This document shows, piece by piece, positions 1 to 64,000 of a stretch of DNA of 64,000 bases; within the stretch, counting starts at the first letter, position 1; the number at the start of each line of letters is the position of its first letter. The stretch is from an uncultured virus (IMG/VR IMGVR_UViG_3300028835_002692) (lineage: Duplodnaviria; Heunggongvirae; Uroviricota; Caudoviricetes). The stretch lies in the IMG/VR virus record IMGVR_UViG_3300028835_002692; one strand, written 5' to 3'. The notes below the pieces were generated by a model. It saw only the letters and a program-made list of their open reading frames with translations. It was not told the DNA's origin and ran no database searches. The position numbers and the translations under genes were made by a program.

Positions 1-252
1 AAAGCGGACACGGCGAATGATTTGCTTACCTGGATTAGAGAGAACGACCTCGCTAATGGAAGCAAGGCTTTTGAGCGAGTAATTAAACCATTCGCAGCAG
101 AGAAGAAGCTCCCCCTTTTTCAGGTTTGGCAAGCGTGGGGTCTGTTGAAGGAGGCTAAGCGGAAAAAGCCATTAGCAGGGCCCATTTGGGAAATCGTGAG
201 TTTTGTCCCCATAGAACTTGACCAAGCTGGAGACCTGATACCGTGCGTCTAA
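1..252 (+). CDS. hypothetical protein, 5'-partial (cassette-like)
   Basis: Frame is open from base 1; the stop TAA lies in a GCGTCTAA left half-site (245-252). Confidence 0.6.
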   Translation, partial: KADTANDLLTWIRENDLANGSKAFERVIKPFAAEKKLPLFQVWQAWGLLKEAKRKKPLAGPIWEIVSFVPIELDQAGDLIPCV

Positions 253-269
253 AGAGGGGGCTTGTTTTG

Positions 270-497
270 ATGAAGTGTAACTGTAAAAAGAAGGGATTTG
301 CCCATTGGTGGAGGTATCTACGGGCCCGTCTGTGGTGGAGGTCATTTTGGGCAAGGTTAGATTATCAACCAGCTACTATTGATGGCCAGCAGGTGTGGCT
401 AAGGCATGGCTGGCCATATATGCGTATTTACAACCAGTATCCTGGGCCAAGCATGAGCCGTGACGAGTACGAACATTGGTTTGCTAAATGCGTGTAA
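270..497 (+). CDS. small hypothetical protein (cassette)
   Basis: ATG at 270 after AGAGGGGG; stop TAA inside the left arm of the 490-511 site. Confidence 0.6.
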   Translation: MKCNCKKKGFAHWWRYLRARLWWRSFWARLDYQPATIDGQQVWLRHGWPYMRIYNQYPGPSMSRDEYEHWFAKCV

Positions 498-511
498 TGG
501 GTATTATACGC
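490..511. repeat. 22-bp palindromic site (dif/lox-like) GCGTGTAA-TGGGTA-TTATACGC
   Basis: Read directly; followed by TAAGGAGG RBS. Confidence 0.9.
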
Positions 512-525
512 TAAGGAGGTAAAAA

Positions 526-891
526 TTGGGTAACCATGAAGTCGGACGAGCCATGGGACGCATGGCCACACTTGCACTCAAGATGAGGACAAATCAATCT
601 GCCTTGTCACTCTTAGATGAAATCTGTGAACCATATCGTGGTGCTGATGCAGAATTTGAGGCTGAAGACCCCAATAACCCCGGACAGACACACCCGGAGT
701 ACTGTCGATATACCGACCCCAAAGGCCCGCTAGGCATTCTCATCCGAGAGGCTTTTAACCCGACGGTAGATTGGATTGCCTTACAGCTTAAAGCTGAGGA
801 AACTGGTGATGGCGACAAGATAGATGAGTTCTATGAAAGTTGGGGTGAAGGTCCAGGAAAACAATTTGATTCTCGTTATGAATTTTGCTGA
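526..891 (+). CDS. hypothetical acidic protein (cassette)
   Basis: 121-aa ORF, TTG start after AAGGAGG. Confidence 0.7.
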   Translation: MGNHEVGRAMGRMATLALKMRTNQSALSLLDEICEPYRGADAEFEAEDPNNPGQTHPEYCRYTDPKGPLGILIREAFNPTVDWIALQLKAEETGDGDKIDEFYESWGEGPGKQFDSRYEFC

Positions 892-895
892 GAGT

Positions 896-910
896 GCGTA
901 TATTACACGT
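896..910. repeat. collapsed (spacer-less) copy of the palindromic site GCGTATA-TTACACGT
   Basis: Both arms present, central bases deleted; lies between a stop codon and an RBS. Confidence 0.7.
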
Positions 911-923
911 AAGGAGGGACTAC

Positions 924-1106
924 ATGGCTAAGAAATATGAAGCGAGGTTGTGCCCACACTGTAATCAGAAATGTTTAGGCGAGAATGAGAGGAAAGATGG
1001 GAAGCTTATCTGGCATTGTTGGACTTGTGGGGCAGAGGTAGAGGTCGAACCGCCTTTATATCGCCGGGAGAAAAGGCGAATCACCAAACTAACCGAAGGC
1101 GTGTAA
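924..1106 (+). CDS. small zinc-ribbon protein (cassette)
   Basis: CPHC...CWTC; ATG after AAGGAGG; stop in the site's left arm. Confidence 0.7.
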   Translation: MAKKYEARLCPHCNQKCLGENERKDGKLIWHCWTCGAEVEVEPPLYRREKRRITKLTEGV

Positions 1107-1120
1107 GAGCCGTTATACGC
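1099..1120. repeat. 22-bp palindromic site GCGTGTAA-GAGCCG-TTATACGC
   Basis: Read directly. Confidence 0.9.
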
Positions 1121-1153
1121 CAACGTAGTCTAATAACGTAGAAGGAGGCCTAG

Positions 1154-1771
1154 ATGAGAGTAGTAGGAATTGATTTGACGGGGTCTCAGGAAAGGCATAG
1201 CGGTGTGGCCTGCTTGGATGATGACGGCCGTGTGCAGACGGTAAGATTGAAGTCAGACCTAGACATCGAGGATTTTGTGGGGGTCATGGCTCCGGACCTG
1301 GTGTCAATCGACTCTCCCCTTTCCCTCCCGGAGGACCCGAAGAAGATCTACCGTGACTGTGAGCTCGAGCTAAAGAGGCGAGGGATCGGTGTATATTGGT
1401 GTCTCCTGCCATCTATGAAGGGACTCACCATGCGTGGGATCTCCCTCGCCAATAGGCTGCGGGACAAGGACATTTCGGTCATCGAGAGCTACCCAGGGGC
1501 GGCCCAAGATATTCTGAACATACCGAGGAAGAGCAAGGGAACCGCTATGCTGGCTGCCGGACTGGCAAATTATGGGATCACGGGAAACCTGGATGTGACC
1601 CATGACGAGCTGGATGCCGTCACCTCGGCCATAGTAGGGATTCTCTATCTCAAGGGAGACTACGAGGCGCTGGGCTGCCTCATATTGCCTAAAAAGCCAG
1701 GCGCGGCAACAATCCCGACGGCCCGACAACAAACAAAACGAGATTTAGGTACTTTCGGAGAAAGCGTATAA
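1154..1771 (+). CDS. DUF429-like predicted nuclease (RNase H-like fold)
   Basis: VVGIDL, SIDSPLSLP, RxCE, IESYP and HDELDAVTSA motifs. Confidence 0.8.
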   Translation: MRVVGIDLTGSQERHSGVACLDDDGRVQTVRLKSDLDIEDFVGVMAPDLVSIDSPLSLPEDPKKIYRDCELELKRRGIGVYWCLLPSMKGLTMRGISLANRLRDKDISVIESYPGAAQDILNIPRKSKGTAMLAAGLANYGITGNLDVTHDELDAVTSAIVGILYLKGDYEALGCLILPKKPGAATIPTARQQTKRDLGTFGESV

Positions 1772-1778
1772 GGGACGC
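1764..1778. repeat. degenerate site: intact left arm GCGTATAA, truncated right arm ACGC
   Basis: GCGTATAAGGGACGCAG; contains the stop codon of the DUF429-like gene. Confidence 0.7.
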
Positions 1779-1800
1779 AGAAAAGGAGGAGGGTAAAATA

Positions 1801-2133
1801 ATGAGCCTACATTCTATTTATGTCGATGATGAGGTGTTTGCGGAGCTCCAGAAAAGGGCTACTGCTCTGAAAGACACGCCGAATCGCGTGCTGAGGAGGG
1901 TTCTCTTACCAGGAGAAATGAACCAGGAAATCTTGACCATTCTACACAAGAAGGGACCTATGACGGCACTAGCAGTTTTTGGCCAAGTCCCTTATCAACT
2001 TAAGAGTGTCTATACAAAGCTCCTGGAACTGGAAAAGGTTGGGCTGGTGAGTAGGGATGAAAACGGGGTATGGAAGGCAGAGCCACGGGGCAGGGTAGAG
2101 CCGATAGGTATCCTTGATAAGAATATGTGCTAG
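1801..2133 (+). CDS. DNA-binding protein: N-terminal ribbon-helix-helix-like plus C-terminal winged helix (cassette)
   Basis: IYVDDEVFAELQKRA..DTPNRVLRR; the wHTH is paralogous to the N-terminus of 8459-9784. Confidence 0.65.
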   Translation: MSLHSIYVDDEVFAELQKRATALKDTPNRVLRRVLLPGEMNQEILTILHKKGPMTALAVFGQVPYQLKSVYTKLLELEKVGLVSRDENGVWKAEPRGRVEPIGILDKNMC

Positions 2134-2134
2134 A

Positions 2135-2156
2135 GCGTATAAGAGAGGTTATACGC
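2135..2156. repeat. 22-bp palindromic site GCGTATAA-GAGAGG-TTATACGC
   Basis: Perfect arms. Confidence 0.95.
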
Positions 2157-2170
2157 AGAAAGGAGGGGAA

Positions 2171-2365
2171 ATGAAAGAGCGAGTTGAGGGATGGTTAGCT
2201 ATGTTTGGCCTTGGTGTGTGCATCAGCTGGGTTGGGGCGTTGATAGCGTGGGTCTGTCCTAGCTTGAGTACAATCTCTCCTTTAGAATTCGGTCTTTATT
2301 TTTCAGGTATGTCTTTTGCCGGCTGTGGACTTGGCTGGCTAGTAGATGGAAGGAGTGACTGCTAG
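2171..2365 (+). CDS. small two-TM membrane protein (cassette)
   Basis: ATG after AGGAGG; two hydrophobic stretches; stop abuts the next site. Confidence 0.65.
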   Translation: MKERVEGWLAMFGLGVCISWVGALIAWVCPSLSTISPLEFGLYFSGMSFAGCGLGWLVDGRSDC

Positions 2366-2387
2366 GCGTATAAGGCGCATTATACGC
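2366..2387. repeat. 22-bp palindromic site GCGTATAA-GGCGCA-TTATACGC
   Basis: Perfect arms. Confidence 0.95.
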
Positions 2388-2400
2388 AAAGGAGGTTACA

Positions 2401-2589
2401 TTGAACGAATTACAAGAAGCTATCGGGAATACTCTCATGGCGTTCGGTCAAACAATTTTGGATAATGGCTTACCAAAAGACCCCTTCATTATCCAAGGTG
2501 AGCCGGGCAAGGAATACGGGTTCTTTGTGGCTGTCTGGCCTAACACCGGAGAAAGAGCTGAAGATGTACTCCATCTGAAGAAGCGGTAG
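2401..2589 (+). CDS. small hypothetical protein (cassette)
   Basis: TTG after AAGGAGG; stop abuts the next site. Confidence 0.65.
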   Translation: MNELQEAIGNTLMAFGQTILDNGLPKDPFIIQGEPGKEYGFFVAVWPNTGERAEDVLHLKKR

Positions 2590-2611
2590 ACGTATAACTC
2601 CTATTACACGC
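2590..2611. repeat. 22-bp palindromic site ACGTATAA-CTCCTA-TTACACGC
   Basis: Two mismatches to consensus. Confidence 0.85.
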
Positions 2612-2625
2612 AGAAAGAAGAGAAC

Positions 2626-2913
2626 GTGAGAGATTTACAGAGTCTAATAAAGGGGGCCAGGAAACAGGATGAAGAACTCCGTGAGCTCTTTGAGGAATTG
2701 AAGGAGAAGCAGGACACCGTGCACGTTCTTATTCTCGATCACCTGAGGATGCTTGCCGCTTTACTCGATGCCAATACGAGAGCTAACGCGATCTTATTTA
2801 ATGCAGCTGTGAGTCATGCTGAGAGAGACTTGCGGTTGGAGCTTGACCGGCTATATCGTGGCCAGAGGAGTATGGTTGAGAAGATCCTGGAGTTCCCAGC
2901 TAGGCCATTTTAA
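2626..2913 (+). CDS. small coiled-coil protein (last gene of the array)
   Basis: 95-aa helical ORF followed by a terminator. Confidence 0.6.
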   Translation: MRDLQSLIKGARKQDEELRELFEELKEKQDTVHVLILDHLRMLAALLDANTRANAILFNAAVSHAERDLRLELDRLYRGQRSMVEKILEFPARPF

Positions 2914-2920
2914 CTATGCC

Positions 2921-2946
2921 AAGGGGTGAAATCACCCTTTTTTTTT
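2921..2946 (+). terminator. rho-independent terminator
   Basis: GGGTGA-AA-TCACCC hairpin followed by a T9 tract. Confidence 0.75.
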
Positions 2947-2956
2947 GCCTCAGGGC

Positions 2957-2986
2957 TTGACAAACCTGTTTAGAGTGTTGTAATAT
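2957..2986 (+). promoter_or_regulatory. sigma70-type promoter
   Basis: TTGACA-18-TAATAT upstream of the surface-protein genes. Confidence 0.55.
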
Positions 2987-3167
2987 TACCGAACTAAAGT
3001 GAAAAGACCTGCGTCAACAGGCCTTTTCGCTAATACAGGAGGCACTGGTGGGAAGACCACTACCTTTTGTTATCCTAGCACATTTTCCAACTAATTGCAA
3101 GGGAGGTGATGCCTATGGGGAATAATTCCCCAAATCCCGTCCAAGAATAAGAAAAGGAGGATTCAAA

Positions 3168-5402
3168 TTGAGAAGGAAAATTGGTAGTATCTTGTTTGCC
3201 CTGATACTGTTGGTGAGCTTCGGCCTGGTGACAGCGGCGCCGGCCACAGCGGAGGGCACACTACAGGTTATCCCGTTCGGTCTCACCACCGGCGCATACC
3301 TCGATGGCCTTGATGAAGACTCTGTAGCCGGTTGGTCTACGCAGGTGGACGAGATAGCGGTTCTCTTGGACTCTGGCCCGATGGAACCGAATGAACCCCC
3401 AGCATGGGAGGGGCAGACTACAGATGGTGACGAAGCAAGAATCGTCATTCCTGCATCTAGCGTCGGTGTGACTGACCTGAATAGCTTGCTCTCGATTGCT
3501 TGGTCACGATACTCGGTCAGGGGTTATGCTCCACACGTCGATGTAATAGTTGAAGTCGGCGAGGGAACTGATGCCTTAGTGTTCGAGTACGCCTATAATG
3601 GGCACGAGGCTGATGTCCAAGCCACAGGCTATGGGACTGTCTACGACAACTGGTTTCCGACGTTTGACGACGACGGTGAGGGCCCCGCGGTTCTCGATGG
3701 CTCGGCAAGTGCCTGGCTGAATTCCGGACCAGCTGGCGGACCTGAAATCATAAAGGGAACGCTGGCTGACTGGAAAGCGGGAACGGTTGATGGTTCCGTA
3801 ACAGGGGATTCGGTAGTTCTGCGGTTCGAGATTGAGGTCGATAACTGGATTCTGGCCTCTGGGTCCTACATAGACGATATCACCATAAATGGTGTTGTCT
3901 ACTACGGCTCGATCCAGGATGCCGTTGATTCTGCCACCGGCACCATCATCAATGTAGCCCCTGGGACGTACGTTGAGAACGTCGTCATTGACAAGAGCCT
4001 GACGCTTCAGGGTGCCGGCAAAGAACTTGCCACGATCACAGGAGCAGTCACGATAATGGCAAGCGACACTCTCGTAGATGGCTTCAGAGTTGAAGGCACT
4101 GTTTACGTAAACGACTCCCTATCGGCTATAACCGGCGCAACAATCTCCAACAACTACATCACCGGAGATTCCTATGGAGTCAGGGTCGGGTATGCGTCAG
4201 AGTGTACCATTTCGCTGCTTACCATTGAGGACAACGACATCATAGGCAATACCAACAAGGGAATCTGTTTCTGGAAGGTAGACTGGGAGGCAGGTAACCT
4301 ACATGATGTCACCATTAGAGGCAACACGATAAACGATAACGGTAGCACAGGCATCTCGACCTATGGTGCGGGGCCCTACTTTATCACTGGTAACACCGTA
4401 ATCGGAAATGCCGGCAACGGCATTAGCATAAAGTACGATGATGGTGATGTCATAACGGGCAACATCGTGACAGGCAACGATGCCATGGGTATCAACATGC
4501 ACCAAGTGACCAACTGTGTTGTCGAAGGTAATACCGTATCTGGTCAGATGAGCGAAGAGGTTGTTACTACCTTCTGGGGCGAACCTGTTACCGCTGGCAA
4601 AGGCTCGGGCATCTACGTTCATGAGGCCAGTGTAGGCAATACCGTGACTCTCAACGCTATTAGTGGCAACCAGTACGGTATCCTTGTTAACAGTGAAAGT
4701 GGTGATATGCCGTCAGGTAATTCCATCAACCAGAACAGCATCACTGGAAATAGCCTCTATGGTGTTCTGAGTGTTCTAGAGTCTCCACCTGCTCCGGTCG
4801 ATGCCCAGAACAACTGGTGGGGCCAGTCAAGTGGTCCTGGTGACGGCGTAATGGGTGATGTTGACTACGAGCCGTGGTTGCTTACTTCTGACTTGGAGGG
4901 AGCCCCATATGACAAGACCCTTGCCCTGCCTGCTGGCTGGTCGATAGTTTCGCCGGATGCGGAGCTTGAGTCCTGGACAGCTGCTGACGCAGAAGAGCTG
5001 AAGTACGCTTACGACGGCGGTGGCTTTGTAACCGACTTTGCCCTCGACCCCGTTACCCCGATGTTTGTTAAAACAGCTGCCGGTGGCGGGATAGGCTTCA
5101 ACTACGCAGAAGCTTCCCAGGGCATATTCACTACTGACCTCGAGGCCGGGTGGAACCTGATTGGTATCCCGGAAACCGACGCCAACCCTGACGCTATCCT
5201 CTCTTCAATAAGGCTAGGTTCAAACAACGAGGTAGCTTTGGCAACTTTGGTCAGTCAGGGAAACTACAATCCTAGTGGACAGACTTTCTATGAATCTATG
5301 CTTGATCTCGAGGATTTCCCTGAAATCGGGCTCTATCCGTTCGACGGATACTGGGCGAACCTGAACGTTGCCAAGGAGTACGGCGTAATCGTCGTAAAGT
5401 AA
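3168..5402 (+). CDS. secreted surface/S-layer-like protein with parallel beta-helix (PbH1/NosD-like) repeats
   Basis: Signal peptide; SIQDAVD..GTYVENVVIDKSLTL; many GNxI repeats; NNWWG; GWNLIG. Confidence 0.8.
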   Translation: MRRKIGSILFALILLVSFGLVTAAPATAEGTLQVIPFGLTTGAYLDGLDEDSVAGWSTQVDEIAVLLDSGPMEPNEPPAWEGQTTDGDEARIVIPASSVGVTDLNSLLSIAWSRYSVRGYAPHVDVIVEVGEGTDALVFEYAYNGHEADVQATGYGTVYDNWFPTFDDDGEGPAVLDGSASAWLNSGPAGGPEIIKGTLADWKAGTVDGSVTGDSVVLRFEIEVDNWILASGSYIDDITINGVVYYGSIQDAVDSATGTIINVAPGTYVENVVIDKSLTLQGAGKELATITGAVTIMASDTLVDGFRVEGTVYVNDSLSAITGATISNNYITGDSYGVRVGYASECTISLLTIEDNDIIGNTNKGICFWKVDWEAGNLHDVTIRGNTINDNGSTGISTYGAGPYFITGNTVIGNAGNGISIKYDDGDVITGNIVTGNDAMGINMHQVTNCVVEGNTVSGQMSEEVVTTFWGEPVTAGKGSGIYVHEASVGNTVTLNAISGNQYGILVNSESGDMPSGNSINQNSITGNSLYGVLSVLESPPAPVDAQNNWWGQSSGPGDGVMGDVDYEPWLLTSDLEGAPYDKTLALPAGWSIVSPDAELESWTAADAEELKYAYDGGGFVTDFALDPVTPMFVKTAAGGGIGFNYAEASQGIFTTDLEAGWNLIGIPETDANPDAILSSIRLGSNNEVALATLVSQGNYNPSGQTFYESMLDLEDFPEIGLYPFDGYWANLNVAKEYGVIVVK

Positions 5403-5466
5403 AGTTAGATGGAGAGGGGGATGGGGGTTGAGATATACTCCCATCCCCCAGTGAAGGGAGAAAGAC

Positions 5467-6597
5467 ATGAAAAGAATAACTGTTCCTGTACTCCTAATTC
5501 TCCTGCTGGTACTCTGTGCTGCTCCTGTCTATGCCGGGATACCAACCCTTCCGCACGCCTTCTACGGCAAGGTCTGGGTAAACGACTCCCCGGCAGCCGA
5601 TGGCACCCAGGTATCGGCAACAGTAGATGTCGGAGACATTGTGCCCGTCCAGAACCCGGTCGGCACCACCAATGGCGGGTATGGTAGCCCTTACCTTCTG
5701 GTTCAGGGAAATATCAAGAGCGGGGCCTCCATAACCTTCCATGTAACTAACGAGAACGGCACTGCCTCCTACAAGACTGGCACCTTTGAGACTGGCGGCG
5801 GGCCAACTGAGGTAGACCTGTCGGTGGTTATTGAGAAACCAGAGCCCTACATACCTCCCATCGGTGGCGGAAATGGTGCAGCTCCATCACAGCCTCCTGT
5901 AGAGACAAACCTCTTCGGCAGCGAAGGGAAGTTCAATATCAGTAGCAAAGGCATAATACAGGAGACGACAGAAGCCACCTCTGAGGATGGCAAACTAACC
6001 CTCACCATTCCCAAAGGCACCAAAGCCCTCAATAAAGACGGTGACCCACTGGAGAATCTGGGGGCAGCTATTGATGAGAGCCCGCCTGACCCGCCTGAGG
6101 ATAGCAATATTATCGGGCTGGCCTATGAGTTCGGCCCGCCCGGGGCTACCTTTGACCCGGCGATAACGCTTACCTGGGCGTATGACCCCGAGGACATACC
6201 CGAAGGGGTAAACCCGGAAGACCTGACATTAGCCTACCATGATGGCTCGAAATGGGTAGAGCTGGACTGTGTGGTTGATGCCAAGAACAATACGGTCACG
6301 GCCAAGGTAAGCCACTTTACCACCTTTGCCCTCATGTATCCTATTCCCAAGCCTGAAGCCCCAGCACCGCCGACTCCGCCTGCGCCGACTCCGCCTGCGC
6401 CACCACCGAAACCTGAACCGGTGCCGGCACCGACACCACCACCACCGGCACCGCCACCACCTGCTCCGGCTCTGCCGGAGCCACCGGCACCGCCACCGCC
6501 AGAGGCGTTCAACTGGATCTGGGTAGTGATAGCGGGAATGGTTGTGGCGCTGGTTATTGTCGTCGTCTTGTTAAAACGCCAGCGTAGGGGCTACTAG
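5467..6597 (+). CDS. surface-anchored protein with Pro-rich stalk and C-terminal TM anchor
   Basis: Signal peptide; PHAFYG; AYEFGPPGATFDPAITLT; VSHFTTF; poly-Pro; TM segment plus basic tail. Confidence 0.8.
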   Translation: MKRITVPVLLILLLVLCAAPVYAGIPTLPHAFYGKVWVNDSPAADGTQVSATVDVGDIVPVQNPVGTTNGGYGSPYLLVQGNIKSGASITFHVTNENGTASYKTGTFETGGGPTEVDLSVVIEKPEPYIPPIGGGNGAAPSQPPVETNLFGSEGKFNISSKGIIQETTEATSEDGKLTLTIPKGTKALNKDGDPLENLGAAIDESPPDPPEDSNIIGLAYEFGPPGATFDPAITLTWAYDPEDIPEGVNPEDLTLAYHDGSKWVELDCVVDAKNNTVTAKVSHFTTFALMYPIPKPEAPAPPTPPAPTPPAPPPKPEPVPAPTPPPPAPPPPAPALPEPPAPPPPEAFNWIWVVIAGMVVALVIVVVLLKRQRRGY

Positions 6598-6610
6598 GGG
6601 AAAGAACACA

Positions 6611-6704
6611 AACCCACCCGAGGGGGAGCCGGGGGAGGTGACCACGGGGCTATTGGCCCCGCCCGAAAGGGATATCCCCTGCGCCGTGATCCCTCGGGTG
6701 GGTT
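6611..6704 (+). other. predicted structured intergenic element
   Basis: 14-bp perfect outer stem AACCCACCCGAGGG/CCCTCGGGTGGGTT enclosing inner hairpins, including CCC-GAAA-GGG. Confidence 0.5.
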
Positions 6705-6705
6705 G

Positions 6706-6727
6706 GCGTATAATGCAAATTATACGC
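6706..6727. repeat. 22-bp palindromic site GCGTATAA-TGCAAA-TTATACGC
   Basis: Perfect arms; followed by RBS. Confidence 0.95.
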
Positions 6728-6747
6728 AGAGGAGGCTTAGGGAATAA

Positions 6748-6936
6748 ATGATTAAAATTATAGTAATTATCCTGTGTCTTGGTCTTGTAGGTTTTGGATT
6801 CTGCTGCGGATATGGCATTGGCCAGGAACAAGCGAGACAGGAATATGAATCTCAGATTTGGTGGTTGACAGAAAAACTTAGCTCTTTCTATAAAGAAGTT
6901 CCAGGCTTATACTATCTACTGGAGTGTCGACAATGA
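6748..6936 (+). CDS. small membrane-anchored protein (single cassette)
   Basis: AT-rich 62-aa ORF bracketed by two sites. Confidence 0.65.
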   Translation: MIKIIVIILCLGLVGFGFCCGYGIGQEQARQEYESQIWWLTEKLSSFYKEVPGLYYLLECRQ

Positions 6937-6958
6937 GCGTATAAGGGTTGTTATACGC
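6937..6958. repeat. 22-bp palindromic site GCGTATAA-GGGTTG-TTATACGC
   Basis: Perfect arms; directly after the TGA. Confidence 0.95.
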
Positions 6959-6973
6959 ATTACAGAAACCGAA

Positions 6974-6999
6974 AGGGCTGGGGTGTCGTCCCCAGCCCT
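6974..6999. terminator. hairpin between convergent genes
   Basis: AGGGCTGGGG/CCCCAGCCCT 10-bp stem. Confidence 0.6.
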
Positions 7000-7033
7000 C
7001 ACTTTGTGCCATGCTAGCTTTGTCAGCTACTGG

Positions 7034-7267
7034 CTACTCAGCCATCTTGGCTAACCAGTTCCGGCTCCACTTATCCGGATCGGGAGCGCGGTAGGTTGCC
7101 GCATCTACTCCAGACCGGTAGTTGGCCGTTCTGGTTGGGCCGAAGCCCACCGCGGCGTAGTTGGTGACCGCGCGTCCCTTGGCTGCAGCGTAGGACGTGG
7201 CCATAGCCCCCGCCTTTCGGCGGAGCTTGTCTGCACCCTTTGAGGCCATCTCAGGCATACTCGCCAT
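7034..7267 (-). CDS. small basic Ala-rich helical protein; candidate genome-coating nucleoprotein
   Basis: Strong AAGGAGG RBS; Lys/Arg/Ala-rich; function inferred. Confidence 0.6.
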   Translation of the reverse strand: MASMPEMASKGADKLRRKAGAMATSYAAAKGRAVTNYAAVGFGPTRTANYRSGVDAATYRAPDPDKWSRNWLAKMAE

Positions 7268-7354
7268 CTCAATACCTCCTTACTAAGATTATTTCCAGCA
7301 TACAACCAAAGAAATAACCTGTGAAGGAGGGGGCAGGGGTGGGGGTAGGGGAGG

Positions 7355-7612
7355 TCAACCAGGTTTAGGCTCGTGGCCGAAGCTACGAATCCATTTCTCA
7401 GCATCGAGAAGGTACTGTGGCAAAAACTGGTTGGTAAGCTTATCCAATGAGAGACCTGGGTTATCGTCCTCAGCGTACTTGTTAACATAGGTGGCCATGC
7501 CCTCGGCAGATCCAACAGCCCATTCCATAGCTTTGCCCACTATACCGGGCGGATATCCCTTATCCAGCAGCTCTTTCTTTCTCTTGCTGATCAGCTCTTT
7601 CCTGCTAGCCAT
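7355..7612 (-). CDS. hypothetical protein
   Basis: In the minus-strand operon. Confidence 0.65.
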   Translation of the reverse strand: MASRKELISKRKKELLDKGYPPGIVGKAMEWAVGSAEGMATYVNKYAEDDNPGLSLDKLTNQFLPQYLLDAEKWIRSFGHEPKPG

Positions 7613-7613
7613 T

Positions 7614-8447
7614 CTACCCCTTAGCCATGCGTTGAGTTGCCCGGGCGAATATGTCGTCTAGCGTTTCCCTGCCCGCTGCAGCGTGGTTGGTCAGACGGGA
7701 AATCCATTGTTTCTCGGATATCTTGCCATCGGCAAAATCCTGCGCCCATCCCTTGACCTTGTTATCACCCATCTCTTCAGCGACGGCCTGGGCGAAGGCG
7801 ATATCTTCAGGGTTCGCTTTCGTCTTGGGGGTAGTGTCTCGCTTCTTCTTAGACTTCGCCGGGGGTTTCTCTACTGGCACCGGCACCAGGACTGGCTCCT
7901 GTGCCCCTGAGACGGGCTCTACGGGCAGTTTAGACGGTTTCGGCTGCGCTATCACCTTCTGGGTCTTATTAACTCGGTCAGTAAGTTCATCTGCCCATGT
8001 AGTGATGCTCTCAAGGTCTTGTAGCGTTCCTGTGCCCTGGGCTAGTTGGAGCAGGTGCTCAGAGCCTCTCAGGTCACGCAGAGCCATACGGATGATGTCA
8101 TTGATAGTCCTGATCATAGCTGGCCCTGGGCGCCATGCCGGCTCCGCTTTGGTTACCTTGCTGAGAATTTCCCTAGCCCGCTGCACCACACCCGGGTTGT
8201 TGGCTGTGCCCTTCTGCCTGGCCTCCTCCATAGCAGCCTGCACCAGAGCGACTACTTCAAGGAATGACTGCTCGGGATTGCCAGATTCCGGCGCTGGTCC
8301 TCCGGTAAGGGCGCTATCCAAGTCCCTGATGGTGGAGTCGCCACTCCGTATGACGGTGGTAATGCCATCGACAACGGACTTGAAGGTCTCCGCACCCGTG
8401 CGGACTATATCGGCCAGGAGCTTATCCGGCCTGTCTTCAAACACCAT
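7614..8447 (-). CDS. hypothetical helical protein
   Basis: GGAGG RBS; operon context. Confidence 0.7.
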   Translation of the reverse strand: MVFEDRPDKLLADIVRTGAETFKSVVDGITTVIRSGDSTIRDLDSALTGGPAPESGNPEQSFLEVVALVQAAMEEARQKGTANNPGVVQRAREILSKVTKAEPAWRPGPAMIRTINDIIRMALRDLRGSEHLLQLAQGTGTLQDLESITTWADELTDRVNKTQKVIAQPKPSKLPVEPVSGAQEPVLVPVPVEKPPAKSKKKRDTTPKTKANPEDIAFAQAVAEEMGDNKVKGWAQDFADGKISEKQWISRLTNHAAAGRETLDDIFARATQRMAKG

Positions 8448-8458
8448 GGACTCACCTC

Positions 8459-9784
8459 CTAGACTCCGAATGCGCCTCGCCGGAGAGCCCTAGACTTTTC
8501 CCGCTGCGTTACCTCTCCCAGGAGCTCACTGGCTTTGCCCTCTCTCTCTTGGGGGGATCTGGTTGTCTCTGGGGCGAACTCCTCCGAGTGAAGGGCTGTG
8601 CGTTCGATAACACCAAGCAGGCGATTCATACCTTTATCCAGCTTATCGGTGCTGTCCTTAATGAGCTGCACCGCCGGGCTCTGGTCAGTGACCACCGGGC
8701 CACCGACACCGAGACGCTGTTTCATCGCCTCTATTCTATCATAGTCCTCCCAGGGGTCACGAGAGGCGATATTGGCGATCAGGCCCTCTATACGCTCAAA
8801 CCTATCCTCGTTACGCTCCCGCTCCATGTTTTCGATGCGCTCGGTCAGCTTACGAACTGTCTCACTATCCCCGTCTTCCTGGCCCTTCTTGCCCTCGAGC
8901 ATATTATCAACCATCTTCTTCATCATGTACTCTATGAGAGACTCGGGTTTCTTGGCACCTTTCCCTACACGAATACCCTCTTCACCGGTTCCTTCCCCCT
9001 CGGCTTCTTGGTCACCACCGCCACGCCTGTATGAGTCTATAAGGGCACGTCTCTCAGCAGCGTCAACCGCCTCCTGATAGCTCATAGGTCCGCCAGGCTG
9101 AGCAATCCAGGAGCCGTCCTTATCCCGGTCAACTTTCCAGCCCAAGCCCAGGTCAAGGCGCTTCTCGGGCTTCTCGGCGCCCTTTTCCCCTTTGGCGCCT
9201 GGCACCTTGGCCTTCCCCTCGTCGTCCAATTCAGGGAAGAACTGATCCGGGTCATAGGGGAGACCGCGGGTGTTTGACCAGAAGGAGATTATGAGCCGGC
9301 GCTGATGTGGGGTGACAAACCCAGCGGAGTCACGCTTAAGAACCTGCTCCAGCCACCGGAGGCTGTCTATGTCGCCGGAGAAGAATATATTGGCGATGGT
9401 CGGGATGGCTTCTTTGGGAGCGCATCCGATGTTCTTAAGCTCCTGGATGAACATGGTCTTCTGGTCCAGGGGTGCACCGGTACTCCTCACTATCGGTGCC
9501 GTTCCCGTCGCCGGCGGCTCCTTTCCAGCACCGGTTTCCTGTGCGCCAGGCATTTCCTTTTCGCCGGTAATGAGTGTTTGAGGGGTGACCCCTTCCTCAA
9601 GAGACCACACACCATTATCATCCTTATCGGCGAGCCCCAATTTCTGGAGCTCCAGAGCCTTGGTGTAGACGCTCTTATAGGGGTACGGGATAGTTTTACA
9701 CATCTCGGAGACACCCATCGGCCCATCGGCATAGAGCTTGTCGACAATCTGAGATAGTATGCTTGGGGTTTTGGTCTTAGTCAT
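8459..9784 (-). CDS. protein with N-terminal winged helix and C-terminal coiled coil
   Basis: GPMGVSEM..KSVYTKALELQKLGL; charged heptad region. Confidence 0.7.
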   Translation of the reverse strand: MTKTKTPSILSQIVDKLYADGPMGVSEMCKTIPYPYKSVYTKALELQKLGLADKDDNGVWSLEEGVTPQTLITGEKEMPGAQETGAGKEPPATGTAPIVRSTGAPLDQKTMFIQELKNIGCAPKEAIPTIANIFFSGDIDSLRWLEQVLKRDSAGFVTPHQRRLIISFWSNTRGLPYDPDQFFPELDDEGKAKVPGAKGEKGAEKPEKRLDLGLGWKVDRDKDGSWIAQPGGPMSYQEAVDAAERRALIDSYRRGGGDQEAEGEGTGEEGIRVGKGAKKPESLIEYMMKKMVDNMLEGKKGQEDGDSETVRKLTERIENMERERNEDRFERIEGLIANIASRDPWEDYDRIEAMKQRLGVGGPVVTDQSPAVQLIKDSTDKLDKGMNRLLGVIERTALHSEEFAPETTRSPQEREGKASELLGEVTQREKSRALRRGAFGV

Positions 9785-10131
9785 TGTGCTGCACCCTCCT
9801 TTTTGGCTTCTTCATCTGCCAGCTGCTTATGCAGGGTGAAGGCCAGATTATACACATAGCAGAAGAGGGAAGCGAATGTGTTGTCTCGCAGATAGCCCCG
9901 GTCGTGAAGGTAGACCTGGAACTGGGAGACCCTCACCACCTCTTCGTCAGAGAGCTTTACTGCCTTGACCTTGCTCACCTCCTCCCGCTTCATTCGGAGA
10001 GGGACAATGACCTCGTTCTCATCCAGAGAGACCAACTGCTGAATGAGCCGCGGGTCTATGTCCTCAACTCCCTGCTGGCTGATCCCTTCGCCTTGAGTTG
10101 GCTCGACCACACTTCCTCGCTCCGTTACCAT
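9781..10131 (-). CDS. hypothetical protein
   Basis: Coupled to the dxs stop and to the next gene. Confidence 0.65.
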   Translation of the reverse strand: MVTERGSVVEPTQGEGISQQGVEDIDPRLIQQLVSLDENEVIVPLRMKREEVSKVKAVKLSDEEVVRVSQFQVYLHDRGYLRDNTFASLFCYVYNLAFTLHKQLADEEAKKEGAAQ

Positions 10132-12041
10132 CAGTCACCTCCTGTGATAATTTTCAGTACCCGCTGCGCTATTCCATGCGCATCAAGGCCGAATTTTTCA
10201 AGCAGCTCGGGTATCTCACCGTGGTCAGGGAATATGTCTCCTACCGCTATCGAGAACACCCGGAGCATATCGTCCCTGGGAGTCCGCCGTCTTCCCTTAG
10301 CCTCGGATATGGCTTCCTGCAGAGCCGATGCTGCCCCGCCTACCGACGTGCCCTCCTCTATGACCCAGACCATAGAGAAGCTATCGAGCAATTCCTCGAC
10401 CAGGGCGTAATCTATGGGTTTGATGTACCTCAGGTTTACTACCTGGGGCTTCAGGCCATATCCCTCCAGCTCCTTGCCGGCATCAAGGGCAGCATAGACC
10501 GCCTCGCCGACGGCTGCCAGGCAGACCATCTCGCCATCACGCATGACTTCGGCGGTACCGTAGAGGACCGGCTTCATCTCCTCATCCAGGGGTACACCCC
10601 GAACCTCTCCTCTGGGGTACCGGATAGCCCACGCCTTGCTGGCGTGAAGCGCTGTCCAGAGCAGGTGGCGCATCTCATTCTCGTCTTTGGGCACGGCCAC
10701 AGTCATGTTGGGCGCTATTCTCATGTAAGCCAGGTCATAGAGGCCATGATGAGTTTTACCATCCTGCCCGACAACCCCCGCGCGGTCTAAAGCGAATACG
10801 ACGTGCAGCTCGTTTAAGCAGACGTCGTGCATAATCTGGTCAAACGCCCTCTGGAGGAAGGTAGAATAGATACAGACTACCGGCATCAGCCCGGCCCGGG
10901 CCATACCGGCGGCCATTGAAACGGCATGCTGCTCACATATCCCGACATCAAAAACCCTATCGGGATATACCTCCTGGACGGCAACGAGGCCCGTCCCTTC
11001 CAGCATGGCAGCACTTATGGCTACGATCCGCTGGTCCTGAGCCATTAGCTGAAGAAGGGCCTGGGAGAATACCTGAGAGTAGGTAGGGCCGGCCGCCCCT
11101 ATCTTGGCTGGCCCGGGCTGGTGGTAGCGGGTCGGGTCTTCAGCGGCCGGAGCCCAGCCCTGGCCTTTATTGGTAAGCACATGGACAAAGGGAACCTTGT
11201 CGGAGTACTGCCTTGCCCGGTCGATCATCTCGATGAGCTCCTTGAGGTTATGGCCATCAACCGGACCAAGGTAGTTAAAGCCCATCTCGTCCCAGAAATG
11301 GCCTATCTCTGGGATGAGGGTCTTTTGAATAGCGGACTTTATCCCCTTTCCCAGACTGAGAGCCAGAGGGCCCAGCGGTACCTTGGGCGCCAGAGCTTCG
11401 GTTATGCTCTCAAACTGCTGGAAGTCTTTGTCCAGCTCAAGCTCTGCCCGGAGGTGGGGCAACCACTGGCCACGCCACTTCGCCAGCCAGCCCACGTTCT
11501 GACTGATAGCCATGCCGTTATCATTCAATATGACCATCAGGTTCCGTGGGTTCTGGGCGATGATATTCGATAGCCCCTCATAAGCCAGGCCGGAGGTAAG
11601 GCTCCCATCGCCGATGACGGAGACGAAGCATCCCTTATCCCCCTTCATCCTGGCACCAAGGGCTAGCCCCAGGGCTATAGACGGAGCGCATCCGGCATGC
11701 CCAAGTGCCAGAACGTCATGCTCGGATTCCGAAGGCTCGAAGTAGCCTGAGTAGCCCTGGCTGGTCCTGATCTTCTCAAATCCCTTCGCCCTGCCGGTGA
11801 GGATTTTGTGAGCGTAGGACTGGTGGCTGACATCAAATATTATCCGATCCGTGGGAGAGTCGAATAGGCGATGCAGGGCTATGGTTAGCTCGACAACGCC
11901 GAGATTAGAGGCCATGTGTCCACCGTTACGGCTCACCGTGTCTATGATGAGCTGGCGGATCTCCCCGGCCAGGGTAGATAGTTCCTGCAGGGACAGCCGC
12001 TTCAGGTCAGCTGGGGCTTCTATCGTCTCCAGTAAGCTCAA
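10131..12041 (-). CDS. dxs: 1-deoxy-D-xylulose-5-phosphate synthase
   Basis: GGHMASNLGVVELTIALH, FDVSHQSYAHKILTGR, GDG..NDN TPP motif, YSTFLQRAFDQ, IRYPRG; probable TTG start at 12041 with AAGGAG (ORF track starts at 12113). Confidence 0.93.
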   Translation of the reverse strand: MSLLETIEAPADLKRLSLQELSTLAGEIRQLIIDTVSRNGGHMASNLGVVELTIALHRLFDSPTDRIIFDVSHQSYAHKILTGRAKGFEKIRTSQGYSGYFEPSESEHDVLALGHAGCAPSIALGLALGARMKGDKGCFVSVIGDGSLTSGLAYEGLSNIIAQNPRNLMVILNDNGMAISQNVGWLAKWRGQWLPHLRAELELDKDFQQFESITEALAPKVPLGPLALSLGKGIKSAIQKTLIPEIGHFWDEMGFNYLGPVDGHNLKELIEMIDRARQYSDKVPFVHVLTNKGQGWAPAAEDPTRYHQPGPAKIGAAGPTYSQVFSQALLQLMAQDQRIVAISAAMLEGTGLVAVQEVYPDRVFDVGICEQHAVSMAAGMARAGLMPVVCIYSTFLQRAFDQIMHDVCLNELHVVFALDRAGVVGQDGKTHHGLYDLAYMRIAPNMTVAVPKDENEMRHLLWTALHASKAWAIRYPRGEVRGVPLDEEMKPVLYGTAEVMRDGEMVCLAAVGEAVYAALDAGKELEGYGLKPQVVNLRYIKPIDYALVEELLDSFSMVWVIEEGTSVGGAASALQEAISEAKGRRRTPRDDMLRVFSIAVGDIFPDHGEIPELLEKFGLDAHGIAQRVLKIITGGD

Positions 12042-12439
12042 TGCAGACTCCTTATCGGTATTCCGCTTATCCTCCTGAGCGCTTTCCTGAACCGCTCCGA
12101 GTCTACTATCCACTGGTCACCCCGATAGCGGATAGCTCTCGCAGCGTACTTCTGGGCGAATACGTCATCGCCTCTGCCCTGCAGGGCACCCTCTACCAGG
12201 TCTAGGAAGGTGTCTTCGCTCATCTCAACCTGGCCGGTGTACTCCAGTTTCTCCCCGGTGGTATAGAACTTACCATCCCGAATGGCGTAGATCCGCGTGA
12301 CGCTGTCTTCTCCATAGACAGTCCACTTACCCACCCAGCCATCGGCCTCTTTCCAGTCCTCATCATCGGCGACCTCGGCGAGTTGGTTCATCAGGAAATC
12401 TACGAGTTTACCTATTTTAGAACTTTCTCCAGAAGCCAT
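12038..12439 (-). CDS. SCP2-like (sterol/lipid carrier fold) protein
   Basis: Size and pattern: YAIRDGK, VEMSEDTFLDLVEG, IRYRGD. Confidence 0.5.
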   Translation of the reverse strand: MASGESSKIGKLVDFLMNQLAEVADDEDWKEADGWVGKWTVYGEDSVTRIYAIRDGKFYTTGEKLEYTGQVEMSEDTFLDLVEGALQGRGDDVFAQKYAARAIRYRGDQWIVDSERFRKALRRISGIPIRSLH

Positions 12440-13215
12440 CTGGTCACGCCTCCTTTTTCTTTCTCTAAGGTAATCGGCCTTGCCCGGAGAATCATCTCCG
12501 TTACATGGAGAATTTCGCGCTGCCTCTCGGCTTGTCCAGCGAAGGGGATATGCCCCAAGAACGGTACCCTGAACCGCCTAGCGAGTTCCTGTATGTTGAC
12601 CGGGTCAAGGTCAAAGGGGTTGGAAACTTGGCCGCAGTGGGGGCAGCGGTACCCGGCCATATTCGCCACAATACCGCAGATCGGGGTCCCGGTTTCCCTG
12701 AGCATGTTCAGGGTCTTGGTTATGCCGAGAACAGAGAGGTCGTTGGGCTGGCAGACGATAACGGCGCCATAGATATTCTGGAGACTGGGCGGCATATCCC
12801 GTCCGTTCCCTATCAGAGATTGGATTTCATCACCGGAGGTCGGAGGGGTGTCGACTACAACCCAGTCAAGGTCTTCGTCCCAGGCTATAGAGGTCTGGGC
12901 TATCTGCTTGACAGCCTCCCGCTTCATCTCTCCATCCCACATATTCGGGGTGTCTTCTGGGAAGAGAAGCCCTATCGAGAAGACCTGAAAGCCATCGTGG
13001 TAGACTGGACGGAGCTTGCCTCCCAGAAGAGGATCGTAGCCTGGTTCTTTCTCAAGATGCAGAGCCCGGGGCATTGATGAGGCATGAATATCTATGTCCA
13101 GAAGCCCCACCTTTTTCCCGAGGGTTCTCAGTGCTGATGCCACCCCCAGGCAGATGGTCGTTTTACCGGTACCGCCCTTCAGGGAAAGAATGGGTAGCTT
13201 CTTAGGCTCACTCAT
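12412..13215 (-). CDS. Mrp/NBP35/ApbC-family P-loop ATPase
   Basis: KGGTGKTT, DIDIH, VDTPP, ANMAGYRCPHCG. Confidence 0.88.
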   Translation of the reverse strand: MSEPKKLPILSLKGGTGKTTICLGVASALRTLGKKVGLLDIDIHASSMPRALHLEKEPGYDPLLGGKLRPVYHDGFQVFSIGLLFPEDTPNMWDGEMKREAVKQIAQTSIAWDEDLDWVVVDTPPTSGDEIQSLIGNGRDMPPSLQNIYGAVIVCQPNDLSVLGITKTLNMLRETGTPICGIVANMAGYRCPHCGQVSNPFDLDPVNIQELARRFRVPFLGHIPFAGQAERQREILHVTEMILRARPITLEKEKGGVTRWLLEKVLK

Positions 13216-13508
13216 TGGCCACACCTCCAGCTATAATCGTACCCTCTCGGGCGCTCTGGGATGCAGTCGATGAATCCTTCTCCCTGCTTGAGCTTATGGG
13301 ATAAGCTACAGTCACAGCACTCGAGCAGGAATCCGATGTTAATATCGAAGTAAATCCGATTCTGCTCCGCCCTGTCCTTTCTTATCTCCCAGCCCAGGCT
13401 GTTACCGACCCTTTTTCTAGCCAGGGCGAGCAGGATTATAAGGGAGGTGAGTAACCTATAGAGCCAAGGTTTCAAGGCTTTACCCCCAAAAAGAAAAGAC
13501 GACCACAC
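13212..13508 (-). CDS. small membrane/Cys protein (start uncertain, probably near 13475)
   Basis: TM stretch, CCDCSLSH. Confidence 0.5.
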   Translation of the reverse strand: MWSSFLFGGKALKPWLYRLLTSLIILLALARKRVGNSLGWEIRKDRAEQNRIYFDINIGFLLECCDCSLSHKLKQGEGFIDCIPERPRGYDYSWRCGQ

Positions 13509-13541
13509 CCGAAGGTGCAGCCGCCTCTGTGTCCAGCCAGC
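13488..13541 (-). promoter_or_regulatory. leader terminator/attenuator, copy 1
   Basis: GCTGGCTGGACACAGAGGCGGCTGCACC-TTCG-GGTGTGGTCGTC-TTTTCTTTTT downstream of a minus-strand TTGACA (13588-13583); near-identical to 45297-45351. Confidence 0.7.
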
Positions 13542-13618
13542 GACCTGACTTTCCTCTACAACCTACCACAGGGGGTAAAACTTGTCAAGGGTTTAACTGG
13601 GAAATTTGGAGGGAATTT

Positions 13619-13825
13619 TTATTGTGGCGTTGTCTGCGCTCTGGACCCGAACCAGAAGCCCGATATCGCCGCGACCAGTATCAGGAACGCCGCTACAATA
13701 TCCTTGGCCATCTCTGCCGAGCCGAACTTGACTACCAGGAACACCAGGATGCCGACGAGGGCTAGCATAACCAAGAATGTACAAATAGGGCGAACCAGTC
13801 CGCGAATAGTATCGACGTAGTTCAT
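13619..13825 (-). CDS. small two-TM protein (holin-like or virion membrane protein)
   Basis: Two TM segments; ISGFWFGS; AAGGAGG RBS. Confidence 0.6.
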   Translation of the reverse strand: MNYVDTIRGLVRPICTFLVMLALVGILVFLVVKFGSAEMAKDIVAAFLILVAAISGFWFGSRAQTTPQ

Positions 13826-13846
13826 TTTCCGACCTCCTTTCGCCTA

Positions 13847-13868
13847 GCGTATAATTCCTGTTATACGC
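13847..13868. repeat. 22-bp palindromic site GCGTATAA-TTCCTG-TTATACGC
   Basis: Perfect arms; upstream of a minus-strand gene. Confidence 0.95.
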
Positions 13869-13943
13869 AAAGTTAAATTTTAATTGAAGAAATCAGCCCT
13901 CTTTGGTTAATTATATTTTACAATTCCCCACAGGATGTGTTAA

Positions 13944-15038
13944 TTATAGTTTGCGTTCTGCCAAGAACGAGAGCACCTCTTCAAACTGGTCTTGCCACTC
14001 TTGCTTCAGGGACAGCCCCTCCAGATTTTCCCAGGCCTGCCAGATAAACCGCATCTCGTAGGACTTGACCTTCTCCGGGATGCCATTCTTTTCCATCCAA
14101 GCCCTGATGCCGGCGGCAGCTTCTTTACTTATAAAGTCAGCATTGAGCCAGTTACGCATGGTCCTATGAAGTGAAACCTCTTCGTCAGGGAAAAACTCGA
14201 GGGCCAGAACCACCGGGAGCGACCTCTTCTTTTCCTGAATATCGTTAGCTGTCTTCCCGACCAGGGCTTCATCGCCCCAGATTCCCAGGTAGTCATCATG
14301 AATCTGGAAGGCCAGGCCGATATTCAGTCCAAACTCCCAGGCAGCGCCCAGCACCGGGTCAGAGCGCATGTACCTGAATTTCCTGCCTTCCTCCTGATGC
14401 TCCGGAGCAGGTACCTCTTTAGCATCTGGTGAGGCCAACAGGGCGCCAACCACGCAGGAGGTAGCGAAGAGGGCACCCGTCTTTCCACGAACCATCTGTA
14501 GATAGTCCCTTACGCTAACCGTGGGAGCATCCACAAAAGAGATATCCATAAACTGCCCGTGGCAGAGGTCTATAACGGCGTTTTCCAATACGCTTTGTAC
14601 CGCCAACACCTTTTCGACGGGGACATTTCTTAAGGAAAGGCGGTGCACCGACAGCCGGGCGTAGCAGGATAAAGCGAGGCCGGCATTGATGGCCTGGTCA
14701 GCGCCCCAGACCGCCCACACTGTCGGCTGGTTATTCCTCTCTTTTCCCTTGTCCTGAATGTCATCGAAGATCAAGCTGGTACGGTGCGCCAGCTCCAGTG
14801 CAGCAGCCGCAGGGATGGCTTGCTCTGGGTCGCCACCTAATCCGGCATACATGGCGATGCAGAAAAGGGGACGCAGATACTTGCCCTTTGAGCTGCTAGA
14901 GGGATTTCCCTCTCGGTCGCAAAATCCCATGTGGTAACAGTACAGTGTATCAAGACCCAAGAGGGGGGACCTCCCCTTTTGCACTATCAGCCGGAGCTCG
15001 TCCTCCACTTTAGACCGGTATTCGTCCAAAAATTTCAT
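13944..15038 (-). CDS. polyprenyl diphosphate synthase (GGPP synthase-like)
   Basis: GKYLRP, DDIQD (FARM), GQFMD, KTGAL, QIHDDYLG (SARM), KKRSLP. Confidence 0.92.
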   Translation of the reverse strand: MKFLDEYRSKVEDELRLIVQKGRSPLLGLDTLYCYHMGFCDREGNPSSSSKGKYLRPLFCIAMYAGLGGDPEQAIPAAAALELAHRTSLIFDDIQDKGKERNNQPTVWAVWGADQAINAGLALSCYARLSVHRLSLRNVPVEKVLAVQSVLENAVIDLCHGQFMDISFVDAPTVSVRDYLQMVRGKTGALFATSCVVGALLASPDAKEVPAPEHQEEGRKFRYMRSDPVLGAAWEFGLNIGLAFQIHDDYLGIWGDEALVGKTANDIQEKKRSLPVVLALEFFPDEEVSLHRTMRNWLNADFISKEAAAGIRAWMEKNGIPEKVKSYEMRFIWQAWENLEGLSLKQEWQDQFEEVLSFLAERKL

Positions 15039-15113
15039 ACAGCACCCCCTTGCCTTTTCCGATTTTCGGTAGTATTATAGCACTAAAAGGCAACCATAGT
15101 AAGGAGGTGCAAA

Positions 15114-16274
15114 GTGCTAAACCCCTACTTGGAAAAACGACTCTACTCACTCCCTGTCCAGCCTGTCCTCGTGGAGATTGACCCCAACCAGTTTCTCGCT
15201 ACCCTGGGGCAGATCACCGGTCTCCAACTCAAAGTAGTCTCCGAGCTACCCACCTTCGGCTTCGCAGCCGTCGCCCCGGTAAGCCCCGGAATCATCAAGA
15301 AGATCAACTCGCTACCTGGCGTCCGCATGGTTCACGCCAACCAGGTCGTCAACATCTTCCAGATACCTGCCCCGGCTGACGAGTGGTTTCCCACTTCCGA
15401 GAGCCGGAACATGCTTGAGGCGGAGCAAGCTGTCAGGGAGGGCTACAACGGCGAAGCCATCAAAGTCGGGGTCACGGATACCGGGGTCGATGCCTCTCAT
15501 CCCCAGCTCCAGGGCACGGAATTCTACTCTCGAATCATGTGGCCCTTCCGAGAGGTGCTGGACGAGAACGGGCACGGCAGCCATGTCTGCTCAACCGTAG
15601 CCGGCAAGCTCTACAACACCCCGCTGGGAATTACCGTAGAAGGGGTCTCACGGTCACCTATGGTGTCTGTGAAGTGCCTCGGCCGAGGCATTGGGACGGG
15701 ATTCACCAGCGAGATTATCGAGGCCATGTCCACCTGCTACGAGAAGGGTGCCCAGATAATATCAATGAGCCTTGGTTCCGCAGAGTGCCAGGGCGGGTGT
15801 GATGTCTGCCCGCAGTGTCGGATGGTATCTTCCCTAACGGCCAGAGGTATTATCTTCGTCATCGCTGCCGGCAACTCGGGACCCCAAGAGAACACCATAG
15901 GCTGCCCGGGTTGCTCTCCTGATGCTCTCACCGTAGCCGCTGTAGACAGGAATGGAGAGTTGGCGTCTTTCTCCAGCCGCGGTGGGGACAAATTCCCGCT
16001 AAAGCCCGATGTGGCCGCTCCCGGGGTCAACATCTACTCAGGAACAGCGAGAGCCTCTATCATTGACGTTCAGGAGGCTGATGCTGGTGTTGGCTTCGCT
16101 GCCATCAGCGGTACCTCCATGGCTACGCCCCACGTTTCGGGATTTGCAGCTCTCCTCAAGCATAAATTCCCGACAATCACCACCGCCCAGATCAAGCAGA
16201 CCATGGCGCAGCGGGGACACGCCAAGGACTTTAAGACCGGCTGGGGTATTCCACTTTGGTCTTACTTCAAGTAG
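15114..16274 (+). CDS. S8 subtilisin-like serine protease without signal peptide
   Basis: Catalytic DTG, HGSH and GTSMATPHV; AAGNSG. Confidence 0.92.
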   Translation: MLNPYLEKRLYSLPVQPVLVEIDPNQFLATLGQITGLQLKVVSELPTFGFAAVAPVSPGIIKKINSLPGVRMVHANQVVNIFQIPAPADEWFPTSESRNMLEAEQAVREGYNGEAIKVGVTDTGVDASHPQLQGTEFYSRIMWPFREVLDENGHGSHVCSTVAGKLYNTPLGITVEGVSRSPMVSVKCLGRGIGTGFTSEIIEAMSTCYEKGAQIISMSLGSAECQGGCDVCPQCRMVSSLTARGIIFVIAAGNSGPQENTIGCPGCSPDALTVAAVDRNGELASFSSRGGDKFPLKPDVAAPGVNIYSGTARASIIDVQEADAGVGFAAISGTSMATPHVSGFAALLKHKFPTITTAQIKQTMAQRGHAKDFKTGWGIPLWSYFK

Positions 16275-16329
16275 CTCTCTTGACAACGTCCATATCCAGG
16301 GAATAAACTATCAACTTAGGAGGAAATCC

Positions 16330-16671
16330 ATGGCAGAGAAAGCCAGGAAAGGTCTCCAGGCCCTGCTCGATGTAAGGCGGTTTCTTCCGACTCCTACCGA
16401 CCTGCTCCGACCATTCCCGCCTCCGCAGAAAGGGGAGCTGGTCATGCAGGGTGTGACCGCCGATGTGGTCAGCTATGGCCTCGGTTTCATCCCCTACGTG
16501 GGCGATATACTGGGCGACGCCATTGAGGACAATATCATGGCTGACGTTGTACAGAAGCTATCCCCAGCCGAGCTGTTAGAGTTCAGAGAGCAGAATAGAG
16601 TCTATCCCAATGGCGTTGCTCTACTCAGAACCTTTCAGCGGGCTAAAGTGGCACCGGGAAGCAGGCCGTAA
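16330..16671 (+). CDS. hypothetical protein
   Basis: ATG after GGAGG; upstream TTGACA at 16280. Confidence 0.6.
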   Translation: MAEKARKGLQALLDVRRFLPTPTDLLRPFPPPQKGELVMQGVTADVVSYGLGFIPYVGDILGDAIEDNIMADVVQKLSPAELLEFREQNRVYPNGVALLRTFQRAKVAPGSRP

Positions 16672-16973
16672 TGGTCACCGAAAGACAACCACCAGGCGCT
16701 GGCCCGGGTCTGGGGAAAATGGCCGAGCAGCTCCTTGGCTGGCCCTCACCAGAGAGAATTCTGGCCGAGCTACAGAGGCTCAACAATAACCTTGAGCTCT
16801 ACCAGCCCGATATCCAACGGCTGTCCAGGGCTATGGAGGGGTTGTCCGCCAATGACCTCAGAAACCTTGCCGCAGCCTTGAACGGGGTGAAAGTCGGAGA
16901 CTTGCTCAGGATCATGAATGAGTTTACCCATCTGGGAAGCCAGATTTATGAAAGACTATGGGGCAAGAGGTAG
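16671..16973 (+). CDS. hypothetical helical protein
   Basis: Translationally coupled. Confidence 0.65.
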   Translation: MVTERQPPGAGPGLGKMAEQLLGWPSPERILAELQRLNNNLELYQPDIQRLSRAMEGLSANDLRNLAAALNGVKVGDLLRIMNEFTHLGSQIYERLWGKR

Positions 16974-17212
16974 CAAACTACACCATGGAGGCCCGGAGGG
17001 AGAGAGTACTTCAGGCTCTCCATATACTGATAGGTGAAAGAGCGCCCTTGATTAACGAGGATGAAAGGGCTATAATCAATGAATACCGGGATCTCTGTAC
17101 CTTCGGTTATGGTAGGATGGAGGTCGTGGTTGTAGCCCACCGTATGGAAGGAATCAACCCGACCAAGCATAAGAAACGGAAAGATTTGATAATTTCCCCG
17201 CTAACCACTTGA
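16958..17212 (+). CDS. small hypothetical protein
   Basis: Operon context. Confidence 0.55.
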   Translation: MGQEVANYTMEARRERVLQALHILIGERAPLINEDERAIINEYRDLCTFGYGRMEVVVVAHRMEGINPTKHKKRKDLIISPLTT

Positions 17213-17238
17213 CAAATCCACAAAAGCGGTTCTATATT
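17209..17238 (+). promoter_or_regulatory. sigma70-type promoter of the structural operon
   Basis: TTGACA-18-TATATT. Confidence 0.6.
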
Positions 17239-17269
17239 ATTAAGGGATAACTCGCCGGCGAGAGAAATC

Positions 17270-17307
17270 GAGGCGGGTCACCTTATGGTGGCTCGCCTTT
17301 TTCTTTT
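17270..17307 (+). promoter_or_regulatory. leader terminator/attenuator, related copy
   Basis: GAGGCGGGTCACC-TTAT-GGTGGCTCGCC-TTTTTCTTTT between promoter and first gene. Confidence 0.65.
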
Positions 17308-17340
17308 ATCGCCAAATCTGCGAGAAAGGAGGAACCTCAG

Positions 17341-17673
17341 ATGGCCAACGTATTGGGGAAAATCCCGACACCCCTGGAGGCCGTCGACACGGTGGCAGAC
17401 ATGGCAAACCAGGTCGCCCGGGCTCCATTTCGGGTGGCCGGCAACGCCCTGACTGCGGCCGGTCAGGCAGCCAAGAACATCGAGAGTGACATCGCCAAGC
17501 CAGCGGATTACGCCGAAATCCCGCCTCCTCCTGATGTGCTGATAGGCTCCGTCATCTCCGGTGTTAGCCACGCGGTTGAGGGAGCTCTCAACACGGTCAA
17601 GGGTGCCGTCGACGGAGTGGTCGAGACGGGCGACGGCTTAAAGCGAGAGATTAACCAAATCGTGGGGAGGTAA
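17341..17673 (+). CDS. Ala/Val-rich putative virion protein
   Basis: Strong RBS; amphipathic helices. Confidence 0.65.
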   Translation: MANVLGKIPTPLEAVDTVADMANQVARAPFRVAGNALTAAGQAAKNIESDIAKPADYAEIPPPPDVLIGSVISGVSHAVEGALNTVKGAVDGVVETGDGLKREINQIVGR

Positions 17674-17708
17674 TGAGACCCCACACATTGTAGGGAGGTA
17701 ATGGCGTT

Positions 17709-18125
17709 ATGCCACCACAACTAGTCAATCCGTTTACCGCTCCTCTGACCATGCTGAAGCAGGTCGGGGAGCAGACCAGTGCTGCCATCGCCAGTGTGGG
17801 GACTGGAATGACTCAGGCAGCTAGCCAGGGCCTTGATGCGCTTATCCTCGGTGTGCCCGGGCTGCCCGGGGTACCCGGAGTTGCAGCTCGCCCTGGTATC
17901 CCGACCCCACAACAGTTGATGCCTGCCAACCTGCAGCAGGCTCTCGGGCAGGTGGAAAACCTGCTCATCCCGCCCGGGCTGCCCAGACCTTCCCAGGTTT
18001 TCCAAGTGCAGCCCCCACCGGCCCCAGCGCCGGCAGCGCCGCCAGCACCACCTACTCAAGGGGCTGAAGCAGTCCCGCCCGCCATGGCGCAGCGGAGACG
18101 AGTAGCTGAAAGGAGGGGCCTCTAA
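17709..18125 (+). CDS. Pro/Gln-rich putative virion protein
   Basis: Directly upstream of the candidate capsid gene. Confidence 0.6.
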   Translation: MPPQLVNPFTAPLTMLKQVGEQTSAAIASVGTGMTQAASQGLDALILGVPGLPGVPGVAARPGIPTPQQLMPANLQQALGQVENLLIPPGLPRPSQVFQVQPPPAPAPAAPPAPPTQGAEAVPPAMAQRRRVAERRGL

Positions 18126-18922
18126 TGGCACAAGAGAGAAAAGTTCGCCAAGTCATGACCGATGCCGGCCTCTATAAGGAAGGCACCAAGGAGACGCTCC
18201 GCACGGACTACATCGCCGAAGAGGACGTCACCATCGCCGGGAAGAGCTACACTCTTTCCAAGATCTCCTTCCTCGATGCCAAGATCTTCACCGATGAGCT
18301 GGACACCATCCTGATTCAGCAAAACCCGCTTATCCACGGAATCTACGCCAAGAACGCCGTGACCCTCTTCGACGCTGTCCGCATGGTCAACGTCAACTCC
18401 AAACAGGGATTCAAGGGCGCCCTGGCCAGCGGTAATGAGCTGGACTTCACCCTCATGATGGCCCGCCAGTTCCAGGACCCCGATGTGGCCAAGGTAGCAA
18501 ATGGTCCCCGCCGTCCACATTGGGTAAGAACCATCACCGCCGCCATGGTCACCGCTCTCAGCACCTCGTACTTCGAGGACAGAGCCGCTGCTGCGCGTGC
18601 TGTGCCCCCCGGTGAGCAGACCATGGGCGAGGAAGAGGGGATGGTGTGGACGGCCTTCTACAACCCGGCCCAAGTCCCATGTGTCGACGCCTTCCAGATC
18701 ACGATGAATACCGAACCCTTTGATATCCAGTCCCTGGACTTCGACCAGGTGCATCTCCAGACGGGTGACGTTATCATCGAATTCAAGGAGCCGTGGACTC
18801 TGCCACCCGAGCAGAGCGGCCTGATCAACGTCTCCTACTTCCAGCAAGGGACGGATGAGATGAGGCCACTGGGCATCTGGGTCAAGATGGCCAAGAACCT
18901 GAGAAACCTCACCGCACCGTAA
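18125..18922 (+). CDS. candidate major capsid protein (helical N-domain plus beta-rich jelly-roll-like C-domain)
   Basis: 265 aa; strongly C-ending codons suggest high expression; FKGALASGNELDF..MRPLGIWV recalls single-jelly-roll MCPs (from memory, unverified). Confidence 0.5.
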   Translation: MAQERKVRQVMTDAGLYKEGTKETLRTDYIAEEDVTIAGKSYTLSKISFLDAKIFTDELDTILIQQNPLIHGIYAKNAVTLFDAVRMVNVNSKQGFKGALASGNELDFTLMMARQFQDPDVAKVANGPRRPHWVRTITAAMVTALSTSYFEDRAAAARAVPPGEQTMGEEEGMVWTAFYNPAQVPCVDAFQITMNTEPFDIQSLDFDQVHLQTGDVIIEFKEPWTLPPEQSGLINVSYFQQGTDEMRPLGIWVKMAKNLRNLTAP

Positions 18923-19031
18923 CGAGTGGTGAACCTACCGCCGGCTGTCGGAAGGTGACGCCCCCGCGCTGCTGGTTTTCCAGCGTGAGTCGAGGTGGGG
19001 AAACAGCCAAATTTAATCTCGGAGGAAGACC

Positions 19032-19877
19032 GTGAGAAAGCAACTCTTATACGCCCGGAGGCTACACGGGGACATTGGTCCCCTCAATACCGACCCAGTA
19101 ACAAACCTGCCCGGCCGCATTATAGCACCAGCCGTTTCTATCGACGGCGTCTACCAGGACTACGACGAGGCAAGCGACACCCAGCACTACACCATCGGCT
19201 CCCGTATGCAAGTGGATGACAGGGTGTACCACTACGGTAGCGCCGGTGCTGTCCTCAATCCTGGCTACGGGGCGAAGCAAGTCCTCCCCCAGCACGTTGC
19301 CTTTGCCGCCCTTCCCACTGCTCTTACTCTAGCGGGCTCTTACACCATTATCGTAACCGTGGGAGGCGGCGATGGTGTCCTCGGCGATGGCGTAATCGGT
19401 GAGGATGAGTTGGCCGGGGGCTATATTGTCATCTTTATGCCTGGTAACAACGCTATCAACCGCCGGGTAGTTCACAATACCGAAGTTGACGGCCCTAACC
19501 CGATGACGGTGACGATGGACAGACCTCTCCCCGTTGATGTGGCGAACACCGAGCACGCCGAACTGATGGCCAGCCCTTACCTGCTTGTTCAGACCGGCAA
19601 CTTCCCAGTGGCGTCGGTTATGGGGATGCCACAACAGATTGCAACCCTCGGCCAGTTTATCTGGCTCCAGACCTGGGGGCCGACCTGGGTAGTGCCAGGA
19701 GGGGCCTGGATTGGAAACGACAATAGATGGGCCGTGTTCCTTGGGAATGGCTCAATCCAGGAGTATACGTGGGGTGATGGCCTGGTGCAACGAGCCCAGC
19801 TAGCAGGTTTTATCCTGTGCAATGGGCAAGCTGGCGCTGCGGGGGCGCCCTTCCTCCAGCTCATGCTAGCTCCATAG
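19032..19877 (+). CDS. Gly-rich beta-structured virion/cement-like protein
   Basis: DRVYHY..GQFIWLQTWGP pattern seen in viral structural proteins. Confidence 0.55.
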   Translation: MRKQLLYARRLHGDIGPLNTDPVTNLPGRIIAPAVSIDGVYQDYDEASDTQHYTIGSRMQVDDRVYHYGSAGAVLNPGYGAKQVLPQHVAFAALPTALTLAGSYTIIVTVGGGDGVLGDGVIGEDELAGGYIVIFMPGNNAINRRVVHNTEVDGPNPMTVTMDRPLPVDVANTEHAELMASPYLLVQTGNFPVASVMGMPQQIATLGQFIWLQTWGPTWVVPGGAWIGNDNRWAVFLGNGSIQEYTWGDGLVQRAQLAGFILCNGQAGAAGAPFLQLMLAP

Positions 19878-19902
19878 GGAGACCATTATCCATGGAAGGA
19901 GT

Positions 19903-20127
19903 ATGAATATGAACCTGAAGGGAAAGAGAGCTGCTGAGATAGAAGAAACCGTCAAGCGCCGCAGGGAATACCTTGCCGGCAACGCACCACCAGGTATGGG
20001 CACTCAGCCAACCGAGCCACCAGAGCCAGTCGAGCCAACAGAGCCAGTCGAGCCAACCGAACCCGTTGAGCCCACGGAGCCAGCCGAGCCCACGGAGCCA
20101 GTCGAGCCAACAGAGCCAACCGAATAG
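19903..20127 (+). CDS. small protein with (PTEPVE)n repeats
   Basis: Tandem 18-bp coding repeats at about 20008-20123. Confidence 0.6.
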   Translation: MNMNLKGKRAAEIEETVKRRREYLAGNAPPGMGTQPTEPPEPVEPTEPVEPTEPVEPTEPAEPTEPVEPTEPTE

Positions 20128-20188
20128 CTGACCCAATAGAATAAAACATTGCTCTCTCTGGAGAGGAGAGAGGCAAAGGAGGTGAGCG

Positions 20189-20845
20189 ATGTTAGAGCTC
20201 CAACCGAAACCGCAGTTTTCGGTGGTTATCCCGCCGAAGCTGCTGCAGGAAGGGTATCTGGTCACATTCTCGAGTGACTGGCCCTCCACCCATGTCGCTA
20301 TCCGTGAGAAGACCTTCCGTATCGATGCGGTCAACCAGGTTCCCTATGACCTGTCCTACATCCTCCCGGAAGGGACCGTCTTGGGCACTGCGCCTGGCAC
20401 CATCTATCGTGACGTCGACTTGTCCAACGGTACAGGCACCTTCAATGAGAGCATCTACCCGGAGAATCAGAACTCGCTCTTCGAGGTGCTGGTCGGGTTC
20501 AAGCCCGGTAATTTCATCTCACACTGGTATATCCCGGCGGGTAAGACTGTCCACAACCTGGAGTATGCTCAGATGTATCCCGACCTGACCAATACGAAGC
20601 GGCAGTACCTGGGTGCCCGTCAGCCGAAGGACAGCCCCTACGAAGACCCACGCATCAAGCTCTACCTCGTCAAGGACCTGGCCCCCCTGATCATGAGGCT
20701 GTATGTCCTTCCCGGTGTGCTATGGGAGAAGATTGTCGTAGGTCTAACGATCAACAAGTGCCACATGAGGGAACTTGAAGCGCCGACCGACGAGCAGTTG
20801 CTCAAGGCAAAAGTCATCAGATATTACGACTATCTGAGGTGGTAA
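20189..20845 (+). CDS. candidate second capsid/penton-type beta protein
   Basis: Beta-rich, C-ending codons, structural operon. Confidence 0.45.
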   Translation: MLELQPKPQFSVVIPPKLLQEGYLVTFSSDWPSTHVAIREKTFRIDAVNQVPYDLSYILPEGTVLGTAPGTIYRDVDLSNGTGTFNESIYPENQNSLFEVLVGFKPGNFISHWYIPAGKTVHNLEYAQMYPDLTNTKRQYLGARQPKDSPYEDPRIKLYLVKDLAPLIMRLYVLPGVLWEKIVVGLTINKCHMRELEAPTDEQLLKAKVIRYYDYLRW

Positions 20846-20855
20846 GGAGATAGAA

Positions 20856-21200
20856 ATGCCAAGTGTAGTTATCGATGGAGTACTTATGGCCGCCCAGACT
20901 GTAGCTGCTGAGAGAGAGAACGCCGTCGTCCAGGCCAAGTCCCTTACGATTGACAACCAGGTAGGCGCTGGTGACTGTGAAATCGCTATTCAGGATAGCT
21001 TCGCCGAATCGGCCTACTATAACAACACCACCCTCACCGCGCGTGTGGTTAATCGATTCAAGGCCACTGTCCAGGCAGGTGATATAATCACCTGGGGAGA
21101 AGAGGACCTCAAGGGAGTGAAGTGCCTGGGTGCCATGCTGGTCGACTCCGACGTGGACAAAGCGGCCTGCCTCGTCACGGTGGGCTATGAACACGAGTAA
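20856..21200 (+). CDS. small beta-rich putative structural protein
   Basis: RBS; operon context. Confidence 0.6.
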   Translation: MPSVVIDGVLMAAQTVAAERENAVVQAKSLTIDNQVGAGDCEIAIQDSFAESAYYNNTTLTARVVNRFKATVQAGDIITWGEEDLKGVKCLGAMLVDSDVDKAACLVTVGYEHE

Positions 21201-21214
21201 AGGAGATCTGACCT

Positions 21215-21751
21215 ATGGTAATGGAAGCAACGGGTACCATCCAGCAGCTGGTACCGGGGGTAGAGCAGATTGTTGATGGTGAGCCTCAGCTGCCATCCCG
21301 CCCCAGCTCTCCTCTGGTAGAAATAGAACAGCCTGAGAAGCGCGAGTCTCCTATGCCGGTGGCGCCAAGGCCACCTCTGCCGTCTACCGAGCAGATAGCA
21401 GAGCAGCAGGCTTACCAGCAGCTATACGGCGGGCCGGTCCTGAAACTTAACCGCTACTCTGGCACCGATCAGGATTGGGTTGAGTTGGTGCGCTGGGATA
21501 TCCCCATAGGCTACACCGGTGACCTGCACGAGATTTCCTTTGTCTCCTCTAACGACGTAAAGACCAGGTACCGGATTTTCCTGGTCAACGTTGACCAGCG
21601 TATCCCGACGGACCGCCAGACCATAACGCCGCAAACCTTCAAATGGGACCGCACCGTGCTGCCTGGTGGGTATGCGGTATGGGTTGAAGTCAGGTCAACG
21701 GATGGTACCTCTATTACCGTGGACGGCTCGATCACAGGCACAGTGAGGTAA
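21215..21751 (+). CDS. putative structural protein
   Basis: Pro-rich N-terminus, beta-sandwich-like C-terminus. Confidence 0.6.
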   Translation: MVMEATGTIQQLVPGVEQIVDGEPQLPSRPSSPLVEIEQPEKRESPMPVAPRPPLPSTEQIAEQQAYQQLYGGPVLKLNRYSGTDQDWVELVRWDIPIGYTGDLHEISFVSSNDVKTRYRIFLVNVDQRIPTDRQTITPQTFKWDRTVLPGGYAVWVEVRSTDGTSITVDGSITGTVR

Positions 21752-21766
21752 AGGAGAGCTGGAGAG

Positions 21767-24037
21767 ATGGCTGTAAACGTACCTGGCTTTAGCCTTTCTA
21801 TACTGAGGCAGCAGACTTCCGTAAGGGCGGGATTGCCCCTGCTCATGAGCGGAAGGTTCACCGCCTTTGGGCTAGGTGTGCCTGCCTATATCCGTGTCTT
21901 CCTTGAGGGCCCGACTTATGATCCCCAGATCCGCTCCTTCGATACCTTCGCCTCTCCCTTTTCCGGGGACTACTCCGTGAACGTCATCGCCGAGAAGGAT
22001 GGCCAGTACAACGTCTACGCCCAGGCTTCCCCGCCACCGATTGTGCCGACTGGTCCTCCTTTCCCGGAGGCCATACTCCTTTTACCGCCTATGGCTGAGT
22101 CAACCAGGCCGCCGCTGGTAGTCGGAAGATCCTTCAACGGGGGCGTTGAGGCTCTACTGCCGGACGGTACGAGGGCGCGTTTAGAAGCACCGCCCATGCA
22201 GCCTATTGAGTTCAGGCCGCTTATTACCGTTGGAGCTCCCGGGGTAACCATTACCATGCCTGGGGTAGCTGCACCGCCAAGAGCCGCTATTCCGTTCTTC
22301 CCTGCCGTCCCAGGAGCACCAGAAGTGCCAGGCCCGCCTGTGGCTCCGGCCCGAGCTGCCATCGACGATGTCCGATTCATCCCTCCAGCGATTAACCCTG
22401 GGCAGGAAGCCACTGGCGTGATGACCTGGAGGAATACCGGGGATGCTCCCACCTTATTCGATACCGTCTTTTACCTGGTCGCACCCACTGGTGAGCGATA
22501 TGGCCCACTTCAGGTCAACCAAGATATATCAGCCCACCCGCAGGTGCCCAACACCCTGAATATACGCCTCGGCACACAGGGGATGCCATCCGGTTTCTAC
22601 TCGGTAACCGCTGAGGTCTATGACTCGGCGACCGGGGCCCTGGTAGCTGCTCGGACGCTTTCAGCTCGTCTGCAAATCAGTGAAATCGTAGCTCCTCCCG
22701 TACCAGTGCCGCCGCCACCTGCTCCACCGGCGCTACCACCTGCTCTCCCAGCTCCCCCAGCGCCACCAGCACCGCCGGCACTACCCTCTGCGCAGATGCT
22801 GGGGCAACCGGTTCTTAACCTACCTCGCCAGCTAACGGTCGGAGAGGTGTGGTCAGGCTCCATTTCACTGCCGACCTTCGGGCCTGCCCCCTATTTCCTT
22901 ACCACCCGCCTACTGCTTGAAGACCCTCAAGGCTATGAAATACCGGTGGCAGAGGTAGCTCGGACAATTCAGCCCAGCGAAACCATCCAGATACCCGTCA
23001 ACTTGAACACTTCAGGGTACACCCCAGGTGACTACACCATAATCCTGGGGGTTCTGGACCAGATGGGTACAATGATTCATCAATTCGCTTTAGGACTGCT
23101 TTCCTTGCTTGCAGCAATCCCTATACCCGAAGTTCTCACCGCCGATATATTTGAAACACCACAGCTGAGTGCCCCCAGCCAGGTGACGTTGGGAGATATC
23201 TGGTCAGGTAATATCAGTATCCCCACTATCGCCCCACCTGGCGTGCCACCTGCCCCACCTGGCGTGCCACCTGCCCCACCTGGCGTGCCACCTGCTGCAA
23301 CCCCTATCGGTATCAGCCTGCAACTGGAGGACCCACGTGGAACTCGCTGGTGGGTTTCATCTCTGTCCAAAACCTTTACCCCGGGCCAGCCGCTTTCCTA
23401 CCCGATAAACTTCAACACCGGGCAGGACTATGATGGATACGGCCTGTCTCCCGGATGGCACAATATTCTCTTGACCATATCCGATGCCACAGGTAATATT
23501 ATTCTAGAGCAGATTGTCGGCCCACTTAACCTATTGCCTCTTCCAGAGATACCGGCACCGCCAGCACCCCCACCGGCACCGCCGCCACCTGCTCCGCCGG
23601 CACCACCGCCGATACCGGCACCGCCGCCACCTGCTCCGCCTGTGCCACCGCCCCCAGAACCGGAACCGCCGCCACCTGAGGTGGCTCCGTTCGTAAACTC
23701 AGTGACTACCCGCGGCTTCTACTCCGGGGTGGTTTGGGGTGACCGTTGGACAGGTGAAATCTATATCGGCATCACATCTTCAAGTGAAAACCTCCTTACC
23801 GCTGCCCTCTTCCTTGAGAGGCAGGGGAGGCTCTGGTATGTTGCCTCTACTCAAGAGTGGGTACCGCCCAATGGTACCCTCCCCTTGATGATAGACTTCC
23901 ATACCGGGCAGGCTGTTAACGGGGAACTCCTTGAGACAGGAACCTATAACGTCCTTCTGGACGTCCGTGATGCCCAAAGAAATATTATATATAGTCAGGT
24001 CATCAGAACACTAGATATCTACCTACCGGAGCTCTAA
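21767..24037 (+). CDS. large Pro-rich protein with repeated Ig-like domains (spike/adhesin candidate)
   Basis: 3-4 repeats of GxxWSG.I...PGxYxI domains joined by poly-Pro linkers; 21-bp tandem repeat at 23231-23293. Confidence 0.7.
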   Translation: MAVNVPGFSLSILRQQTSVRAGLPLLMSGRFTAFGLGVPAYIRVFLEGPTYDPQIRSFDTFASPFSGDYSVNVIAEKDGQYNVYAQASPPPIVPTGPPFPEAILLLPPMAESTRPPLVVGRSFNGGVEALLPDGTRARLEAPPMQPIEFRPLITVGAPGVTITMPGVAAPPRAAIPFFPAVPGAPEVPGPPVAPARAAIDDVRFIPPAINPGQEATGVMTWRNTGDAPTLFDTVFYLVAPTGERYGPLQVNQDISAHPQVPNTLNIRLGTQGMPSGFYSVTAEVYDSATGALVAARTLSARLQISEIVAPPVPVPPPPAPPALPPALPAPPAPPAPPALPSAQMLGQPVLNLPRQLTVGEVWSGSISLPTFGPAPYFLTTRLLLEDPQGYEIPVAEVARTIQPSETIQIPVNLNTSGYTPGDYTIILGVLDQMGTMIHQFALGLLSLLAAIPIPEVLTADIFETPQLSAPSQVTLGDIWSGNISIPTIAPPGVPPAPPGVPPAPPGVPPAATPIGISLQLEDPRGTRWWVSSLSKTFTPGQPLSYPINFNTGQDYDGYGLSPGWHNILLTISDATGNIILEQIVGPLNLLPLPEIPAPPAPPPAPPPPAPPAPPPIPAPPPPAPPVPPPPEPEPPPPEVAPFVNSVTTRGFYSGVVWGDRWTGEIYIGITSSSENLLTAALFLERQGRLWYVASTQEWVPPNGTLPLMIDFHTGQAVNGELLETGTYNVLLDVRDAQRNIIYSQVIRTLDIYLPEL

Positions 24038-24038
24038 T

Positions 24039-24512
24039 ATGGAAGCATTGGCCAGTATTGTAGGTGCCATCTCAGGGTGCATTTCTCTGCTCGGGATAGT
24101 CTACTTCTTCGCAGTGTGGCGAGGAAAGGTTGACACCGATCTAAACTCATTTAAGCAGAGTATTAAGAACTACCCGCCGGCCGAGATGTGGACCATGGTC
24201 AAGACCCTGTGGGAAGTCTACGTATTGGAGGCCCTTCGCCTCCGTCCCGACCTGGCCAGTCAAGGCAGCAGCTATAAGCTCAAGAAAGAAGCCGAAGACC
24301 TGATCCCCGACCAGCTCAAGAAGGCTTTAGATAACATCCCGCTAAACCCCGCCGCTAACACCAACCAGATAGCCTCCGGCTGGCTGGTGGTCAAGCACCT
24401 CGGACTGGAGCAGATTCAGGATATGGCCGGAGAGAAAGGGCTCAACGTTCAAGAGGCTATCGCCATCCTGTCCACCTATCTTGAGGAGCGGCGGGAGAGA
24501 ATCGGCCGGTAA
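24039..24512 (+). CDS. N-terminally membrane-anchored protein
   Basis: N-terminal TM segment. Confidence 0.65.
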   Translation: MEALASIVGAISGCISLLGIVYFFAVWRGKVDTDLNSFKQSIKNYPPAEMWTMVKTLWEVYVLEALRLRPDLASQGSSYKLKKEAEDLIPDQLKKALDNIPLNPAANTNQIASGWLVVKHLGLEQIQDMAGEKGLNVQEAIAILSTYLEERRERIGR

Positions 24513-24621
24513 AACTTCCCCAGAAAATTCCCCCCAAAATCGCCAAAAACCTCTTGACAACGGCACCCCCAACCCTTTATTGTTATTATCGTGTCGGTAA
24601 TATTATGAAGGGAGGTGCTGT

Positions 24622-24837
24622 ATGGTAGAACCCCAGCCTACGCATCGCAATGTAATCTGCATCTCAGACATGCCGCCCGACCTGCACCAGTGGGTCAAAG
24701 ATGAAGCCAAGCGCCGCGGTGAAGCAATAGGTAAACGCTACGCCGTGGCGCTTGTCTTTCAGGAGGCGATTGAACTACTAAAGGCGAAGATCAAGAACGA
24801 CCATGAATCGCCGGTGGAGGTGGGGCATGCCGATTAA
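24622..24837 (+). CDS. ribbon-helix-helix-like regulator
   Basis: ISDMPPDLHQWVKDEAKRRG; follows TTGACA at 24554. Confidence 0.6.
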   Translation: MVEPQPTHRNVICISDMPPDLHQWVKDEAKRRGEAIGKRYAVALVFQEAIELLKAKIKNDHESPVEVGHAD

Positions 24838-25861
24838 AGGAGTCTCTAGTGCCCGCAGGATAGACAGGCTCGGCATAATCCGTCTCGGTATCAAGGTTGA
24901 GTCACCCGATAGGTCGCCTTACCCCAAAGCTACCGACTATTTCGTATGCCCGCCAGAGGTTGAGGCGGTCTTTGGTGAGAAGCCCAAAGAACTCGCTATC
25001 ATGTTCCCCTCTGACGATGAAGAGCAGATTGCCCGCCAGTATCTACGCTGCTACGGGCGAACTCACGGCCTGGTGTGCTGGGGTGACGGTGAGAATGGCC
25101 ATCAAAAGACTGATACTCGCACCGGCGCCATGGCTGACCGCAATACAAAGGGCTGGGAATGGCATGACGTAACCTGTAACCCCCAGGACTGCCCGGAGTT
25201 TGGGGCTCGCTGTCGTAAGGTGATGAACCTCCAGTTCATGATGCCCGATGTCCCAGGGATAGGTGTGTGGCAGATTAACACTACCAGCTTCTACTCTATC
25301 CAAAACATAAATACTACCCTAGAGGTCGTCAGGAACCTCACCAAGACCCTGGCATGCCCACAAGGCCGGATATCATGGATACCACTTACCCTCTCTCTCG
25401 GGCCTCAAGTGGTCAGCCCGCCAGAAACCGGCACTAAGACCGTCTATATCATGCACATAAAGTCAAACATTAAGCTGGCTGATATTATCAAGAAGGCTTT
25501 ACTGCCGCCCGGTCGCGTCATAGTCCCAGAGCCGGAGCTTGAAGAGCCTCCTGACGACCTGTACCCTAAAGAGGTTCTGGAGATTGCCGAGGCAGGTACC
25601 CCGGAGCCGGAGCCAGAGCCAGAAGTTGAGGACTTATTCGGCCTCAATGCCGAGAGCCAGGAAGAGTGGGCTGGCATCAGGAAGCTGATGGGCGAAGTCC
25701 ACGTAAACGAGAAAACAGCTAGGAGTTACTTTGCCAATGTCTGTGACGTAAGCGTAACCATAGAGGAGCTCGCTAAGGAAACCGTGCCCCCAGCTCTAAC
25801 CATTCATCACCTGAGAGAATTCCGACAGCGGTTAGAGCAGTCACGAATGAACCTGAAATAA
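24827..25861 (+). CDS. phage Gp3-like (recombination directionality factor-like) protein
   Basis: MPIKG..RLGxIRLG..YPKATDYF; CxGDG; GVWQINTTSFYS. Confidence 0.7.
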   Translation: MPIKGVSSARRIDRLGIIRLGIKVESPDRSPYPKATDYFVCPPEVEAVFGEKPKELAIMFPSDDEEQIARQYLRCYGRTHGLVCWGDGENGHQKTDTRTGAMADRNTKGWEWHDVTCNPQDCPEFGARCRKVMNLQFMMPDVPGIGVWQINTTSFYSIQNINTTLEVVRNLTKTLACPQGRISWIPLTLSLGPQVVSPPETGTKTVYIMHIKSNIKLADIIKKALLPPGRVIVPEPELEEPPDDLYPKEVLEIAEAGTPEPEPEPEVEDLFGLNAESQEEWAGIRKLMGEVHVNEKTARSYFANVCDVSVTIEELAKETVPPALTIHHLREFRQRLEQSRMNLK

Positions 25862-25899
25862 CTCTGCCCGGGTTTTACTTTGTATGAAAGGGGGTACCC

Positions 25900-26604
25900 A
25901 TGGCACAAGAGGCAGCTCCATCCCGCAGTCGTATGTTTCAGGTCGGCGGCAAGCCAATGAAGACCTGGAACTGCTTTGTCGGCTGCCTCTTCGAGTGTAC
26001 CTATTGTAACGCACGTAAGACAGCCCTCACCCGCCTGAAGCACTCACCCCGGTATAAGGACGGCTTCAATCCCCACCTGGTTGAGAATGTGCTGAGCAGG
26101 AAATTCAAGCCAGGTGACTTCGTATTCGTCAGCTACCAGGGGGATATTGCCTTCGCCAGCCGTCCTATCATAGTTGACCTCTGCTGCCGGATCATCGAGC
26201 AACCAGAGGTCAATTTCCTATTCTGCAGCAAGAGCCCTATCAATTACTGGCACTGGCACATTTACTGGCCAGTGAACCTTTACCTGGGCGCCACGATAGA
26301 GACCAACCGGGACTACCATCTCACCCGGGCGCCCGCACCACTGCACCGCTACACGGCGATGCGAGCCTTAGACCATCCCAAGAAGTTCATCAGCATCGAG
26401 CCGGTCTGTGACTTTGACCTGGATGAGATGCTCTCTTGGATGGCAGAGATTAATCCCCAGATTATAGAGGTCGGCGCCGATAACTACCACAACGACCTGC
26501 CGGAGCCGCCCTGGGACAAGGTTGAGAGGCTAATCAAGGGATTGGAGGATATATGCCCCACGGTAGTTAGGAAAGTGGGTTTAGAGAGACTGCGTAACGG
26601 ATAA
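25900..26604 (+). CDS. DUF5131 (gp37/gp68)-like radical-SAM-like protein
   Basis: TWN..GC...CTYCNA; LGATIE; FISIEP. Confidence 0.75.
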   Translation: MAQEAAPSRSRMFQVGGKPMKTWNCFVGCLFECTYCNARKTALTRLKHSPRYKDGFNPHLVENVLSRKFKPGDFVFVSYQGDIAFASRPIIVDLCCRIIEQPEVNFLFCSKSPINYWHWHIYWPVNLYLGATIETNRDYHLTRAPAPLHRYTAMRALDHPKKFISIEPVCDFDLDEMLSWMAEINPQIIEVGADNYHNDLPEPPWDKVERLIKGLEDICPTVVRKVGLERLRNG

Positions 26605-26612
26605 TCCGTTAC
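26594..26612. repeat. second palindrome GTAACGGA-TAA-TCCGTTAC
   Basis: Also at 27008-27026, 27087-27108 (longer spacer), 28298-28316 and 31816-31834. Confidence 0.85.
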
Positions 26613-26626
26613 AGGCGAGAGGATAA

Positions 26627-27478
26627 ATGGCCAGACCCAAACCGTGGTTAAAGATGTGGGTCACGTGGATTCATGACCCCAAAATGCTTAACCTTACCCT
26701 GGCTGAACAGGGAGCCTGGTGGCGTCTGCTTGCCCTTGCCCAGGAGTGCGGGGCCGACGGCGATATCGTCAAAGGCAACGGAGCCTCTATGTCTCTCGAT
26801 GAAATTGCCATATGTATTCACCTAACCCGTAAACGAGACCGTGCTGACTTTAACTCCATGATTGAAAAGATGATTGGCCTGAGTAGCCTGCATTGGAACC
26901 ATGACACCCTCATCGTTACTCACTTCGCTGACCGCCAAGCTCAGGTTCCCTCGGACGCTAGAGAGGCTGTAAGGGGGAGAGTCCGGGACCACCGAGAGCG
27001 AAAGCGTGTAACGGAAAACCCGTTACCCCCCTTAACAACCCCCGTTAATAATACTATAGAGGGAGAGGAAGAGGAAGATATAGAGGGTAACGGCAGGAAA
27101 TCCGTTACATCTGACTCTGTATGTGCCGCAATTAGCCAACTTTACTCGGAAAATATTGGCTACATAAAACCAGCTTTAGCTGAAGAAATTAGAGACTTCT
27201 GTGAAAAGTACCGTGGGCCGGTTAGTTGGATTAAGCCAGCTTTCAAAGAGGCAATTAATCGCAATAAGAAAAGCTGGCACTATGTTCGTACCATACTTGA
27301 AGACTGGGAAGAAAAAGGAGGACCAGACGATGAATCAAAGGGGCAGCGAGGAGCCAGAGGTAAGCAAGTTGGGAATGGAGCCGGTAGGGGACATCCTCCA
27401 CCGGGTGCAAGGGAATCGGGGTGGAAAGATGTTGGGTCAGACGAACCCGACCCAGCCCAAGCAGGAGACCAGAGCTGA
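26627..27478 (+). CDS. replication initiator (replisome-organizer N-terminus, DnaD-like C-domain)
   Basis: PWLKMW..DPKM N-terminus; SWHYVRTILEDW (YxxxILxxW); next to DnaC. Confidence 0.8.
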   Translation: MARPKPWLKMWVTWIHDPKMLNLTLAEQGAWWRLLALAQECGADGDIVKGNGASMSLDEIAICIHLTRKRDRADFNSMIEKMIGLSSLHWNHDTLIVTHFADRQAQVPSDAREAVRGRVRDHRERKRVTENPLPPLTTPVNNTIEGEEEEDIEGNGRKSVTSDSVCAAISQLYSENIGYIKPALAEEIRDFCEKYRGPVSWIKPAFKEAINRNKKSWHYVRTILEDWEEKGGPDDESKGQRGARGKQVGNGAGRGHPPPGARESGWKDVGSDEPDPAQAGDQS

Positions 27479-28295
27479 GGAGTGCGAGTGCGAAACCTGC
27501 CACGAGAAATTTCCGGGCGAGGTTACAATCTACCACTTCACCCACCCGCCGCGAGAGTTGAGGTCTACGGAGTGCCCCAAGTGCCGGCAGGCCCGTGAGG
27601 AAGAAGACTGCCGGCTGGAAGAGGAAGAGAATGAGGTGCGCCGGGTCGCCATCAGGGGAAAGTGGAGGAAAGAGTGCGGTTTGCCCGTCGGGCTGCTATG
27701 CACCAGGTTCGATGACTTCGAGCCAGCCTACCAGCGGACACCGCTTAAGCTATGCCAGGAGTATGCCAAGAATTTCAACGTGGAAAACCCCCAGGGGATG
27801 CTCTCACTTCTCATGTACTCATCTTTGCCTGGCGTGGGCAAGACCACCCTGATGGTGTGTATCGCCAACTATATCATAGAAAACTGGCGGGGCGATCCCC
27901 ATGACACCACCTGCCCTATCCGCTTTGAGAGCGGCCCGGGCTTGGTCAGACGAATCCGGGCTACCTATAACCTGGGGCCGGAGAGAGGCCACCACGAGCG
28001 GGAGGAGGATGTTTACGCCGAGCTCCGGGGGGTCAATCTCTTAATGCTGGATGATGTCGGCAAAGAGCAGCCCCAATCCTACCGGTTCACCCAGGAAGTC
28101 TACTGGTATATAATTGATGAGAGGGTGAAGGCTGGCCTGCCGGTAGTTATCAGCTCAAAGCTGGAGATGACCGGCCCTGGCTCCCTGGAGGAGTTGATGA
28201 CCGTGGATGCCGTTGACCGCCTCTTCGGTATGTGCCGTGGGCAGAGGGTGAATTTGGGAGGCACCAGCTACCGCAGGCGGAAATTGATACCCTAG
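27330..28295 (+). CDS. DnaC/IstB-like helicase-loader ATPase
   Basis: Zn motifs; PGVGKT; LLMLDDVGKE; start at 27330 with AGGAGGA RBS. Confidence 0.85.
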   Translation: MNQRGSEEPEVSKLGMEPVGDILHRVQGNRGGKMLGQTNPTQPKQETRAEECECETCHEKFPGEVTIYHFTHPPRELRSTECPKCRQAREEEDCRLEEEENEVRRVAIRGKWRKECGLPVGLLCTRFDDFEPAYQRTPLKLCQEYAKNFNVENPQGMLSLLMYSSLPGVGKTTLMVCIANYIIENWRGDPHDTTCPIRFESGPGLVRRIRATYNLGPERGHHEREEDVYAELRGVNLLMLDDVGKEQPQSYRFTQEVYWYIIDERVKAGLPVVISSKLEMTGPGSLEELMTVDAVDRLFGMCRGQRVNLGGTSYRRRKLIP

Positions 28296-28297
28296 AT

Positions 28298-28316
28298 GTA
28301 ACGGAATATCCGTTAC
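28298..28316. repeat. second palindrome GTAACGGA-ATA-TCCGTTAC
   Basis: Intergenic, right after the dnaC-like stop. Confidence 0.85.
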
Positions 28317-28330
28317 ATGGGAGGCGCTAA

Positions 28331-29368
28331 GTGAAGGTGGCAGCCATTAACTGCTCATATTTTGGGATGAAGCCTGGTGATACCATCTACAACCTGGGCG
28401 TGGATAAGATCGCCCAGTACCACCGCCAGCTCGGTGATGAGGTCTATGTCGCGCCATGGGCGCCAATGCTGCTGGGAGAGGTCTATACCCGCGAAGTGGA
28501 CAAATTCTACTTCAGCGTTATCTTCACCTGGGACATTCCCGACATGATTCTGGCGGTCAACCTGGTGAGGAGCTGGGGTAAAGAGGTCGAGATCGGAGGT
28601 CCAGCGGCTACCTTCATGCATAAATACATACATAAATACACAGGGATAGGTCCACATCGGGGCCTGGATGACCGCTTCGAGCGGGTACCCGGCGATTACC
28701 AGCTCACCTTCACCTCCCGGGGCTGCCCTCACAAGTGCCAGTTCTGCGGCGTCAAGAAGGTGGAGCCGGTGGCCATCGAGTATGATGACTTCCCACTGGC
28801 GCCGATGATAGGGGATAACAACATTCTGGCCACCAGCTGGGAGCACCAGGAGCTCGTTGTCAACAAATTGGTCAATTATGGGCGGGAAATTGACATCAAT
28901 TCGGGGTTCGATGTGAGGTTCTTTCGGGAGGAGCATAAGCAGCTCTATTCCCGGCTCAAGCTGGCCTACTGGCGCTTTGCCTTCGATACGATGGAGGTTG
29001 AGGCCGATGTGCGCCGGGTGGCTGCCATGATGAGGGCTAACGGCCTGGACCGGCACCAGGTCACCTTCTATTGTCTGGTCGGTTTCCCAGGGACGACCCC
29101 TGAGGAATGTTTCTACCGCCTTGACACTATCATTCAGCTCGGGATGAACCCCTACCCGATGAGGTTCTGGCCGCTGAACTCGCTCAGGCGTGACTATGTT
29201 GCACCGGGCTGGACGGAGGACCTACTCTACCGGATATCCATGTACTACCAGACGCCCTATATCTGGAAGAGTGATACCTTTGAGAATTTCAGGCCCAGTA
29301 AGAGGATACTGGACATATCGCCCCAGCAGGCATCTTTAATAGGAGGTGACCATGGCACCAAAGATTAG
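28331..29368 (+). CDS. radical SAM protein
   Basis: SRGCPHKCQFC (CxxxCxxC); GGP; DNNIL. Confidence 0.85.
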   Translation: MKVAAINCSYFGMKPGDTIYNLGVDKIAQYHRQLGDEVYVAPWAPMLLGEVYTREVDKFYFSVIFTWDIPDMILAVNLVRSWGKEVEIGGPAATFMHKYIHKYTGIGPHRGLDDRFERVPGDYQLTFTSRGCPHKCQFCGVKKVEPVAIEYDDFPLAPMIGDNNILATSWEHQELVVNKLVNYGREIDINSGFDVRFFREEHKQLYSRLKLAYWRFAFDTMEVEADVRRVAAMMRANGLDRHQVTFYCLVGFPGTTPEECFYRLDTIIQLGMNPYPMRFWPLNSLRRDYVAPGWTEDLLYRISMYYQTPYIWKSDTFENFRPSKRILDISPQQASLIGGDHGTKD

Positions 29369-29879
29369 TGTAATTGATACCGAGAAAACCATATCGCAGT
29401 CTCTAGCCGACCTTCGGAAGCTATTTAGAAGCTGGGAGATAGATGACTGGGAGCCCATCCCGGGCAAAGATGGTCGGTCCTACTCCGTCAGGTACCTTAA
29501 AGTTGGCCAGTGGATGGAGATTGACTCCCAGCTTCAGCCCACAAAGGCCATGAATCTCAGGGTCTGCTACCAGGTAATCATGTACCTCAAGCTCTGGGAG
29601 AACCGCGGCGTCACCGGGATAGTTAAAGGGGTGACTTTTGTAGGCGGCCTCGTGCCAATAAAGGATGCTGGCAAGGAAGATTACGAGCAGAGTTGCGCTG
29701 TACTGGGCGTTGACCCTGGGGCCAGCATGGAGGAGGTGGAGCATGTCTATAAGGTTAAAGTGCAGTACTCGCACCCTGACCGGTTTCTGGACCCGGGCGA
29801 GAAGAAGCAGGCCGAGGAACGGTTCAAGCGTATCGACCATGCCTACAACTATATTAAGAAGGTGAAAGGAGGCAAATAA
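29352..29879 (+). CDS. C-terminal J-domain protein
   Basis: LGV...YSHPD...FKRIDHAY. Confidence 0.8.
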   Translation: MAPKISVIDTEKTISQSLADLRKLFRSWEIDDWEPIPGKDGRSYSVRYLKVGQWMEIDSQLQPTKAMNLRVCYQVIMYLKLWENRGVTGIVKGVTFVGGLVPIKDAGKEDYEQSCAVLGVDPGASMEEVEHVYKVKVQYSHPDRFLDPGEKKQAEERFKRIDHAYNYIKKVKGGK

Positions 29880-30364
29880 TGGAAGAGCTAGACTTTCAGG
29901 GACTACTCGACTACTTTAAGCAGAAGGGATTTCAGCGGGGAGAGCAGGTTATTCTCGGTAACTTCGGCACGGTTCAAACCCTGCTATCTCTCATCTTCGA
30001 GACTCCGGTAAACGTCTACGACATTGAGATGAAAGAAAAGAACGGTGATATTATCCGCCAGGTGAACCTGAAGGCCGAGCCGGGCGGTCAGGTCCTGGTT
30101 GCCCAGGCTACGAGCCGTATCCCGGTTGACCGTAACCGCTCTGATGTATTGCAGGCTATCACCTCGGGCAAGCTGGGACTCGGTCAGATCGTGGTAACCA
30201 ACCAGATCCCTAACCGGCGAATACTCCAGGAGGTTGGCCGGAACAAAGAAGCCTTCTGGCGGACCTATACCATCGAGGGGCCAGACCTCTTTCTAGAGAT
30301 TCACGAGCATTTCCCCAGGGAACCGTATGAAAAGGTAGGCTGGATCGAGCCGGAGGCGGGATAG
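29879..30364 (+). CDS. chorismate pyruvate-lyase/DUF98-like protein
   Basis: GTVQTLL, ATSRIP, GLGQI, RTYTI, IHEHFP. Confidence 0.6.
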   Translation: MEELDFQGLLDYFKQKGFQRGEQVILGNFGTVQTLLSLIFETPVNVYDIEMKEKNGDIIRQVNLKAEPGGQVLVAQATSRIPVDRNRSDVLQAITSGKLGLGQIVVTNQIPNRRILQEVGRNKEAFWRTYTIEGPDLFLEIHEHFPREPYEKVGWIEPEAG

Positions 30365-30367
30365 AAT

Positions 30368-31123
30368 ATGGCTAAAGTCGCCTGGTATGATGTTAAATGG
30401 AAGGGGTGGTTGAGGGATATTGTCATTCTGCTTCACCCCCCTTATACTATCTGGCACTTGGCCTATGTGGTCATTGGCGCGGCCATGGCGCCGCGGATGA
30501 ACTGGGGAACCCTCCTCTGGACACTACTGGCCTTCTTCCTCGGTATGGGGATTTGTGCCCACTGTGCGGATGAATTAAAGGGCCGTCCCCTTAAGACCAA
30601 GATCCCGGGGTTCATTCTGGCGCTAGCCGGTGGCTTATCCCTGGGTGGCGCCGTCATTATTGGCTTGACGGTTGGGCTGCAGCAGACCATCTGGATATTT
30701 CCCTGTGTCATCTTTGGGGCGTTCATTGTCTTTGCCTACAATCTAGAGTCGTTCAAGGGCTTCTTCCACACTGACTTCTGGTTTGGCTTTGCCTGGGGAG
30801 CTTTCCCGGCCATTACCGCTTACCTAGCCCAGGCTCACACGGTATCACCGGTAATAGTCCTGGTGGCTGCCGCCTGCCTCCTCTACAGCATGGCGCAGCG
30901 CAAGCTCTCCACCCAGGTTCGCTTCTTCAGGCGCAGGGTATCGGTCGTAGAAGGCTGTTTCTTCGAGTCCCAGGACTTCCCAGTGGTACCGAGTACCCCA
31001 TGCTGGGGTCAGAGCCACAACCTGACCAAGGAAGTTATTATCCAGCCACCCGAAGTGGCACTCAAGCTGATGACCTGGACGGTGGTAGCGGCGGCCGTCG
31101 GCCTGGTTTTAATTCACATCTAA
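30368..31123 (+). CDS. UbiA-like multi-TM prenyltransferase-family protein
   Basis: About 8 TM segments; HPPYT..HCADE; AYN; WGAFP. Confidence 0.55.
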   Translation: MAKVAWYDVKWKGWLRDIVILLHPPYTIWHLAYVVIGAAMAPRMNWGTLLWTLLAFFLGMGICAHCADELKGRPLKTKIPGFILALAGGLSLGGAVIIGLTVGLQQTIWIFPCVIFGAFIVFAYNLESFKGFFHTDFWFGFAWGAFPAITAYLAQAHTVSPVIVLVAAACLLYSMAQRKLSTQVRFFRRRVSVVEGCFFESQDFPVVPSTPCWGQSHNLTKEVIIQPPEVALKLMTWTVVAAAVGLVLIHI

Positions 31124-31135
31124 AAGGAGGTTATC

Positions 31136-31561
31136 ATGTCACAGGAAGAGGATCTGAAACGAATAGCCGATGCCTTTGAGAAGATCGTAGCCATCTACGA
31201 GCACCCGGAGGAATACATCCAAAGGATTGGCCAGCAGGTAACCCAAGCCCTGCAGGGCACTGCGGCTCAGATGGCCCCTCTACCGGCCCAAGTGGGCGCT
31301 GCCGTGGTGTCAGAGATAGCGGTAACCCTGGCCCCGGAGGAAAGGAAAGCCATCTGTGAGAGGGCGATGGCCGATATTGAGGAGCAGATGACCGAGTTCA
31401 AGGGATTTATCGGCCAGGCGCTATCCGAGCTACCCGAGGGGGCACTGAAGAGGATAGGCGAGCTCATGAAGAAGGGGGAGAAGTTCAAGATCCGCCGGAG
31501 ACACGGCTGCATCTATCTGGACTTCGGCCACGGTGATGACGATTTCTACCTGAAAATGTAG
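31136..31561 (+). CDS. hypothetical protein
   Basis: RBS; operon context. Confidence 0.65.
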   Translation: MSQEEDLKRIADAFEKIVAIYEHPEEYIQRIGQQVTQALQGTAAQMAPLPAQVGAAVVSEIAVTLAPEERKAICERAMADIEEQMTEFKGFIGQALSELPEGALKRIGELMKKGEKFKIRRRHGCIYLDFGHGDDDFYLKM

Positions 31562-31575
31562 AATGCGGAGGGGAA

Positions 31576-31806
31576 ATGGCTATGTGGGATGAAAAGAAGG
31601 CACGGGCCAAGCTACAGGAGGCACTGAAGATCAGCGATGAGTGCGACCCTGCCGACTGCGATTGTGATACCTGCCCCATAGGTAAGCCCATGGAGCTGGT
31701 AGCCCACGATGCGGGCGTGAAGGTCATCGCCTCGGTTTGCAGCATGATAATCGCATTGAAGGACGTCTGCTTTGAGCCGAAAGAGTACAAATATAAGCCC
31801 GACTAA
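31576..31806 (+). CDS. small Cys-rich protein
   Basis: CDPADCDCDTCP. Confidence 0.6.
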   Translation: MAMWDEKKARAKLQEALKISDECDPADCDCDTCPIGKPMELVAHDAGVKVIASVCSMIIALKDVCFEPKEYKYKPD

Positions 31807-31815
31807 AGTTCACTT

Positions 31816-31834
31816 GTAACGGATTTTCCGTTAC
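31816..31834. repeat. second palindrome GTAACGGA-TTT-TCCGTTAC
   Basis: Intergenic. Confidence 0.85.
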
Positions 31835-31860
31835 ATATAGTAAGGGAAAGGAGGTGAACC

Positions 31861-32253
31861 TTGCCTAAGAAGGAGACAAAGGAAGAGAAAGAGCAGAATG
31901 AAGCCTACATGGAGAACTATACCAAGCTGGTACAGCGCCTCTACTGGCTGAGCAGGTTCAATGTGAGGCAGTTCATGGGGAATCGAGAGGAGGGCGACCC
32001 GCGGGTTGACTACCTGGCCGGGGTTGAGGGCTTTAAGAACCTGGCCAATGCCCAGATATCCGGTATTGTCCGCATCCTGACTATGATGCTTGGCACAAAG
32101 AAACAAGAGTTCCTGAAGGTCATGGAAGAGGAGCTCACTAGCCAGATCAAGTCCATGGAGGAAGAGGTCGGCGTAGTGAGCTGGGCCGATGACAGTACCC
32201 CCAGGTTCGACCTGCAGGTGCTCAGAGAAAAGACGAAAGGCTGGCCTCAGTAA
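31861..32253 (+). CDS. hypothetical protein
   Basis: AAGGAGGTG RBS. Confidence 0.65.
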   Translation: MPKKETKEEKEQNEAYMENYTKLVQRLYWLSRFNVRQFMGNREEGDPRVDYLAGVEGFKNLANAQISGIVRILTMMLGTKKQEFLKVMEEELTSQIKSMEEEVGVVSWADDSTPRFDLQVLREKTKGWPQ

Positions 32254-32522
32254 TGCGCCTCAAAGTCGCTGGTATTGAAGAGATCGTGATAACCGACCCC
32301 AACAGGGTGTGTGGCACGAGGAGACCGAGGAAATATCTTGACCAGAACCTTCTCCGGACGATAAAAGGGCAGGATTTCACTGCCAAGGAGCTCAAGAGCA
32401 TGTTCGGGTATGCCAAGATAACATCTCTTCAGGATACCCAGCTCAAGAACCTTATTGAGCCAGTCAAGAAAAATATCAGTAGTCTCTACGCTGAGAAAAG
32501 TACACGCTGGAGGATCAAATGA
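32253..32522 (+). CDS. hypothetical protein
   Basis: N-terminus paralogous to 43605-44042. Confidence 0.6.
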   Translation: MRLKVAGIEEIVITDPNRVCGTRRPRKYLDQNLLRTIKGQDFTAKELKSMFGYAKITSLQDTQLKNLIEPVKKNISSLYAEKSTRWRIK

Positions 32523-33148
32523 ATCACAAGGAAATTATGCTCCACTGTACCAAGGTAAACAAAAGATACATGAGGCTACCGGCAGGCAAGGTGGCCGGTC
32601 TGGAGAACATGGCTGCCCTCTATAAGCGGATAGCCGAGCAGAGTATGGATTGTGCCAGGGATTGGAAGCTGGACTTACCTTGCCCTGACCATGAGCCCGC
32701 TACAGACGCTTTCTGGTGGGGTGTCGTGGCCTGGGCGGATGCCTTCGGTCTCTCGATGGGAGTTGACATGACAGAGTGGGGGTGCATTTTCGTGTATCCG
32801 CATGACCAGTTTGCCAGTTATCTGAGGCCAAACGGGCTCCCTGACCCTATACCAGAACTGAGCGGTCCTCCAGCAGACATTATTCTGCGTCTCGATGCCC
32901 TATGGAAGGAGAAGGTGATCCAGCTCACTACCCGGTGGGGCTTCTTTCATCACCTCAAGGACAAGGGAGCTATGCTGGAGGCTCAAAGGCTCGAGGGAGA
33001 GTTGCGTAACCCCGGGAGCCCGGCCTATAAAGCATTTCTGGAATCCGACCTGGCCTTCTTCCGGGTGCTCTTCAAGCCATTCCCATTCAGCAAGAAGACC
33101 AAGGACCACATAGACGCCTGGCTAAAGAAAGCGGAGGAGGCGCTTTGA
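32519..33148 (+). CDS. hypothetical protein
   Basis: Translationally coupled ORF. Confidence 0.65.
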   Translation: MNHKEIMLHCTKVNKRYMRLPAGKVAGLENMAALYKRIAEQSMDCARDWKLDLPCPDHEPATDAFWWGVVAWADAFGLSMGVDMTEWGCIFVYPHDQFASYLRPNGLPDPIPELSGPPADIILRLDALWKEKVIQLTTRWGFFHHLKDKGAMLEAQRLEGELRNPGSPAYKAFLESDLAFFRVLFKPFPFSKKTKDHIDAWLKKAEEAL

Positions 33149-33241
33149 CAGGTCATGCCCGGGAAGAATTAAAAGTGAATATAATTATATAAATAAATCA
33201 ATTTATATTGCTATAATTGTTTAATTACGGAGGGGTCAACC

Positions 33242-33655
33242 ATGGAAGAGAGACAGCCGAATCGGGCCGAGCGGAGAAGGCAGGAGAAAGAGGCGGCCAA
33301 GCCGAAGGGTAAGGCCACATGTACTGAGTGCAAAGAGGGCCCCTGCGATATAGCTCCCAAGACTTTTGACAAGTGTCCGGTATGTGGCTGTCCCGCTACT
33401 TTCACAGTAGAGGCCATGAAAGGTGACCTTCACATTGAGGATATACGGGGCAAGCAGTCGGCCCTCTTTTCCTTCGAGTACCTCTACGATACCCCGAGCT
33501 ATCAGGTGAAGCTCGTTGCAGTTGGGGCTAGCTGCGCCCGCTGTGGGGTTTTCTACACCCTAGCCCGGGATAAGATGAAGGGTAGCACCCTGGCCGTGCC
33601 GAGGAAGCCCGGCGGTCAGGGTCCCGGTTTAATTCTCCCCGGGCAGGCAAGCTAA
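33242..33655 (+). CDS. zinc-finger protein
   Basis: CTEC, CPVCGC, CARC. Confidence 0.65.
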
Positions 33656-33656
33656 T

Positions 33657-34366
33657 ATGATAATGAAGGCTCCGGCAAAGATCAACCTTTCCTTTGAGAT
33701 TCTCGGTAAGCGAGAGGACGGGTATCACGAGATACGAACCGTGATGCAGACCGTTGACCTCTGCGACTACCTTACCATAGAGAAGAGTAAGCAGTTCTTT
33801 CTCACAGGAATCCAGGTGGCTCCACCCGAGGAGACCACTATCTACAAGGCAGTTAAGGTTCTAATGCCGCGGCGGTCCTCTACGCCATCAACGAGCTTTA
33901 TGAGCTGAAGCTCTCCAAAGAAGAGCTGATGGGTCTGGGGGCCAGCGTAGGCGCTGATGTTCCCTTCTTCATCATCGGCGGTAAGTGCCTTTGCGAGGGA
34001 TTTGGGGAGAAGGTGACCCGACTCCCTCCCGATGAAGGTAACTTCTACTACATTATCTTTCGGCCACATAAGCGGATCGCAACCAGGCAAGCCTATATGG
34101 ACTACGACAGAGTAGGGCAGAGTTTTGCCGAGGCCGCTAGGGTCAAATGTCCCCAACTCGATGATGTGTTTTCTTTCTTCCCGGATGCCGTAGTCTCGGG
34201 AAAGGGCCCCTCTACCTGGGTCAAGCGGGAATACTTCGATGCCGAGTTTGAAGGTGAGCCCGTTCATGCCATAGCCGGCGGGTTGGATACCTTTCTATCT
34301 GGGATAAAGACCATGACCCGTACCTGGGATGGGGATATCTATATAGTTCGCCCTGTGGGAAGATGA
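33657..34366 (+). pseudogene. ispE: 4-diphosphocytidyl-2C-methyl-D-erythritol kinase, disrupted
   Basis: [23 protein letters not shown] in one frame and SNAAAVL..GADVPFF..GEK in another; Gly-rich ATP loop absent at the join (~33858). Confidence 0.85.
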
Positions 34367-34863
34367 AAAAGGCAGATGAGCTGAAGATTCTGGCCATGTG
34401 CTACTGGCGCTTCAACCGGGGCTGCCCGATTGTGGCCATGGAATATAAATATGGCGATGCTGATGTCCTCGCGGTGACCAAAGACGGGGTCGTGATCGAG
34501 ACCGAGGTTAAGGTTTCCCTCAGAGACCTGAAGCGGGATGGCGCCAAGTCGAAACACTGGGCGATGCAGAGGGATACCGATTCCACCCGGGCTCACTACT
34601 TCTTTTTCGCCGTTCCTGAAGAGCTGAAAGAGGAGGCGGAGGCGGTGATAGTTGAGAAGTTTGGCTACGCCGGCCTCCTGGTGGTCACGCCTATAAACCC
34701 CGAGGTAAATCCCCGCTATAATGTGCCAGTTCGCTGCTATAAGGAAGCCCACCAGTTCGGGCTTAAGCCGAAGCTCACTCAGAAGGAGATGATAGACGTG
34801 GCCAAACACATGTCAACATCACTCTGCAGGATGGGCGTAGAATTATTGATGAAAGGAGGATAA
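34363..34863 (+). CDS. PD-(D/E)XK (MmcB-like) nuclease
   Basis: ADVLAV..ETEVKVSLRDLKRD..YFFFAVP. Confidence 0.7.
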   Translation: MKKADELKILAMCYWRFNRGCPIVAMEYKYGDADVLAVTKDGVVIETEVKVSLRDLKRDGAKSKHWAMQRDTDSTRAHYFFFAVPEELKEEAEAVIVEKFGYAGLLVVTPINPEVNPRYNVPVRCYKEAHQFGLKPKLTQKEMIDVAKHMSTSLCRMGVELLMKGG

Positions 34864-34865
34864 CC

Positions 34866-35135
34866 ATGTTTATCGAAGGTACCACAAGTGGTGTCGGCTT
34901 CTGGTATGTCTGCTGGGGATTGCAAGGTGAGTCTTATTATATGAACACATATCTGAAGCTCAACGGCCTGGCCAAGTGGTTTGCGAGTGAAGCCTACAAG
35001 GGAGTCCCAGTACTCCGTGTCGGCAGAATAGTAATCACGGAGAAAGGCGTCGAAGAGAAGGAGCACTGGGAAAGCCGGGAGGAATTTCTGAAGTGGGCGA
35101 AACCCCTAGTACCTTTCTCACTTCCTGAGGTATAA
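34866..35135 (+). CDS. hypothetical protein
   Basis: AGGAGG RBS. Confidence 0.6.
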   Translation: MFIEGTTSGVGFWYVCWGLQGESYYMNTYLKLNGLAKWFASEAYKGVPVLRVGRIVITEKGVEEKEHWESREEFLKWAKPLVPFSLPEV

Positions 35136-35173
35136 TTAAAGAAACTAAGCTGCCCTGATATTGACAAAGTGGG

Positions 35174-35195
35174 GCGTATAAGTTAAATTATACGC
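35174..35195. repeat. 22-bp palindromic site GCGTATAA-GTTAAA-TTATACGC overlapping a promoter -10
   Basis: TTGACA at 35161, TAAATT 17 bp later inside the site. Confidence 0.95.
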
Positions 35196-35291
35196 AGAGC
35201 CTGGGAAAGAGGGCAGCACCTCCCGATGAGCAGCTCGGCCGCCGCCTTGTTGCTCACCCAGGCTCGTTTTACTAAGGCGAAGGAGGCTAAT

Positions 35292-35759
35292 ATGGGATTC
35301 GGAGGAGCAAGCGCAGCAACCATAAGAACCATTGTCGAGGAGGAAGTGGCCGACATCCAGGCACAGACCGACAAGCTGGCCGGTGAAGCGCCGTCATCGA
35401 GCTCTGTGACCGCGAACTGGCAGTCAGGAACCGCCCCCTCCACAGAAACTGGGGCGGAGCTGGTTCGCATCGGGACCGCCGGCGACCGCAAGAAGCTACA
35501 TTCCCTGATGGTAGGGATAGGAGCCCTTACCAATGGCGCCGTCATCACCATCAGGCTCTACAGGTCCATCAACGGCGTCGAAACCAAGGTCTATCCGCCT
35601 TCAGGAACCACCTGGACGGTGGACACTGACCCGGATGGGATATGGGTTGTCGATGGTACCCTGGAGATAACTGGTGTCCTGAGGGTCGAGGTGCAGAGCG
35701 ACACCCCCGCGGATAACACCCTTCCCATCACCTACGAGTACGACCTCGAAGATATGTAA
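35292..35759 (+). CDS. putative structural beta protein
   Basis: AAGGAGG RBS; beta-rich. Confidence 0.6.
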   Translation: MGFGGASAATIRTIVEEEVADIQAQTDKLAGEAPSSSSVTANWQSGTAPSTETGAELVRIGTAGDRKKLHSLMVGIGALTNGAVITIRLYRSINGVETKVYPPSGTTWTVDTDPDGIWVVDGTLEITGVLRVEVQSDTPADNTLPITYEYDLEDM

Positions 35760-35772
35760 AGAGGAGGCATCC

Positions 35773-36261
35773 ATGAGTGTGCTGGTTAAAGGAGTAAGCA
35801 CCTTCCTGGCACTTAGCGATACGCCGAGCAGTTATACAGACGAGGCCAAGAAGCGGGCACTAGTTAACGCTGGGGAAAGTGCCCTGGAGCTAGCCACGGA
35901 AGAGGCTAGCCTTGAATTCATTATTGATGGTGGGGGCGGGGTTATCGCCGCCAGCGAACAGGGTCACCTGGAAGTACCATTTGACTGTGAGATCCAGTCA
36001 GTCGAGCTGCTGGCTGATCAGACGGGCGCCATCAAGGTGGATATCTGGGTGGATACCTATGCCAACTTTCCTCCTACCGACGCTGACTCTATCACCGGCG
36101 GCAACGAACCCGAGATCACCGCCGGCAACCAGAAGTACCAGGATACCACGCTCACCGGCTGGACCAAGAGCTTGACCAAGGGACGGATTATGGCCTTCAA
36201 TGTGGACTCCGTTACGACCATTACCCGGGTAACTGTCACCCTGAAGGTGAATAAGACATAG
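35773..36261 (+). CDS. putative structural (fiber/spike-associated) protein
   Basis: FLALSDTPSSY motif; beta-rich C-domain. Confidence 0.6.
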   Translation: MSVLVKGVSTFLALSDTPSSYTDEAKKRALVNAGESALELATEEASLEFIIDGGGGVIAASEQGHLEVPFDCEIQSVELLADQTGAIKVDIWVDTYANFPPTDADSITGGNEPEITAGNQKYQDTTLTGWTKSLTKGRIMAFNVDSVTTITRVTVTLKVNKT

Positions 36262-36270
36262 GAGACAACT

Positions 36271-37395
36271 GTGGCTATAGGTGACATAGGAGCATCAGTA
36301 GAAGGCACCCTGACCCTGGATGCCACTGGCAGTGCACCATCTATCTGTCATGTCTACGGGGATGTTTTTGCCTGTGCCTACGACGATGGTGCTAACGGAA
36401 GGATAAAGACCTTTTCTGTTGATAGCTCTGGCAACATCAGTGCTGTGATTAGTAGCCTCGCCTTTGCCCCTGGGGCTGGTGTTGGGATATCAAGCATTAT
36501 CCTTGCCCACCCTGGGATGTTGGCCGTAGCCTACGGTGGCTCTACCGGTTGGTGTAAGACAGTTCCTGTTGATAACTCGGGCAATCTGGGGGCTGTTAAG
36601 GACTCCCTAAATTTTGAGACCACTAACTGCATTCCTCGTGCTCAAAGTCTCCTCCATGTTAGTGGTAATGTCTTTGCCTATGCCTACCAGGGAGGCGCTG
36701 CCGCTACCTACCTTACGGTCAAGACTTGGACCATTGATACTGCTGGGAACTTAGGTTCTGTGGTAAGCACCTTATCTGTGGCTGTTGAACAGAATAAGGG
36801 TATAGCCTTTGTTCATCTCACTGGAAATCTTTATGCGACTCTCATCAATCAGCTAGTACATCCCACTCAACTCGATACCTTCACTATTAGTGATGCTGGT
36901 ACTATCAGTGCCGTTATAGATACTGCTGCCTTCGATACGGGCGGAAATGGTAGTAAGCCTCAGATTGTTCCAATTGGAGGAAATAACTATGCCTTTGCTT
37001 ACTACAGAGGTTTTGATTTTGGTCCTTACCTAATAGAAACCAGGTCTATATCGCCTGCTGGAGTCATTAGTGCACAGATAGATCTTGCCATCAATCAGAC
37101 GCCAGCCACTCCTTACAGTATGTTGAGCATCGGCTGTGGAGTATATGCCTATGCCTGTATTGTTGGTGGTGTTGCCTCTGTCCGTACTATATCCATAGCA
37201 GCAGATGGTACTATCGGGTCTGAGATTGATGACTTAAGCATCTTAGCGTCTCCTTCCCAGTGGCCTCATATTATACATCACCAGGGTGACATCTATGCTG
37301 TTAGCCTTACCGGGCCGCCAACCAATGATGGCCTGGTAAAGAGCCTGTCTATTGTAAGCAGGGCCCCGGCGAATAAGGCTTACTCTCTAGGCTAA
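36271..37395 (+). CDS. repeat beta-propeller-like receptor-binding candidate
   Basis: About 7 repeats of HxxGNxFAxAY...KTxxIDxxG; T-ending codons. Confidence 0.6.
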   Translation: MAIGDIGASVEGTLTLDATGSAPSICHVYGDVFACAYDDGANGRIKTFSVDSSGNISAVISSLAFAPGAGVGISSIILAHPGMLAVAYGGSTGWCKTVPVDNSGNLGAVKDSLNFETTNCIPRAQSLLHVSGNVFAYAYQGGAAATYLTVKTWTIDTAGNLGSVVSTLSVAVEQNKGIAFVHLTGNLYATLINQLVHPTQLDTFTISDAGTISAVIDTAAFDTGGNGSKPQIVPIGGNNYAFAYYRGFDFGPYLIETRSISPAGVISAQIDLAINQTPATPYSMLSIGCGVYAYACIVGGVASVRTISIAADGTIGSEIDDLSILASPSQWPHIIHHQGDIYAVSLTGPPTNDGLVKSLSIVSRAPANKAYSLG

Positions 37396-37433
37396 GAAAG
37401 GGGTGGAGAGGCACCCCTATTGACATTTTGATA

Positions 37434-37455
37434 GCGTATAATTAGTATTATACGC
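37434..37455. repeat. 22-bp palindromic site GCGTATAA-TTAGTA-TTATACGC overlapping a promoter -10
   Basis: TTGACA at 37420, TAGTAT 17 bp later. Confidence 0.95.
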
Positions 37456-37466
37456 AGAGGTGCAAA

Positions 37467-37817
37467 GTGGATCAAAGAAGCCTTGTGCCATATGGTCAGG
37501 GGCAGCTCATGGACCCGGTCTCTTTCCTCTTGTATATCCTGGCATTGCCCATCCGGGTCATAGCTGAGATGCTGCGAAATGCCCCTTTCCCGGTCTTTCC
37601 GGGGCAGGGTGGACAGAGCTCGGGCTCTTATCAGAGTGACCTCTGGAACGTACCAACAAGGCAAAATAACATCATTGAGGCTCCCAGCTATACTGTCCGA
37701 GAAGCTCCCCCTCCGCCGGCAGCAACTTATGTGAATGAGGAGTCATGGGAAATTGAATGGAACGAAGAAGGTCTCCCCACGAGAATCATCGTCCACAGAA
37801 ACGCCCAGAGATCTTGA
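37467..37817 (+). CDS. hypothetical protein
   Basis: RBS follows the site. Confidence 0.6.
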   Translation: MDQRSLVPYGQGQLMDPVSFLLYILALPIRVIAEMLRNAPFPVFPGQGGQSSGSYQSDLWNVPTRQNNIIEAPSYTVREAPPPPAATYVNEESWEIEWNEEGLPTRIIVHRNAQRS

Positions 37818-38370
37818 GACCCCGCAGCCTGTGGAAAGCTGGGTCGATGAGATAGCTCACCTTATTGATGAGGTGAAAGAGCCACCTCAACTCACAACTC
37901 CACGGTCCGAGCCAGCTCCTACCAGGTCAATTTCAACTATTTCCCCGCAGGACATTACCGTGCCCATGATGAGGGTTGTTGAGGATGGGAAAGAGGTGGT
38001 TCGTCCCGATGTCATACAGGCTGTGGTCCAGCTAGGCACCCTTGGTCAGCTCGCCCGGATAAGAAGATCCCTGGAGAGAGAGCATTTTAGGGGTGAGCTC
38101 GATAACCGTGATCTGGAAGCCACCGACGAGTATCAGCATATCAACCTCATTGATGATTGGCCAAACACTCCCTGGGTGAGTGCCTACTTTTTCAATGCTG
38201 GCCCCGACGGTGTTTATATCGCTATTAACAAGAACCGCCCCTTCAGGCACCTAGTCTATAAGTATGATGTGCGGCTTGACTTCATCAAAGCGGAGAAGAG
38301 AATTGAATTCATCGAGTACTACTGTGATTCTGGAGAAACCGCCACAGTTAATACTCTTGGCAAATACTAG
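37735..38370 (+). CDS. hypothetical (putative structural) protein, start uncertain
   Basis: Beta-rich C-terminus. Confidence 0.5.
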   Translation: MRSHGKLNGTKKVSPRESSSTETPRDLETPQPVESWVDEIAHLIDEVKEPPQLTTPRSEPAPTRSISTISPQDITVPMMRVVEDGKEVVRPDVIQAVVQLGTLGQLARIRRSLEREHFRGELDNRDLEATDEYQHINLIDDWPNTPWVSAYFFNAGPDGVYIAINKNRPFRHLVYKYDVRLDFIKAEKRIEFIEYYCDSGETATVNTLGKY

Positions 38371-38389
38371 CAGGAGCGGGAGGACCTCA

Positions 38390-38713
38390 ATGCTATTTAA
38401 TGTGCACTACGGCCAGTTAAGGTTCAGATACGGGAAGTGGGTTCATATTCCCAAAACCCCAAGAAGCAGGCTGATAATGACAAGGCTAAAAGAAGGTGGA
38501 GAGAGCGTTACCTATATTGCCGACAAAGTTGGCAATATTGATGTGAAAGCCCCATTACATGTTCGGACTATGATGGGTCTTGGCTATCCCATTTATGACG
38601 GTGATGGCAAAACCTACCCCGTTCCGCCTGATGACCTTACCTGGCCAAGACTAGAAACAGATAGTCAATACATGCGCCGTTGTATGGAGGCACAGGGAAA
38701 AGGAGGCGATTAA
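38390..38713 (+). CDS. hypothetical protein
   Basis: ATG after GGAGG. Confidence 0.55.
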   Translation: MLFNVHYGQLRFRYGKWVHIPKTPRSRLIMTRLKEGGESVTYIADKVGNIDVKAPLHVRTMMGLGYPIYDGDGKTYPVPPDDLTWPRLETDSQYMRRCMEAQGKGGD

Positions 38714-39195
38714 TGGCCAACTACTGGGTAAATACGGGCAAATTAAGGTGCTGGGCAGGGGCAACAGGTGAAATTGACCTGATAAATGATGCTGCGGTCA
38801 AGGTAATGGCTGTGGAAACAAATGACGTACCTGATGACCCGGATATTGAGTTTGTTGGTGACTATTTGGGCGGTGGTGATGCCGTTGAGGTAACTTCAAC
38901 TGGCTACACTGGCGGCTGGGGCGGCGCAGGCAGAAAAGCTCTAGCTTCCAAAGTTCTGGCAGTTGACCAGACTAATAACCGGGCCGAATTTGACTGCGCC
39001 GACGTTACCTGGTCTACCATTAGCCAGAATGCCGCAGAGCAATGGGTAGGATTCGCAATCATCAAAGAAATTACCAATGATGCTGCTTCGCCCGTTGTTG
39101 CCGTAATAAATACCGCCACCGGCTTGCCTCTGACGCCTAATGGCAGTGATATAACACTCACTATTGACGCGGAGGGATTGCTTCATATTACTTAG
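38713..39195 (+). CDS. phage structural protein
   Basis: EVTSTGYT..G..AL..FDCADVTW..PNGSDIT pattern of phage minor structural proteins. Confidence 0.65.
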   Translation: MANYWVNTGKLRCWAGATGEIDLINDAAVKVMAVETNDVPDDPDIEFVGDYLGGGDAVEVTSTGYTGGWGGAGRKALASKVLAVDQTNNRAEFDCADVTWSTISQNAAEQWVGFAIIKEITNDAASPVVAVINTATGLPLTPNGSDITLTIDAEGLLHIT

Positions 39196-39267
39196 CATAG
39201 GAGCCTCCTGGGCGACGACGGCGCGTTAATCGTGGTAGTCTCACGACCATATCTATAAGGGATAAGT

Positions 39268-41019
39268 ATGCCCAAAATCCAAAAGGTAACTGACCCAGCA
39301 AAAAGAGTCACAGACCCCGTTGTTTTGGGCCAACTCGATAGAGAAGGAATTGACCCTAACTTTGTTGAGTTCTTTCAGGACTATGCCCCCAGATGGCGGA
39401 AGCGTCCTGATGGCACGCATTATCGTGTGAAGGGGTGTAGCCCCTTTGCCAAATTCTACTTCGACCGTGTATCCGGCAAGCGGTTTATGGTTACCTCCAA
39501 CTTGCCCATGGTCAAGGCAGAGGGGCATAAGATTGAACCGGGCTGGCTCTACGCCAGGGAGAAATATTACTCAAAGGCCAACCTGTTCTCGGCTATTGTT
39601 GAAGGAAAGCAAGCCCAACTTACCTGCCTATCTGACCAGCCGGATGGCACAAAGAAGGGCGCCAGGGTTACTTACAAGCCTCAGCTCTTTATTGATGGCA
39701 TTGAGATAATCAATGGGTCAGAGCCGAGACTGCTCCCCACTGACCCCATAAACCCGAACTATAAAGAGAACACCCTGGAGTGGACTTATGGCGCTATCGC
39801 CGAGCGCAGGATAAGAATTTTTGAGGGGCGATACAGAGACAGATTTTTCGTTCTATCCCATCCTCACGGCAGGGTCAGCGTCAAGAACAACTGCGTTGGC
39901 AATCTGAAGCTAAAACTCGGTTCTGCGGTAGATGCCAAAGGCAATCCACTCAAGGTCAGCGTTATCGGGGATGAGGAGATTGTAGAAGCCAGTGAGTTTG
40001 ATAGGGCTGTTTTCCCTGTTCAGATAGGGGCAACCCTAACAGTCTATCCTGATACCAATGCTGCGGGGGTTGATGGGCAAGTAGCTCGCAATATTGGTGC
40101 TGGCGATACATGGGCAGCCATCAGGGATGGTGCTGGAACTTACGCTGTCGATGACATAACCGACAACTATTGCCATTACATAATCTCAGATGATGAGAAT
40201 GATAAGTGGGACCAGGTACGTAGGGCACCGCTCGTATTAGATTGCTCCGATTTGGGTGCCGGAGCCATAGTCAGCGCTGGCACACTTTCACTATATGGAT
40301 GGACTAAGGAAGATACTGGTGGTTGGACACCGACTACGAATATCTATGCCTGCAACCCTGCCAGTAATACTGCCCTTGTGGCTGCTGACTTTGGCACTTT
40401 TGGCACAACACCCTACTGTGATACTGCAATTACTTACGCTGGCTGGAATGACGCAGGTTATAATGCCTTTGTCTATAATGCTACGGGCATTGCTGCAATA
40501 CCCAATGACGATGTACATAAGGTAGGCACTAGAAATGCTAATTATGATGTAGCTGATAGTCCGCCCACTTGGGCAGCAGATAAGGCAGCAGGAGTAGGCT
40601 ACTACGGCGTTGAAGAAGGTGTAGGTTTCAAGCCCAAGCTGGTGATTACTTATACGGTTCTACAAACGGTGACGCCTAGCTCAGTCCCAACCGCATCCTC
40701 AATTCAAGCACCCTCAGTCTCAGGCTCAGGCTCGTCCCCAATTACCCTATCACCAGTAGCGGTGCCATCCGCTGTTCAAGCACCCTCAGTCTCAGGCTCT
40801 GGCTCTGCGTCTATTGCTCCATCCCCAGTTCAAGCGGTATCAGCGGTGAATGGCGTGGTTTCAGCGACTGGCGTAGCGTCGATTTATCCTGACCCCATAA
40901 TTACTACATCTAGTGTCATGGTGCCTGTAACCACGATGACTTGCAGAGCACCGGAGCTTGAAAGAGAGGTGGCAGAACTTTTGCTCGCCCTTGAACCTAC
41001 GGCTCATTTTGAGGTTTAG
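39268..41019 (+). CDS. large putative virion/adhesion protein
   Basis: Beta-rich; KPKLVITY; Ser/Pro repeats near the C-terminus. Confidence 0.65.
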   Translation: MPKIQKVTDPAKRVTDPVVLGQLDREGIDPNFVEFFQDYAPRWRKRPDGTHYRVKGCSPFAKFYFDRVSGKRFMVTSNLPMVKAEGHKIEPGWLYAREKYYSKANLFSAIVEGKQAQLTCLSDQPDGTKKGARVTYKPQLFIDGIEIINGSEPRLLPTDPINPNYKENTLEWTYGAIAERRIRIFEGRYRDRFFVLSHPHGRVSVKNNCVGNLKLKLGSAVDAKGNPLKVSVIGDEEIVEASEFDRAVFPVQIGATLTVYPDTNAAGVDGQVARNIGAGDTWAAIRDGAGTYAVDDITDNYCHYIISDDENDKWDQVRRAPLVLDCSDLGAGAIVSAGTLSLYGWTKEDTGGWTPTTNIYACNPASNTALVAADFGTFGTTPYCDTAITYAGWNDAGYNAFVYNATGIAAIPNDDVHKVGTRNANYDVADSPPTWAADKAAGVGYYGVEEGVGFKPKLVITYTVLQTVTPSSVPTASSIQAPSVSGSGSSPITLSPVAVPSAVQAPSVSGSGSASIAPSPVQAVSAVNGVVSATGVASIYPDPIITTSSVMVPVTTMTCRAPELEREVAELLLALEPTAHFEV

Positions 41020-41062
41020 TGCCTCCTCCAGCAATCTGACTATAGCCCTTGACATTGTGGTG

Positions 41063-41084
41063 GCGTATAACTAATATTATACGC
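41063..41084. repeat. 22-bp palindromic site GCGTATAA-CTAATA-TTATACGC overlapping a promoter -10
   Basis: TTGACA at 41049, TAATAT 17 bp later. Confidence 0.95.
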
Positions 41085-41100
41085 AGTAAGGAGGTGCCAC

Positions 41101-41364
41101 ATGGTTACCCCTCTTGAGAGTATGACAACTAGGCTGGTTAAAGACCTTCAAGCCTTTCAGAGGCTCCGGGGTCGTCTTAACACTGAAATTATGAGAACTC
41201 ACCATAATTTACGTCCACCAAAGCTTGGTCCGCTGGAAGTGACTGATCCCCTCAGGCAAGGGCTGGTAGAGGTAGACCGTTTAATGTCTCAAGCTGAGGG
41301 GGAATTTATCAAAACCCTTCAGCAGTTTCCTGCCGTCTATCCGAAACTTGGTCGAGGCGTTTAA
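41101..41364 (+). CDS. small helical protein (site-bracketed cassette)
   Basis: Stop TAA lies in the left arm of the 41357 site. Confidence 0.65.
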   Translation: MVTPLESMTTRLVKDLQAFQRLRGRLNTEIMRTHHNLRPPKLGPLEVTDPLRQGLVEVDRLMSQAEGEFIKTLQQFPAVYPKLGRGV

Positions 41365-41378
41365 TCAATATTATACGC
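41357..41378. repeat. 22-bp palindromic site GCGTTTAA-TCAATA-TTATACGC
   Basis: One mismatch to consensus. Confidence 0.9.
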
Positions 41379-41443
41379 AGATACTTTCTGCAGGACGCTT
41401 TTGGCGTTCCTGTTACCGTATAAATACATAAAAGGAGGAGATC

Positions 41444-41650
41444 ATGGCACAGGAAGTAAATCTTTTGGACCCATTGGGAATTGCTAAGGCGGTAAGAGGT
41501 CAGGTTAACCAGATGGCGATCCAGGCAAGGTTGCCCCAGGTCCCCGAGGTGCCCACTATCACAGTGAGTATGGCTGGTCTACCCCTCTTAAACCGATTCA
41601 ACCAGATTACTGACCGCCCCGGAATGAGTAGAGGCGACAGGGCGGGATAA
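41444..41650 (+). CDS. small hypothetical protein
   Basis: Strong RBS. Confidence 0.6.
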   Translation: MAQEVNLLDPLGIAKAVRGQVNQMAIQARLPQVPEVPTITVSMAGLPLLNRFNQITDRPGMSRGDRAG

Positions 41651-41651
41651 G

Positions 41652-41951
41652 ATGGCGAATAACCCGGAAGACCCCTTCGCAGATTTGCGGCGAAGGCTGG
41701 AGGAGCTATTCGGTCATCCACCAGGTGCCTTTGACCCTACTTCAAATGTCTTGAGGGATATGGAGAGGATTAACAGGGCGCTCGGCCATGGCTTTGTCCA
41801 GTTTCAGCACATAATCGGGCCCCAGGCTCTCCTGGATAGAATTGAAGCCTCCCTTGAGACCCCGGCAGCACGCGAGGTCCTGGATCTGCCCCGGCGAGTG
41901 ATGATCTGGCCTAAGATATGGCCGGACCAGGTCTGGAGGAGGAGGGAGTAG
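41652..41951 (+). CDS. hypothetical protein
   Basis: Operon context. Confidence 0.55.
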   Translation: MANNPEDPFADLRRRLEELFGHPPGAFDPTSNVLRDMERINRALGHGFVQFQHIIGPQALLDRIEASLETPAAREVLDLPRRVMIWPKIWPDQVWRRRE

Positions 41952-41953
41952 CG

Positions 41954-42823
41954 ATGAACTACTTGGTAGTTGATTCGGAATTTAACCGAAAGAATTATCC
42001 CACCCTGATTGGGAAAGTGCTCGACACCCCGCCCGCCTATGCTGAGGTGAGAAAATTCGATGGGAAGGCTTACTATGGGCTCTTCTTGGTAAACTGGCAA
42101 TATGGAGGCTACAGCTATATCGAGCAAGACCTGAGCAAGAAGCCCGAGCTGTGGCCAAGAGGGTCAGCGGACTACGCCAGCCCGGATGAGGTTATCAGGA
42201 TAGCCCAGAAGTACGGCATACCTGAGATATCCCTGGCTGGCGGTTACTGGCAGCAACTCGGCTATAAGGGCTACGGTCAGAAGGTCAGCATCCCAGGCGC
42301 CCAGAAAGCCTTGTATGAGGCGAGGGAAAAGCAGTGGGGTGTGGCACCAACCATAGGTCTGCCGAAAGAAACAGAAGGGGAGAATACGGTAGGCGCCCGG
42401 GTGATTAAGACCCTGGCCACCAAGACCATTAATGACATCACCTATGAGCAGATGAGCCGGATAGTGAGACGGCTCGGCAGGATGTCGAAGACGGATAGGG
42501 GTATTCCGAAGCGGGTAGCCGATGTCCTGGCTGATGAGATCGGGCCCCAGAAGGCGCTCCAGTATATTGACAAAGCCCTCGCTGCCGGCCAGATTATGGC
42601 TAAGGAATACGACGAGATGCGGGCTGCCCTGTTACTGCCTATGCCCCGGGCGGAGATCCCCGCCCCGACAATTAGAAGGATGGCTGCCGATCTGGCTCAG
42701 GGGCAGGAGAGGTTGCGTCAGGATTTCCGTAAGCTCACCGGGCAAGGCCAGGCCGCTTTCAGAAAGCCCTTCGAGGCGGTAGACAAGGACGTGAAGAAAA
42801 TGAGAAAGGCATTGGGGCTCTAA
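41954..42823 (+). CDS. hypothetical protein
   Basis: ATG after GGAGG. Confidence 0.65.
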   Translation: MNYLVVDSEFNRKNYPTLIGKVLDTPPAYAEVRKFDGKAYYGLFLVNWQYGGYSYIEQDLSKKPELWPRGSADYASPDEVIRIAQKYGIPEISLAGGYWQQLGYKGYGQKVSIPGAQKALYEAREKQWGVAPTIGLPKETEGENTVGARVIKTLATKTINDITYEQMSRIVRRLGRMSKTDRGIPKRVADVLADEIGPQKALQYIDKALAAGQIMAKEYDEMRAALLLPMPRAEIPAPTIRRMAADLAQGQERLRQDFRKLTGQGQAAFRKPFEAVDKDVKKMRKALGL

Positions 42824-42825
42824 TT

Positions 42826-43608
42826 ATGGCAGATGGACAGTATCACACAAAGAACCTGGCTCGGACCGGTAAAAAGAGTTTCGGGGTTAAGATAACGAAC
42901 CCGCTGACCCTGGCGGTGAGTGTGAGGATTAAGTGTCCCACCGGGGCTCTCCGCTCCGGCGATGGTAAAGAGACTTGGCGCACGATAAAGCCCAAGGAGA
43001 CCCTTTACATCCCGACTAAGGGCAGGTGCGAGTTAGATATTCTCCCGTCGATTGTCCGCTATGATGATGTCGGTAATCCCATAAAGCTCGCTGATGCCGG
43101 ATTTGAGCACGTTCAAAACCCATCTTCGGGAAAGAAGCCAGCACACCAGGCGGGCCCAACCATCACCGCAGGGCAGAAGAATGTTAAGTCCGGGCGCTGG
43201 GTCATCGTTGCCGAGTGGCTGATAACGAAGGGATTCGCCGGGCTTCTACAGGGTATCTCTATTCAGCTTGATGGGGACTGCGAGGCTCAGGTGATTATCA
43301 GCCGGCAGAAGCCGGTCAAAGTGAAGAAGGATACCACCCTGTCATACCAGAATACCACCTGGATAAACAAGGGCGAGTCAGTCAGGGTTAAGGCTCATGC
43401 CCCCGGAGGTGGTAAGGGTAGCTGCCACGTCATGATTCAGGGAGAGCTTTGTCCTGTCGGGACGCCGGTACCCGCCGATAGGCTCCCAGGACCGGCCCCG
43501 GAGCACATCACCGAGCATAAACCTAGCAAAGAACCCGAGGAGCCAGAGCTGCGCTCTCTCGGTGACATGATAGATGAAATGAGGAAGCGGGAGGAGGTGA
43601 AAGTATGA
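42826..43608 (+). CDS. hypothetical beta-rich protein
   Basis: Operon context. Confidence 0.65.
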   Translation: MADGQYHTKNLARTGKKSFGVKITNPLTLAVSVRIKCPTGALRSGDGKETWRTIKPKETLYIPTKGRCELDILPSIVRYDDVGNPIKLADAGFEHVQNPSSGKKPAHQAGPTITAGQKNVKSGRWVIVAEWLITKGFAGLLQGISIQLDGDCEAQVIISRQKPVKVKKDTTLSYQNTTWINKGESVRVKAHAPGGGKGSCHVMIQGELCPVGTPVPADRLPGPAPEHITEHKPSKEPEEPELRSLGDMIDEMRKREEVKV

Positions 43609-44042
43609 AGCTCAGAGTAGAAGGCATAGAGGAAATCTTGATAACAGACCCGAAGGGTGCCTGCAAGCTGGCGGCCCTCCCGGCATTACCTCCGGCGCTC
43701 CCGGCATTGCCTTCGCCAAGCCAAGGACAGCCGGTGCAGCCCAGCCCGGGTCAATGGGGAATCCCATGGCAACCGAGTCCCCAGTTGCCCACGCCCTTCG
43801 GCCCGTCGCCTATAGTACCTATTCCTGGGGCTGGGGATGTTGCCGTGCCTCACAAAACGGGCATCTACACCAGGCACGTGCATGACCCCAACGACCCGTT
43901 GCATCGGGCGAAGTGGGGAGTGGGCGGCCCAATGATTCAACAGGCAGCTCAGGAAGTTGACCCTGCCAAGTGGGAAAAGAACTGGCAGGCCAGTATGACC
44001 GGGGGAGAAGATAGAATCGATGGTAACCAATACACTTCCTAA
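43605..44042 (+). CDS. Pro-rich hypothetical protein
   Basis: GGAGGTG RBS. Confidence 0.6.
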   Translation: MKLRVEGIEEILITDPKGACKLAALPALPPALPALPSPSQGQPVQPSPGQWGIPWQPSPQLPTPFGPSPIVPIPGAGDVAVPHKTGIYTRHVHDPNDPLHRAKWGVGGPMIQQAAQEVDPAKWEKNWQASMTGGEDRIDGNQYTS

Positions 44043-44952
44043 AACAGATGACCTGGTAGCCTTTGATGACTACCTGCGGTATGGGACGGATGAAGAGCTC
44101 TCAAAGGTGGAGACGTCCCGGCGTGCCTACTGCTGGACGGTGGAGCTGTTTCAACACTTCCTGGATGGCCGCGAGCTGACACCCCAGCTGGCCAAGGAAT
44201 TCATCAGGGAGCTTGAGGAAAAGGGAAATGCTGCCACCAGCATTAACCGCCACATCTGGGCGCTGAAGAGCTATTTCCGCTTCAAAGGCAAGGGGCAGGA
44301 GCTTAAGATTCGTGGCCTCAAGACAATAGACTATAAGCCCAGGTATCTTCATGGTATGCCTGGCTCAGGTGGGGAATGGGATAAACTCGTGAATACCACC
44401 TCGGAGCCGATTTATGATCCGGCCCTACCTGATGCTGCCCGCCGCCGGGCCAAGAAAGAACTGGCGCTTCTCTATGCCTATGGCGGAGCCGGTCTGAGGC
44501 TCTCTGAGGCAATTAACCTGAAGATAGATGACATACTCGAGGGGGGCTTTATCCGTGTAATCCGTAAGGGTGGCCATGAAGACTTCGTGCCCGTAGAGGA
44601 TGAGGTCTTGAGGATATTCCAAGATTACCTGGAAACCAAAGACCAGGATGGGCGTTTCATCTTCTCTGGTAAAGACCCAGATACTCCCATGGCACCGCGT
44701 ACTGCCCAGTCTATCATTAAGGCCATCTGCCGCCGTGCCGGGCTTGGGGATGTTCACGTCCATAGCCTCAGACACACCGCTGGCTATCAGCTCAGCAATA
44801 GTGGAGCTCGCATAGAGGATATTCAGGATTTCCTGGGGCATAAGAATATCGCCACTACCAAGATATATGAACATCTGGTGGCCGAAGAGCGTAAGCGCCG
44901 GCTGCCAAAGCGATTTGCCAAAGCCAGACAAGGGAGGTTAGACTGGAAATGA
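44020..44952 (+). CDS. Xer-like tyrosine recombinase
   Basis: SAM-like N-domain; catalytic R (GLRLSE), K (RKGG), HSLRH, LGH, Y (TTKIY). Confidence 0.93.
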   Translation: MVTNTLPKTDDLVAFDDYLRYGTDEELSKVETSRRAYCWTVELFQHFLDGRELTPQLAKEFIRELEEKGNAATSINRHIWALKSYFRFKGKGQELKIRGLKTIDYKPRYLHGMPGSGGEWDKLVNTTSEPIYDPALPDAARRRAKKELALLYAYGGAGLRLSEAINLKIDDILEGGFIRVIRKGGHEDFVPVEDEVLRIFQDYLETKDQDGRFIFSGKDPDTPMAPRTAQSIIKAICRRAGLGDVHVHSLRHTAGYQLSNSGARIEDIQDFLGHKNIATTKIYEHLVAEERKRRLPKRFAKARQGRLDWK

Positions 44953-45206
44953 CCGAAGCCCCAGTAGCCTGGTTTGCCGCCAAGCGGGATAATATGTTCA
45001 TCCTTGGTGAGAGGCGGTTGAGAGACAGGGTCTTCGGCCTGAACCCGGCGACCAACGAATTTTCCATCTTAAGAGGGGGGAAGAAGGTCGTATTCGGCCA
45101 GTTGCTCAAGGTAGACATGAGTCCTGAAGCATTGCTTGAGGACCTTGATATAAGGGAGGGAGATAGATTACTTCTCCTTCCCACCGGTAGCGGTGCCGCG
45201 GAGTAG
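44949..45206 (+). CDS. small hypothetical protein
   Basis: Coupled to the recombinase; stop overlaps the tRNA 5' end. Confidence 0.5.
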   Translation: MTEAPVAWFAAKRDNMFILGERRLRDRVFGLNPATNEFSILRGGKKVVFGQLLKVDMSPEALLEDLDIREGDRLLLLPTGSGAAE

Positions 45207-45272
45207 AGCAGTTGGCAGCTCGGCAGGCCCATAACCTGCAGGTCGGGGGTTCGAATCCCCCCTCCGCTACCA
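45197..45272 (+). tRNA. tRNA-Met(CAT), initiator-like
   Basis: Full cloverleaf, C1xU72 mismatch, GGGGG-TTCGAAT-CCCCC T-arm, encoded CCA; anticodon loop CCCATAA. Confidence 0.9.
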
Positions 45273-45296
45273 ATAGTATATACTGAAGGGAAAACT

Positions 45297-45351
45297 GCTG
45301 GCTGGACACAGAGGCGGTTGCACCTTAGAGGTGTGGCCGCCTTTTCTTTTT
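45297..45351 (+). promoter_or_regulatory. leader terminator/attenuator, copy 2
   Basis: GCTGGCTGGACACAGAGGCGGTTGCACC..GGTGTGGCCGCC-TTTTCTTTTT. Confidence 0.7.
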
Positions 45352-45368
45352 AGGAGGAGGCTACGGAG

Positions 45369-46907
45369 ATGAGTGTACTAATTAAATCCGCACAGCCTAT
45401 AGTTGCAACCACTTTAGTAGTAGCTGCTTCGAATAGCCTCCATCCAAGAAGAGCCGACTATATCTGTGATGGCACTAATGACCATATAGAACTCCAGGCA
45501 GCGATTGATGCTCTGCCTGCCTACGGCGGGAAGATAGTATTGCTAGAGGGGTCATACCGAGGCGATGACACACGTGTTCTTGTTAATAAAGTAGGGGTGA
45601 CAATTGAAGGTCAGGCAAGAGGTCTTGGTGTAGGAACTCATCTTCGGGCTATTCCCTTTACCCTTTCGCTAGCAAGTGCCACGCTAAGGAACTTTTCTTG
45701 TAGAACAACTGACACAATACTTCTTGATGGTGCTGATTATGTAACGCTGGAAAATCTCACGGCTCGCTATGGCTATGGCTATGTAGTAAAAGTGACTAAT
45801 GGTGGGTATGTCTGGATAAGGAATGTCCTCTTTATGGTTAGAGGTACAGGAATAGAGATTGTATCACCAGCGAATGTCATCCTTATTGACGGTGCAGCTA
45901 TAACGGGGGAGGCTGATACTGCCAGTGCCAAAGGTATTCATGTATCAGGTGCTGGCTGGCCAACAACTATTGGGATTAGGAATGTCCTTTTTGGCGGCAC
46001 TGCTGCTCAGAACCATACTGGGATATACCTAGAGAGATGTGATGAAGTCCTCATTGAATCCTGTTTCCTTGAGGGAAATAGAGACCATATCTATATTCCT
46101 GGAGCTTCTGGCGGTGTTCACAGGGCACAGGAGGTTACTGTGCGGAATTGTCGTGTGGAAATGTCCATCGATGGCTCCCAGAGGTACGGTATCTATGCTG
46201 ACCACGCCCACCGCCTGAACATATACGACAATGACTTTAGTGGTGGTGGTGGAGGCGAGGAGTATATTCACTTAACTGCTAATGTTGAGGGGGCGGAATA
46301 TCGTAGAAACCAGTTTAGAGTTGCTGGGCTTATCAGTGACAACTCGGTGAAACCAGTAGCCTACGAAAGGCACAGCGACTTCTACATGGATGTCCTTGCT
46401 GCGGACACAAACCATATTGTCGCTGCCGAGGACTTGACTGCTGCAACACCAATTACTTGTACCATTGCTGCCCAGCCAGATGTTCCGAGAAATGTGACCA
46501 TCACCATTACTGATGGCGATACCTCAATAACAGCCTTTGATATTGATGTTTTAGGGGTTGATGCTAAAGGTGACGCCAAAACGGAAAACTTTGTCTTTGC
46601 TGGCGGATTAAGTCAGACTGGTAACATAGCCTTTGCCACTATAACTTCGGTAACGGTGAACTCAATTACAGGAGCAGGGGTAGGGGATATTCTGGATGTC
46701 GGAATAGGCTCAAAGTTGGGGCTTGCTAACAACATCTATGCCACTGGGGAAGTGTATAAGGTGAAGAAGAACAATGCTGACTGGCCTGCGGCCAACTACA
46801 CAGTTGATGCTACCTATGATACGGTAGATGTATCAACAGGAGGGGCAATAGGTGGTGGTGATGACTTTACCATTTACTATAGAACCAACCTCAATATAGT
46901 GACTTAG
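45369..46907 (+). CDS. pectin-lyase-like beta-helix protein (receptor-binding/depolymerase candidate)
   Basis: ADYICDGTND..QAAID..GGKIVLLEG; beta-helix repeats; QPDVPRNV C-domain. Confidence 0.75.
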   Translation: MSVLIKSAQPIVATTLVVAASNSLHPRRADYICDGTNDHIELQAAIDALPAYGGKIVLLEGSYRGDDTRVLVNKVGVTIEGQARGLGVGTHLRAIPFTLSLASATLRNFSCRTTDTILLDGADYVTLENLTARYGYGYVVKVTNGGYVWIRNVLFMVRGTGIEIVSPANVILIDGAAITGEADTASAKGIHVSGAGWPTTIGIRNVLFGGTAAQNHTGIYLERCDEVLIESCFLEGNRDHIYIPGASGGVHRAQEVTVRNCRVEMSIDGSQRYGIYADHAHRLNIYDNDFSGGGGGEEYIHLTANVEGAEYRRNQFRVAGLISDNSVKPVAYERHSDFYMDVLAADTNHIVAAEDLTAATPITCTIAAQPDVPRNVTITITDGDTSITAFDIDVLGVDAKGDAKTENFVFAGGLSQTGNIAFATITSVTVNSITGAGVGDILDVGIGSKLGLANNIYATGEVYKVKKNNADWPAANYTVDATYDTVDVSTGGAIGGGDDFTIYYRTNLNIVT

Positions 46908-46925
46908 GGAGGTGGGAGCTCTAAG

Positions 46926-47483
46926 ATGAAGAAGACCTGGCTGGATACCCTTGGTCAGGCCATCATCGAGCAAGTAGAAGGCGTCGTAGACAATACGATT
47001 GCTAATATTGCTACTTTATTCCACCACATACACTCTAGGACACGTGTCTACCCGCAGGATGTGACGGCCACAATAACCCTGGCGGCAAATGCAGCGGCTA
47101 ACACCTTCGGCTCATGGACTGAGATAATTCCGATAGATACCGTGGACTTTGAATATATGTGTGAAGGCATTGTGATTGAGGGGGTGGACGGCGCGACGAC
47201 TTACTTCATTCAACTGGGATATAGCCTTACTGACGGAGATGACCCGACTACTGCCCAGATAGTAGGTGAAAGGCGTGTCAGGATAGTTACGGTTCCAATT
47301 GCTAGGGCTACCGAGTCTCTTGAAATATCTGCTATGCACTGTCCTGCTAATGCGAAGCTGTGGGGACGGCTCAAGACAGCCTCGACCGATGCAGACGAGG
47401 CAGAGATAAGCGTGATAGTAGTAAGGCATACGTCTATAACGAATCATCTAGCACATCTGGCCACATGGCCGTGGGGGTCATAG
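46926..47483 (+). CDS. putative structural protein
   Basis: Beta-rich; NTFGSWTEI. Confidence 0.55.
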   Translation: MKKTWLDTLGQAIIEQVEGVVDNTIANIATLFHHIHSRTRVYPQDVTATITLAANAAANTFGSWTEIIPIDTVDFEYMCEGIVIEGVDGATTYFIQLGYSLTDGDDPTTAQIVGERRVRIVTVPIARATESLEISAMHCPANAKLWGRLKTASTDADEAEISVIVVRHTSITNHLAHLATWPWGS

Positions 47484-47491
47484 GAGAAATT

Positions 47492-48277
47492 ATGGCCATA
47501 GAGATTGTCAAACCGAATCTGACCGCCATCCAGACCGCCTTCACCGGTCGACTTTATACCATGGATATGTTCACCCTCTATCGGGCGGTCAGTGGCCAGT
47601 ACCCGACATATCCCTCTATCGTCGCTAGTGGTCTTGGTCTTTCCATCCAGCAGGACGTACTAACCTTCGTGGGAGCCCTTGGTCCTTTCGGCCGCTTTCA
47701 CTACGTCGGGACCATGTACTCCGCCCTCTACAACCGGATGATTAAGAGGGACTTAGCCCCTCTTAAGGACCTCGAGGGCTTCTGGCCTGGCTGGGACAGG
47801 TTCACCCTGCTACTCCTGGAGGACGCTCAAGAGGTGGGCGAGCCTTTCAAGTTTCCCGGGCTGACCTATACCCTGCCCAAAGTAGAGCTTGACCCGTCCA
47901 CCCTCGGCGCCAGTGCCCCATTGTATTCTATCTACCGTGGCGACGTGGATTCCATGGAGCTGTTTTTGACTCTCCTCACCCAGTACATGCCGGAGACGGT
48001 GGCCACGATTCCCCTCTTCTTCAAAGACCTGGAGGGGATTTTCACCCTCAATGCCGAGTGGATAAGGGAACGGTTCCTGGGCCAGCCGGCATCAGCTGGC
48101 GCCCGGATCATGTCGAAGGTCATCCTGCTCGCCGACTACCGGTGGTACCTGCTCACCGGCGACCTTCTGGCCATGATCGAGCCCATCTTCACGGATCAGC
48201 CGTTTTCCCAGGGCATGTCTAGGCTCGCTAACCTCATAAGACTTGAGGCGGAAAGGATATCGGTCGCAGGAGGTTAA
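47492..48277 (+). CDS. hypothetical protein
   Basis: ATG (MAIEIVK) after AGGAG. Confidence 0.65.
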   Translation: MAIEIVKPNLTAIQTAFTGRLYTMDMFTLYRAVSGQYPTYPSIVASGLGLSIQQDVLTFVGALGPFGRFHYVGTMYSALYNRMIKRDLAPLKDLEGFWPGWDRFTLLLLEDAQEVGEPFKFPGLTYTLPKVELDPSTLGASAPLYSIYRGDVDSMELFLTLLTQYMPETVATIPLFFKDLEGIFTLNAEWIRERFLGQPASAGARIMSKVILLADYRWYLLTGDLLAMIEPIFTDQPFSQGMSRLANLIRLEAERISVAGG

Positions 48278-48279
48278 AG

Positions 48280-48507
48280 ATGGTGTACCCGGATAAGTTC
48301 TATCAACAGGTAAAGGCGACTGTAGAAAGACACGGGGAAAAGGGCAGGAGACTCTGGGCTCTTGCATCTGGATATAACCCCATGGTGCCTCCCGCCACGG
48401 CTCTGACCAACCTGAAGAACGTGGTAGAGGTGATACGGTCGGATTTCGAGGATGAGGCCAGGTCTTTAATCAAGGATTTGGACGAGTTATTTGGGCGAGG
48501 AAGGTAA
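48280..48507 (+). CDS. small hypothetical protein
   Basis: AGGAGG RBS. Confidence 0.6.
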   Translation: MVYPDKFYQQVKATVERHGEKGRRLWALASGYNPMVPPATALTNLKNVVEVIRSDFEDEARSLIKDLDELFGRGR

Positions 48508-48509
48508 GC

Positions 48510-49391
48510 ATGCCGGTTAGAGTAAGGGCAAAACCACCTGGAGAGTTCATGCGTGACCACATGGTTGCTGCTGGGGGCATAGACTATCCCCAGTCCATGT
48601 ATAGAGCCTATAAGACTTACCTGAAGGCGCAGGGACTGAGGGATGGGTGCAGCCGGGCTTCATGGTCCAAGTATATCTGGCTGGCCAACAAGATGGGTCT
48701 GATTGTCTTCGACCATGCGGAGGCTCCCGCTTTCTGGAACGCTATAGAGGACGGTGTTGAAGTCCCTGTATCTTACACCAGGGAGTCGAGACCCCAGGCC
48801 CCGTCTCCCAGGCACTACTACCGAATAATCGACCCGGCCGATCCCCGCTGGATAAGGCTCGAGGCCAGCTATCGTGAGTCTATCGGCATTGAGGTACCGC
48901 CTCCCTTCCCGCGAGTGCCTATCGAACCAGCTCCACCGAAGGTAAAGCCGCCCAAGGTCAAGAAGCCCCCGGTCGAGAAACCTCCCAGGCCACCGCGGGT
49001 ACCCAAGGTTAGGCCGCCGACGGCTGAGGAGAAGGTCCAGCCCTACGAAGAGAGGATCGGCCTCATCCTGGCAACCCTATCAGAGCTGGAAACAACACCA
49101 ACCCTGGAGAAAGTATCTGAGATCGAGGACGGGTTAATCTCCCTGGGAGAGGACGTTCTAGAGGTTGCTGAGAAGGCCAGAGGTAGGGAGAAAACCCTGC
49201 TCTCTAACATAGCACTCAGATGGCGGATGGCTATCGAGGAGATGACCTTGCTCAGGTCCTCCGTGCAGAGGCTTCAGGCCGCTCGGACAGATTCGGAGAG
49301 AGCCAGAGCCCAGGCCGCGCTGCGAGCTGCTATCCGGGTAGTTGCTGAGGACCTGTCCATTCTTCCTGCAGAAGAGAGAGGAGAATCATGA
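48510..49391 (+). CDS. winged-helix-like DNA-binding protein with coiled-coil C-terminus
   Basis: SRASWSKYIWLANKMGLI..RHYYRI; Pro/Lys linker. Confidence 0.55.
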   Translation: MPVRVRAKPPGEFMRDHMVAAGGIDYPQSMYRAYKTYLKAQGLRDGCSRASWSKYIWLANKMGLIVFDHAEAPAFWNAIEDGVEVPVSYTRESRPQAPSPRHYYRIIDPADPRWIRLEASYRESIGIEVPPPFPRVPIEPAPPKVKPPKVKKPPVEKPPRPPRVPKVRPPTAEEKVQPYEERIGLILATLSELETTPTLEKVSEIEDGLISLGEDVLEVAEKARGREKTLLSNIALRWRMAIEEMTLLRSSVQRLQAARTDSERARAQAALRAAIRVVAEDLSILPAEERGES

Positions 49392-50486
49392 AAGTAACGG
49401 ATCTAACCTGGCCATCGCCCAATGACCCTCTCCAGATAAGGAACTGGTACCGGGAAGGGTGTCGGGCTCTCATTGGTGCCCGGAAGGGCCGGACAATCTA
49501 CGACTGGGATATGGACATGATTGGCGAGACCCTCCCGCTATATCGTTACCGTCTATGTTCCTGGTAAGCTAGCCGGCACCCCCCGCTTTATTGAGCCCAA
49601 TTACGTCATGCTCTACCGTATGACCGCCCCCGATGAGCTTGAGGAGGTGGTAGACATCCCCTTCTTTGCTCCACCAATACCAATGGAGCAGGTTGGTCCG
49701 TGGATAGCTCAACCGGTTCAGGAGATGGCGGGCGCCATGATGGCCGAGCTGAAGAGATTAGTCGACCCCCTCCCAAGGACCATGGTTGATTTCTTCTCAT
49801 TACCGTTTCGGAGGGGGTAATCAGCATGGCCAAGGATCTTCCGCTGGCACCGCCGGTGATACTTGACAAATCCGCTCGATTTATCCCGCTTACTTGACAA
49901 GCCATACCCGAACCCTGCCGTCTTACTTGACATCAACAGAATTCTGGCTTTTATCAACAGAAAACAGCCTCTTTTAACCCGAAGTAGCCCCTTTTAGCAA
50001 CAAACCGCCCCACCCTCGAGAATTAGACGCTCTGTAATCAAAATCTACGCCCCTTAAGGCTTTTCTGCGACCGATTATACCTGTCTGGTTCGCTCCTGAC
50101 CGTTCTGACGGCCCGCCGGTCTACTAATAATATTGCACCCTTTTACCAACTGCCCAGAGAAACCGACCTGACCGCCACCGGTCACCAGCTTTGACCAGGC
50201 TGGTAATAAAAGGGCACCCTTTTACCAGACCCCCGGACGAACCGACCCCCGCGGGGATTTTGCAGGAATTATTACCAGATCCTCCGGCCAGTGGACTAAT
50301 TTTCTGTCCATACCCAAGAACTAGTCCACCCTTGTCTCTCTCCTTTCCCGCCAGGTGACTTTAGTTCACAAATGTCACCCTGCCCTGGGACGGCTTTACC
50401 CTATGCTCCTGAGAGGCTGTGGGACACTCTGGGCTAGGTCAATGGTGTAGGCGTGTGTAAGACAAAATCAAGCTTGATTTTATAGT

Positions 50487-50508
50487 GCGTATAATGGCTG
50501 TTATACGC
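50487..50508. repeat. 22-bp palindromic site GCGTATAA-TGGCTG-TTATACGC abutting a -35 box
   Basis: TTGACA starts at 50509. Confidence 0.95.
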
Positions 50509-50591
50509 TTGACAAGCTACGCTATAAATGGTAATATTACATTGGCAGTTTGGGGAAGCCAAGCTGACTACCAAACAAGGGGGATAGACTG

Positions 50592-51128
50592 ATGGGCGAA
50601 CAGTCAAGGCTAGAAGCACTGCTGGAGAAGCAGAAAAAGCTAGAGGCCGACATTGTGGCCGAGAAGGGTAAAGAAGAGGCCAACAAAGTCCTGTCCGGGA
50701 TAGGCGCAGATGTGGCCACCGTTGTCCAGACTGCGGCCAAGGCGGCCAAGGTGGACATCAAGGTGCTACACGGGAAATTCTTTGCCCTGTCCGTGGATGA
50801 CAAGGGCAAGCTGACCGTGGAAGTCGTCACCAAGGCCAGAGCCAAGGCCAACGGAAACGGCACGGCCACCGCCAACGGTAACGGTAACGGCCAGTATGAG
50901 TATTTCCTGGCCGATGGCCGAGGCGGTTATCCCGATATCCAGACGGCCATGACCGAGCTGGGTATCCCGGAAGCCAACAGGCCAAAGCACAATCGGTATG
51001 ACCGACTGAGTGCCGACTGGCAAGCCAAAATTATCCGGAAGGCCAAGGCCACCGAGCCAGCCACCACCGAGCCAGCGGCCACCACCGAGCCAGCGGCCAC
51101 CGAGCCAGCCACCGAGCCAGCCAGCTAG
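50592..51128 (+). CDS. hypothetical protein with C-terminal EPAATT repeats
   Basis: First gene after the 50509 promoter. Confidence 0.7.
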   Translation: MGEQSRLEALLEKQKKLEADIVAEKGKEEANKVLSGIGADVATVVQTAAKAAKVDIKVLHGKFFALSVDDKGKLTVEVVTKARAKANGNGTATANGNGNGQYEYFLADGRGGYPDIQTAMTELGIPEANRPKHNRYDRLSADWQAKIIRKAKATEPATTEPAATTEPAATEPATEPAS

Positions 51129-51321
51129 AGGCCAGTACAATTGAATAGCCAGAGGCCAGCGGGAGAGGTGAGACACCCTCTCCCGCATAGGCGTGCATTA
51201 AAAACCCCAAGTCAGGGGGAGAGGATACGGAGACGGTTTTCTCCCCTTGAGTTGGGGGTCTTAGTACCCTCAGGGATAGAGGTCGACTATCCGAGACAGC
51301 ACTACGAAAGGGGGAAACAAA

Positions 51322-52449
51322 TTGCCTAGGACACAGGTCAACAAGTTGAAGTGTCCCTACTGTCCATACGAGCCTTGGTCGGAGAAAGACCTGGACGACC
51401 ATAAGAAGTTCGCCCACGGGGATACGGGCGAGGCGAAGGGAGAGGAGCAATCCAGACCCCAAGAGCCTGTCCCGGAGACCGAGCCGAGTGAGGCCGTAGC
51501 GGAAACCCCTCTCACAGATGAAGTCTCACCACAGGTGGAGACGGCAAGCCTAGAGAAGCCCGAAGGGGAAGCAGAATTCCCTCCGGGCATTTTTGTGCCT
51601 TCTCCCCAGCCCGACTTCTGGGTGTCCGAGCGTGTGGCCAGGGAACTCTACATTATCGGGAAGCTCTCCGATAAAGGGGAAGCCATCAATGTCAAAGTCC
51701 TCGGCCCCGCTGGTGTGGGAAAGACGTCCCTGGGGTGGGAGTTCGCCGCTTCCTTCAAGCGACCTTGCTTTGAGGTTCATTGGGGAATGTATCAGGAGCC
51801 GTCCGAGGTCTGGGGTAAAGACAGGCTGTCCATGGAGACGGGCACTTACTACGAGCAGGCTCGGTATGTGGATGCCCTGGAAACCCCAAACTGTGTCATC
51901 ATCTTGGATGAGCCTAACCGCTGTCATCCTGAAGTCCTGAACACCAACTTTGCCATGTGGGACTGGCGGAGAGCGGCGTGGGTTCCCGATTTACGGCGGA
52001 TGGTCAGGGTGGCTCCGGGAATCGTGTTCTTTGCGTGTATGAACGAGGGAGCCGAGTACATCGGGACAAACCCTATGGACAAGGCCATCAGGGAACGGTT
52101 CGGGCGTACCATCCGACTGTCGTGGCCTCCCATGAAAGTCGAGACCAAGATACTCGTTAAGCGGACAGGGGTGGACGAGGAAACCGCCAAGAAGCTGACC
52201 CGATTTGCCCGGGACGTGAGGCGTAACCCGAAGGTCGGATGCACTCCCTCCACCAGGCAGCTTCTGGTGGCAGCCCAGGACGTGACAGAGGGGCTTCCCA
52301 TTCAGGAAGCGGTGATGTATGCCATCATCAACGACCTGGATGAGAGCACTGACCGCCAAGCCCTCCTCCAACATCTCCAGATAATCGGCACGGTTGATGA
52401 AGCCTTCGTTGAAGGTAGAGAGGAGGACACCGATGACGATGAAACTTAG
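51322..52449 (+). CDS. MoxR/CbbQ-like AAA+ ATPase with N-terminal C2H2 finger
   Basis: GPAGVGKT, ILDEPNR, MDKAIRERF, STRQL; CPYC..H...H. Confidence 0.88.
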   Translation: MPRTQVNKLKCPYCPYEPWSEKDLDDHKKFAHGDTGEAKGEEQSRPQEPVPETEPSEAVAETPLTDEVSPQVETASLEKPEGEAEFPPGIFVPSPQPDFWVSERVARELYIIGKLSDKGEAINVKVLGPAGVGKTSLGWEFAASFKRPCFEVHWGMYQEPSEVWGKDRLSMETGTYYEQARYVDALETPNCVIILDEPNRCHPEVLNTNFAMWDWRRAAWVPDLRRMVRVAPGIVFFACMNEGAEYIGTNPMDKAIRERFGRTIRLSWPPMKVETKILVKRTGVDEETAKKLTRFARDVRRNPKVGCTPSTRQLLVAAQDVTEGLPIQEAVMYAIINDLDESTDRQALLQHLQIIGTVDEAFVEGREEDTDDDET

Positions 52450-52807
52450 TAGTGCCGTCGTGGACGAGGCTCTCAATGAGGGAAAGGGCGTGAACCGGGA
52501 TGCCCGGATAGAAGCCCTGCACAAGCAACTGGCCAAGGTGCAGAAGGATATCGCCGAGCAGGAGAGAGTGGAGAAGCGGTTGGCTCTGGTCAAATCGGCC
52601 TATGCCAAGCTGAGGCGGGAGCTGGGGAAGACACTCACGCCAGAGGAATATGAGGCGATAGACGGGATTTACCTGTTCGTGCACTCTGGGTGTGTGGATA
52701 TGATAAGGGACATTCCCTCAGCCACCAGCAAGGGTGAGGACAAGCGGTTAGAGAGAGACCTGGACACGGCGGAAGCTCTACACGAACTGGAAACCCTGAC
52801 CAAGTAA
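52433..52807 (+). CDS. coiled-coil hypothetical protein
   Basis: ATG after GGAGGA; heptad pattern. Confidence 0.55.
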   Translation: MTMKLSSAVVDEALNEGKGVNRDARIEALHKQLAKVQKDIAEQERVEKRLALVKSAYAKLRRELGKTLTPEEYEAIDGIYLFVHSGCVDMIRDIPSATSKGEDKRLERDLDTAEALHELETLTK

Positions 52808-52901
52808 GCGAAATGGCGGGATGCGTCACGTGGGCATCCCGCTATCGTGGGGGGTTGGCCTACCCCACTTGATAATGCTAGGCCGGAAAGGGGGGATAGA
52901 G

Positions 52902-55034
52902 ATGGCTCGCAGAGGAAGCCTGAGCGACTTCTGGCGACAGGATGCCTCTGACGACCGAGTGAGGGAACTGACCTCCGTTCTGCGTGGCTCGGATAGTCTC
53001 ATCGGCGTGATGGGAAGCGGTGTCCGTGCCGTGTGGTCAACCAACGGTCAGTCCCAGACTTGGTGGGTTCGCACCAAGCAGGGGAAGCCTGTGGAGATGC
53101 GTGTCTTCCTGGACTACTTGCCCCTTCGGGAGTTAATACCTCCCTTCCAGGGCGAGGCAGTTGACGAGGTTATCGGATACGCTGCCCACGAAGGCGGACA
53201 CTGTCTCTGGTCGTCTGAGAATAGTAAGGATGATGCTCTCCGTATACTTCAGCGTAGCACCACTCCCCAGATGCAGAAGGCTGTAAGGGAAATTAACTCC
53301 ACACATAATGACCAGAATCTGAAGTGCGGCTGTCCCTTATGCCAAGTCCTGCGGGTGGACAACATCCTTGAAGACGCCTTCATTGACTACCACGTTGGCG
53401 AGGAGTGGCCAGTCCTGGGAGAGTATATTCACATCTCCCGCCGGAAGATAGCAGAAAAACGTCCCATAGACCTGGAAGCTATTGCTCGGGACCCGCGTCC
53501 CACCTACAACCAGATGTGCAACCTCTGGATAGCCTGCTCACTCTACGACTATGACCTTCCCGCCAGGATGAGTGCCAGAGTTCGCAGGGCTATGACTTTC
53601 CTGATGGGCAAGTCGGTGGAAGCTGTGCAGACCTCCCACCCTTCAGTGCGTCTCCAGCTCGCCGTTGATTGCTGGGAATACCTGACGGCTAACTTCCCCA
53701 AGCGGGATGACCCGCTTCCCAGACAGCAACCTCCAGCCCAGCCACAGCCACAGCAGGAGAAATCCGAGCAGGGCGAGCAGGGCGAGCAAGGGGAAGCCGG
53801 CGGGGAAGGCGCTGGTGAGGAAACCAAGGGCAAAGGCAAGGGAGAGGACGAGGCTGAGGAAGAAGCCGAAGAAACCGAAGGCGGGGGAAAGCCTGAAGCT
53901 GGGGAAGCTGAAGAAGAAGAGGCCGAGACTGAAGAGGCTGGCGGTGGTGAAGAGGCCGAGGCTGGCGGTGAGGATACTATAAAGGAAGGCCAAGAGCCAG
54001 AGGCCGAGCCAGAGCCAGAGGCCGAGCCAGAGCCAGAGCCAGAGCAGGAATTTGGCCACTTTAGCGGTGAAGCTGGAGAGCAACCAAAGGAAGGCGAGGC
54101 TCAGGAAGGTGGCGAGCAGGGTGGTGATGAGCAAGGGAGCCCGGGAAATCTGGACGAGTTTGACATTCGGGACATTGAAGAAATCCCAGAGGAACTGCTC
54201 AAAGAAGTCCTGGACGCCGTGGTTCACGAACTGGAAGACCTCACTCAGTCGGTGGCGGAAGTTATCAATAAGCCTATCGGGGATGTTGATGCCCAGACCA
54301 AGAAAGCGGATTATGATGCACCCGCAGCGGACAGAGTCCGCCAGCAGGTTGAGAACGAGATACAGGAAATGCGGAGAGTCTTTGACCGCCAAGCACAAGT
54401 CAAGTCCAGATACCTTGGCGGGCTGACCGTTGGGAAGCTAAACCCTCGCAGTCTGGCCAGAGTTGGTGCTGGCAATTTCCGGGTATTCAAGCGGAGAGAG
54501 GTTTTAGAGACTCCCGACCTGGCCGTTGGCCTCCTGCTTGATGTATCGGGTTCAATGAACAGTAGGATGGACTATGTCTGGGCGACAGCCTGTGTCTTTA
54601 GCGAGGGACTGATACGGAAGAAGGGCGTCAATTTCCTTGCCCTGACCTACACTGGCGGGATGTTCGACTGCCAGACCACCCGAATATGCGACAGGGAAAT
54701 GGGTCGCCTGTGCCTGGGAAATGTCGAGCAGGGCGGTGGTACTCCCTCCGGCGTTGCCATAGCCTCAATGAAGGTGCTGATGGACAGGATGCCGGAAAGG
54801 CAGAAGGTCATTATCCACTTCACCGATGGCGAACCTGACGAGAAACGCTCCGTGATGGCGGCGGTGGAAGCCGCCCGGAAAGCTGGCTATTGGGTGTGGG
54901 CTATCTCCCTCCAGGGTTACGAGAGAACGTTAGCCCAACAATACGGTGAAGGAAATTGGGAGACCATCTCCGCTATCAGAGAGTTGCCATCCAGGGTCGC
55001 ACATCTGGTGCAGAAGCTGGTGGCCTCCCGATAG
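52902..55034 (+). CDS. vWA-domain protein with N-terminal HEXXH motif and acidic linker (CobT-like)
   Basis: AHEGGH; LLDVSGSM; GGTP; FTDGEP. Confidence 0.88.
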   Translation: MARRGSLSDFWRQDASDDRVRELTSVLRGSDSLIGVMGSGVRAVWSTNGQSQTWWVRTKQGKPVEMRVFLDYLPLRELIPPFQGEAVDEVIGYAAHEGGHCLWSSENSKDDALRILQRSTTPQMQKAVREINSTHNDQNLKCGCPLCQVLRVDNILEDAFIDYHVGEEWPVLGEYIHISRRKIAEKRPIDLEAIARDPRPTYNQMCNLWIACSLYDYDLPARMSARVRRAMTFLMGKSVEAVQTSHPSVRLQLAVDCWEYLTANFPKRDDPLPRQQPPAQPQPQQEKSEQGEQGEQGEAGGEGAGEETKGKGKGEDEAEEEAEETEGGGKPEAGEAEEEEAETEEAGGGEEAEAGGEDTIKEGQEPEAEPEPEAEPEPEPEQEFGHFSGEAGEQPKEGEAQEGGEQGGDEQGSPGNLDEFDIRDIEEIPEELLKEVLDAVVHELEDLTQSVAEVINKPIGDVDAQTKKADYDAPAADRVRQQVENEIQEMRRVFDRQAQVKSRYLGGLTVGKLNPRSLARVGAGNFRVFKRREVLETPDLAVGLLLDVSGSMNSRMDYVWATACVFSEGLIRKKGVNFLALTYTGGMFDCQTTRICDREMGRLCLGNVEQGGGTPSGVAIASMKVLMDRMPERQKVIIHFTDGEPDEKRSVMAAVEAARKAGYWVWAISLQGYERTLAQQYGEGNWETISAIRELPSRVAHLVQKLVASR

Positions 55035-55136
55035 CTTTCGTAGTGCTGGCCATTCGGCCCGCGGGGGATGAGGGAAGACTTCATCCCTCGTAGCCGAGTG
55101 ACAAGCTCGGGAATTAAATACGAAAGGGGGATACCT

Positions 55137-55484
55137 ATGGGTGGTGTGAAGAGGATGATGGAAGAGGTAGCCGAGCGGATGGGAATTGATGACTTTAATG
55201 ACCCAAGGGTGAAAACGGAAGTTAACCGTCAGCTCTCCATTAACCACCGCAGGCAAGGGAGTATGTACGACCTAGATTACGCTATCCAGACCGAGGCCGA
55301 CCAGATATGCGACAAGAGGTATGGCCGGGAGTTTGGCGACCTGCCCAACAAAATCCAGTATGACGTGTGGCGAGAGGCCGAGGACATTGTTCGGGGGAAG
55401 CTGGCTGACAAGGCAGAGATGGAAGGGGACGAAAGGAGGCTCCGTGGTAATGGCCACGGCCTGACCCACTTAGAGTTGAGCTAG
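55137..55484 (+). CDS. hypothetical protein
   Basis: ATG after AAGGGGG. Confidence 0.5.
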   Translation: MGGVKRMMEEVAERMGIDDFNDPRVKTEVNRQLSINHRRQGSMYDLDYAIQTEADQICDKRYGREFGDLPNKIQYDVWREAEDIVRGKLADKAEMEGDERRLRGNGHGLTHLELS

Positions 55485-55665
55485 TCATCCATCCGCCCTC
55501 GGGGTCTCAGGAATTTTTCGTTTTTCGCAAAACACAAACGCAAATCCTGAGACCTCGCAGCGGGGTGATGAACTCCGAAGAAATACGAAAGGGGGATAAG
55601 CCTATGAAGCGAAAAGTGGGGTGGCGGTGGCGGTTCAAAATACGGTAGAAAGGAGGATGCCTAAA

Positions 55666-56502
55666 ATGGCTCCAAAAGCAGTTTGGAAAGGGGCGATGGG
55701 ATTCGGCATGGTCAGCGTTCCCGTCAAGCTATACTCGGCCACCGAGGAAAAGACAGTCCACTTCAACCAGCTTCACAAGGACTGTGGCGGCCGGATATCC
55801 CTGCCGAAGACCTGCACTTCCTGTGGGGAGAAATTAGAGGCTTCGGAAATCGTGAAGGGCTACCCCATCGGTGATGACAAGTATGTGCTGATGGAAGAAG
55901 CCGACTTTGCCGCTCTCCCAGTCAAGTCCCTAAAGACCATTGATGTGGTTGCTTTCGTGGAAGGCAACCAGATTGACCCTCGCCATTTCGACAAGAGCTA
56001 CTTCATCTCTCCGGATGAAGCGGGGGGTAAGGCTTTCAGCCTGTTTCTCCAGGCGATGGCCAAGGTGAACCTGGTCGGGATATGCAAGCTCGGCTACCTC
56101 CAGAAGGAACACCTCTCCACGATACGAGCCTACGGCGGAGTTATCCTGTTGCAGACCCTCCACTACGCCGATGAGCTGCGAAATGCCGATGAGGTGGCTC
56201 CCAAGCTGGTTGATGTAAGCGACAAGGAGCTGGAGATGGGGATTACTCTCCTGCAGACCCTCCAGACACCTACCGCAAACCTTGACCAGTACCAGGATGA
56301 GTACCGCAACACCCTCCTGAAGGTCATCGAGGCGAAGCTGAACGGAGTAACCCTGACGGTAGAGACTCCCCAAGAAGAGCCGAAGATGGATTTGGTTGAT
56401 GCGCTCATGGCCTCCATCAACCAGTCACAGCAGGCCAAGGCTGAGGCCACAGGCTCGCTAACCGAGAGGATAGAGGAAATTAAGACGGCGGAGGTGAGCT
56501 AG
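55666..56502 (+). CDS. ku: NHEJ Ku protein
   Basis: AVWKGAMGFGMVSVPVKLYSAT; EIVKGY; LHYADELR; DLVDALMAS. Confidence 0.93.
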   Translation: MAPKAVWKGAMGFGMVSVPVKLYSATEEKTVHFNQLHKDCGGRISLPKTCTSCGEKLEASEIVKGYPIGDDKYVLMEEADFAALPVKSLKTIDVVAFVEGNQIDPRHFDKSYFISPDEAGGKAFSLFLQAMAKVNLVGICKLGYLQKEHLSTIRAYGGVILLQTLHYADELRNADEVAPKLVDVSDKELEMGITLLQTLQTPTANLDQYQDEYRNTLLKVIEAKLNGVTLTVETPQEEPKMDLVDALMASINQSQQAKAEATGSLTERIEEIKTAEVS

Positions 56503-57749
56503 TGAACTCCGTCAATCCCATGCTTGCTCAGACGGGGGAAGAGCCGTTTGACAGTCCCGACTACATCTACGACCTGAAGTATAACGGGATGCGGATTGTC
56601 GGCCATAAGGACGGTGGTTCAGCCCTCCTTCAAGGGAGAAGTGGGCTGGACTACACCGCCCCGTTCCCAGAGCTGGCTGGTCTGGTCGAGAACATCAAGT
56701 CCGAGAGGGCAAGCGTAGACGGGGAAGTGGTTTGTCTGGGAGCCGATGGGCTTCCCGACTTCAACGCTCTCCAGAACCGCTACAATCAGACTGACCCGCT
56801 GGCTATCAAGGCTCTGATGGCTCGATTTCCTGCCATCTATCAGGTCTTTGATGTTGCCCGAGTGGACGACTATGACCTGACGGCCGGCGGAGGAGCCCAG
56901 GCCAAACTGATGCAACGGCGGGAGATCCTGGAGAAAATCCTGATTCCCGATGAAAGGGTCAGGCTGGCTCCGTATGTGGACGGCAACGGTATCGCCCTGT
57001 TTGAGCAGGTGAAGAAAATCGACGAGAAGGCTGGGAGGCAGGTCTTTGATGGAGTCATGGCCAAGACAAAAAGTGGCCTGTACTATCCCGGAGGCCGGGG
57101 CAAAGACTGGCAGAAGTTCAAGATTCCGAAGTATGCCAACTACGTTATCTGTGGCTTTACCTTCGGGACTGGCTGGCGGGAGGACTTGATGGGTGCTGTC
57201 GTACTTGGAAAGCCCGAAAACGGGCAGCTCCGCTGGGTGGGGTGCGCTGGTTCTGGTTTCCAGTATCAGCAACTCGCTGACCTCTATGCAACCCTGCTTA
57301 GGCTGCGGACAGACGATAGCCCCTTCGCTAATGGCACGAAAGTCCCCAAGCTGGACTCTTGGGTGAAGCCTGTCCTGGTGTGCTACGTCAAATACTACGA
57401 CATCTCCAAGACTGGCCAGCTCATCCAGCCTATCTTCCAGCACCTGCAACCAATGTTTACACCGGAGGAGAGCAAGTCCAATCCCAGCGTAAGCCATACG
57501 GTGAACGTTGACCAGTTTGGGGAACTCTCCTGCACCTGCCCTGGCTGGTGTAAGCGTCCACCGCCTCGGTCATGCACCCATACCCTGCAAGAGGAGGAGA
57601 AGAGACGCCTGGGACAGGGCTACTGGTCGGGTGACCCAGTGGAAGCGATGGTGGCCACCGCTGAACCCGTGGTTCAGGCTGGCGAGAGAGAGAAAGGTGG
57701 CTCCCTGACTGACCTATTCAGGAAGCTGGGCGAGGACGGGTTGAAATGA
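56502..57749 (+). CDS. LigD-type ATP-dependent DNA ligase domain fused to a SWIM zinc finger
   Basis: PMLA, KYNG, VDGEVV, VFD, GVMAK, GSGF; C-terminal CTC..C..CTH. Confidence 0.85.
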   Translation: MNSVNPMLAQTGEEPFDSPDYIYDLKYNGMRIVGHKDGGSALLQGRSGLDYTAPFPELAGLVENIKSERASVDGEVVCLGADGLPDFNALQNRYNQTDPLAIKALMARFPAIYQVFDVARVDDYDLTAGGGAQAKLMQRREILEKILIPDERVRLAPYVDGNGIALFEQVKKIDEKAGRQVFDGVMAKTKSGLYYPGGRGKDWQKFKIPKYANYVICGFTFGTGWREDLMGAVVLGKPENGQLRWVGCAGSGFQYQQLADLYATLLRLRTDDSPFANGTKVPKLDSWVKPVLVCYVKYYDISKTGQLIQPIFQHLQPMFTPEESKSNPSVSHTVNVDQFGELSCTCPGWCKRPPPRSCTHTLQEEEKRRLGQGYWSGDPVEAMVATAEPVVQAGEREKGGSLTDLFRKLGEDGLK

Positions 57750-58021
57750 TACGGAAAGAAATCATCATAGCAAACAAGGTGTTCGACCTGGGCCTCAAAG
57801 GGCTAGAGGATGCCACCAAGTCCTGTCGACTAGTCGGTCAGGAGATGGAGCTTGAGGTCGCTGGCCGGATTTTCCAGTTGGGCGTTCTCAGGCCGGATAA
57901 GGCGCTCGTCTTCCATGAAGTCGGGCAGACTATCCTGAGAAATATCGTCTTCCATCGCTTCGTGGCACTGGGACTATGGTGGCCACCAGTCAAGGTTCTG
58001 AGTTGCTTTAGTTACTCTTAA
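57746..58021 (+). CDS. hypothetical protein
   Basis: Translationally coupled ORF. Confidence 0.5.
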   Translation: MIRKEIIIANKVFDLGLKGLEDATKSCRLVGQEMELEVAGRIFQLGVLRPDKALVFHEVGQTILRNIVFHRFVALGLWWPPVKVLSCFSYS

Positions 58022-58038
58022 GGAGAAAGGAGGCTGCT

Positions 58039-58311
58039 ATGAAGATTAGGAGAAATAGCAAGGAGCTCCCGGAGATATTCGCTAGAGCCAAGAACATCAG
58101 GGTGTACTCCCTCGATAACTGCTTCGTGGGGAAGCTGCTGGCTGAAGACCCGATTGACCCTGAAGCCTGGCCGAAGGAAGTCAAGCATACCACACAGCAG
58201 GACTACCTGGCCAAAACCTTCAGGGGGACTAGCTTCGCTGAGCTTACCCGCAACACCGGGACTTTTACCCTGCGCATCCACTCGAATCTCTGGTATGAGT
58301 TTGAAAACTGA
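58039..58311 (+). CDS. hypothetical protein
   Basis: RBS. Confidence 0.6.
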   Translation: MKIRRNSKELPEIFARAKNIRVYSLDNCFVGKLLAEDPIDPEAWPKEVKHTTQQDYLAKTFRGTSFAELTRNTGTFTLRIHSNLWYEFEN

Positions 58312-58329
58312 ATAGAAAGGGGGTGGAGG

Positions 58330-58572
58330 TTGGTGAAACTATGGAGGAACATAGTCAATACTTACAGGGCGGCTTTAGGCATGGGTAAGCAGGACAAGGT
58401 GTTCTACTCGCTTTGTGAGGATGACATCCTGGAAGTGGCCAATGCCCTGGGCGTGGAGCTGACGCCTGATGAGATGACCAGGGCGAAATCTACGGTCGCG
58501 GACAGCGTCGGTGGACACTGGTGGGACGTAACCGAGGATGTCATAGGCGATATTCTGAGAGAAAGGAGGTGA
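58330..58572 (+). CDS. hypothetical protein
   Basis: RBS. Confidence 0.55.
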   Translation: MVKLWRNIVNTYRAALGMGKQDKVFYSLCEDDILEVANALGVELTPDEMTRAKSTVADSVGGHWWDVTEDVIGDILRERR

Positions 58573-58576
58573 ACCG

Positions 58577-58786
58577 ATGTCAGAAGTAAAGGTGACCATT
58601 GACGGTGAGGAGGTTACCCTGGAACAGAACGGTAAATCGAGGAACGGGACATACGAGAAGTACAAGGAGCCGGAGCCATACGCTAGCGCGGGACCTGGCC
58701 AAAGTCCCCTCATCGTTACCGTCTATCGTAAGCCAGGGTGGAAGCCTTCTCAGGATGTCGGCCATGGTGACGCCGCCGACTCCTAA
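58577..58786 (+). CDS. hypothetical protein
   Basis: AAGGAGGTG RBS. Confidence 0.55.
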   Translation: MSEVKVTIDGEEVTLEQNGKSRNGTYEKYKEPEPYASAGPGQSPLIVTVYRKPGWKPSQDVGHGDAADS

Positions 58787-59106
58787 GTAAGCTGTCGACG
58801 CCGGGCCCACGAATTATCGTTGGTATTCAACGGGAAAACCGTTGGGAAACAGTGGTTCGTGGGCCTCCGTGGGCATATTACTGCCCAAATCTATATAAGG
58901 AGGCAATATGAAGATTTGTGAGTATGAAAAGGTCACATGTCCTTATTGTCAAGAGGAAGACGAGCTGCAGGATGTCGGGAATGTAACGCTAAACAAGCCC
59001 AGTATTCCTTCTGCCAGCTTAGGACCCTGGCACTTCATTACCTGTAAGGCTTGTGGCGGAGATTTCTGTATACCCTGTGCAGACTAAAAGGAAAGGAGGT
59101 GCTGTC

Positions 59107-60069
59107 ATGACAGGACAGACAGTGACGGCCAGCGTCAAGGTCGATGGTGATAAGCTGGCCGAAGCAATCAGAAGGGTAACTCCCTTCATGGCCGATGAGA
59201 GCCCACCCAGCTTGGCGTGCGTTTACGCCGAGTCCCAGGGTGGCGTTCTCCAGCTCACGACAACGGACGGGTACCGGATGGCTCACCTGACCGTGCCTCT
59301 GCCCTTCCCAGATGGTAACTATCTGATGAAAGGGGCGGGAGTCAAGGACTTCTCCACACGCCACTATAACGGCGCCGAGGTGACGGTCCAGGTCGGTGAG
59401 GGCGACAAGCTGGGGTTCATCGAGATAGGCGAGGTCACCGTAGGGCTCGAGACCAGCCCATACATCAACTATCCAGCCGCCGTCCCGGAGAGCTTTGACC
59501 TGGAGGCCATCATCGACACCAAGGCTTGGATAAAGCCCATTCGCCAGAACAAGTCCGAAGTGGTTGGTGTGGTCTACTCGTCTGCCGGCTGCCGAATTTA
59601 CCTCCAGAACAGGGAGGGGGAAACGGTTGCCTGCGAGTCCCTACCGGTGCAGATGTTCTCCGGCCCGGACAAGAAGGTGGCCTACCATGCCGAACGTTTC
59701 AGGAGAGCCCTGACCAGCTGCGGTCCCAGCGCCACTATCCAGGTGGGCGACCCAGCTAAGGCTACTCTCTTTGAGGCCGAGGATTACTGGCACATCCTGA
59801 CACCCTGGCAGGTCTTCCCCCGCGAGGTTAGCCTATCAAACTCCGAGCGAGAGGCTATCAAGTGGGCCGAGGAAGCCCTAGAAGCTGTGCGCAAAGGAGA
59901 AGTCGCGGGCATTGTCCTCATCGGGGGCGGGAAATTCTACCTTGAGCTGCGACCCGGGCTGACCCAGACTCAGGTTCAAGTGCGTGAGCCGAAGCTAGCT
60001 GAGGAGCCTACAGCCGCCCCAGCTGAAGAGCCTGAACCAGAGGTGGAAGAAAGCACAAAGGAGGAATAG
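59107..60069 (+). CDS. DNA polymerase III beta-clamp-like protein (divergent)
   Basis: LQLTTTDGYRMAH, YINYPAAVP; two clamp-like domains. Confidence 0.65.
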   Translation: MTGQTVTASVKVDGDKLAEAIRRVTPFMADESPPSLACVYAESQGGVLQLTTTDGYRMAHLTVPLPFPDGNYLMKGAGVKDFSTRHYNGAEVTVQVGEGDKLGFIEIGEVTVGLETSPYINYPAAVPESFDLEAIIDTKAWIKPIRQNKSEVVGVVYSSAGCRIYLQNREGETVACESLPVQMFSGPDKKVAYHAERFRRALTSCGPSATIQVGDPAKATLFEAEDYWHILTPWQVFPREVSLSNSEREAIKWAEEALEAVRKGEVAGIVLIGGGKFYLELRPGLTQTQVQVREPKLAEEPTAAPAEEPEPEVEESTKEE

Positions 60070-60071
60070 CC

Positions 60072-60596
60072 ATGGGAAACACCACAGAAGGAGACCTCAG
60101 TGAGCTCGGTCTCCCACTCATGTATCAGAAACGGCTGAATCGAAACGGCATCACGACCATAAAGGAGCTCTGTGAGAAGTCTGAGCGGGACTTGTATTTC
60201 CTGCGGAACGTAGGTCACAAGTGCATCGAGGCGGTCAAGGAAGCCCTGGCAGCGAGGGGACTTTCCATATCGTCACCTACGGTAGCGCCGGCTCCTACCT
60301 GCATCTGCCCCGGGCGACCTGAGATGGAGCTGGTAGCGGATACCAGGAGGGGAACAATTTATGAGTGCGCAACCTGCAGTAGGCTCCTCTACCAGTCAAA
60401 GGTGGAACCTGTACAGACGTGGTATCGGCCTGAGATAACTTTTGGCGACCTACGGCTTGAAGTGTCTCAGAGGCACTGTAGCGCCTGTGACGGCCTTCAA
60501 CTCCATGTCAGGGTAGAAGGGGGCTTGTGGCGGTGTCTCGCCTGTAGTTTAGTGGGTCGGGGCGATTTTAGCCAGAAATCACCAACAGGGTCTTGA
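60072..60596 (+). CDS. RNA polymerase alpha-CTD-like domain plus zinc ribbons
   Basis: LSELGL..LNRNGITTIKEL..DLYFLRNVGHKCIEAVKEAL; several CxxC. Confidence 0.75.
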   Translation: MGNTTEGDLSELGLPLMYQKRLNRNGITTIKELCEKSERDLYFLRNVGHKCIEAVKEALAARGLSISSPTVAPAPTCICPGRPEMELVADTRRGTIYECATCSRLLYQSKVEPVQTWYRPEITFGDLRLEVSQRHCSACDGLQLHVRVEGGLWRCLACSLVGRGDFSQKSPTGS

Positions 60597-60623
60597 CAAT
60601 GCCTAGAGGCAATATAGTATAAT
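60593..60623 (+). promoter_or_regulatory. sigma70-type promoter
   Basis: TTGACA followed by TAGTATAAT. Confidence 0.6.
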
Positions 60624-60726
60624 GGTAAAACCGACGGGGTCGGGCTGGTGGCACAGCGTTGTAGCTGGCAGAGCGGCTGGATACACCTTGGCGTTTAACC
60701 AGCCCGCCCGTCGGGAGGGATAAGAA

Positions 60727-61368
60727 ATGACAACGGAAAATCAACCACCGGATATCATCATGTGGGTCGGGACGAAGTTCTATCCAACTAAGGACTCCTA
60801 CATCAAGGAGTCTTTCAACCTGGGATGTGCCAAGAGAGTCCCGAAGCTACCGAGTGAAATTGTGCCTGGAAAGTCCCGGTGCTTTCTCGCCCACGACGAG
60901 GGAAAGAAAGGGCAGGGTGTCATCTTCGGCTTCTTCGTCATCTCCGGCGTCGATGTCATCCTTGATGAAGAGGAAAAGATCAGGAAATACCAGCAGGAGT
61001 ACGAGGGTCTTAACGTCCAGCCGATTTCATCGGCCCAGGCGAGAGCTGAACCCCGCCGGCTCTGTGGCGAGCGAGTCTATGGAGCCAGCTACATCGTCTC
61101 CGAGAACGACATGTCCAAGGTGTTCGAGGCAGCTCTCCCGCTAGCGGAGAAGGCAGACATCCAGGGCTCCATGGTCGTCCTTTTGCACCCGATACCTTAC
61201 CCCAGGATGCGATTCCGCAACTGGCGCTACATGGAGCCTGAGTTCCTGGCGAAGTACGACTGGCCACAGAGGTCGCTGCCGGTCACCAGGACGGTTAAAA
61301 TTGAGCACAAGGAAAAGAAGCAGGTCGCCGTTGAGGACCTGCCCCTCTTTTCAGGAGATAAGAATTGA
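60727..61368 (+). CDS. hypothetical protein
   Basis: 213-aa ORF after a structured leader. Confidence 0.65.
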   Translation: MTTENQPPDIIMWVGTKFYPTKDSYIKESFNLGCAKRVPKLPSEIVPGKSRCFLAHDEGKKGQGVIFGFFVISGVDVILDEEEKIRKYQQEYEGLNVQPISSAQARAEPRRLCGERVYGASYIVSENDMSKVFEAALPLAEKADIQGSMVVLLHPIPYPRMRFRNWRYMEPEFLAKYDWPQRSLPVTRTVKIEHKEKKQVAVEDLPLFSGDKN

Positions 61369-61533
61369 GCCAGAAGGGCAGAAGCGGTAGCCGGCGGAAG
61401 TGCGACACAGCGAAACACAAGAAGCGCCGACACCAGGAGCTGGACAACAGGGCCTACAAAGACCAGCAGCGGATAATGACCGAATGGGAGTTCGCACAGA
61501 GGCTACCCGATATCCATGTTCCCGAGGTGAAAA

Positions 61534-61848
61534 ATGAGGAAGAAAGTTGGAGTACTGGCATTAGCCCTGGTCGCTCTTCAGGTAGCGGATAGCTCCCTGA
61601 CGATGTGGGCGACCAGCCATGGCTACACGGAGGTCAACCCCTTTATGGCGCCCATCGCCCATACCTGGTGGATGGCTGCCGTCAAAGTATTGCCAACGGC
61701 GCTGGTGGGATGGCTGGCTTTCTGGGCGGTGGGACGCTTCCCTAAGACCTGGAGAGTAGCACCCAAGGTCGTGGTCTTCGGGCTGGGAGCTGCTTGCGCT
61801 TTCCTGGGTATCGTGCTGGCTTCTAATCTTGGGGAGTTGATTAACTGA
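61534..61848 (+). CDS. DUF5658-like membrane protein
   Basis: D..LT....G..EVNP; three TM segments. Confidence 0.7.
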   Translation: MRKKVGVLALALVALQVADSSLTMWATSHGYTEVNPFMAPIAHTWWMAAVKVLPTALVGWLAFWAVGRFPKTWRVAPKVVVFGLGAACAFLGIVLASNLGELIN

Positions 61849-61849
61849 T

Positions 61850-62065
61850 ATGGTAGAAGAGATGAAGAAACGGGCTGCCTACGCTCAAGCGGTTATCGCT
61901 GCCGGAGACCGACACCGAAAAGAGATGGATGCAGCCAATAAGGACTGCAAGGAAGAGATGGATAAAGCCAGTGAGCGATTCCGGGAAAGGATGCATCACT
62001 CTTTTCATATCTACGATGAAGAGCTTAAGGCGGCAGCGATTCAATACGAGAGAGAGGACAAGTGA
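61850..62065 (+). CDS. small helical protein
   Basis: Operon context. Confidence 0.5.
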   Translation: MVEEMKKRAAYAQAVIAAGDRHRKEMDAANKDCKEEMDKASERFRERMHHSFHIYDEELKAAAIQYEREDK

Positions 62066-62066
62066 A

Positions 62067-62738
62067 ATGGTAGAGCAAGAGAGCTACACATGCCCAAAGT
62101 GTGGAAAGACCAGCTACCACCCGGAAGACGTGAAGCACGAGTACTGTGGTAACTGCCATCAGACCAGAATGGAGCTGGAGATGGAGACCATGGAACTGAA
62201 AAGGGCGCCAGGGACGTGCTGCCCAGAGCCGGAGTGCGATAAGTTCTCCTGCGTGGGGTGCGAATATCTGGGTCTCTGCCTGGGAGATCCCCAAAAGGTG
62301 GACTATTGCCCGCGTCCCAGAACCTGCCCGAGCTGCGGTGCCGACTGTACGAAGTGTGAGCTGTGGTTAGCTCCCGTCTACCATTGGGACTTCAGCAAGA
62401 TGACGGAGGGCCAGGCTCTCTACTCGCTCGGTGCGAGGGCGACTGAGAAGGACGGCAAGAAGGGGCTAAACATGCCCATCCCAGGCAAGCCCGGAGAGAC
62501 CATCTTTATCGAGGCTTCCGATGAGAAGCCTGGCGCCATCGTTGCCAGCGACCGCAAGAAAGATAGGCTGAAGGGAGCCAAAAAGACCAGGTGTGCCGAC
62601 TGCCGGCACAAGGTATGGATATCGCCATCGACCCAGGAGATGCTCAAGCGTTATCCTGGGACACCGGTGATATGTATAGCCTGCTTCGTGAAGCGGGCAG
62701 AGGAAGAAAAGAAACAGGAGAAGGAGGCCAAACCATGA
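62067..62738 (+). CDS. Cys-rich multi-zinc-finger protein
   Basis: Many CxxC motifs; start MVEQ after GAGGA. Confidence 0.6.
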   Translation: MVEQESYTCPKCGKTSYHPEDVKHEYCGNCHQTRMELEMETMELKRAPGTCCPEPECDKFSCVGCEYLGLCLGDPQKVDYCPRPRTCPSCGADCTKCELWLAPVYHWDFSKMTEGQALYSLGARATEKDGKKGLNMPIPGKPGETIFIEASDEKPGAIVASDRKKDRLKGAKKTRCADCRHKVWISPSTQEMLKRYPGTPVICIACFVKRAEEEKKQEKEAKP

Positions 62739-62920
62739 GAGTCTTTGTCTACGATGGTCGAGAATTCCCAGACCCAGACCCGAAGCTAAAGGTCGACGAG
62801 GTCCGGCAGCACTTTGCTACCTTCTTCCCAGAGCTCAGTAACGCTGAGTCGAAGGAGAGCAAGCGTGGTGAGGACACCATCATCGAGTTCAAGAAGCGGG
62901 TCGGCACCAAGGGAAGCTAA
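62735..62920 (+). CDS. PRTRC system protein C-like (ubiquitin-like)
   Basis: RVFVYDG..PDPDP..DEVR..FPELSNA..KRVGTKG. Confidence 0.8.
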   Translation: MRVFVYDGREFPDPDPKLKVDEVRQHFATFFPELSNAESKESKRGEDTIIEFKKRVGTKGS

Positions 62921-62924
62921 AGCG

Positions 62925-63185
62925 ATGGATCGGAAAACGTTTAATCTAGTAGATGTCACGCTGAGGTATGCGCCGACGGGGGAAAAGAATAACCCGTTCA
63001 AGGATGGCCGGGAGCTTACCTTAAGACTGCTCAAGGCCGGGGCGGCGATGGAGCAGCTTGATGAGGCGGTGGGGGTCGTCTGCCGTAAATTCACTCTCCG
63101 CCCCAAAGCGGTGCTTGACTGGTTTACCGCTAACCTGGAGAAGGAAACAGAGGAGCTGAAGCAATGTCAGAAGCCGAGGACATAG
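62925..63185 (+). CDS. hypothetical protein
   Basis: Operon context. Confidence 0.5.
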   Translation: MDRKTFNLVDVTLRYAPTGEKNNPFKDGRELTLRLLKAGAAMEQLDEAVGVVCRKFTLRPKAVLDWFTANLEKETEELKQCQKPRT

Positions 63186-63409
63186 ACAAGGTAGTTAATG
63201 CTCTTCGGAAGGTACCAGAGAAAAGGCTGCTCATCATCGAACTGGCCAACAGCATCCCTATTAAGAACGGCCTCCTGGACTTAAAAGTCATGTCAGATAA
63301 GCAACGGGAAATCAACCTTGCGATAGCTGAGGCTAAAGCCTATGGAAGCCGTACCATCATGGCGGTGGATGCCCTGGTCAGGGTGAGGGGCAGGAAGGAG
63401 GTGGACTGA
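63164..63409 (+). CDS. hypothetical protein
   Basis: GAGGAG RBS. Confidence 0.55.
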   Translation: MSEAEDIDKVVNALRKVPEKRLLIIELANSIPIKNGLLDLKVMSDKQREINLAIAEAKAYGSRTIMAVDALVRVRGRKEVD

Positions 63410-64000
63410 TGTGGGACCTCGATACGATTATTCAGCAAAACAACCAGGCTGCCATCAATTACATGATGAGAGGGCGGGAAGTTGATATAGCTCAATCTCC
63501 ACAGCCACAGGCTTGGTCGCTATCCTTGCTTGCCGAGAAGTTGAGGGTCGGCCCACCGCTTCTGTCTGCACTCCTGCAGAGCTTCACGAACTTTGATATT
63601 CTGGAGAATTTCCTGGGTTTAATCAGGGAGTTTCTCCCAGAACACGAAGAAGAAATCTTGTCAGAAGCTGGAGGGCGACGTGTGTATAGGTTCTGTTATC
63701 TCTTTGGTAAGAGATATTTCCCGCTGCCTCCTTACGCCTTCGAGGCTGACTATGGGCAACTCGTGAACGGCATGCCGATAGAGCTTATGGCTATGTCCTA
63801 CTCAGCGTACCATGACCTTGATATGAGGCAGGGATATCTCTTGCTGCTGTCACTCATAATCTACCCCTACGAAGGTGATGAAAGAGACATGGAAAATGAT
63901 GACGTTCCTTTTGACCCCTTCAATCCCATGGCACGCTTCAATATGGAAGCAAAACTCGAAGGAATAGCGAACGTCAAGGACAAGAAATCGGAGTGGCGCC
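63409..64000 (+). CDS. hypothetical protein, 3'-partial (possibly PRTRC-associated)
   Basis: ATG overlaps the previous TGA; frame open to the window end. Confidence 0.55.
   Translation, partial: MWDLDTIIQQNNQAAINYMMRGREVDIAQSPQPQAWSLSLLAEKLRVGPPLLSALLQSFTNFDILENFLGLIREFLPEHEEEILSEAGGRRVYRFCYLFGKRYFPLPPYAFEADYGQLVNGMPIELMAMSYSAYHDLDMRQGYLLLLSLIIYPYEGDERDMENDDVPFDPFNPMARFNMEAKLEGIANVKDKKSEWR

Follow-up and report, generated by a model that had tools for sequence, protein, structure and literature searches.

The stoperators of Cluster A mycobacteriophages (L5, Bxb1; immunity repressor) number 20-30 sites, some of them true operators in promoters and most of them promoter-free and oriented with transcription, according to the available part of the source (PMC6550527). 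They are a short motif in tens of copies spread genome-wide over a temperate element, with few in-promoter operators, as far as the available portions of two accounts go (PMC6550527; PMC9283540). In T4-type phages, short conserved regulatory cassettes termed PeSLs (promoter-early stem-loops) border small dispensable ORFs within hyperplastic regions, and recombination between cassettes inserts, deletes and replaces genes, as described in the accessible sections of two reports (PMC2839356; PMC4122927). The SAS/ESAS elements of Cluster K mycobacteriophages occur in many copies, nearly all in one orientation, with a function given as unknown in the portion of the report at hand; ESAS are inverted repeats with a variable spacer, directly upstream of an SD-containing start-associated sequence (PMC3203893). 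Finally, pdif modules (XerC/XerD, Acinetobacter plasmids) and attC cassettes place genes between short recombinase-type sites in varied contexts, in the partial texts available (PMC6449649; PMC5790767).

The window, i.e. the whole stretch of 64,000 nucleotides that was analysed, carries a 22-bp palindrome that resembles each of these systems in part. Similar to Cluster A stoperators, it is present in many copies, a subset of which forms promoter operators by prediction, and most copies among the matches listed are promoter-less, intergenic and oriented with transcription. Yet, stoperators are 13-bp, asymmetric and monomer-bound, whereas the palindrome is a dyad of 22 bp, variable in its centre, locked to a stop codon and a Shine-Dalgarno sequence (SD) and concentrated in small-gene arrays with recurrent spacer classes. 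In addition, the host phylum differs and no repressor has been identified for the palindrome. Every PeSL combines a strong promoter with a terminator, but among the matches listed a promoter accompanies about 9% of the palindromes and a U-tract terminator none of them; mini-circles were not seen for the palindrome. ESAS and the palindrome share their layout but not their sequence: the imperfect 17-bp arms of ESAS enclose a spacer of 4-13 bp, compared to near-invariant arms of 8 bp and a spacer of exactly 6 bp, and promoter-embedded ESAS copies are not described in the available part of that report (PMC3203893). As in pdif and attC systems, stop codons are found within the site or close by. However, the palindrome has symmetric arms and co-oriented sites, whereas pdif orientation alternates. 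An attC site is a folded element of 57-141 nt, unlike this 22-bp perfect dyad, which is moreover not accompanied by an integron integrase. We favor, with a probability of about one half, a reading of the palindrome as a multi-copy, stoperator-like operator fused to an SD and doubling as a homology linker for modular gene shuffling.

The small-gene array and further copies in the window

Within the window, GCGTATAANNNNNNTTATACGC occurs 13 times at three or fewer mismatches versus 0.07 expected, a count reached in 0/100 shuffles, and GCGTATAA with its reverse complement is the second most frequent 8-mer (23 occurrences), after AAAGGAGG (24). In total, the 64 kb hold 13 full and three internally deleted copies. 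An earlier note on this DNA had described the repeat for 245-2913 as a punctuation of an integron-like cassette array. The repeat is real, but wider than that interval, with eight further full copies at 6706, 6937, 13847, 35174, 37434, 41063, 41357 and 50487 (Table 1).

The anatomy given for the array itself holds. The five copies reported as full carry 0-2 mismatches each, the three called degenerate (245, 896, 1764) are internal deletions of the palindrome unit, and every junction consists of a full or internally deleted palindrome plus an SD, in line with the ribosome-binding site claimed after the right arm. All nine co-oriented genes were located as ORFs, and their proteins are mutually unrelated (best pairwise BLASTP E-value 0.23). 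Stops fall in the arm's TAA (proteins ending CV, CV, GV, SV) or 0-5 nt before the arm: the TAA of copy 245-252 ends ORF 1-252, that of site 490-511 ends 270-497 with the SD 1 nt past the site, and the arm of site 1099-1120 holds the stop of 924-1106 with the SD 21 nt downstream. No sigma-70-like promoter of at least 9/12 was found on the + strand inside 1-2913, in agreement with genes lacking promoters of their own. Pfam and PHROG searches of the array gave weak matches only (DUF429 at 1154-1771, an HVO_A0114-like wHTH at 1801-2133). The site at 2590-2611 is the reverse complement of a common spacer class and therefore an inverted copy.

Table 1. Positions of the palindrome copies and associated features in the window.
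Position	Strand	Feature	Details
1..2913	+	Promoter-less array of nine small unrelated co-oriented genes	ORFs and junction sites
1-252 (partial), 270-497, 526-891, 924-1106, 1154-1771, 1801-2133, 2171-2365, 2401-2589, 2626-2913	+	Array ORFs	
245..252	+	Degenerate copy	Left arm GCGTCTAA, then directly an SD-like run; spacer and right arm missing
490..511	+	Full site, 1 mismatch	Spacer class TGGGTA, left-arm G variant
896..910	+	Collapsed copy	Arms abutting, spacer deleted, then SD
1099..1120	+	Full site, 1 mismatch	Spacer class GAGCCG
1764..1778	+	Copy with 7-nt internal deletion	Left arm, GGG, last 4 nt of right arm, SD
2135..2156	+	Perfect site, 0 mismatches	Spacer class GAGAGG; SD 2 nt after
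2366..2387	+	Perfect site, 0 mismatches	Spacer GGCGCA; SD 1 nt after
2590..2611	+	Site, 2 mismatches	Reverse complement of common TAGGAG class; weak SD after
2921..2986	+	Array-closing intrinsic terminator and promoter of next gene	Terminator 2921-2940 and T run; predicted sigma-70-like promoter 2957-2986
6706..6958	+	ORF 6748-6936 (62 aa, membrane-like)	Between perfect sites 6706-6727 and 6937-6958
13847..13868	-	Perfect site in minus-strand operon	After polyprenyl synthetase gene, before SD and small gene
35161..35195	+	Promoter-embedded site (predicted)	TTGACA, 7 nt, site 35174-35195; TAAATT at 17-bp spacer
37420..37455	+	Promoter-embedded site (predicted)	TTGACA, 8 nt, site 37434-37455; TAGTAT at 17-bp spacer
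41049..41084	+	Promoter-embedded site (predicted)	TTGACA, 8 nt, site 41063-41084; TAATAT at 17-bp spacer
41357..41378	+	Site, 1 mismatch	Overlaps stop of ORF 41101-41364
44020..44952	+	Xer-like tyrosine recombinase, 310 aa	Seventh gene, operon of promoter 41049
50487..50537	+	Perfect site 50487-50508 abutting -35 of consensus promoter	Promoter 50509-50537: TTGACA, 17 nt, TAATAT

Across the window, the sites cluster in arrays of small accessory genes, and a stretch of about 18 kb (16.6-35 kb) whose genes all point the same way holds none. The junction at 13847 also has a site in relative L201 (75-84% protein identity), but with another spacer and another small gene. The ORF ending at site 41357 encodes a conserved two-helix protein. 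Site 6937-6958 is followed by a terminator-like hairpin in place of an SD; standing after the last gene of its operon and before the terminator, this copy has no obvious role as a roadblock.

Symmetry and placement of the palindrome

A pattern scan of the window and the listed public-metagenome contigs (118 sequences, 315 kb) yielded at least 234 copies, with the consensus D-GCGTRTAA-B-N4-V-TTAYACGC-A. The left arm of this 8-6-8 dyad ends in ATAA and the right arm starts with TTAT, an arrangement that presumably resembles the inner core of loxP and the XerC arm of dif. The arm variants and flank constraints are two-fold symmetric on the DNA. Among the 189 non-redundant sites of the matches listed, position 9 is A once and position 14 is T once, position -1 is C in 1/189 and position 23 is G in 5/189, the compositions of positions 10 and 13 mirror each other, and each arm is conserved over no more than 8-9 bp. 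An A occupies position 23 in 170 of these 189 listed sites and is followed by the SD; a U tract after the dyad was found in none of them.

The usual order, seen in most of the matches listed, is stop codon, palindrome and SD between small co-oriented genes, the palindrome and SD forming a unit of about 32 bp. Among the 204 oriented sites of the matches listed, the SD core begins 1-5 nt past the site in 190, and 151 have an upstream ORF whose end falls in the site or directly precedes it, with the arm's TAA as stop in 77 of these. Of 88 pairs of neighboring sites, 85 are co-oriented; the median distance between neighbors is 447 bp and the median downstream ORF has 76 aa, again among the matches listed. 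Site orientation was read from the spacer alone since the arms are symmetric. The metagenome set was picked by perfect arms plus AGGAGG, a choice that in part guarantees SD proximity for the primary sites; the 62 secondary oriented sites among the matches listed leave the consensus unchanged.

Such a position would suit an RNA hairpin in the polycistronic mRNA that acts 5' of the SD as an intercistronic processing, stabilizing or translation-insulating element. Indeed, most copies stand between stop codon and SD, the polarity of the loop relative to the mRNA is fixed, the 22-mers fold as RNA at a mean of -8.2 kcal/mol (189 non-redundant sites among the matches listed), and the similarly laid-out ESAS repeats of Cluster K phages are suspected of a role in translation in the available part of the report (PMC3203893). 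Nevertheless, the sites show no selection for RNA pairing. At the only variable arm pair, the sense strand reads A-T in 170, A.C in 16, G.T in 13 and G-C in 3 cases (204 sites among the matches listed), so that mismatches are as common as wobbles and neither compensatory nor wobble pairing is kept. Pairable bases at loop positions 9/14 are neither avoided nor enriched (102 vs 95 expected, among the matches listed), the bases next to the arms are constrained symmetrically on the DNA and not directionally, copy 2590 is inverted, and no Rfam family was matched. Together with the promoter-embedded copies described below, which lie outside their own predicted transcript and still have perfect arms, this makes an RNA element very improbable.

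Copies inside predicted promoters

The palindrome is not specific to the array described in the earlier note. In 20/234 sites among the matches listed (about 9%), TTGACA or TTGACT lies 7-8 nt upstream, and a -10-like hexamer occupies site positions 10-15 at a 17-bp spacer (TAnnnT in 19, CATAAT in 1), giving predicted consensus sigma-70 promoters in one fixed, operator-like register. These 20 are what remains of 23 upstream-hexamer matches after removal of three that have TTGAAA at 6 nt but lack a -10. An independent promoter scan, with 25 promoters found and nine rows at 10/12 or better, scored the three embedded copies in the window and the promoter beside 50487 at 10/12 each. The promoter at 41049 heads an operon whose last gene is the recombinase. 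Embedded copies among the matches listed keep perfect arms although a transcript starting about 7 nt past the -10 would exclude the hairpin; the constraint therefore acts on DNA.

We propose that a protein dimer with two-fold symmetry binds the double-stranded palindrome, and that this protein is most probably a regulator from a family of phage-like integrative elements of Dehalococcoidia-type Chloroflexota. The minority copies would be true operators: placed downstream of a consensus -35 and upstream of the transcription start, with the -10 in the spacer, they would let a bound dimer shut the promoter. At promoter-less copies between a stop and the next SD, the bound protein may serve as a transcription roadblock or silencer, as in Cluster A stoperators. 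Otherwise unrelated genes have no sequence in common but the arms and SD, which would therefore also provide short homology for the insertion, loss and replacement of genes, like the PeSL cassettes of T4-type phages.

A search for the binding protein identified none: the product of gene 1801-2133 (RHH + wHTH), which alone in the array resembles a DNA-binding protein and is one of a nine-protein family, was found in none of the five site-bearing genomes, and no other recognizable HTH was detected in the window, even at E 0.05. The conserved small protein encoded after the embedded promoters has a predicted two-helix hairpin fold, not an HTH. A simple operator model does not predict recurrent spacer classes or strict polarity, and leaves the fixed distance of 1-3 nt between site and SD in promoter-less copies unexplained.

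DNA symmetry and multi-copy spread would suit any dimeric DNA binder. The sites could thus have a role apart from transcriptional control, either as selected linkers, compatible with the mosaic breakpoints at the sites, or as sites for a structural, partition (KorB-like), replication or packaging protein, compatible with their packing into small accessory-gene arrays and their lack from 16.6-35 kb. We regard this as doubtful: the fixed register in predicted consensus promoters points to transcription, mere linkers need no 16 invariant bases with symmetric flanks, and no ParB-like gene was found in the window.

Mosaic joints, recombinases and carriers

The claim that the sites bound exchangeable modules is upheld by the relatives. 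Gene order is not fixed and breakpoints do lie at the sites, which leaves the proposal unrefuted by the condition that the note had set; the same genes stand beside different neighbors, and insertion, deletion and replacement of genes between sites were observed; one flank is common, the sequence beyond the site differs and homology breaks at the site edge. A contig of run X2, for instance, is identical to the window from 1098 on and unlike it before 1098, and in relatives an intact TGGGTA-class site directly precedes the homologue of gene 1801-2133. Identical 22-mers, spacer included, recur between unrelated genes. Among the matches listed, the spacers form recurrent, strictly co-oriented classes beside unrelated genes: 15 of the 16 commonest classes never occur as their reverse complement, and the 19 sites of the GCTACA class adjoin 17 upstream and 16 downstream protein clusters.

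These joints could be the work of a tyrosine recombinase, with the sites as Xer/lox-type cores at which cassettes are excised, inserted or exchanged and with spacer classes setting compatibility. The inverted 8-bp arms around a variable 6-bp centre fit such a core, as do discrete oriented spacer classes common to unrelated junctions, the same modules in different contexts, the gain, loss and replacement of genes, an ORF with a site at each end (6748-6936) and the single inverted site. Furthermore, simple Xer-like recombinases form the second largest protein cluster in the vicinity of sites (8 members at 7/117 loci, among the matches listed) and head an array in L218, L225 and L189. The recombinase of the window, whose gene adjoins a tRNA-Met (45197-45272), scores best against the XerA, XerD and XerC models.

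Those scores are, however, far below the family cut-offs (135/220, 124/330 and 113/335 bits), and eight recombinases per 546 ORFs among the matches listed equal the expectation of one integrase per phage. No close orthologue was found on the contigs of G001 and G003 that bear sites, and recombinase-like matches on any such contig are limited to two, both on G005:C6 (26-28% identity). The classical reaction needs identical spacers, but where one flank is exchanged, the spacer is kept in only 9/53 and 3/44 pairs at the protein-cluster level and in 16/63 and 4/24 at the nucleotide level, the second value of each couple being for a common upstream and a different downstream cluster (among the matches listed). 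An exchanged flank thus usually brings a new spacer, unlike a recombinase dependent on spacer homology. Neither are identical spacers in excess or depleted among neighbors (2/88 adjacent pairs; 5/153 same-contig pairs vs 5.6 expected, among the matches listed). The locking of about 9% of the listed sites into promoters in a single register and the halt of arm conservation at 8-9 bp among the matches listed also speak against recombination cores. We consequently rate this explanation as unlikely, and a recombinase mechanism for the sites as less likely than the stoperator-like reading. From the earlier proposal of a recombinase-driven array, the module boundaries, recurrent 22-mers, 8-6-8 geometry and Xer-like scores stand, while several results argue against its integron/Xer mechanism.

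Two specific candidates were rejected. The palindrome is not a host dif because any site (one mismatch at most) occurs in just 14 of 151 genomes from a related order, that of G002, where one chromosomal dif with the same arms per genome would be the Xer/dif pattern; the host Xer/dif system is not borrowed. For an integron, no integron-type integrase lies beside the array: the recombinase is 41 kb away and reaches 52 bits vs a cut-off of 265 on the integron-integrase model TIGR02249 and 32 vs 435 on NF011946. In contrast to attC, the site is unlinked to its upstream gene, as the 3/44 pairs among the matches listed indicate.

The carriers are most likely a family of uncultured Chloroflexota mobile elements, phage-like, integrative and Dehalococcoidia-type. 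Five Chloroflexota genomes have 1-5 sites each, clustered on single contigs, one of which encodes primase-polymerase/D5, HNH and excisionase-like genes. Site-bearing metagenome loci carry genes for integrase, MCM/AAA, a DnaC-like protein, Lar, peptide deformylase and Xre, and two of them (L171 and L234) hold up to 6 copies within 4.8-6.5 kb.

Sites in the array and across an element family

A dyad of two 8-base arms around a 6-bp centre, GCGTRTAA-N6-TTAYACGC, recurs in the window. A search with GCGTATAANNNNNNTTATACGC at no more than three mismatches recovers 13 sites, against 0.07 expected from 100 shuffles, none of which reached 13, and GCGTATAA, counted with its reverse complement, ranks second in frequency among the 8-mers of the window, behind the SD word. 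Besides the site, SD and proline-rich coding repeats, no repeated motif was found in the window. The earlier note had described an array of nine unrelated, co-oriented small genes separated by copies of this site, and this observation is confirmed and extended here by eight copies outside the array that the note had not reported. All five copies that it had called full are recovered by the mismatch search, and the three that it had called degenerate are present as the full unit with internal deletions. The nine genes are indeed co-oriented and unrelated (best pairwise E-value 0.23). As had been stated, stop codons lie in or close to the left arm: four ORFs take the arm's TAA as their stop (...CV, ...CV, ...GV and ...SV), and the rest stop 0-5 nt before the arm. 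The claim that these genes have no promoters of their own agrees with the promoter scan, in which no + strand promoter of at least 9/12 lies inside 1-2913.

Positions of the sites and of neighbouring features in the window
Feature	Position	Detail
Deleted copy of the site, array	245	left arm directly followed by SD
Full copy, array	490
Deleted copy of the site, array	896	both arms abutting
Full copy, array	1099
Deleted copy of the site, array	1764	7 nt lost
Full copies, array	2135, 2366, 2590
Terminator closing the array	2921-2940
Promoter after the array terminator	2957
Copies outside the array	6706, 6937, 13847, 41357, 50487
Copies outside the array, promoter-embedded	35174, 37434, 41063
Xer-like tyrosine recombinase gene	44020-44952	+ strand

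A scan for the bare palindrome in one genome per species yielded at least 120 stretches. Most of the matches listed are unrelated: single hairpins resembling terminators, from Paenibacillus, Clostridia, Solirubrobacteraceae and archaea. Only those in Chloroflexota/Dehalococcoidia were taken further. In the genomes of this group among the matches listed, the one to five sites per genome cluster on single contigs; the reversed control pattern gave no match. In the case of contig C48 of genome G003, which is syntenic with window 12-21 kb, all five sites lie in a minus-strand block with primase-polymerase/D5, HNH, pol-beta-like and excisionase-like genes. A metagenome pattern that required AGGAGG 1-5 nt past the site returned at least 124 stretches. 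Among the products of their loci are integrases, MCM/AAA, DnaC-like, Lar, peptide deformylase, IspH, Xre and sigma-70 region 4 proteins. The element content of these genome contigs and metagenome loci argues that the motif is the mark of a phage-like element family and not of a single array. It also provides a practical marker, as a pattern of 22 specified bases yields more than 120 contigs of the family; the IMG/VR scan gave 24 single matches, none of them in the context of stop, site and SD.

At least 117 metagenome loci (251 kb; nested duplicates removed) and the window together supplied at least 234 sites with no more than two arm mismatches; 173 have perfect arms, 45 one mismatch and 16 two (matches listed plus window, as for all counts in this paragraph). 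An SD on one side only served to orient 204 of the 234. Its core starts 1-5 nt past the site in 190 of these 204, A occupies position 23 in 170 of 189 non-redundant sites, and the start codon lies most commonly 13-14 nt past the site. An upstream ORF of at least 25 open codons ends within the range searched (-12 to +8 relative to the site start) in 151 of the 204, and in 77 of these 151 the stop is the TAA of the arm. Downstream ORFs have a median of 76 aa (at most 100 aa in 111 of 151 complete ones), and neighbouring sites are co-oriented in 85 of 88 pairs, at a median spacing of 447 bp. Selection accounts for part of these anatomy figures, since each locus was picked by a primary site with perfect arms and SD; the same consensus emerges from the 62 oriented secondary sites.

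Individual 22-mers recur among the genomes as well. G002 and G033 each have a single copy of the one with spacer TCCATG, which G001 contains too; the copy in G112 has one arm mismatch. In G001 (contig C179, 7573-7619) this 22-mer is the second of two tandem dyads 3 nt apart, upstream of a small ORF, with a GerE/LuxR-type regulator and a radical-SAM/SPASM gene close by. The 22-mer with spacer CGTCTA occurs with the same short following sequence on contigs C91, C145 and C100 of G004 and once in G005 (C6:2743); it may be part of a different repeated element sharing the dyad.

Spacer classes, mosaic joints and the recombinase question

The centres fall into discrete classes. Among 194 non-redundant oriented sites (matches listed plus window) there are 64 distinct spacers, the ten commonest accounting for 55% and the leading ones being GCTACA (19), CCTACG (18), CGGCTG (17) and GGGCTG (13). 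Every class adjoins many unrelated proteins (17 upstream and 16 downstream protein clusters for GCTACA), and polarity is fixed, the reverse complement being absent among oriented sites for 15 of the 16 commonest classes. Judged by protein clusters, spacers are the same in 9 of 12 cases (12 of 12 within one mismatch) when both flanks are common, in 9 of 53 when only the downstream protein is, in 3 of 44 when only the upstream protein is, and in 373 of 8936 when neither is; nucleotide-level clusters give, in the same order, 11/11, 16/63, 4/24 and 631/18047.

The earlier note had proposed an array shuffled by a recombinase and had suggested a comparison with relatives. Shuffling at the sites is borne out by this comparison, in which gene swaps show homology breaks at the sites, but the action of a recombinase is not. 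At metagenome locus L237 a homologue of 924-1106 precedes a different site class and a different gene, with homology ending 2 nt short of the arm. At L224 and on two source-sample contigs the homologue of 1801-2133 comes immediately after a TGGGTA site; at this junction the window has three additional genes and a deleted site. A contig of sequencing run X2 matches the window identically from 1098, the left edge of a site, and is unlike it before that point, while L201 keeps the site after polyprenyl synthetase with a different spacer and a different small gene. The joints 511>1788, 511>1800 and 2582>489 in run contigs represent other arrangements in related strains. Contigs of four runs aligned on 1-7200 contained no joint of an excision product or circle, an absence that carries no weight in contigs. 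The simplest account would be crossing-over in either arm, the sole homology between unrelated genes, by which flanks would be swapped around a persisting centre; polarity would then be preserved because the partner genomes are collinear.

We regard it as unlikely that the sites are instead core sites of a Xer/lox-type tyrosine recombinase. Their geometry fits such a core site, the spacer classes are oriented, ORF 6748-6936 has a site at each end, 2590 is an inverted copy of the TAGGAG class, and recombinase genes head the arrays of three loci (L218, L225 and L189). The classical tyrosine-recombinase reaction requires identical spacers, however, whereas most exchanged junctions differ in spacer. 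Insertion of a one-site circle would likewise leave equal spacers on both sides of a cassette, yet only 2 of the 88 adjacent pairs have identical spacers, and on the same contig 5 of 153 pairs do (matches listed plus window), where permutation predicts 5.6, that is, neither avoidance nor excess within a contig. Nor does the site show attC-style linkage to the upstream gene. The recombinase of the window scores below all curated cut-offs (XerA 135 versus 220, XerD 124 versus 330, integron integrase 52 versus 265) and is encoded by the seventh gene of an operon from promoter 41049. Its matches in five site-bearing genomes reach at most 33% identity; on the site contigs themselves there are none in G001 and G003 and two, of 26-28% identity, on contig C6 of G005. 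Eight recombinases among 546 ORFs of the loci listed amount to about one per phage. In a related order, no more than 14 of the 151 genomes contain any site, so that host dif is not imitated, and the idea of a host dif, to which the TCCATG 22-mer had pointed, was rejected. A reaction exchanging one strand pair, without need for spacer homology, may apply. Less probable still, the sites would be lox-like and naturally heterospecific, and recombinase-mediated cassette exchange would have a counterpart in nature: a small Xer-like recombinase would swap cassettes between same-class sites, with several dozen spacer classes as addresses, and the same protein would be the repressor at promoter-embedded copies.

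Promoter-embedded copies and the proposed operator reading

Within the arms, variation is confined to R at position 5 and its mirror, Y at 18. On the sense strand (n = 204, matches listed plus window) this pair is A-T in 170, A.C in 16, G.T in 13, G-C in 3 and other in 2; mismatches are as frequent as wobbles, and RNA pairing is thus not selected. Constraints outside the arms are mirror-symmetric: A at position 9 and T at position 14 each occur in 1 of 189 non-redundant sites, C at position -1 in 1 and G at position 23 in 5 (matches listed plus window), and positions 10 and 13 have complementary base compositions. Pairable bases at positions 9/14 number 102 versus 95 expected, hence neither avoided nor enriched, and the Rfam search matched no family. 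With RNA pairing not selected and the flanks mirror-symmetric, the site looks like double-stranded DNA read by a protein with two-fold symmetry.

A TTGACA-like hexamer lies 6-9 nt upstream of 23 sites in the 234-site set (matches listed plus window), three of which, with TTGAAA at 6 nt and no -10-like hexamer, were left out. The other 20 have TTGACA or TTGACT 7-8 nt upstream and a -10-like hexamer at site positions 10-15 (TAnnnT in 19, CATAAT in one), giving an exact 17-bp promoter spacer, and their centres are AT-rich (CTACAC, TTACTA, CTATAC, TTAGTA and others). An independent promoter scan scores the three such sites of the window and the promoter beside 50487 at 10/12; of its 25 rows, nine reach at least 10/12, these four among them. 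Under ordinary sigma-70 geometry the predicted start would be the A just past the site, so that the dyad would span about -22 to -1, the classical place for a repressor, and the hairpin would be left out of the transcript. Arm conservation in these copies is the strongest argument that the site may have a DNA-level, transcription-related role, which by parsimony would extend to the promoter-less copies. We propose, with a probability of about one half, that the site is an operator- or stoperator-like dyad fused to SD and doubling as a recombination linker. The discrete oriented spacer classes are unexplained by any known operator system.

Several candidates for the binding protein were rejected. 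The RHH-wHTH protein of 1801-2133 was not found in the five site-bearing genomes and has only nine homologues; the sigma-70 region 4, GerE, Xre and HTH_17 proteins of related loci have no homologue in the window; and the protein of 41101-41364 is a predicted two-helix hairpin (pLDDT 76). No HTH emerged when 52 small ORFs of the window were scanned against Pfam at relaxed thresholds. The protein of 41101-41364 is conserved: in the window and in five loci (L188, L190, L223, L252 and L177), a protein of about 90 aa, in which two long helices flank LPxxDP, is encoded by the first gene after several promoter-embedded sites, with its stop codon inside the next site.

As a working analogue, the repressor/stoperator system of Cluster A mycobacteriophages comes closest, with 20-30 transcription-oriented sites; some serve as true operators inside promoters, but most are not associated with one (PMC6550527). 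Unlike stoperators, the site described here is a dyad tied to a stop codon and SD and has spacer classes, and its repressor is putative. PeSL cassettes of T4-type phages are likewise shuffling joints between small ORFs, although each PeSL has a promoter and a terminator (PMC2839356), and SAS/ESAS repeats of Cluster K phages have the same layout of inverted repeats, spacer and start-associated sequence (PMC3203893). With pdif modules and integrons the sites share only genes bounded by recombinase sites. A literature search for both 8-mers found no paper describing the motif, as judged by titles and abstract starts; the papers listed among those containing both are by title eukaryotic, viral-vector or on the phage N15 telomere, and none of these concerns Chloroflexota or a repeated intergenic element.

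If the operator and linker reading is true, abundant uncultured mobile elements of Chloroflexota in sediments and the subsurface put one 22-bp dyad to three uses: promoter operator, separator of accessory genes and homology for shuffling those genes. Short linker sequences have long been proposed as drivers of phage modular evolution, and the site would offer a clean, countable case in a phylum from which, to our knowledge, almost no phages have been characterised.

Gene content around the sites

The window combines metabolic genes (DXS, polyprenyl synthetase, Mrp-type ATPase and subtilase) with phage-like ones (DnaC-like loader, virion-protein PHROG, Gp3-like factor and DUF5131), and many of its ORFs match no family. 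The Xer-like recombinase gene adjoins tRNA-Met, for which the window contains no att repeat. Isoprenoid genes and peptide deformylase recur on site contigs (DXS and polyprenyl synthetase at 10131-15038; L201, L221 and L241, with IspH/LytB in loci), either as metabolic genes carried by the elements or because the motif also occurs in chromosomal operons.

Upstream of site 50487, two 53-nt direct repeats, 74% alike and 79 nt apart, occupy 50116-50247, and a consensus promoter abutting this site precedes a MoxR/CbbQ-type AAA ATPase and a large VWA-domain protein (51322-55034). Ku (PF02735) beside an ATP-dependent, LigD-like DNA ligase forms an NHEJ pair in an element-like region (55621-57749). 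The interval 59053-60596 contains a sliding-clamp-like gene (PHROG 'DNA polymerase processivity factor', E 1.4e-14) and, directly after it, the gene of a 174-aa protein that matches the C-terminal domain of RNA polymerase alpha at its N-terminus and may be a transcription factor encoded by the element; site-bearing locus L203 encodes a second small alpha-CTD-like protein. Finally, two large secreted right-handed beta-helix (NosD-like) proteins and several long proline/alanine-rich repeat proteins are encoded at 3168-5402, 45369-46907, 5467-6597 and 21767-24037, the proline/alanine-rich repeats being the source of the main direct-repeat families of the window.

What the first reader, a model, noticed from the sequence alone, without database searches (positions are those of the whole stretch)
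17209..24512. Putative tailless, jelly-roll-type virion module in a large bacterial element
Seen: a promoter-led operon of small beta-rich and Pro-rich proteins, with no terminase, portal, HK97 capsid or tape-measure gene recognisable in 64 kb. Inference from remembered patterns, unverified: 18125-18922 resembles single-jelly-roll MCPs of portoglobovirus-like membrane-containing archaeal viruses, and 20189-20845 a second capsid protein. Such a virus with a genome over 64 kb in a Chloroflexota-like host would be unusual.
Basis: inference. Interest (0 to 1): 0.72.

Follow-up and report, generated by a model that had tools for sequence, protein, structure and literature searches.

The report
Large tailless jelly-roll bacterial virus family
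This operon sits on a complete 76-kb DNA circle with no detectable tailed-phage genes and encodes two predicted jelly-roll proteins, likely the shell of an undescribed family of tailless viruses that probably infect Dehalococcoidia bacteria and carry their own lipid-making genes.

Summary

The core order (amphipathic, Pro-rich, capsid, variable, second jelly roll, small beta protein) recurs in two more closed circles of 69-70 kb and a 45-kb record. All four carry an Mrp-type ATPase and a UbiA-like gene. Their lipid genes differ: isoprenoid here, polyketide synthase or reductase in the others. The protease next to the operon differs too.

Best reading (0.75): a new family of large tailless viruses built like portogloboviruses but not members of that family. 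The host is probably Dehalococcoidia (bins and IspH relatives; no spacer found). Virions and membrane are inferred, not shown. Earlier scan notes held no such finding on other DNA.

The parts
10131..12113 (-). DXS, first enzyme of the MEP isoprenoid pathway; part of the divergent lipid operon
   Evidence: Pfam DXP_synthase_N E 8e-92; beside the module in 6 of 80 related loci, most too short to reach it
12038..12439 (-). small protein, possibly an SCP2-like lipid carrier (weak)
   Evidence: no SCP2 match itself; its positional counterpart in G402 hits SCP2 at E 5e-4, just under cut-off; profile alignment over 95 columns, E 0.009, probability 4%
12412..13224 (-). Mrp/NBP35-type P-loop ATPase; the one ATPase family shared by all large records examined
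   Evidence: Pfam PF10609 E 7e-51; KGGxGKT and CxxC motifs; also in G402, G403, G725:C9 and G725:C12
13944..15038 (-). polyprenyl (GGPP-type) diphosphate synthase
   Evidence: Pfam E 4.5e-49; DDIQD motif; in 22 of 80 loci
15114..16274 (+). S8 subtilase; candidate maturation protease (role inferred)
   Evidence: Pfam E 3e-52; catalytic motifs present; in 34 of 80 loci; distant relatives have an unrelated His-Gly/Cys protein in a similar place upstream of the capsid operon
16330..17212 (+). three small conserved ORFs (16330-16671, 16671-16973, 16958-17212) behind a promoter-like site at 16280-16309; candidate minor virion or regulatory proteins
   Evidence: in 37, 39 and 43 of 80 loci; the first has a homolog in G402, E 3e-16; site
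17209..17238 (+). sigma-70-type promoter
   Evidence: 11 of 12 consensus matches
17246..17334 (+). conserved structured leader: long hairpin plus U-run, closed by a long-range stem ending at the ribosome-binding site
   Evidence: 23 leaders folded: 21 pairs, 3 with two-sided changes; terminator-like site 17270-17299; no Rfam match
17341..17673 (+). 110-aa protein with a long amphipathic helix and no transmembrane segment; candidate membrane-binding sub-capsomer protein
   Evidence: helical moment 0.54, reached by 0 of 200 shuffles; 4 of 5 distant positional counterparts score 0-2 of 200, the fifth 25 of 200; mean identity 83%
17709..18125 (+). Pro-rich 138-aa protein with a basic C-terminus; candidate linker or cement protein
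   Evidence: in 59 of 80 loci; Pro-rich ORFs sit in the same place in distant relatives, but homology to them is not shown
18125..18922 (+). predicted major capsid protein: N-terminal helical region plus C-terminal single jelly roll
18933..19013 (+). conserved structured RNA motif between the capsid gene and the next gene
   Evidence: 57 pattern matches, 46 distinct; 17 pairs, 5 with two-sided changes; no Rfam match
19032..19877 (+). variable 281-aa protein; candidate decoration or receptor-binding protein
   Evidence: mean identity 37% against 72% and 80% for the flanking jelly-roll genes in the same 19 loci; replaced by other genes in L080 and G403
19903..20127 (+). 74-aa ORF with acidic Pro-Thr-Glu repeats
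   Evidence: no relatives found with low-complexity masking on
20189..20845 (+). second predicted single jelly roll: penton or second capsid protein
20856..21200 (+). 114-aa core protein, probably beta-rich; candidate vertex protein (fold not predicted)
   Evidence: homologs follow the second jelly roll in L067, L080, G402 and G403 and G725:C9; nearest Atlas clusters are 90-100% viral and unnamed
21215..21751 (+). 178-aa conserved protein, Pro-rich N-terminal half
   Evidence: in 23 of 80 loci; mean identity 72%
21767..24037 (+). 756-aa protein with Pro-linked repeated segments; candidate spike or surface protein
   Evidence: homolog in L080, E 6e-33; the large ORFs at that site in relatives have weak Ig-like and InlB-repeat hits
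24039..24512 (+). 157-aa protein with an N-terminal transmembrane segment
   Evidence: highest hydropathy window of the module, 2.22; homologs in G403 and G725:C9
30368..31123 (+). UbiA-like membrane protein (weak match, degenerate motif)
   Evidence: Pfam E 1e-3, below cut-off; no Asp-rich motif by my pattern
33657..34366 (+). IspE kinase, split over two frames in this assembly
   Evidence: NCBIfam ispE on both pieces; change of frame
35226..41019 (+). second block of fibre- or adhesin-like genes; candidate receptor-binding appendages
   Evidence: PHROG 'virion structural protein' E 4e-17 at 35773; unknown-function PHROGs at 38680
44020..45272 (+). tyrosine integrase (44020-44952) followed by tRNA-Met (45197-45272)

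Best explanation
The operon is likely the particle-building module of a new family of tailless viruses with circular 70-76-kb DNA genomes, whose probable hosts are Dehalococcoidia bacteria. Shown: closed circular genomes; no detectable head-tail or FtsK/HerA-type packaging genes; a conserved gene order; bacterial promoters and MEP-pathway genes. Predicted: two single-jelly-roll folds. Inferred mechanism: 18125 forms the capsomers of an icosahedral shell. 20189 and 20856 form the vertex (20189 may instead be a second lattice protein). The amphipathic 17341 and Pro-rich 17709 proteins sit between the shell and an internal lipid layer. The neighbouring protease matures the particle, and variable genes (19032, 21767, the 35-47-kb block) supply spikes. 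With no terminase-type motor, shell and membrane would assemble around the circular genome, as proposed for SPV1. The linked lipid genes (DXS, IspE, IspH, GGPP synthase and a UbiA-like gene here; type III PKS, reductase and UbiA in G403, G725:C9 and L080) would supply or alter lipid for that membrane. This last step is the weakest (about 0.35).
For: Closure: 144-bp repeat and a junction-spanning contig. G403 has direct terminal repeats, CheckV 100%. G725:C9 is 70,465 bp with a 127-bp repeat.

No head-tail or FtsK/HerA-type genes: ORF scans; six-frame, 0 of 3 records, controls ring.

Conserved core: 18125, 20189 and 20856 occur in the same order down to about 20-25% identity. The variable gene between them drifts. 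Nearest Atlas clusters are 56-100% viral. The element has replication-initiator, recombination and integrase genes.

Lipid link: Mrp plus UbiA-like genes in 4 of 4 large records with the full core (G000, G402, G403, G725:C9). About 105 close IspH homologs (43-87%) lie above a drop to 40% or less; several share contig lengths with capsid-gene contigs.

Host: the only hit in a scan of 185,579 species genomes is a Dehalococcoidales bin. Eight of 363 Dehalococcoidales genomes hold module genes: six the capsid family, two the upstream genes. The one organism-named IspH in the ten clusters looked up is from a Dehalococcoidia bin. 52 of 61 genomes of that order have IspG, which the virus lacks.

Against: CheckV calls G000 68% complete. 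The few taxonomically labelled members of the Atlas clusters are mostly Uroviricota. Many large ORFs remain unannotated, so a divergent motor could hide among them.

Host contigs are short or wholly viral pieces inside bins, and none was seen joined to host genes. G725 holds several unrelated capsid-family contigs, which suggests loose binning. One homolog sits in a Sulfuricaulis bin. A narrower profile found only 1 of 401 Dehalococcoidia genomes. No equally sensitive search was run in other taxa.

The UbiA-like gene of G000 is weak and not shown to be related to those of the relatives. IspE is split. G402 as held has no intact PKS gene. No small basic nucleocapsid protein like SPV1 VP1 was identified.
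Confidence: 0.75

Rival explanations
1. Same virus, but built like helvetiaviruses (realm Singelaviria): 18125 and 20189 are two major capsid proteins that pair up, 20856 is the penton, and an unrecognised ATPase (possibly the Mrp-type one) pumps DNA into a preformed shell.
For: 20189 is more conserved than 18125 (80% against 72%), as a lattice protein might be. Three core genes fit MCP + MCP + penton. HCIV-1 6h9c_D (VP7 by the chain labels in PMC6414509) is among the matches of 18125. The Mrp ATPase is conserved in all large records.
Against: The two proteins share no profile similarity (probability 0.1%), and their genes are separated by a variable gene. No DUF87, FtsK, A32 or Zot match. The HHIV-2 chain matched by 20189 starts at residue 39, which fits the penton described as lacking its first 40 residues (inference). 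The Mrp protein keeps its CxxC motif, typical of Fe-S carriers (recalled).
Confidence: 0.2
2. Not a virion. A plasmid-like element builds a jelly-roll protein compartment or surface fibre, for instance housing its isoprenoid enzymes.
For: The best NCBIfam match of the prenyl synthase is the family 2 encapsulin cargo model (238 bits, below the 450 cut-off). Ena fibres and the spore protein ExsFA are among the best fold matches. The element also carries surface-protein-like genes at 3168-6597.
Against: The core persists when the isoprenoid enzymes are replaced by PKS genes. No conjugation or relaxase family was hit, so there is no other evident means of spread. Fibre-like genes and mostly viral Atlas neighbours.
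Confidence: 0.1
3. A tailed phage or helper-dependent satellite whose head genes are too divergent, missing from the assembly or borrowed; the jelly rolls are tail or decoration proteins.
For: CheckV 68%; Atlas labels mostly Uroviricota; tail-like PHROG hits at 3168, 35773 and 45369; the viral fold library returns tail-fibre and collagen-tip domains.
Against: Three closed circles lack the hallmark families. The jelly-roll genes are among the most conserved genes, unlike fibre tips. 70-76 kb is far larger than known satellites (recalled).
Confidence: 0.07
4. An enveloped, non-icosahedral budding virus in which the jelly rolls form an outer coat or spikes.
For: No lysin or holin family hit; lipid genes; budding-type viruses (IME1) are proposed for Dehalococcoidia (bioRxiv 10.64898/2026.09.15.751708).
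Against: Only one module protein has a clear transmembrane segment; neither jelly roll has one. No Zot/pI ATPase.
Confidence: 0.08

Closest known systems
Portogloboviridae (Sulfolobus polyhedral virus 1, SPV1)
   Same: Circular dsDNA; two unrelated single-jelly-roll capsid proteins (VP4 hexamers, VP10 pentamers); no packaging ATPase; presumed non-lytic (PMC8459092 whole text; PMC8812541 passages). An SPV1 chain is the top fold match of 18125.
   Different: Genome 70-76 kb against 20 kb; bacterial signals and probable Dehalococcoidia host against Saccharolobus; own replication genes, integrase, protease and lipid-synthesis genes, whereas SPV1 takes lipids from the host pool; 18125 has about 70-100 extra N-terminal residues; no sequence similarity detected.
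Helvetiavirae / realm Singelaviria (Sphaerolipoviridae, Simuloviridae, Matsushitaviridae; HCIV-1, HHIV-2, P23-77)
   Different: No FtsK-HerA packaging ATPase detected; the two jelly rolls are not detectably paralogous; genomes 2-4 times larger (16-19 kb and about 30 kb in the ICTV abstracts seen in listings).
IME1 viruses of Dehalococcoides (bioRxiv 10.64898/2026.09.15.751708)
   Same: Circular or integrated elements of Dehalococcoidia without tailed-phage hallmarks; tyrosine recombinase; CARDB surface proteins (seen in relatives G402 and G725:C9); proposed non-lytic release.
   Different: IME1 are 21-28 kb, have a pI/Zot ATPase and small transmembrane capsid candidates, and are proposed to be filamentous. 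This family has predicted jelly rolls and no Zot. Parts 1-3 of 5 read; supplements closed.
Family 2 encapsulin operons with polyprenyl transferase cargo
   Same: A shell-like gene near a prenyl diphosphate synthase whose best NCBIfam model is the encapsulin cargo enzyme.
   Different: Encapsulin shells have the HK97 fold (PMC13669383 abstract in listing); here the shell candidate is a jelly roll on a mobile circle, and the score is below cut-off.

Membership tests
Portogloboviridae | circular dsDNA genome | tested here: met
   terminal repeat and junction-spanning contig; circular permutation of a linear genome not excluded
Portogloboviridae | genome about 20 kb | tested here: not met
   75,997 bp; relatives 69,475 and 70,465 bp
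Portogloboviridae | VP4-type single-jelly-roll major capsid protein | tested here: inconclusive
Portogloboviridae | second single-jelly-roll protein forming pentons | tested here: inconclusive
   20189 is a predicted jelly roll; its oligomer is unknown
Portogloboviridae | no packaging ATPase | tested here: met
   no terminase, DUF87 or Zot six-frame match and no FtsK/A32 Pfam hit; an unrecognised motor is not excluded
Portogloboviridae | host in Sulfolobales | tested here: not met
   sigma-70 promoter, MEP genes, RpoA-CTD, GerE, DnaD; Dehalococcoidales bins
Portogloboviridae | no recognisable replication initiation proteins | tested here: not met
   DnaD-like, DnaC-like, sliding-clamp-like and MCM-like genes
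Portogloboviridae | internal lipid layer and nucleoprotein core | not testable with these tools
   only indirect: amphipathic 17341; no VP1-like protein identified
Helvetiavirae (Singelaviria) | two related single-jelly-roll major capsid proteins forming heterodimers | tested here: inconclusive
   two predicted jelly rolls, but no profile similarity between them; pairing unknown
Helvetiavirae (Singelaviria) | FtsK-HerA superfamily packaging ATPase | tested here: not met
   PF01935 0 of 3 records, control 14 of 14; no FtsK or A32 hit among ORFs; profile-level test only
Helvetiavirae (Singelaviria) | internal membrane | not testable with these tools
   needs particles
Caudoviricetes | large terminase | tested here: not met
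   PF03237 0 of 3, control 5 of 14; no PHROG terminase among 118 ORFs
Caudoviricetes | portal protein | tested here: not met
   PF04860 0 of 3, control 4 of 14
Caudoviricetes | HK97-fold major capsid protein | tested here: not met
   PF05065 0 of 3, control 4 of 14; folds of other unannotated ORFs not predicted
IME1 (Dehalococcoidia) | pI/Zot-like ATPase | tested here: not met
   PF05707 0 of 3, control 4 of 14
IME1 (Dehalococcoidia) | 21-28-kb genome with a cluster of small transmembrane proteins | tested here: not met
   76 kb; one clearly transmembrane protein among 14 module ORFs scored

The most novel reading that the evidence does not exclude
A widespread sediment and subsurface virus lineage that extends the portoglobovirus design (vertical single jelly roll, inner membrane, no packaging motor) to bacteria and to genomes almost four times larger, and that makes its own virion lipid. 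Interchangeable isoprenoid or polyketide cassettes feed a UbiA enzyme, and a conserved Mrp-type ATPase with an SCP2-like carrier delivers the product to a membrane shaped by the amphipathic 17341 protein. It would link SPV1 with Singelaviria and be a bacterial virus that synthesises, rather than borrows, its membrane.
Probability: 0.25. Interest if true: 0.92.

Novelty: new variant of a known kind. Interest (0 to 1): 0.78.

Why it matters
Vertical single-jelly-roll viruses are known from a few small genomes in hot-spring and salt-loving hosts. SPV1, which lacks a packaging ATPase, is proposed as the ancestral state (PMC8812541). A diverse family of 70-76-kb circles with that layout in probable Dehalococcoidia would widen the host and size range greatly. 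It would also pose a testable question: how is 76 kb packed without a motor? At SPV1's packing density the core would be about 1.56 times wider, roughly a 130-nm particle (inference).

These records have no hallmark-gene matches in Pfam or PHROGs, so marker-based surveys cannot place them; the 18125 and 20189 profiles are ready markers. The recurring lipid cassettes next to the capsid genes suggest viral control of membrane chemistry, whether in the particle or in the host.

Tried and rejected
Complex prediction of 18125 with 20189: no verdict, score 0.00 against a mark of 0.32, controls not folded. It is used neither for nor against binding.

Sequencing runs: 19 listed, one holds more than half the words, and no RNA holder is listed.

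Sequence searches that found nothing: alignments A1, A3, A8 and A9 against PDB sequences; A3 members against PHROGs, 1 weak hit in 100; 18125 against 50,697 phage records; A1, A2 and A4 in IMG/VR contigs. P23-77 and SH1 chains were not among the 50 rows shown in either wide fold search, which does not exclude them. The second-look fold comparison never ran because the machine was busy. The SPV1 record was not in the annotated collections, so chain T was not assigned.

Host tests that failed: tRNA-Met as an attachment site reached at best 87% to Dehalococcoidia tRNAs. Three short DNA matches were checked as possible CRISPR spacers; none lies in a repeat array, and two fall in DnaC- and DUF5131-like genes. 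Matches to the Pro-rich stretch near 23550-23650 and to replication genes make up most of the 57 of 363 genomes and were not counted as module evidence. Bin G001 has no DXS or IspG match, but it is incomplete. L034 is identical to the window over 20,795 bp, so it is not independent.

Other negatives: profile alignments did not establish homology of 17709, 16671, 16958, 21215, 8459 or 9781 to their positional counterparts. The His-Gly/Cys protein has no Pfam match; calling it a clan CD-like protease rests on recalled motifs. The tree of 113 capsid homologs is a quick, unfinished search, used only to pick subgroups.

Literature: ten search slots, nine used; none showed a paper on this family. 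The library lacks most subscription papers, and bioRxiv supplements were closed.

Full report
1. The element. The window is bases 1-64,000 of G000, a 76,141-bp virus record. Its first and last 144 bases are identical, giving a 75,997-bp circle. In run X1 one 2,885-nt contig lies on 74,497-76,141 with its positions 1241-2885 and on 1-1384 with its positions 1-1384, without differences. The junction is therefore assembled through, although X1 may be the source sample. CheckV's estimate is 68%; I give it less weight than the closure because no close reference exists. I scanned 118 ORFs of the whole record against Pfam and PHROGs. They show replication and repair genes (DnaD-, DnaC-, clamp- and MCM-like, Ku, ligase), an integrase beside tRNA-Met, a ubiquitin-like E1/E2/JAB set, fibre-like genes and isoprenoid enzymes. 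They show no terminase, portal, HK97 capsid, tape measure, lysin or FtsK/HerA ATPase. Six-frame searches for five hallmark families were empty in G000, G402 and G403 and rang in controls.

2. The operon. The promoter and ORFs are as described. 18125-18922 has 126 homologs and 128 representatives at the 50% level; 20189-20845 has 173; none carries an informative name. A metagenome scan gave 104 relatives, of which 80 were kept. After dropping L034 (identical to the window) and adding L082, 80 loci were compared. The order DXS-12038-Mrp-GGPP synthase (minus strand), then S8-16330-16671-16958-17341-17709-18125-19032-20189-20856-21215-21767-24039, is kept in the long close relatives among the 34 loci printed, with a few insertions; more distant loci (L067, L069, L075, L080) keep only the core. 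In 19 loci holding all four genes, mean identity is 72% (18125), 37% (19032), 80% (20189) and 56% (20856).

4. Distant relatives. Subgroup alignments found G402 (44,925 bp, classed as provirus, with tRNA-Gln and integrase at one end) and G403 (69,475 bp, terminal repeats, CheckV 100%). G725:C9 (70,465 bp, 127-bp repeat) came from a Dehalococcoidales bin. With L080 they keep the order: amphipathic ORF, Pro-rich ORF, capsid gene, variable genes, second jelly roll, 20856-like. Pfam scans covered 105 ORFs of G403 plus 29 of L080, 61 of G402 and 96 of 97 of G725:C9; ORFs cut at fetch boundaries were missed. They found no head-tail or packaging family. Two swaps stand out. First, upstream of the operon G000's clade has a subtilase; the others have a 217-224-aa protein with invariant Gly-His-Gly and Cys, which I read from memory as clan CD-like. 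Second, G000's clade has DXS, IspE, IspH, GGPP synthase and a weak UbiA-like gene. G403, G725:C9 and L080 have a type III PKS, UbiA and an NAD-dependent reductase (G403 also an acyl carrier protein). G402 has UbiA and the reductase, but no intact PKS. An Mrp/NBP35-type ATPase is in G000, G402, G403, G725:C9 and in the still more distant G725:C12, which has the capsid homolog but no 20189 or 20856 match. Two unrelated routes to a hydrophobic product, both linked to the capsid genes, suggest selection for a lipid-related function. Whether the product goes into the particle, alters the host membrane or is a quinone-like metabolite is open.

5. Host. Bacterial by promoter and gene content. For Dehalococcoidia: 1 of 1 hits in the all-species scan; 8 of 363 genomes of the order hold module genes; the one organism-named IspH among ten clusters looked up is Dehalococcoidia; IspG is in 52 of 61 genomes of the order, so the partial viral pathway could be completed by such a host. 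Against: no contig joins module and host genes, binning may be loose (one search shows several capsid-family contigs in one bin), one homolog lies in a Sulfuricaulis bin, and no spacer was found. I put the host at about 0.75.

6. Mechanism. Shown: circle, gene content, synteny, amphipathic character of 17341 (0 of 200 shuffles). Predicted: two jelly rolls. Inferred: shell of 18125, vertices of 20189/20856, an inner membrane held by 17341 and 17709, protease maturation, co-assembly with the genome, release without a recognisable lysin. SPV1 provides the template: VP4 hexamers, VP10 pentamers, sub-capsomer proteins, inner lipid, no packaging ATPase (PMC8459092, whole text).

7. Comparison. It works like a portoglobovirus in layout but fails membership on size, host and replication genes. 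It lacks the packaging ATPase of Helvetiavirae, now in realm Singelaviria (PMC12451622 passages; PMC6414509 passages). It is not IME1 (bioRxiv 10.64898/2026.09.15.751708, parts 1-3 of 5). Nine literature searches showed no description of this family; other papers were seen as listings only. Unseen supplements and subscription papers may contain these contigs.

8. Verdict. Observation confirmed; interpretation largely right but structurally unproven. New variant of a known kind, at the level of a new family or higher; interest 0.78.

Noticed in passing
window 18933-19013 and 45 other distinct copies: Conserved structured RNA motif right after the capsid gene, with covarying pairs and no Rfam match; L066, L067, L076, L077 and L080 have a different conserved sequence at the same place.
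   Followed up: partly
window 17246-17334: Conserved leader with a terminator-like hairpin of variable length and alternative pairings next to the ribosome-binding site; possible attenuator controlling the capsid operon.
   Followed up: partly
L080, L075, G402, G403, G725:C9 (e.g. L085:7429-8202, L119:11351-14223): Many small or CARDB/Ig-type proteins share a short Gly-Pro-Pro-Leu-Pro...Trp motif: 15 matches in 735 ORFs of distant loci, some counted twice through overlapping loci; 0 in 75 G000 proteins and 0 in 1,988 ORFs of close loci. Possible particle-targeting tag, found in the clades with the His/Cys protein.
   Followed up: partly
G000 68779-69708 (L001:6779-7708): IspH with about 105 close homologs on environmental contigs, well separated from the rest; probably a virus-specific clade (no tree built).
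   Followed up: partly
window 62591-62920 and G000 63409-66991: Prokaryotic ubiquitin, E2, JAB and E1 (ThiF) cluster.
   Followed up: no
window 51322-55034: MoxR/CbbQ-type AAA+ ATPase and VWA protein pair; not seen in the relatives examined.
   Followed up: no
window 55621-57749: Ku and ATP-dependent ligase, an end-joining pair, on a circular element.
   Followed up: no
window 3168-6597: Two secreted surface-protein-like genes (a beta-helix protein; a protein with a C-terminal membrane anchor) that may alter the host surface.
   Followed up: no
window 33657-34366: IspE is split by a change of frame; assembly error or pseudogene not resolved.
   Followed up: partly
G725:C12 and G725:C31 (L125-L128): Much more distant capsid-family contigs with an Mrp ATPase (C12), lacking 20189 and 20856 matches; probably a separate lineage, host unknown.
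   Followed up: partly
   Followed up: no
window 45295-45351: A 56-nt non-coding stretch after tRNA-Met is 91% identical to a site in the related viral contig G001:C42.
   Followed up: no
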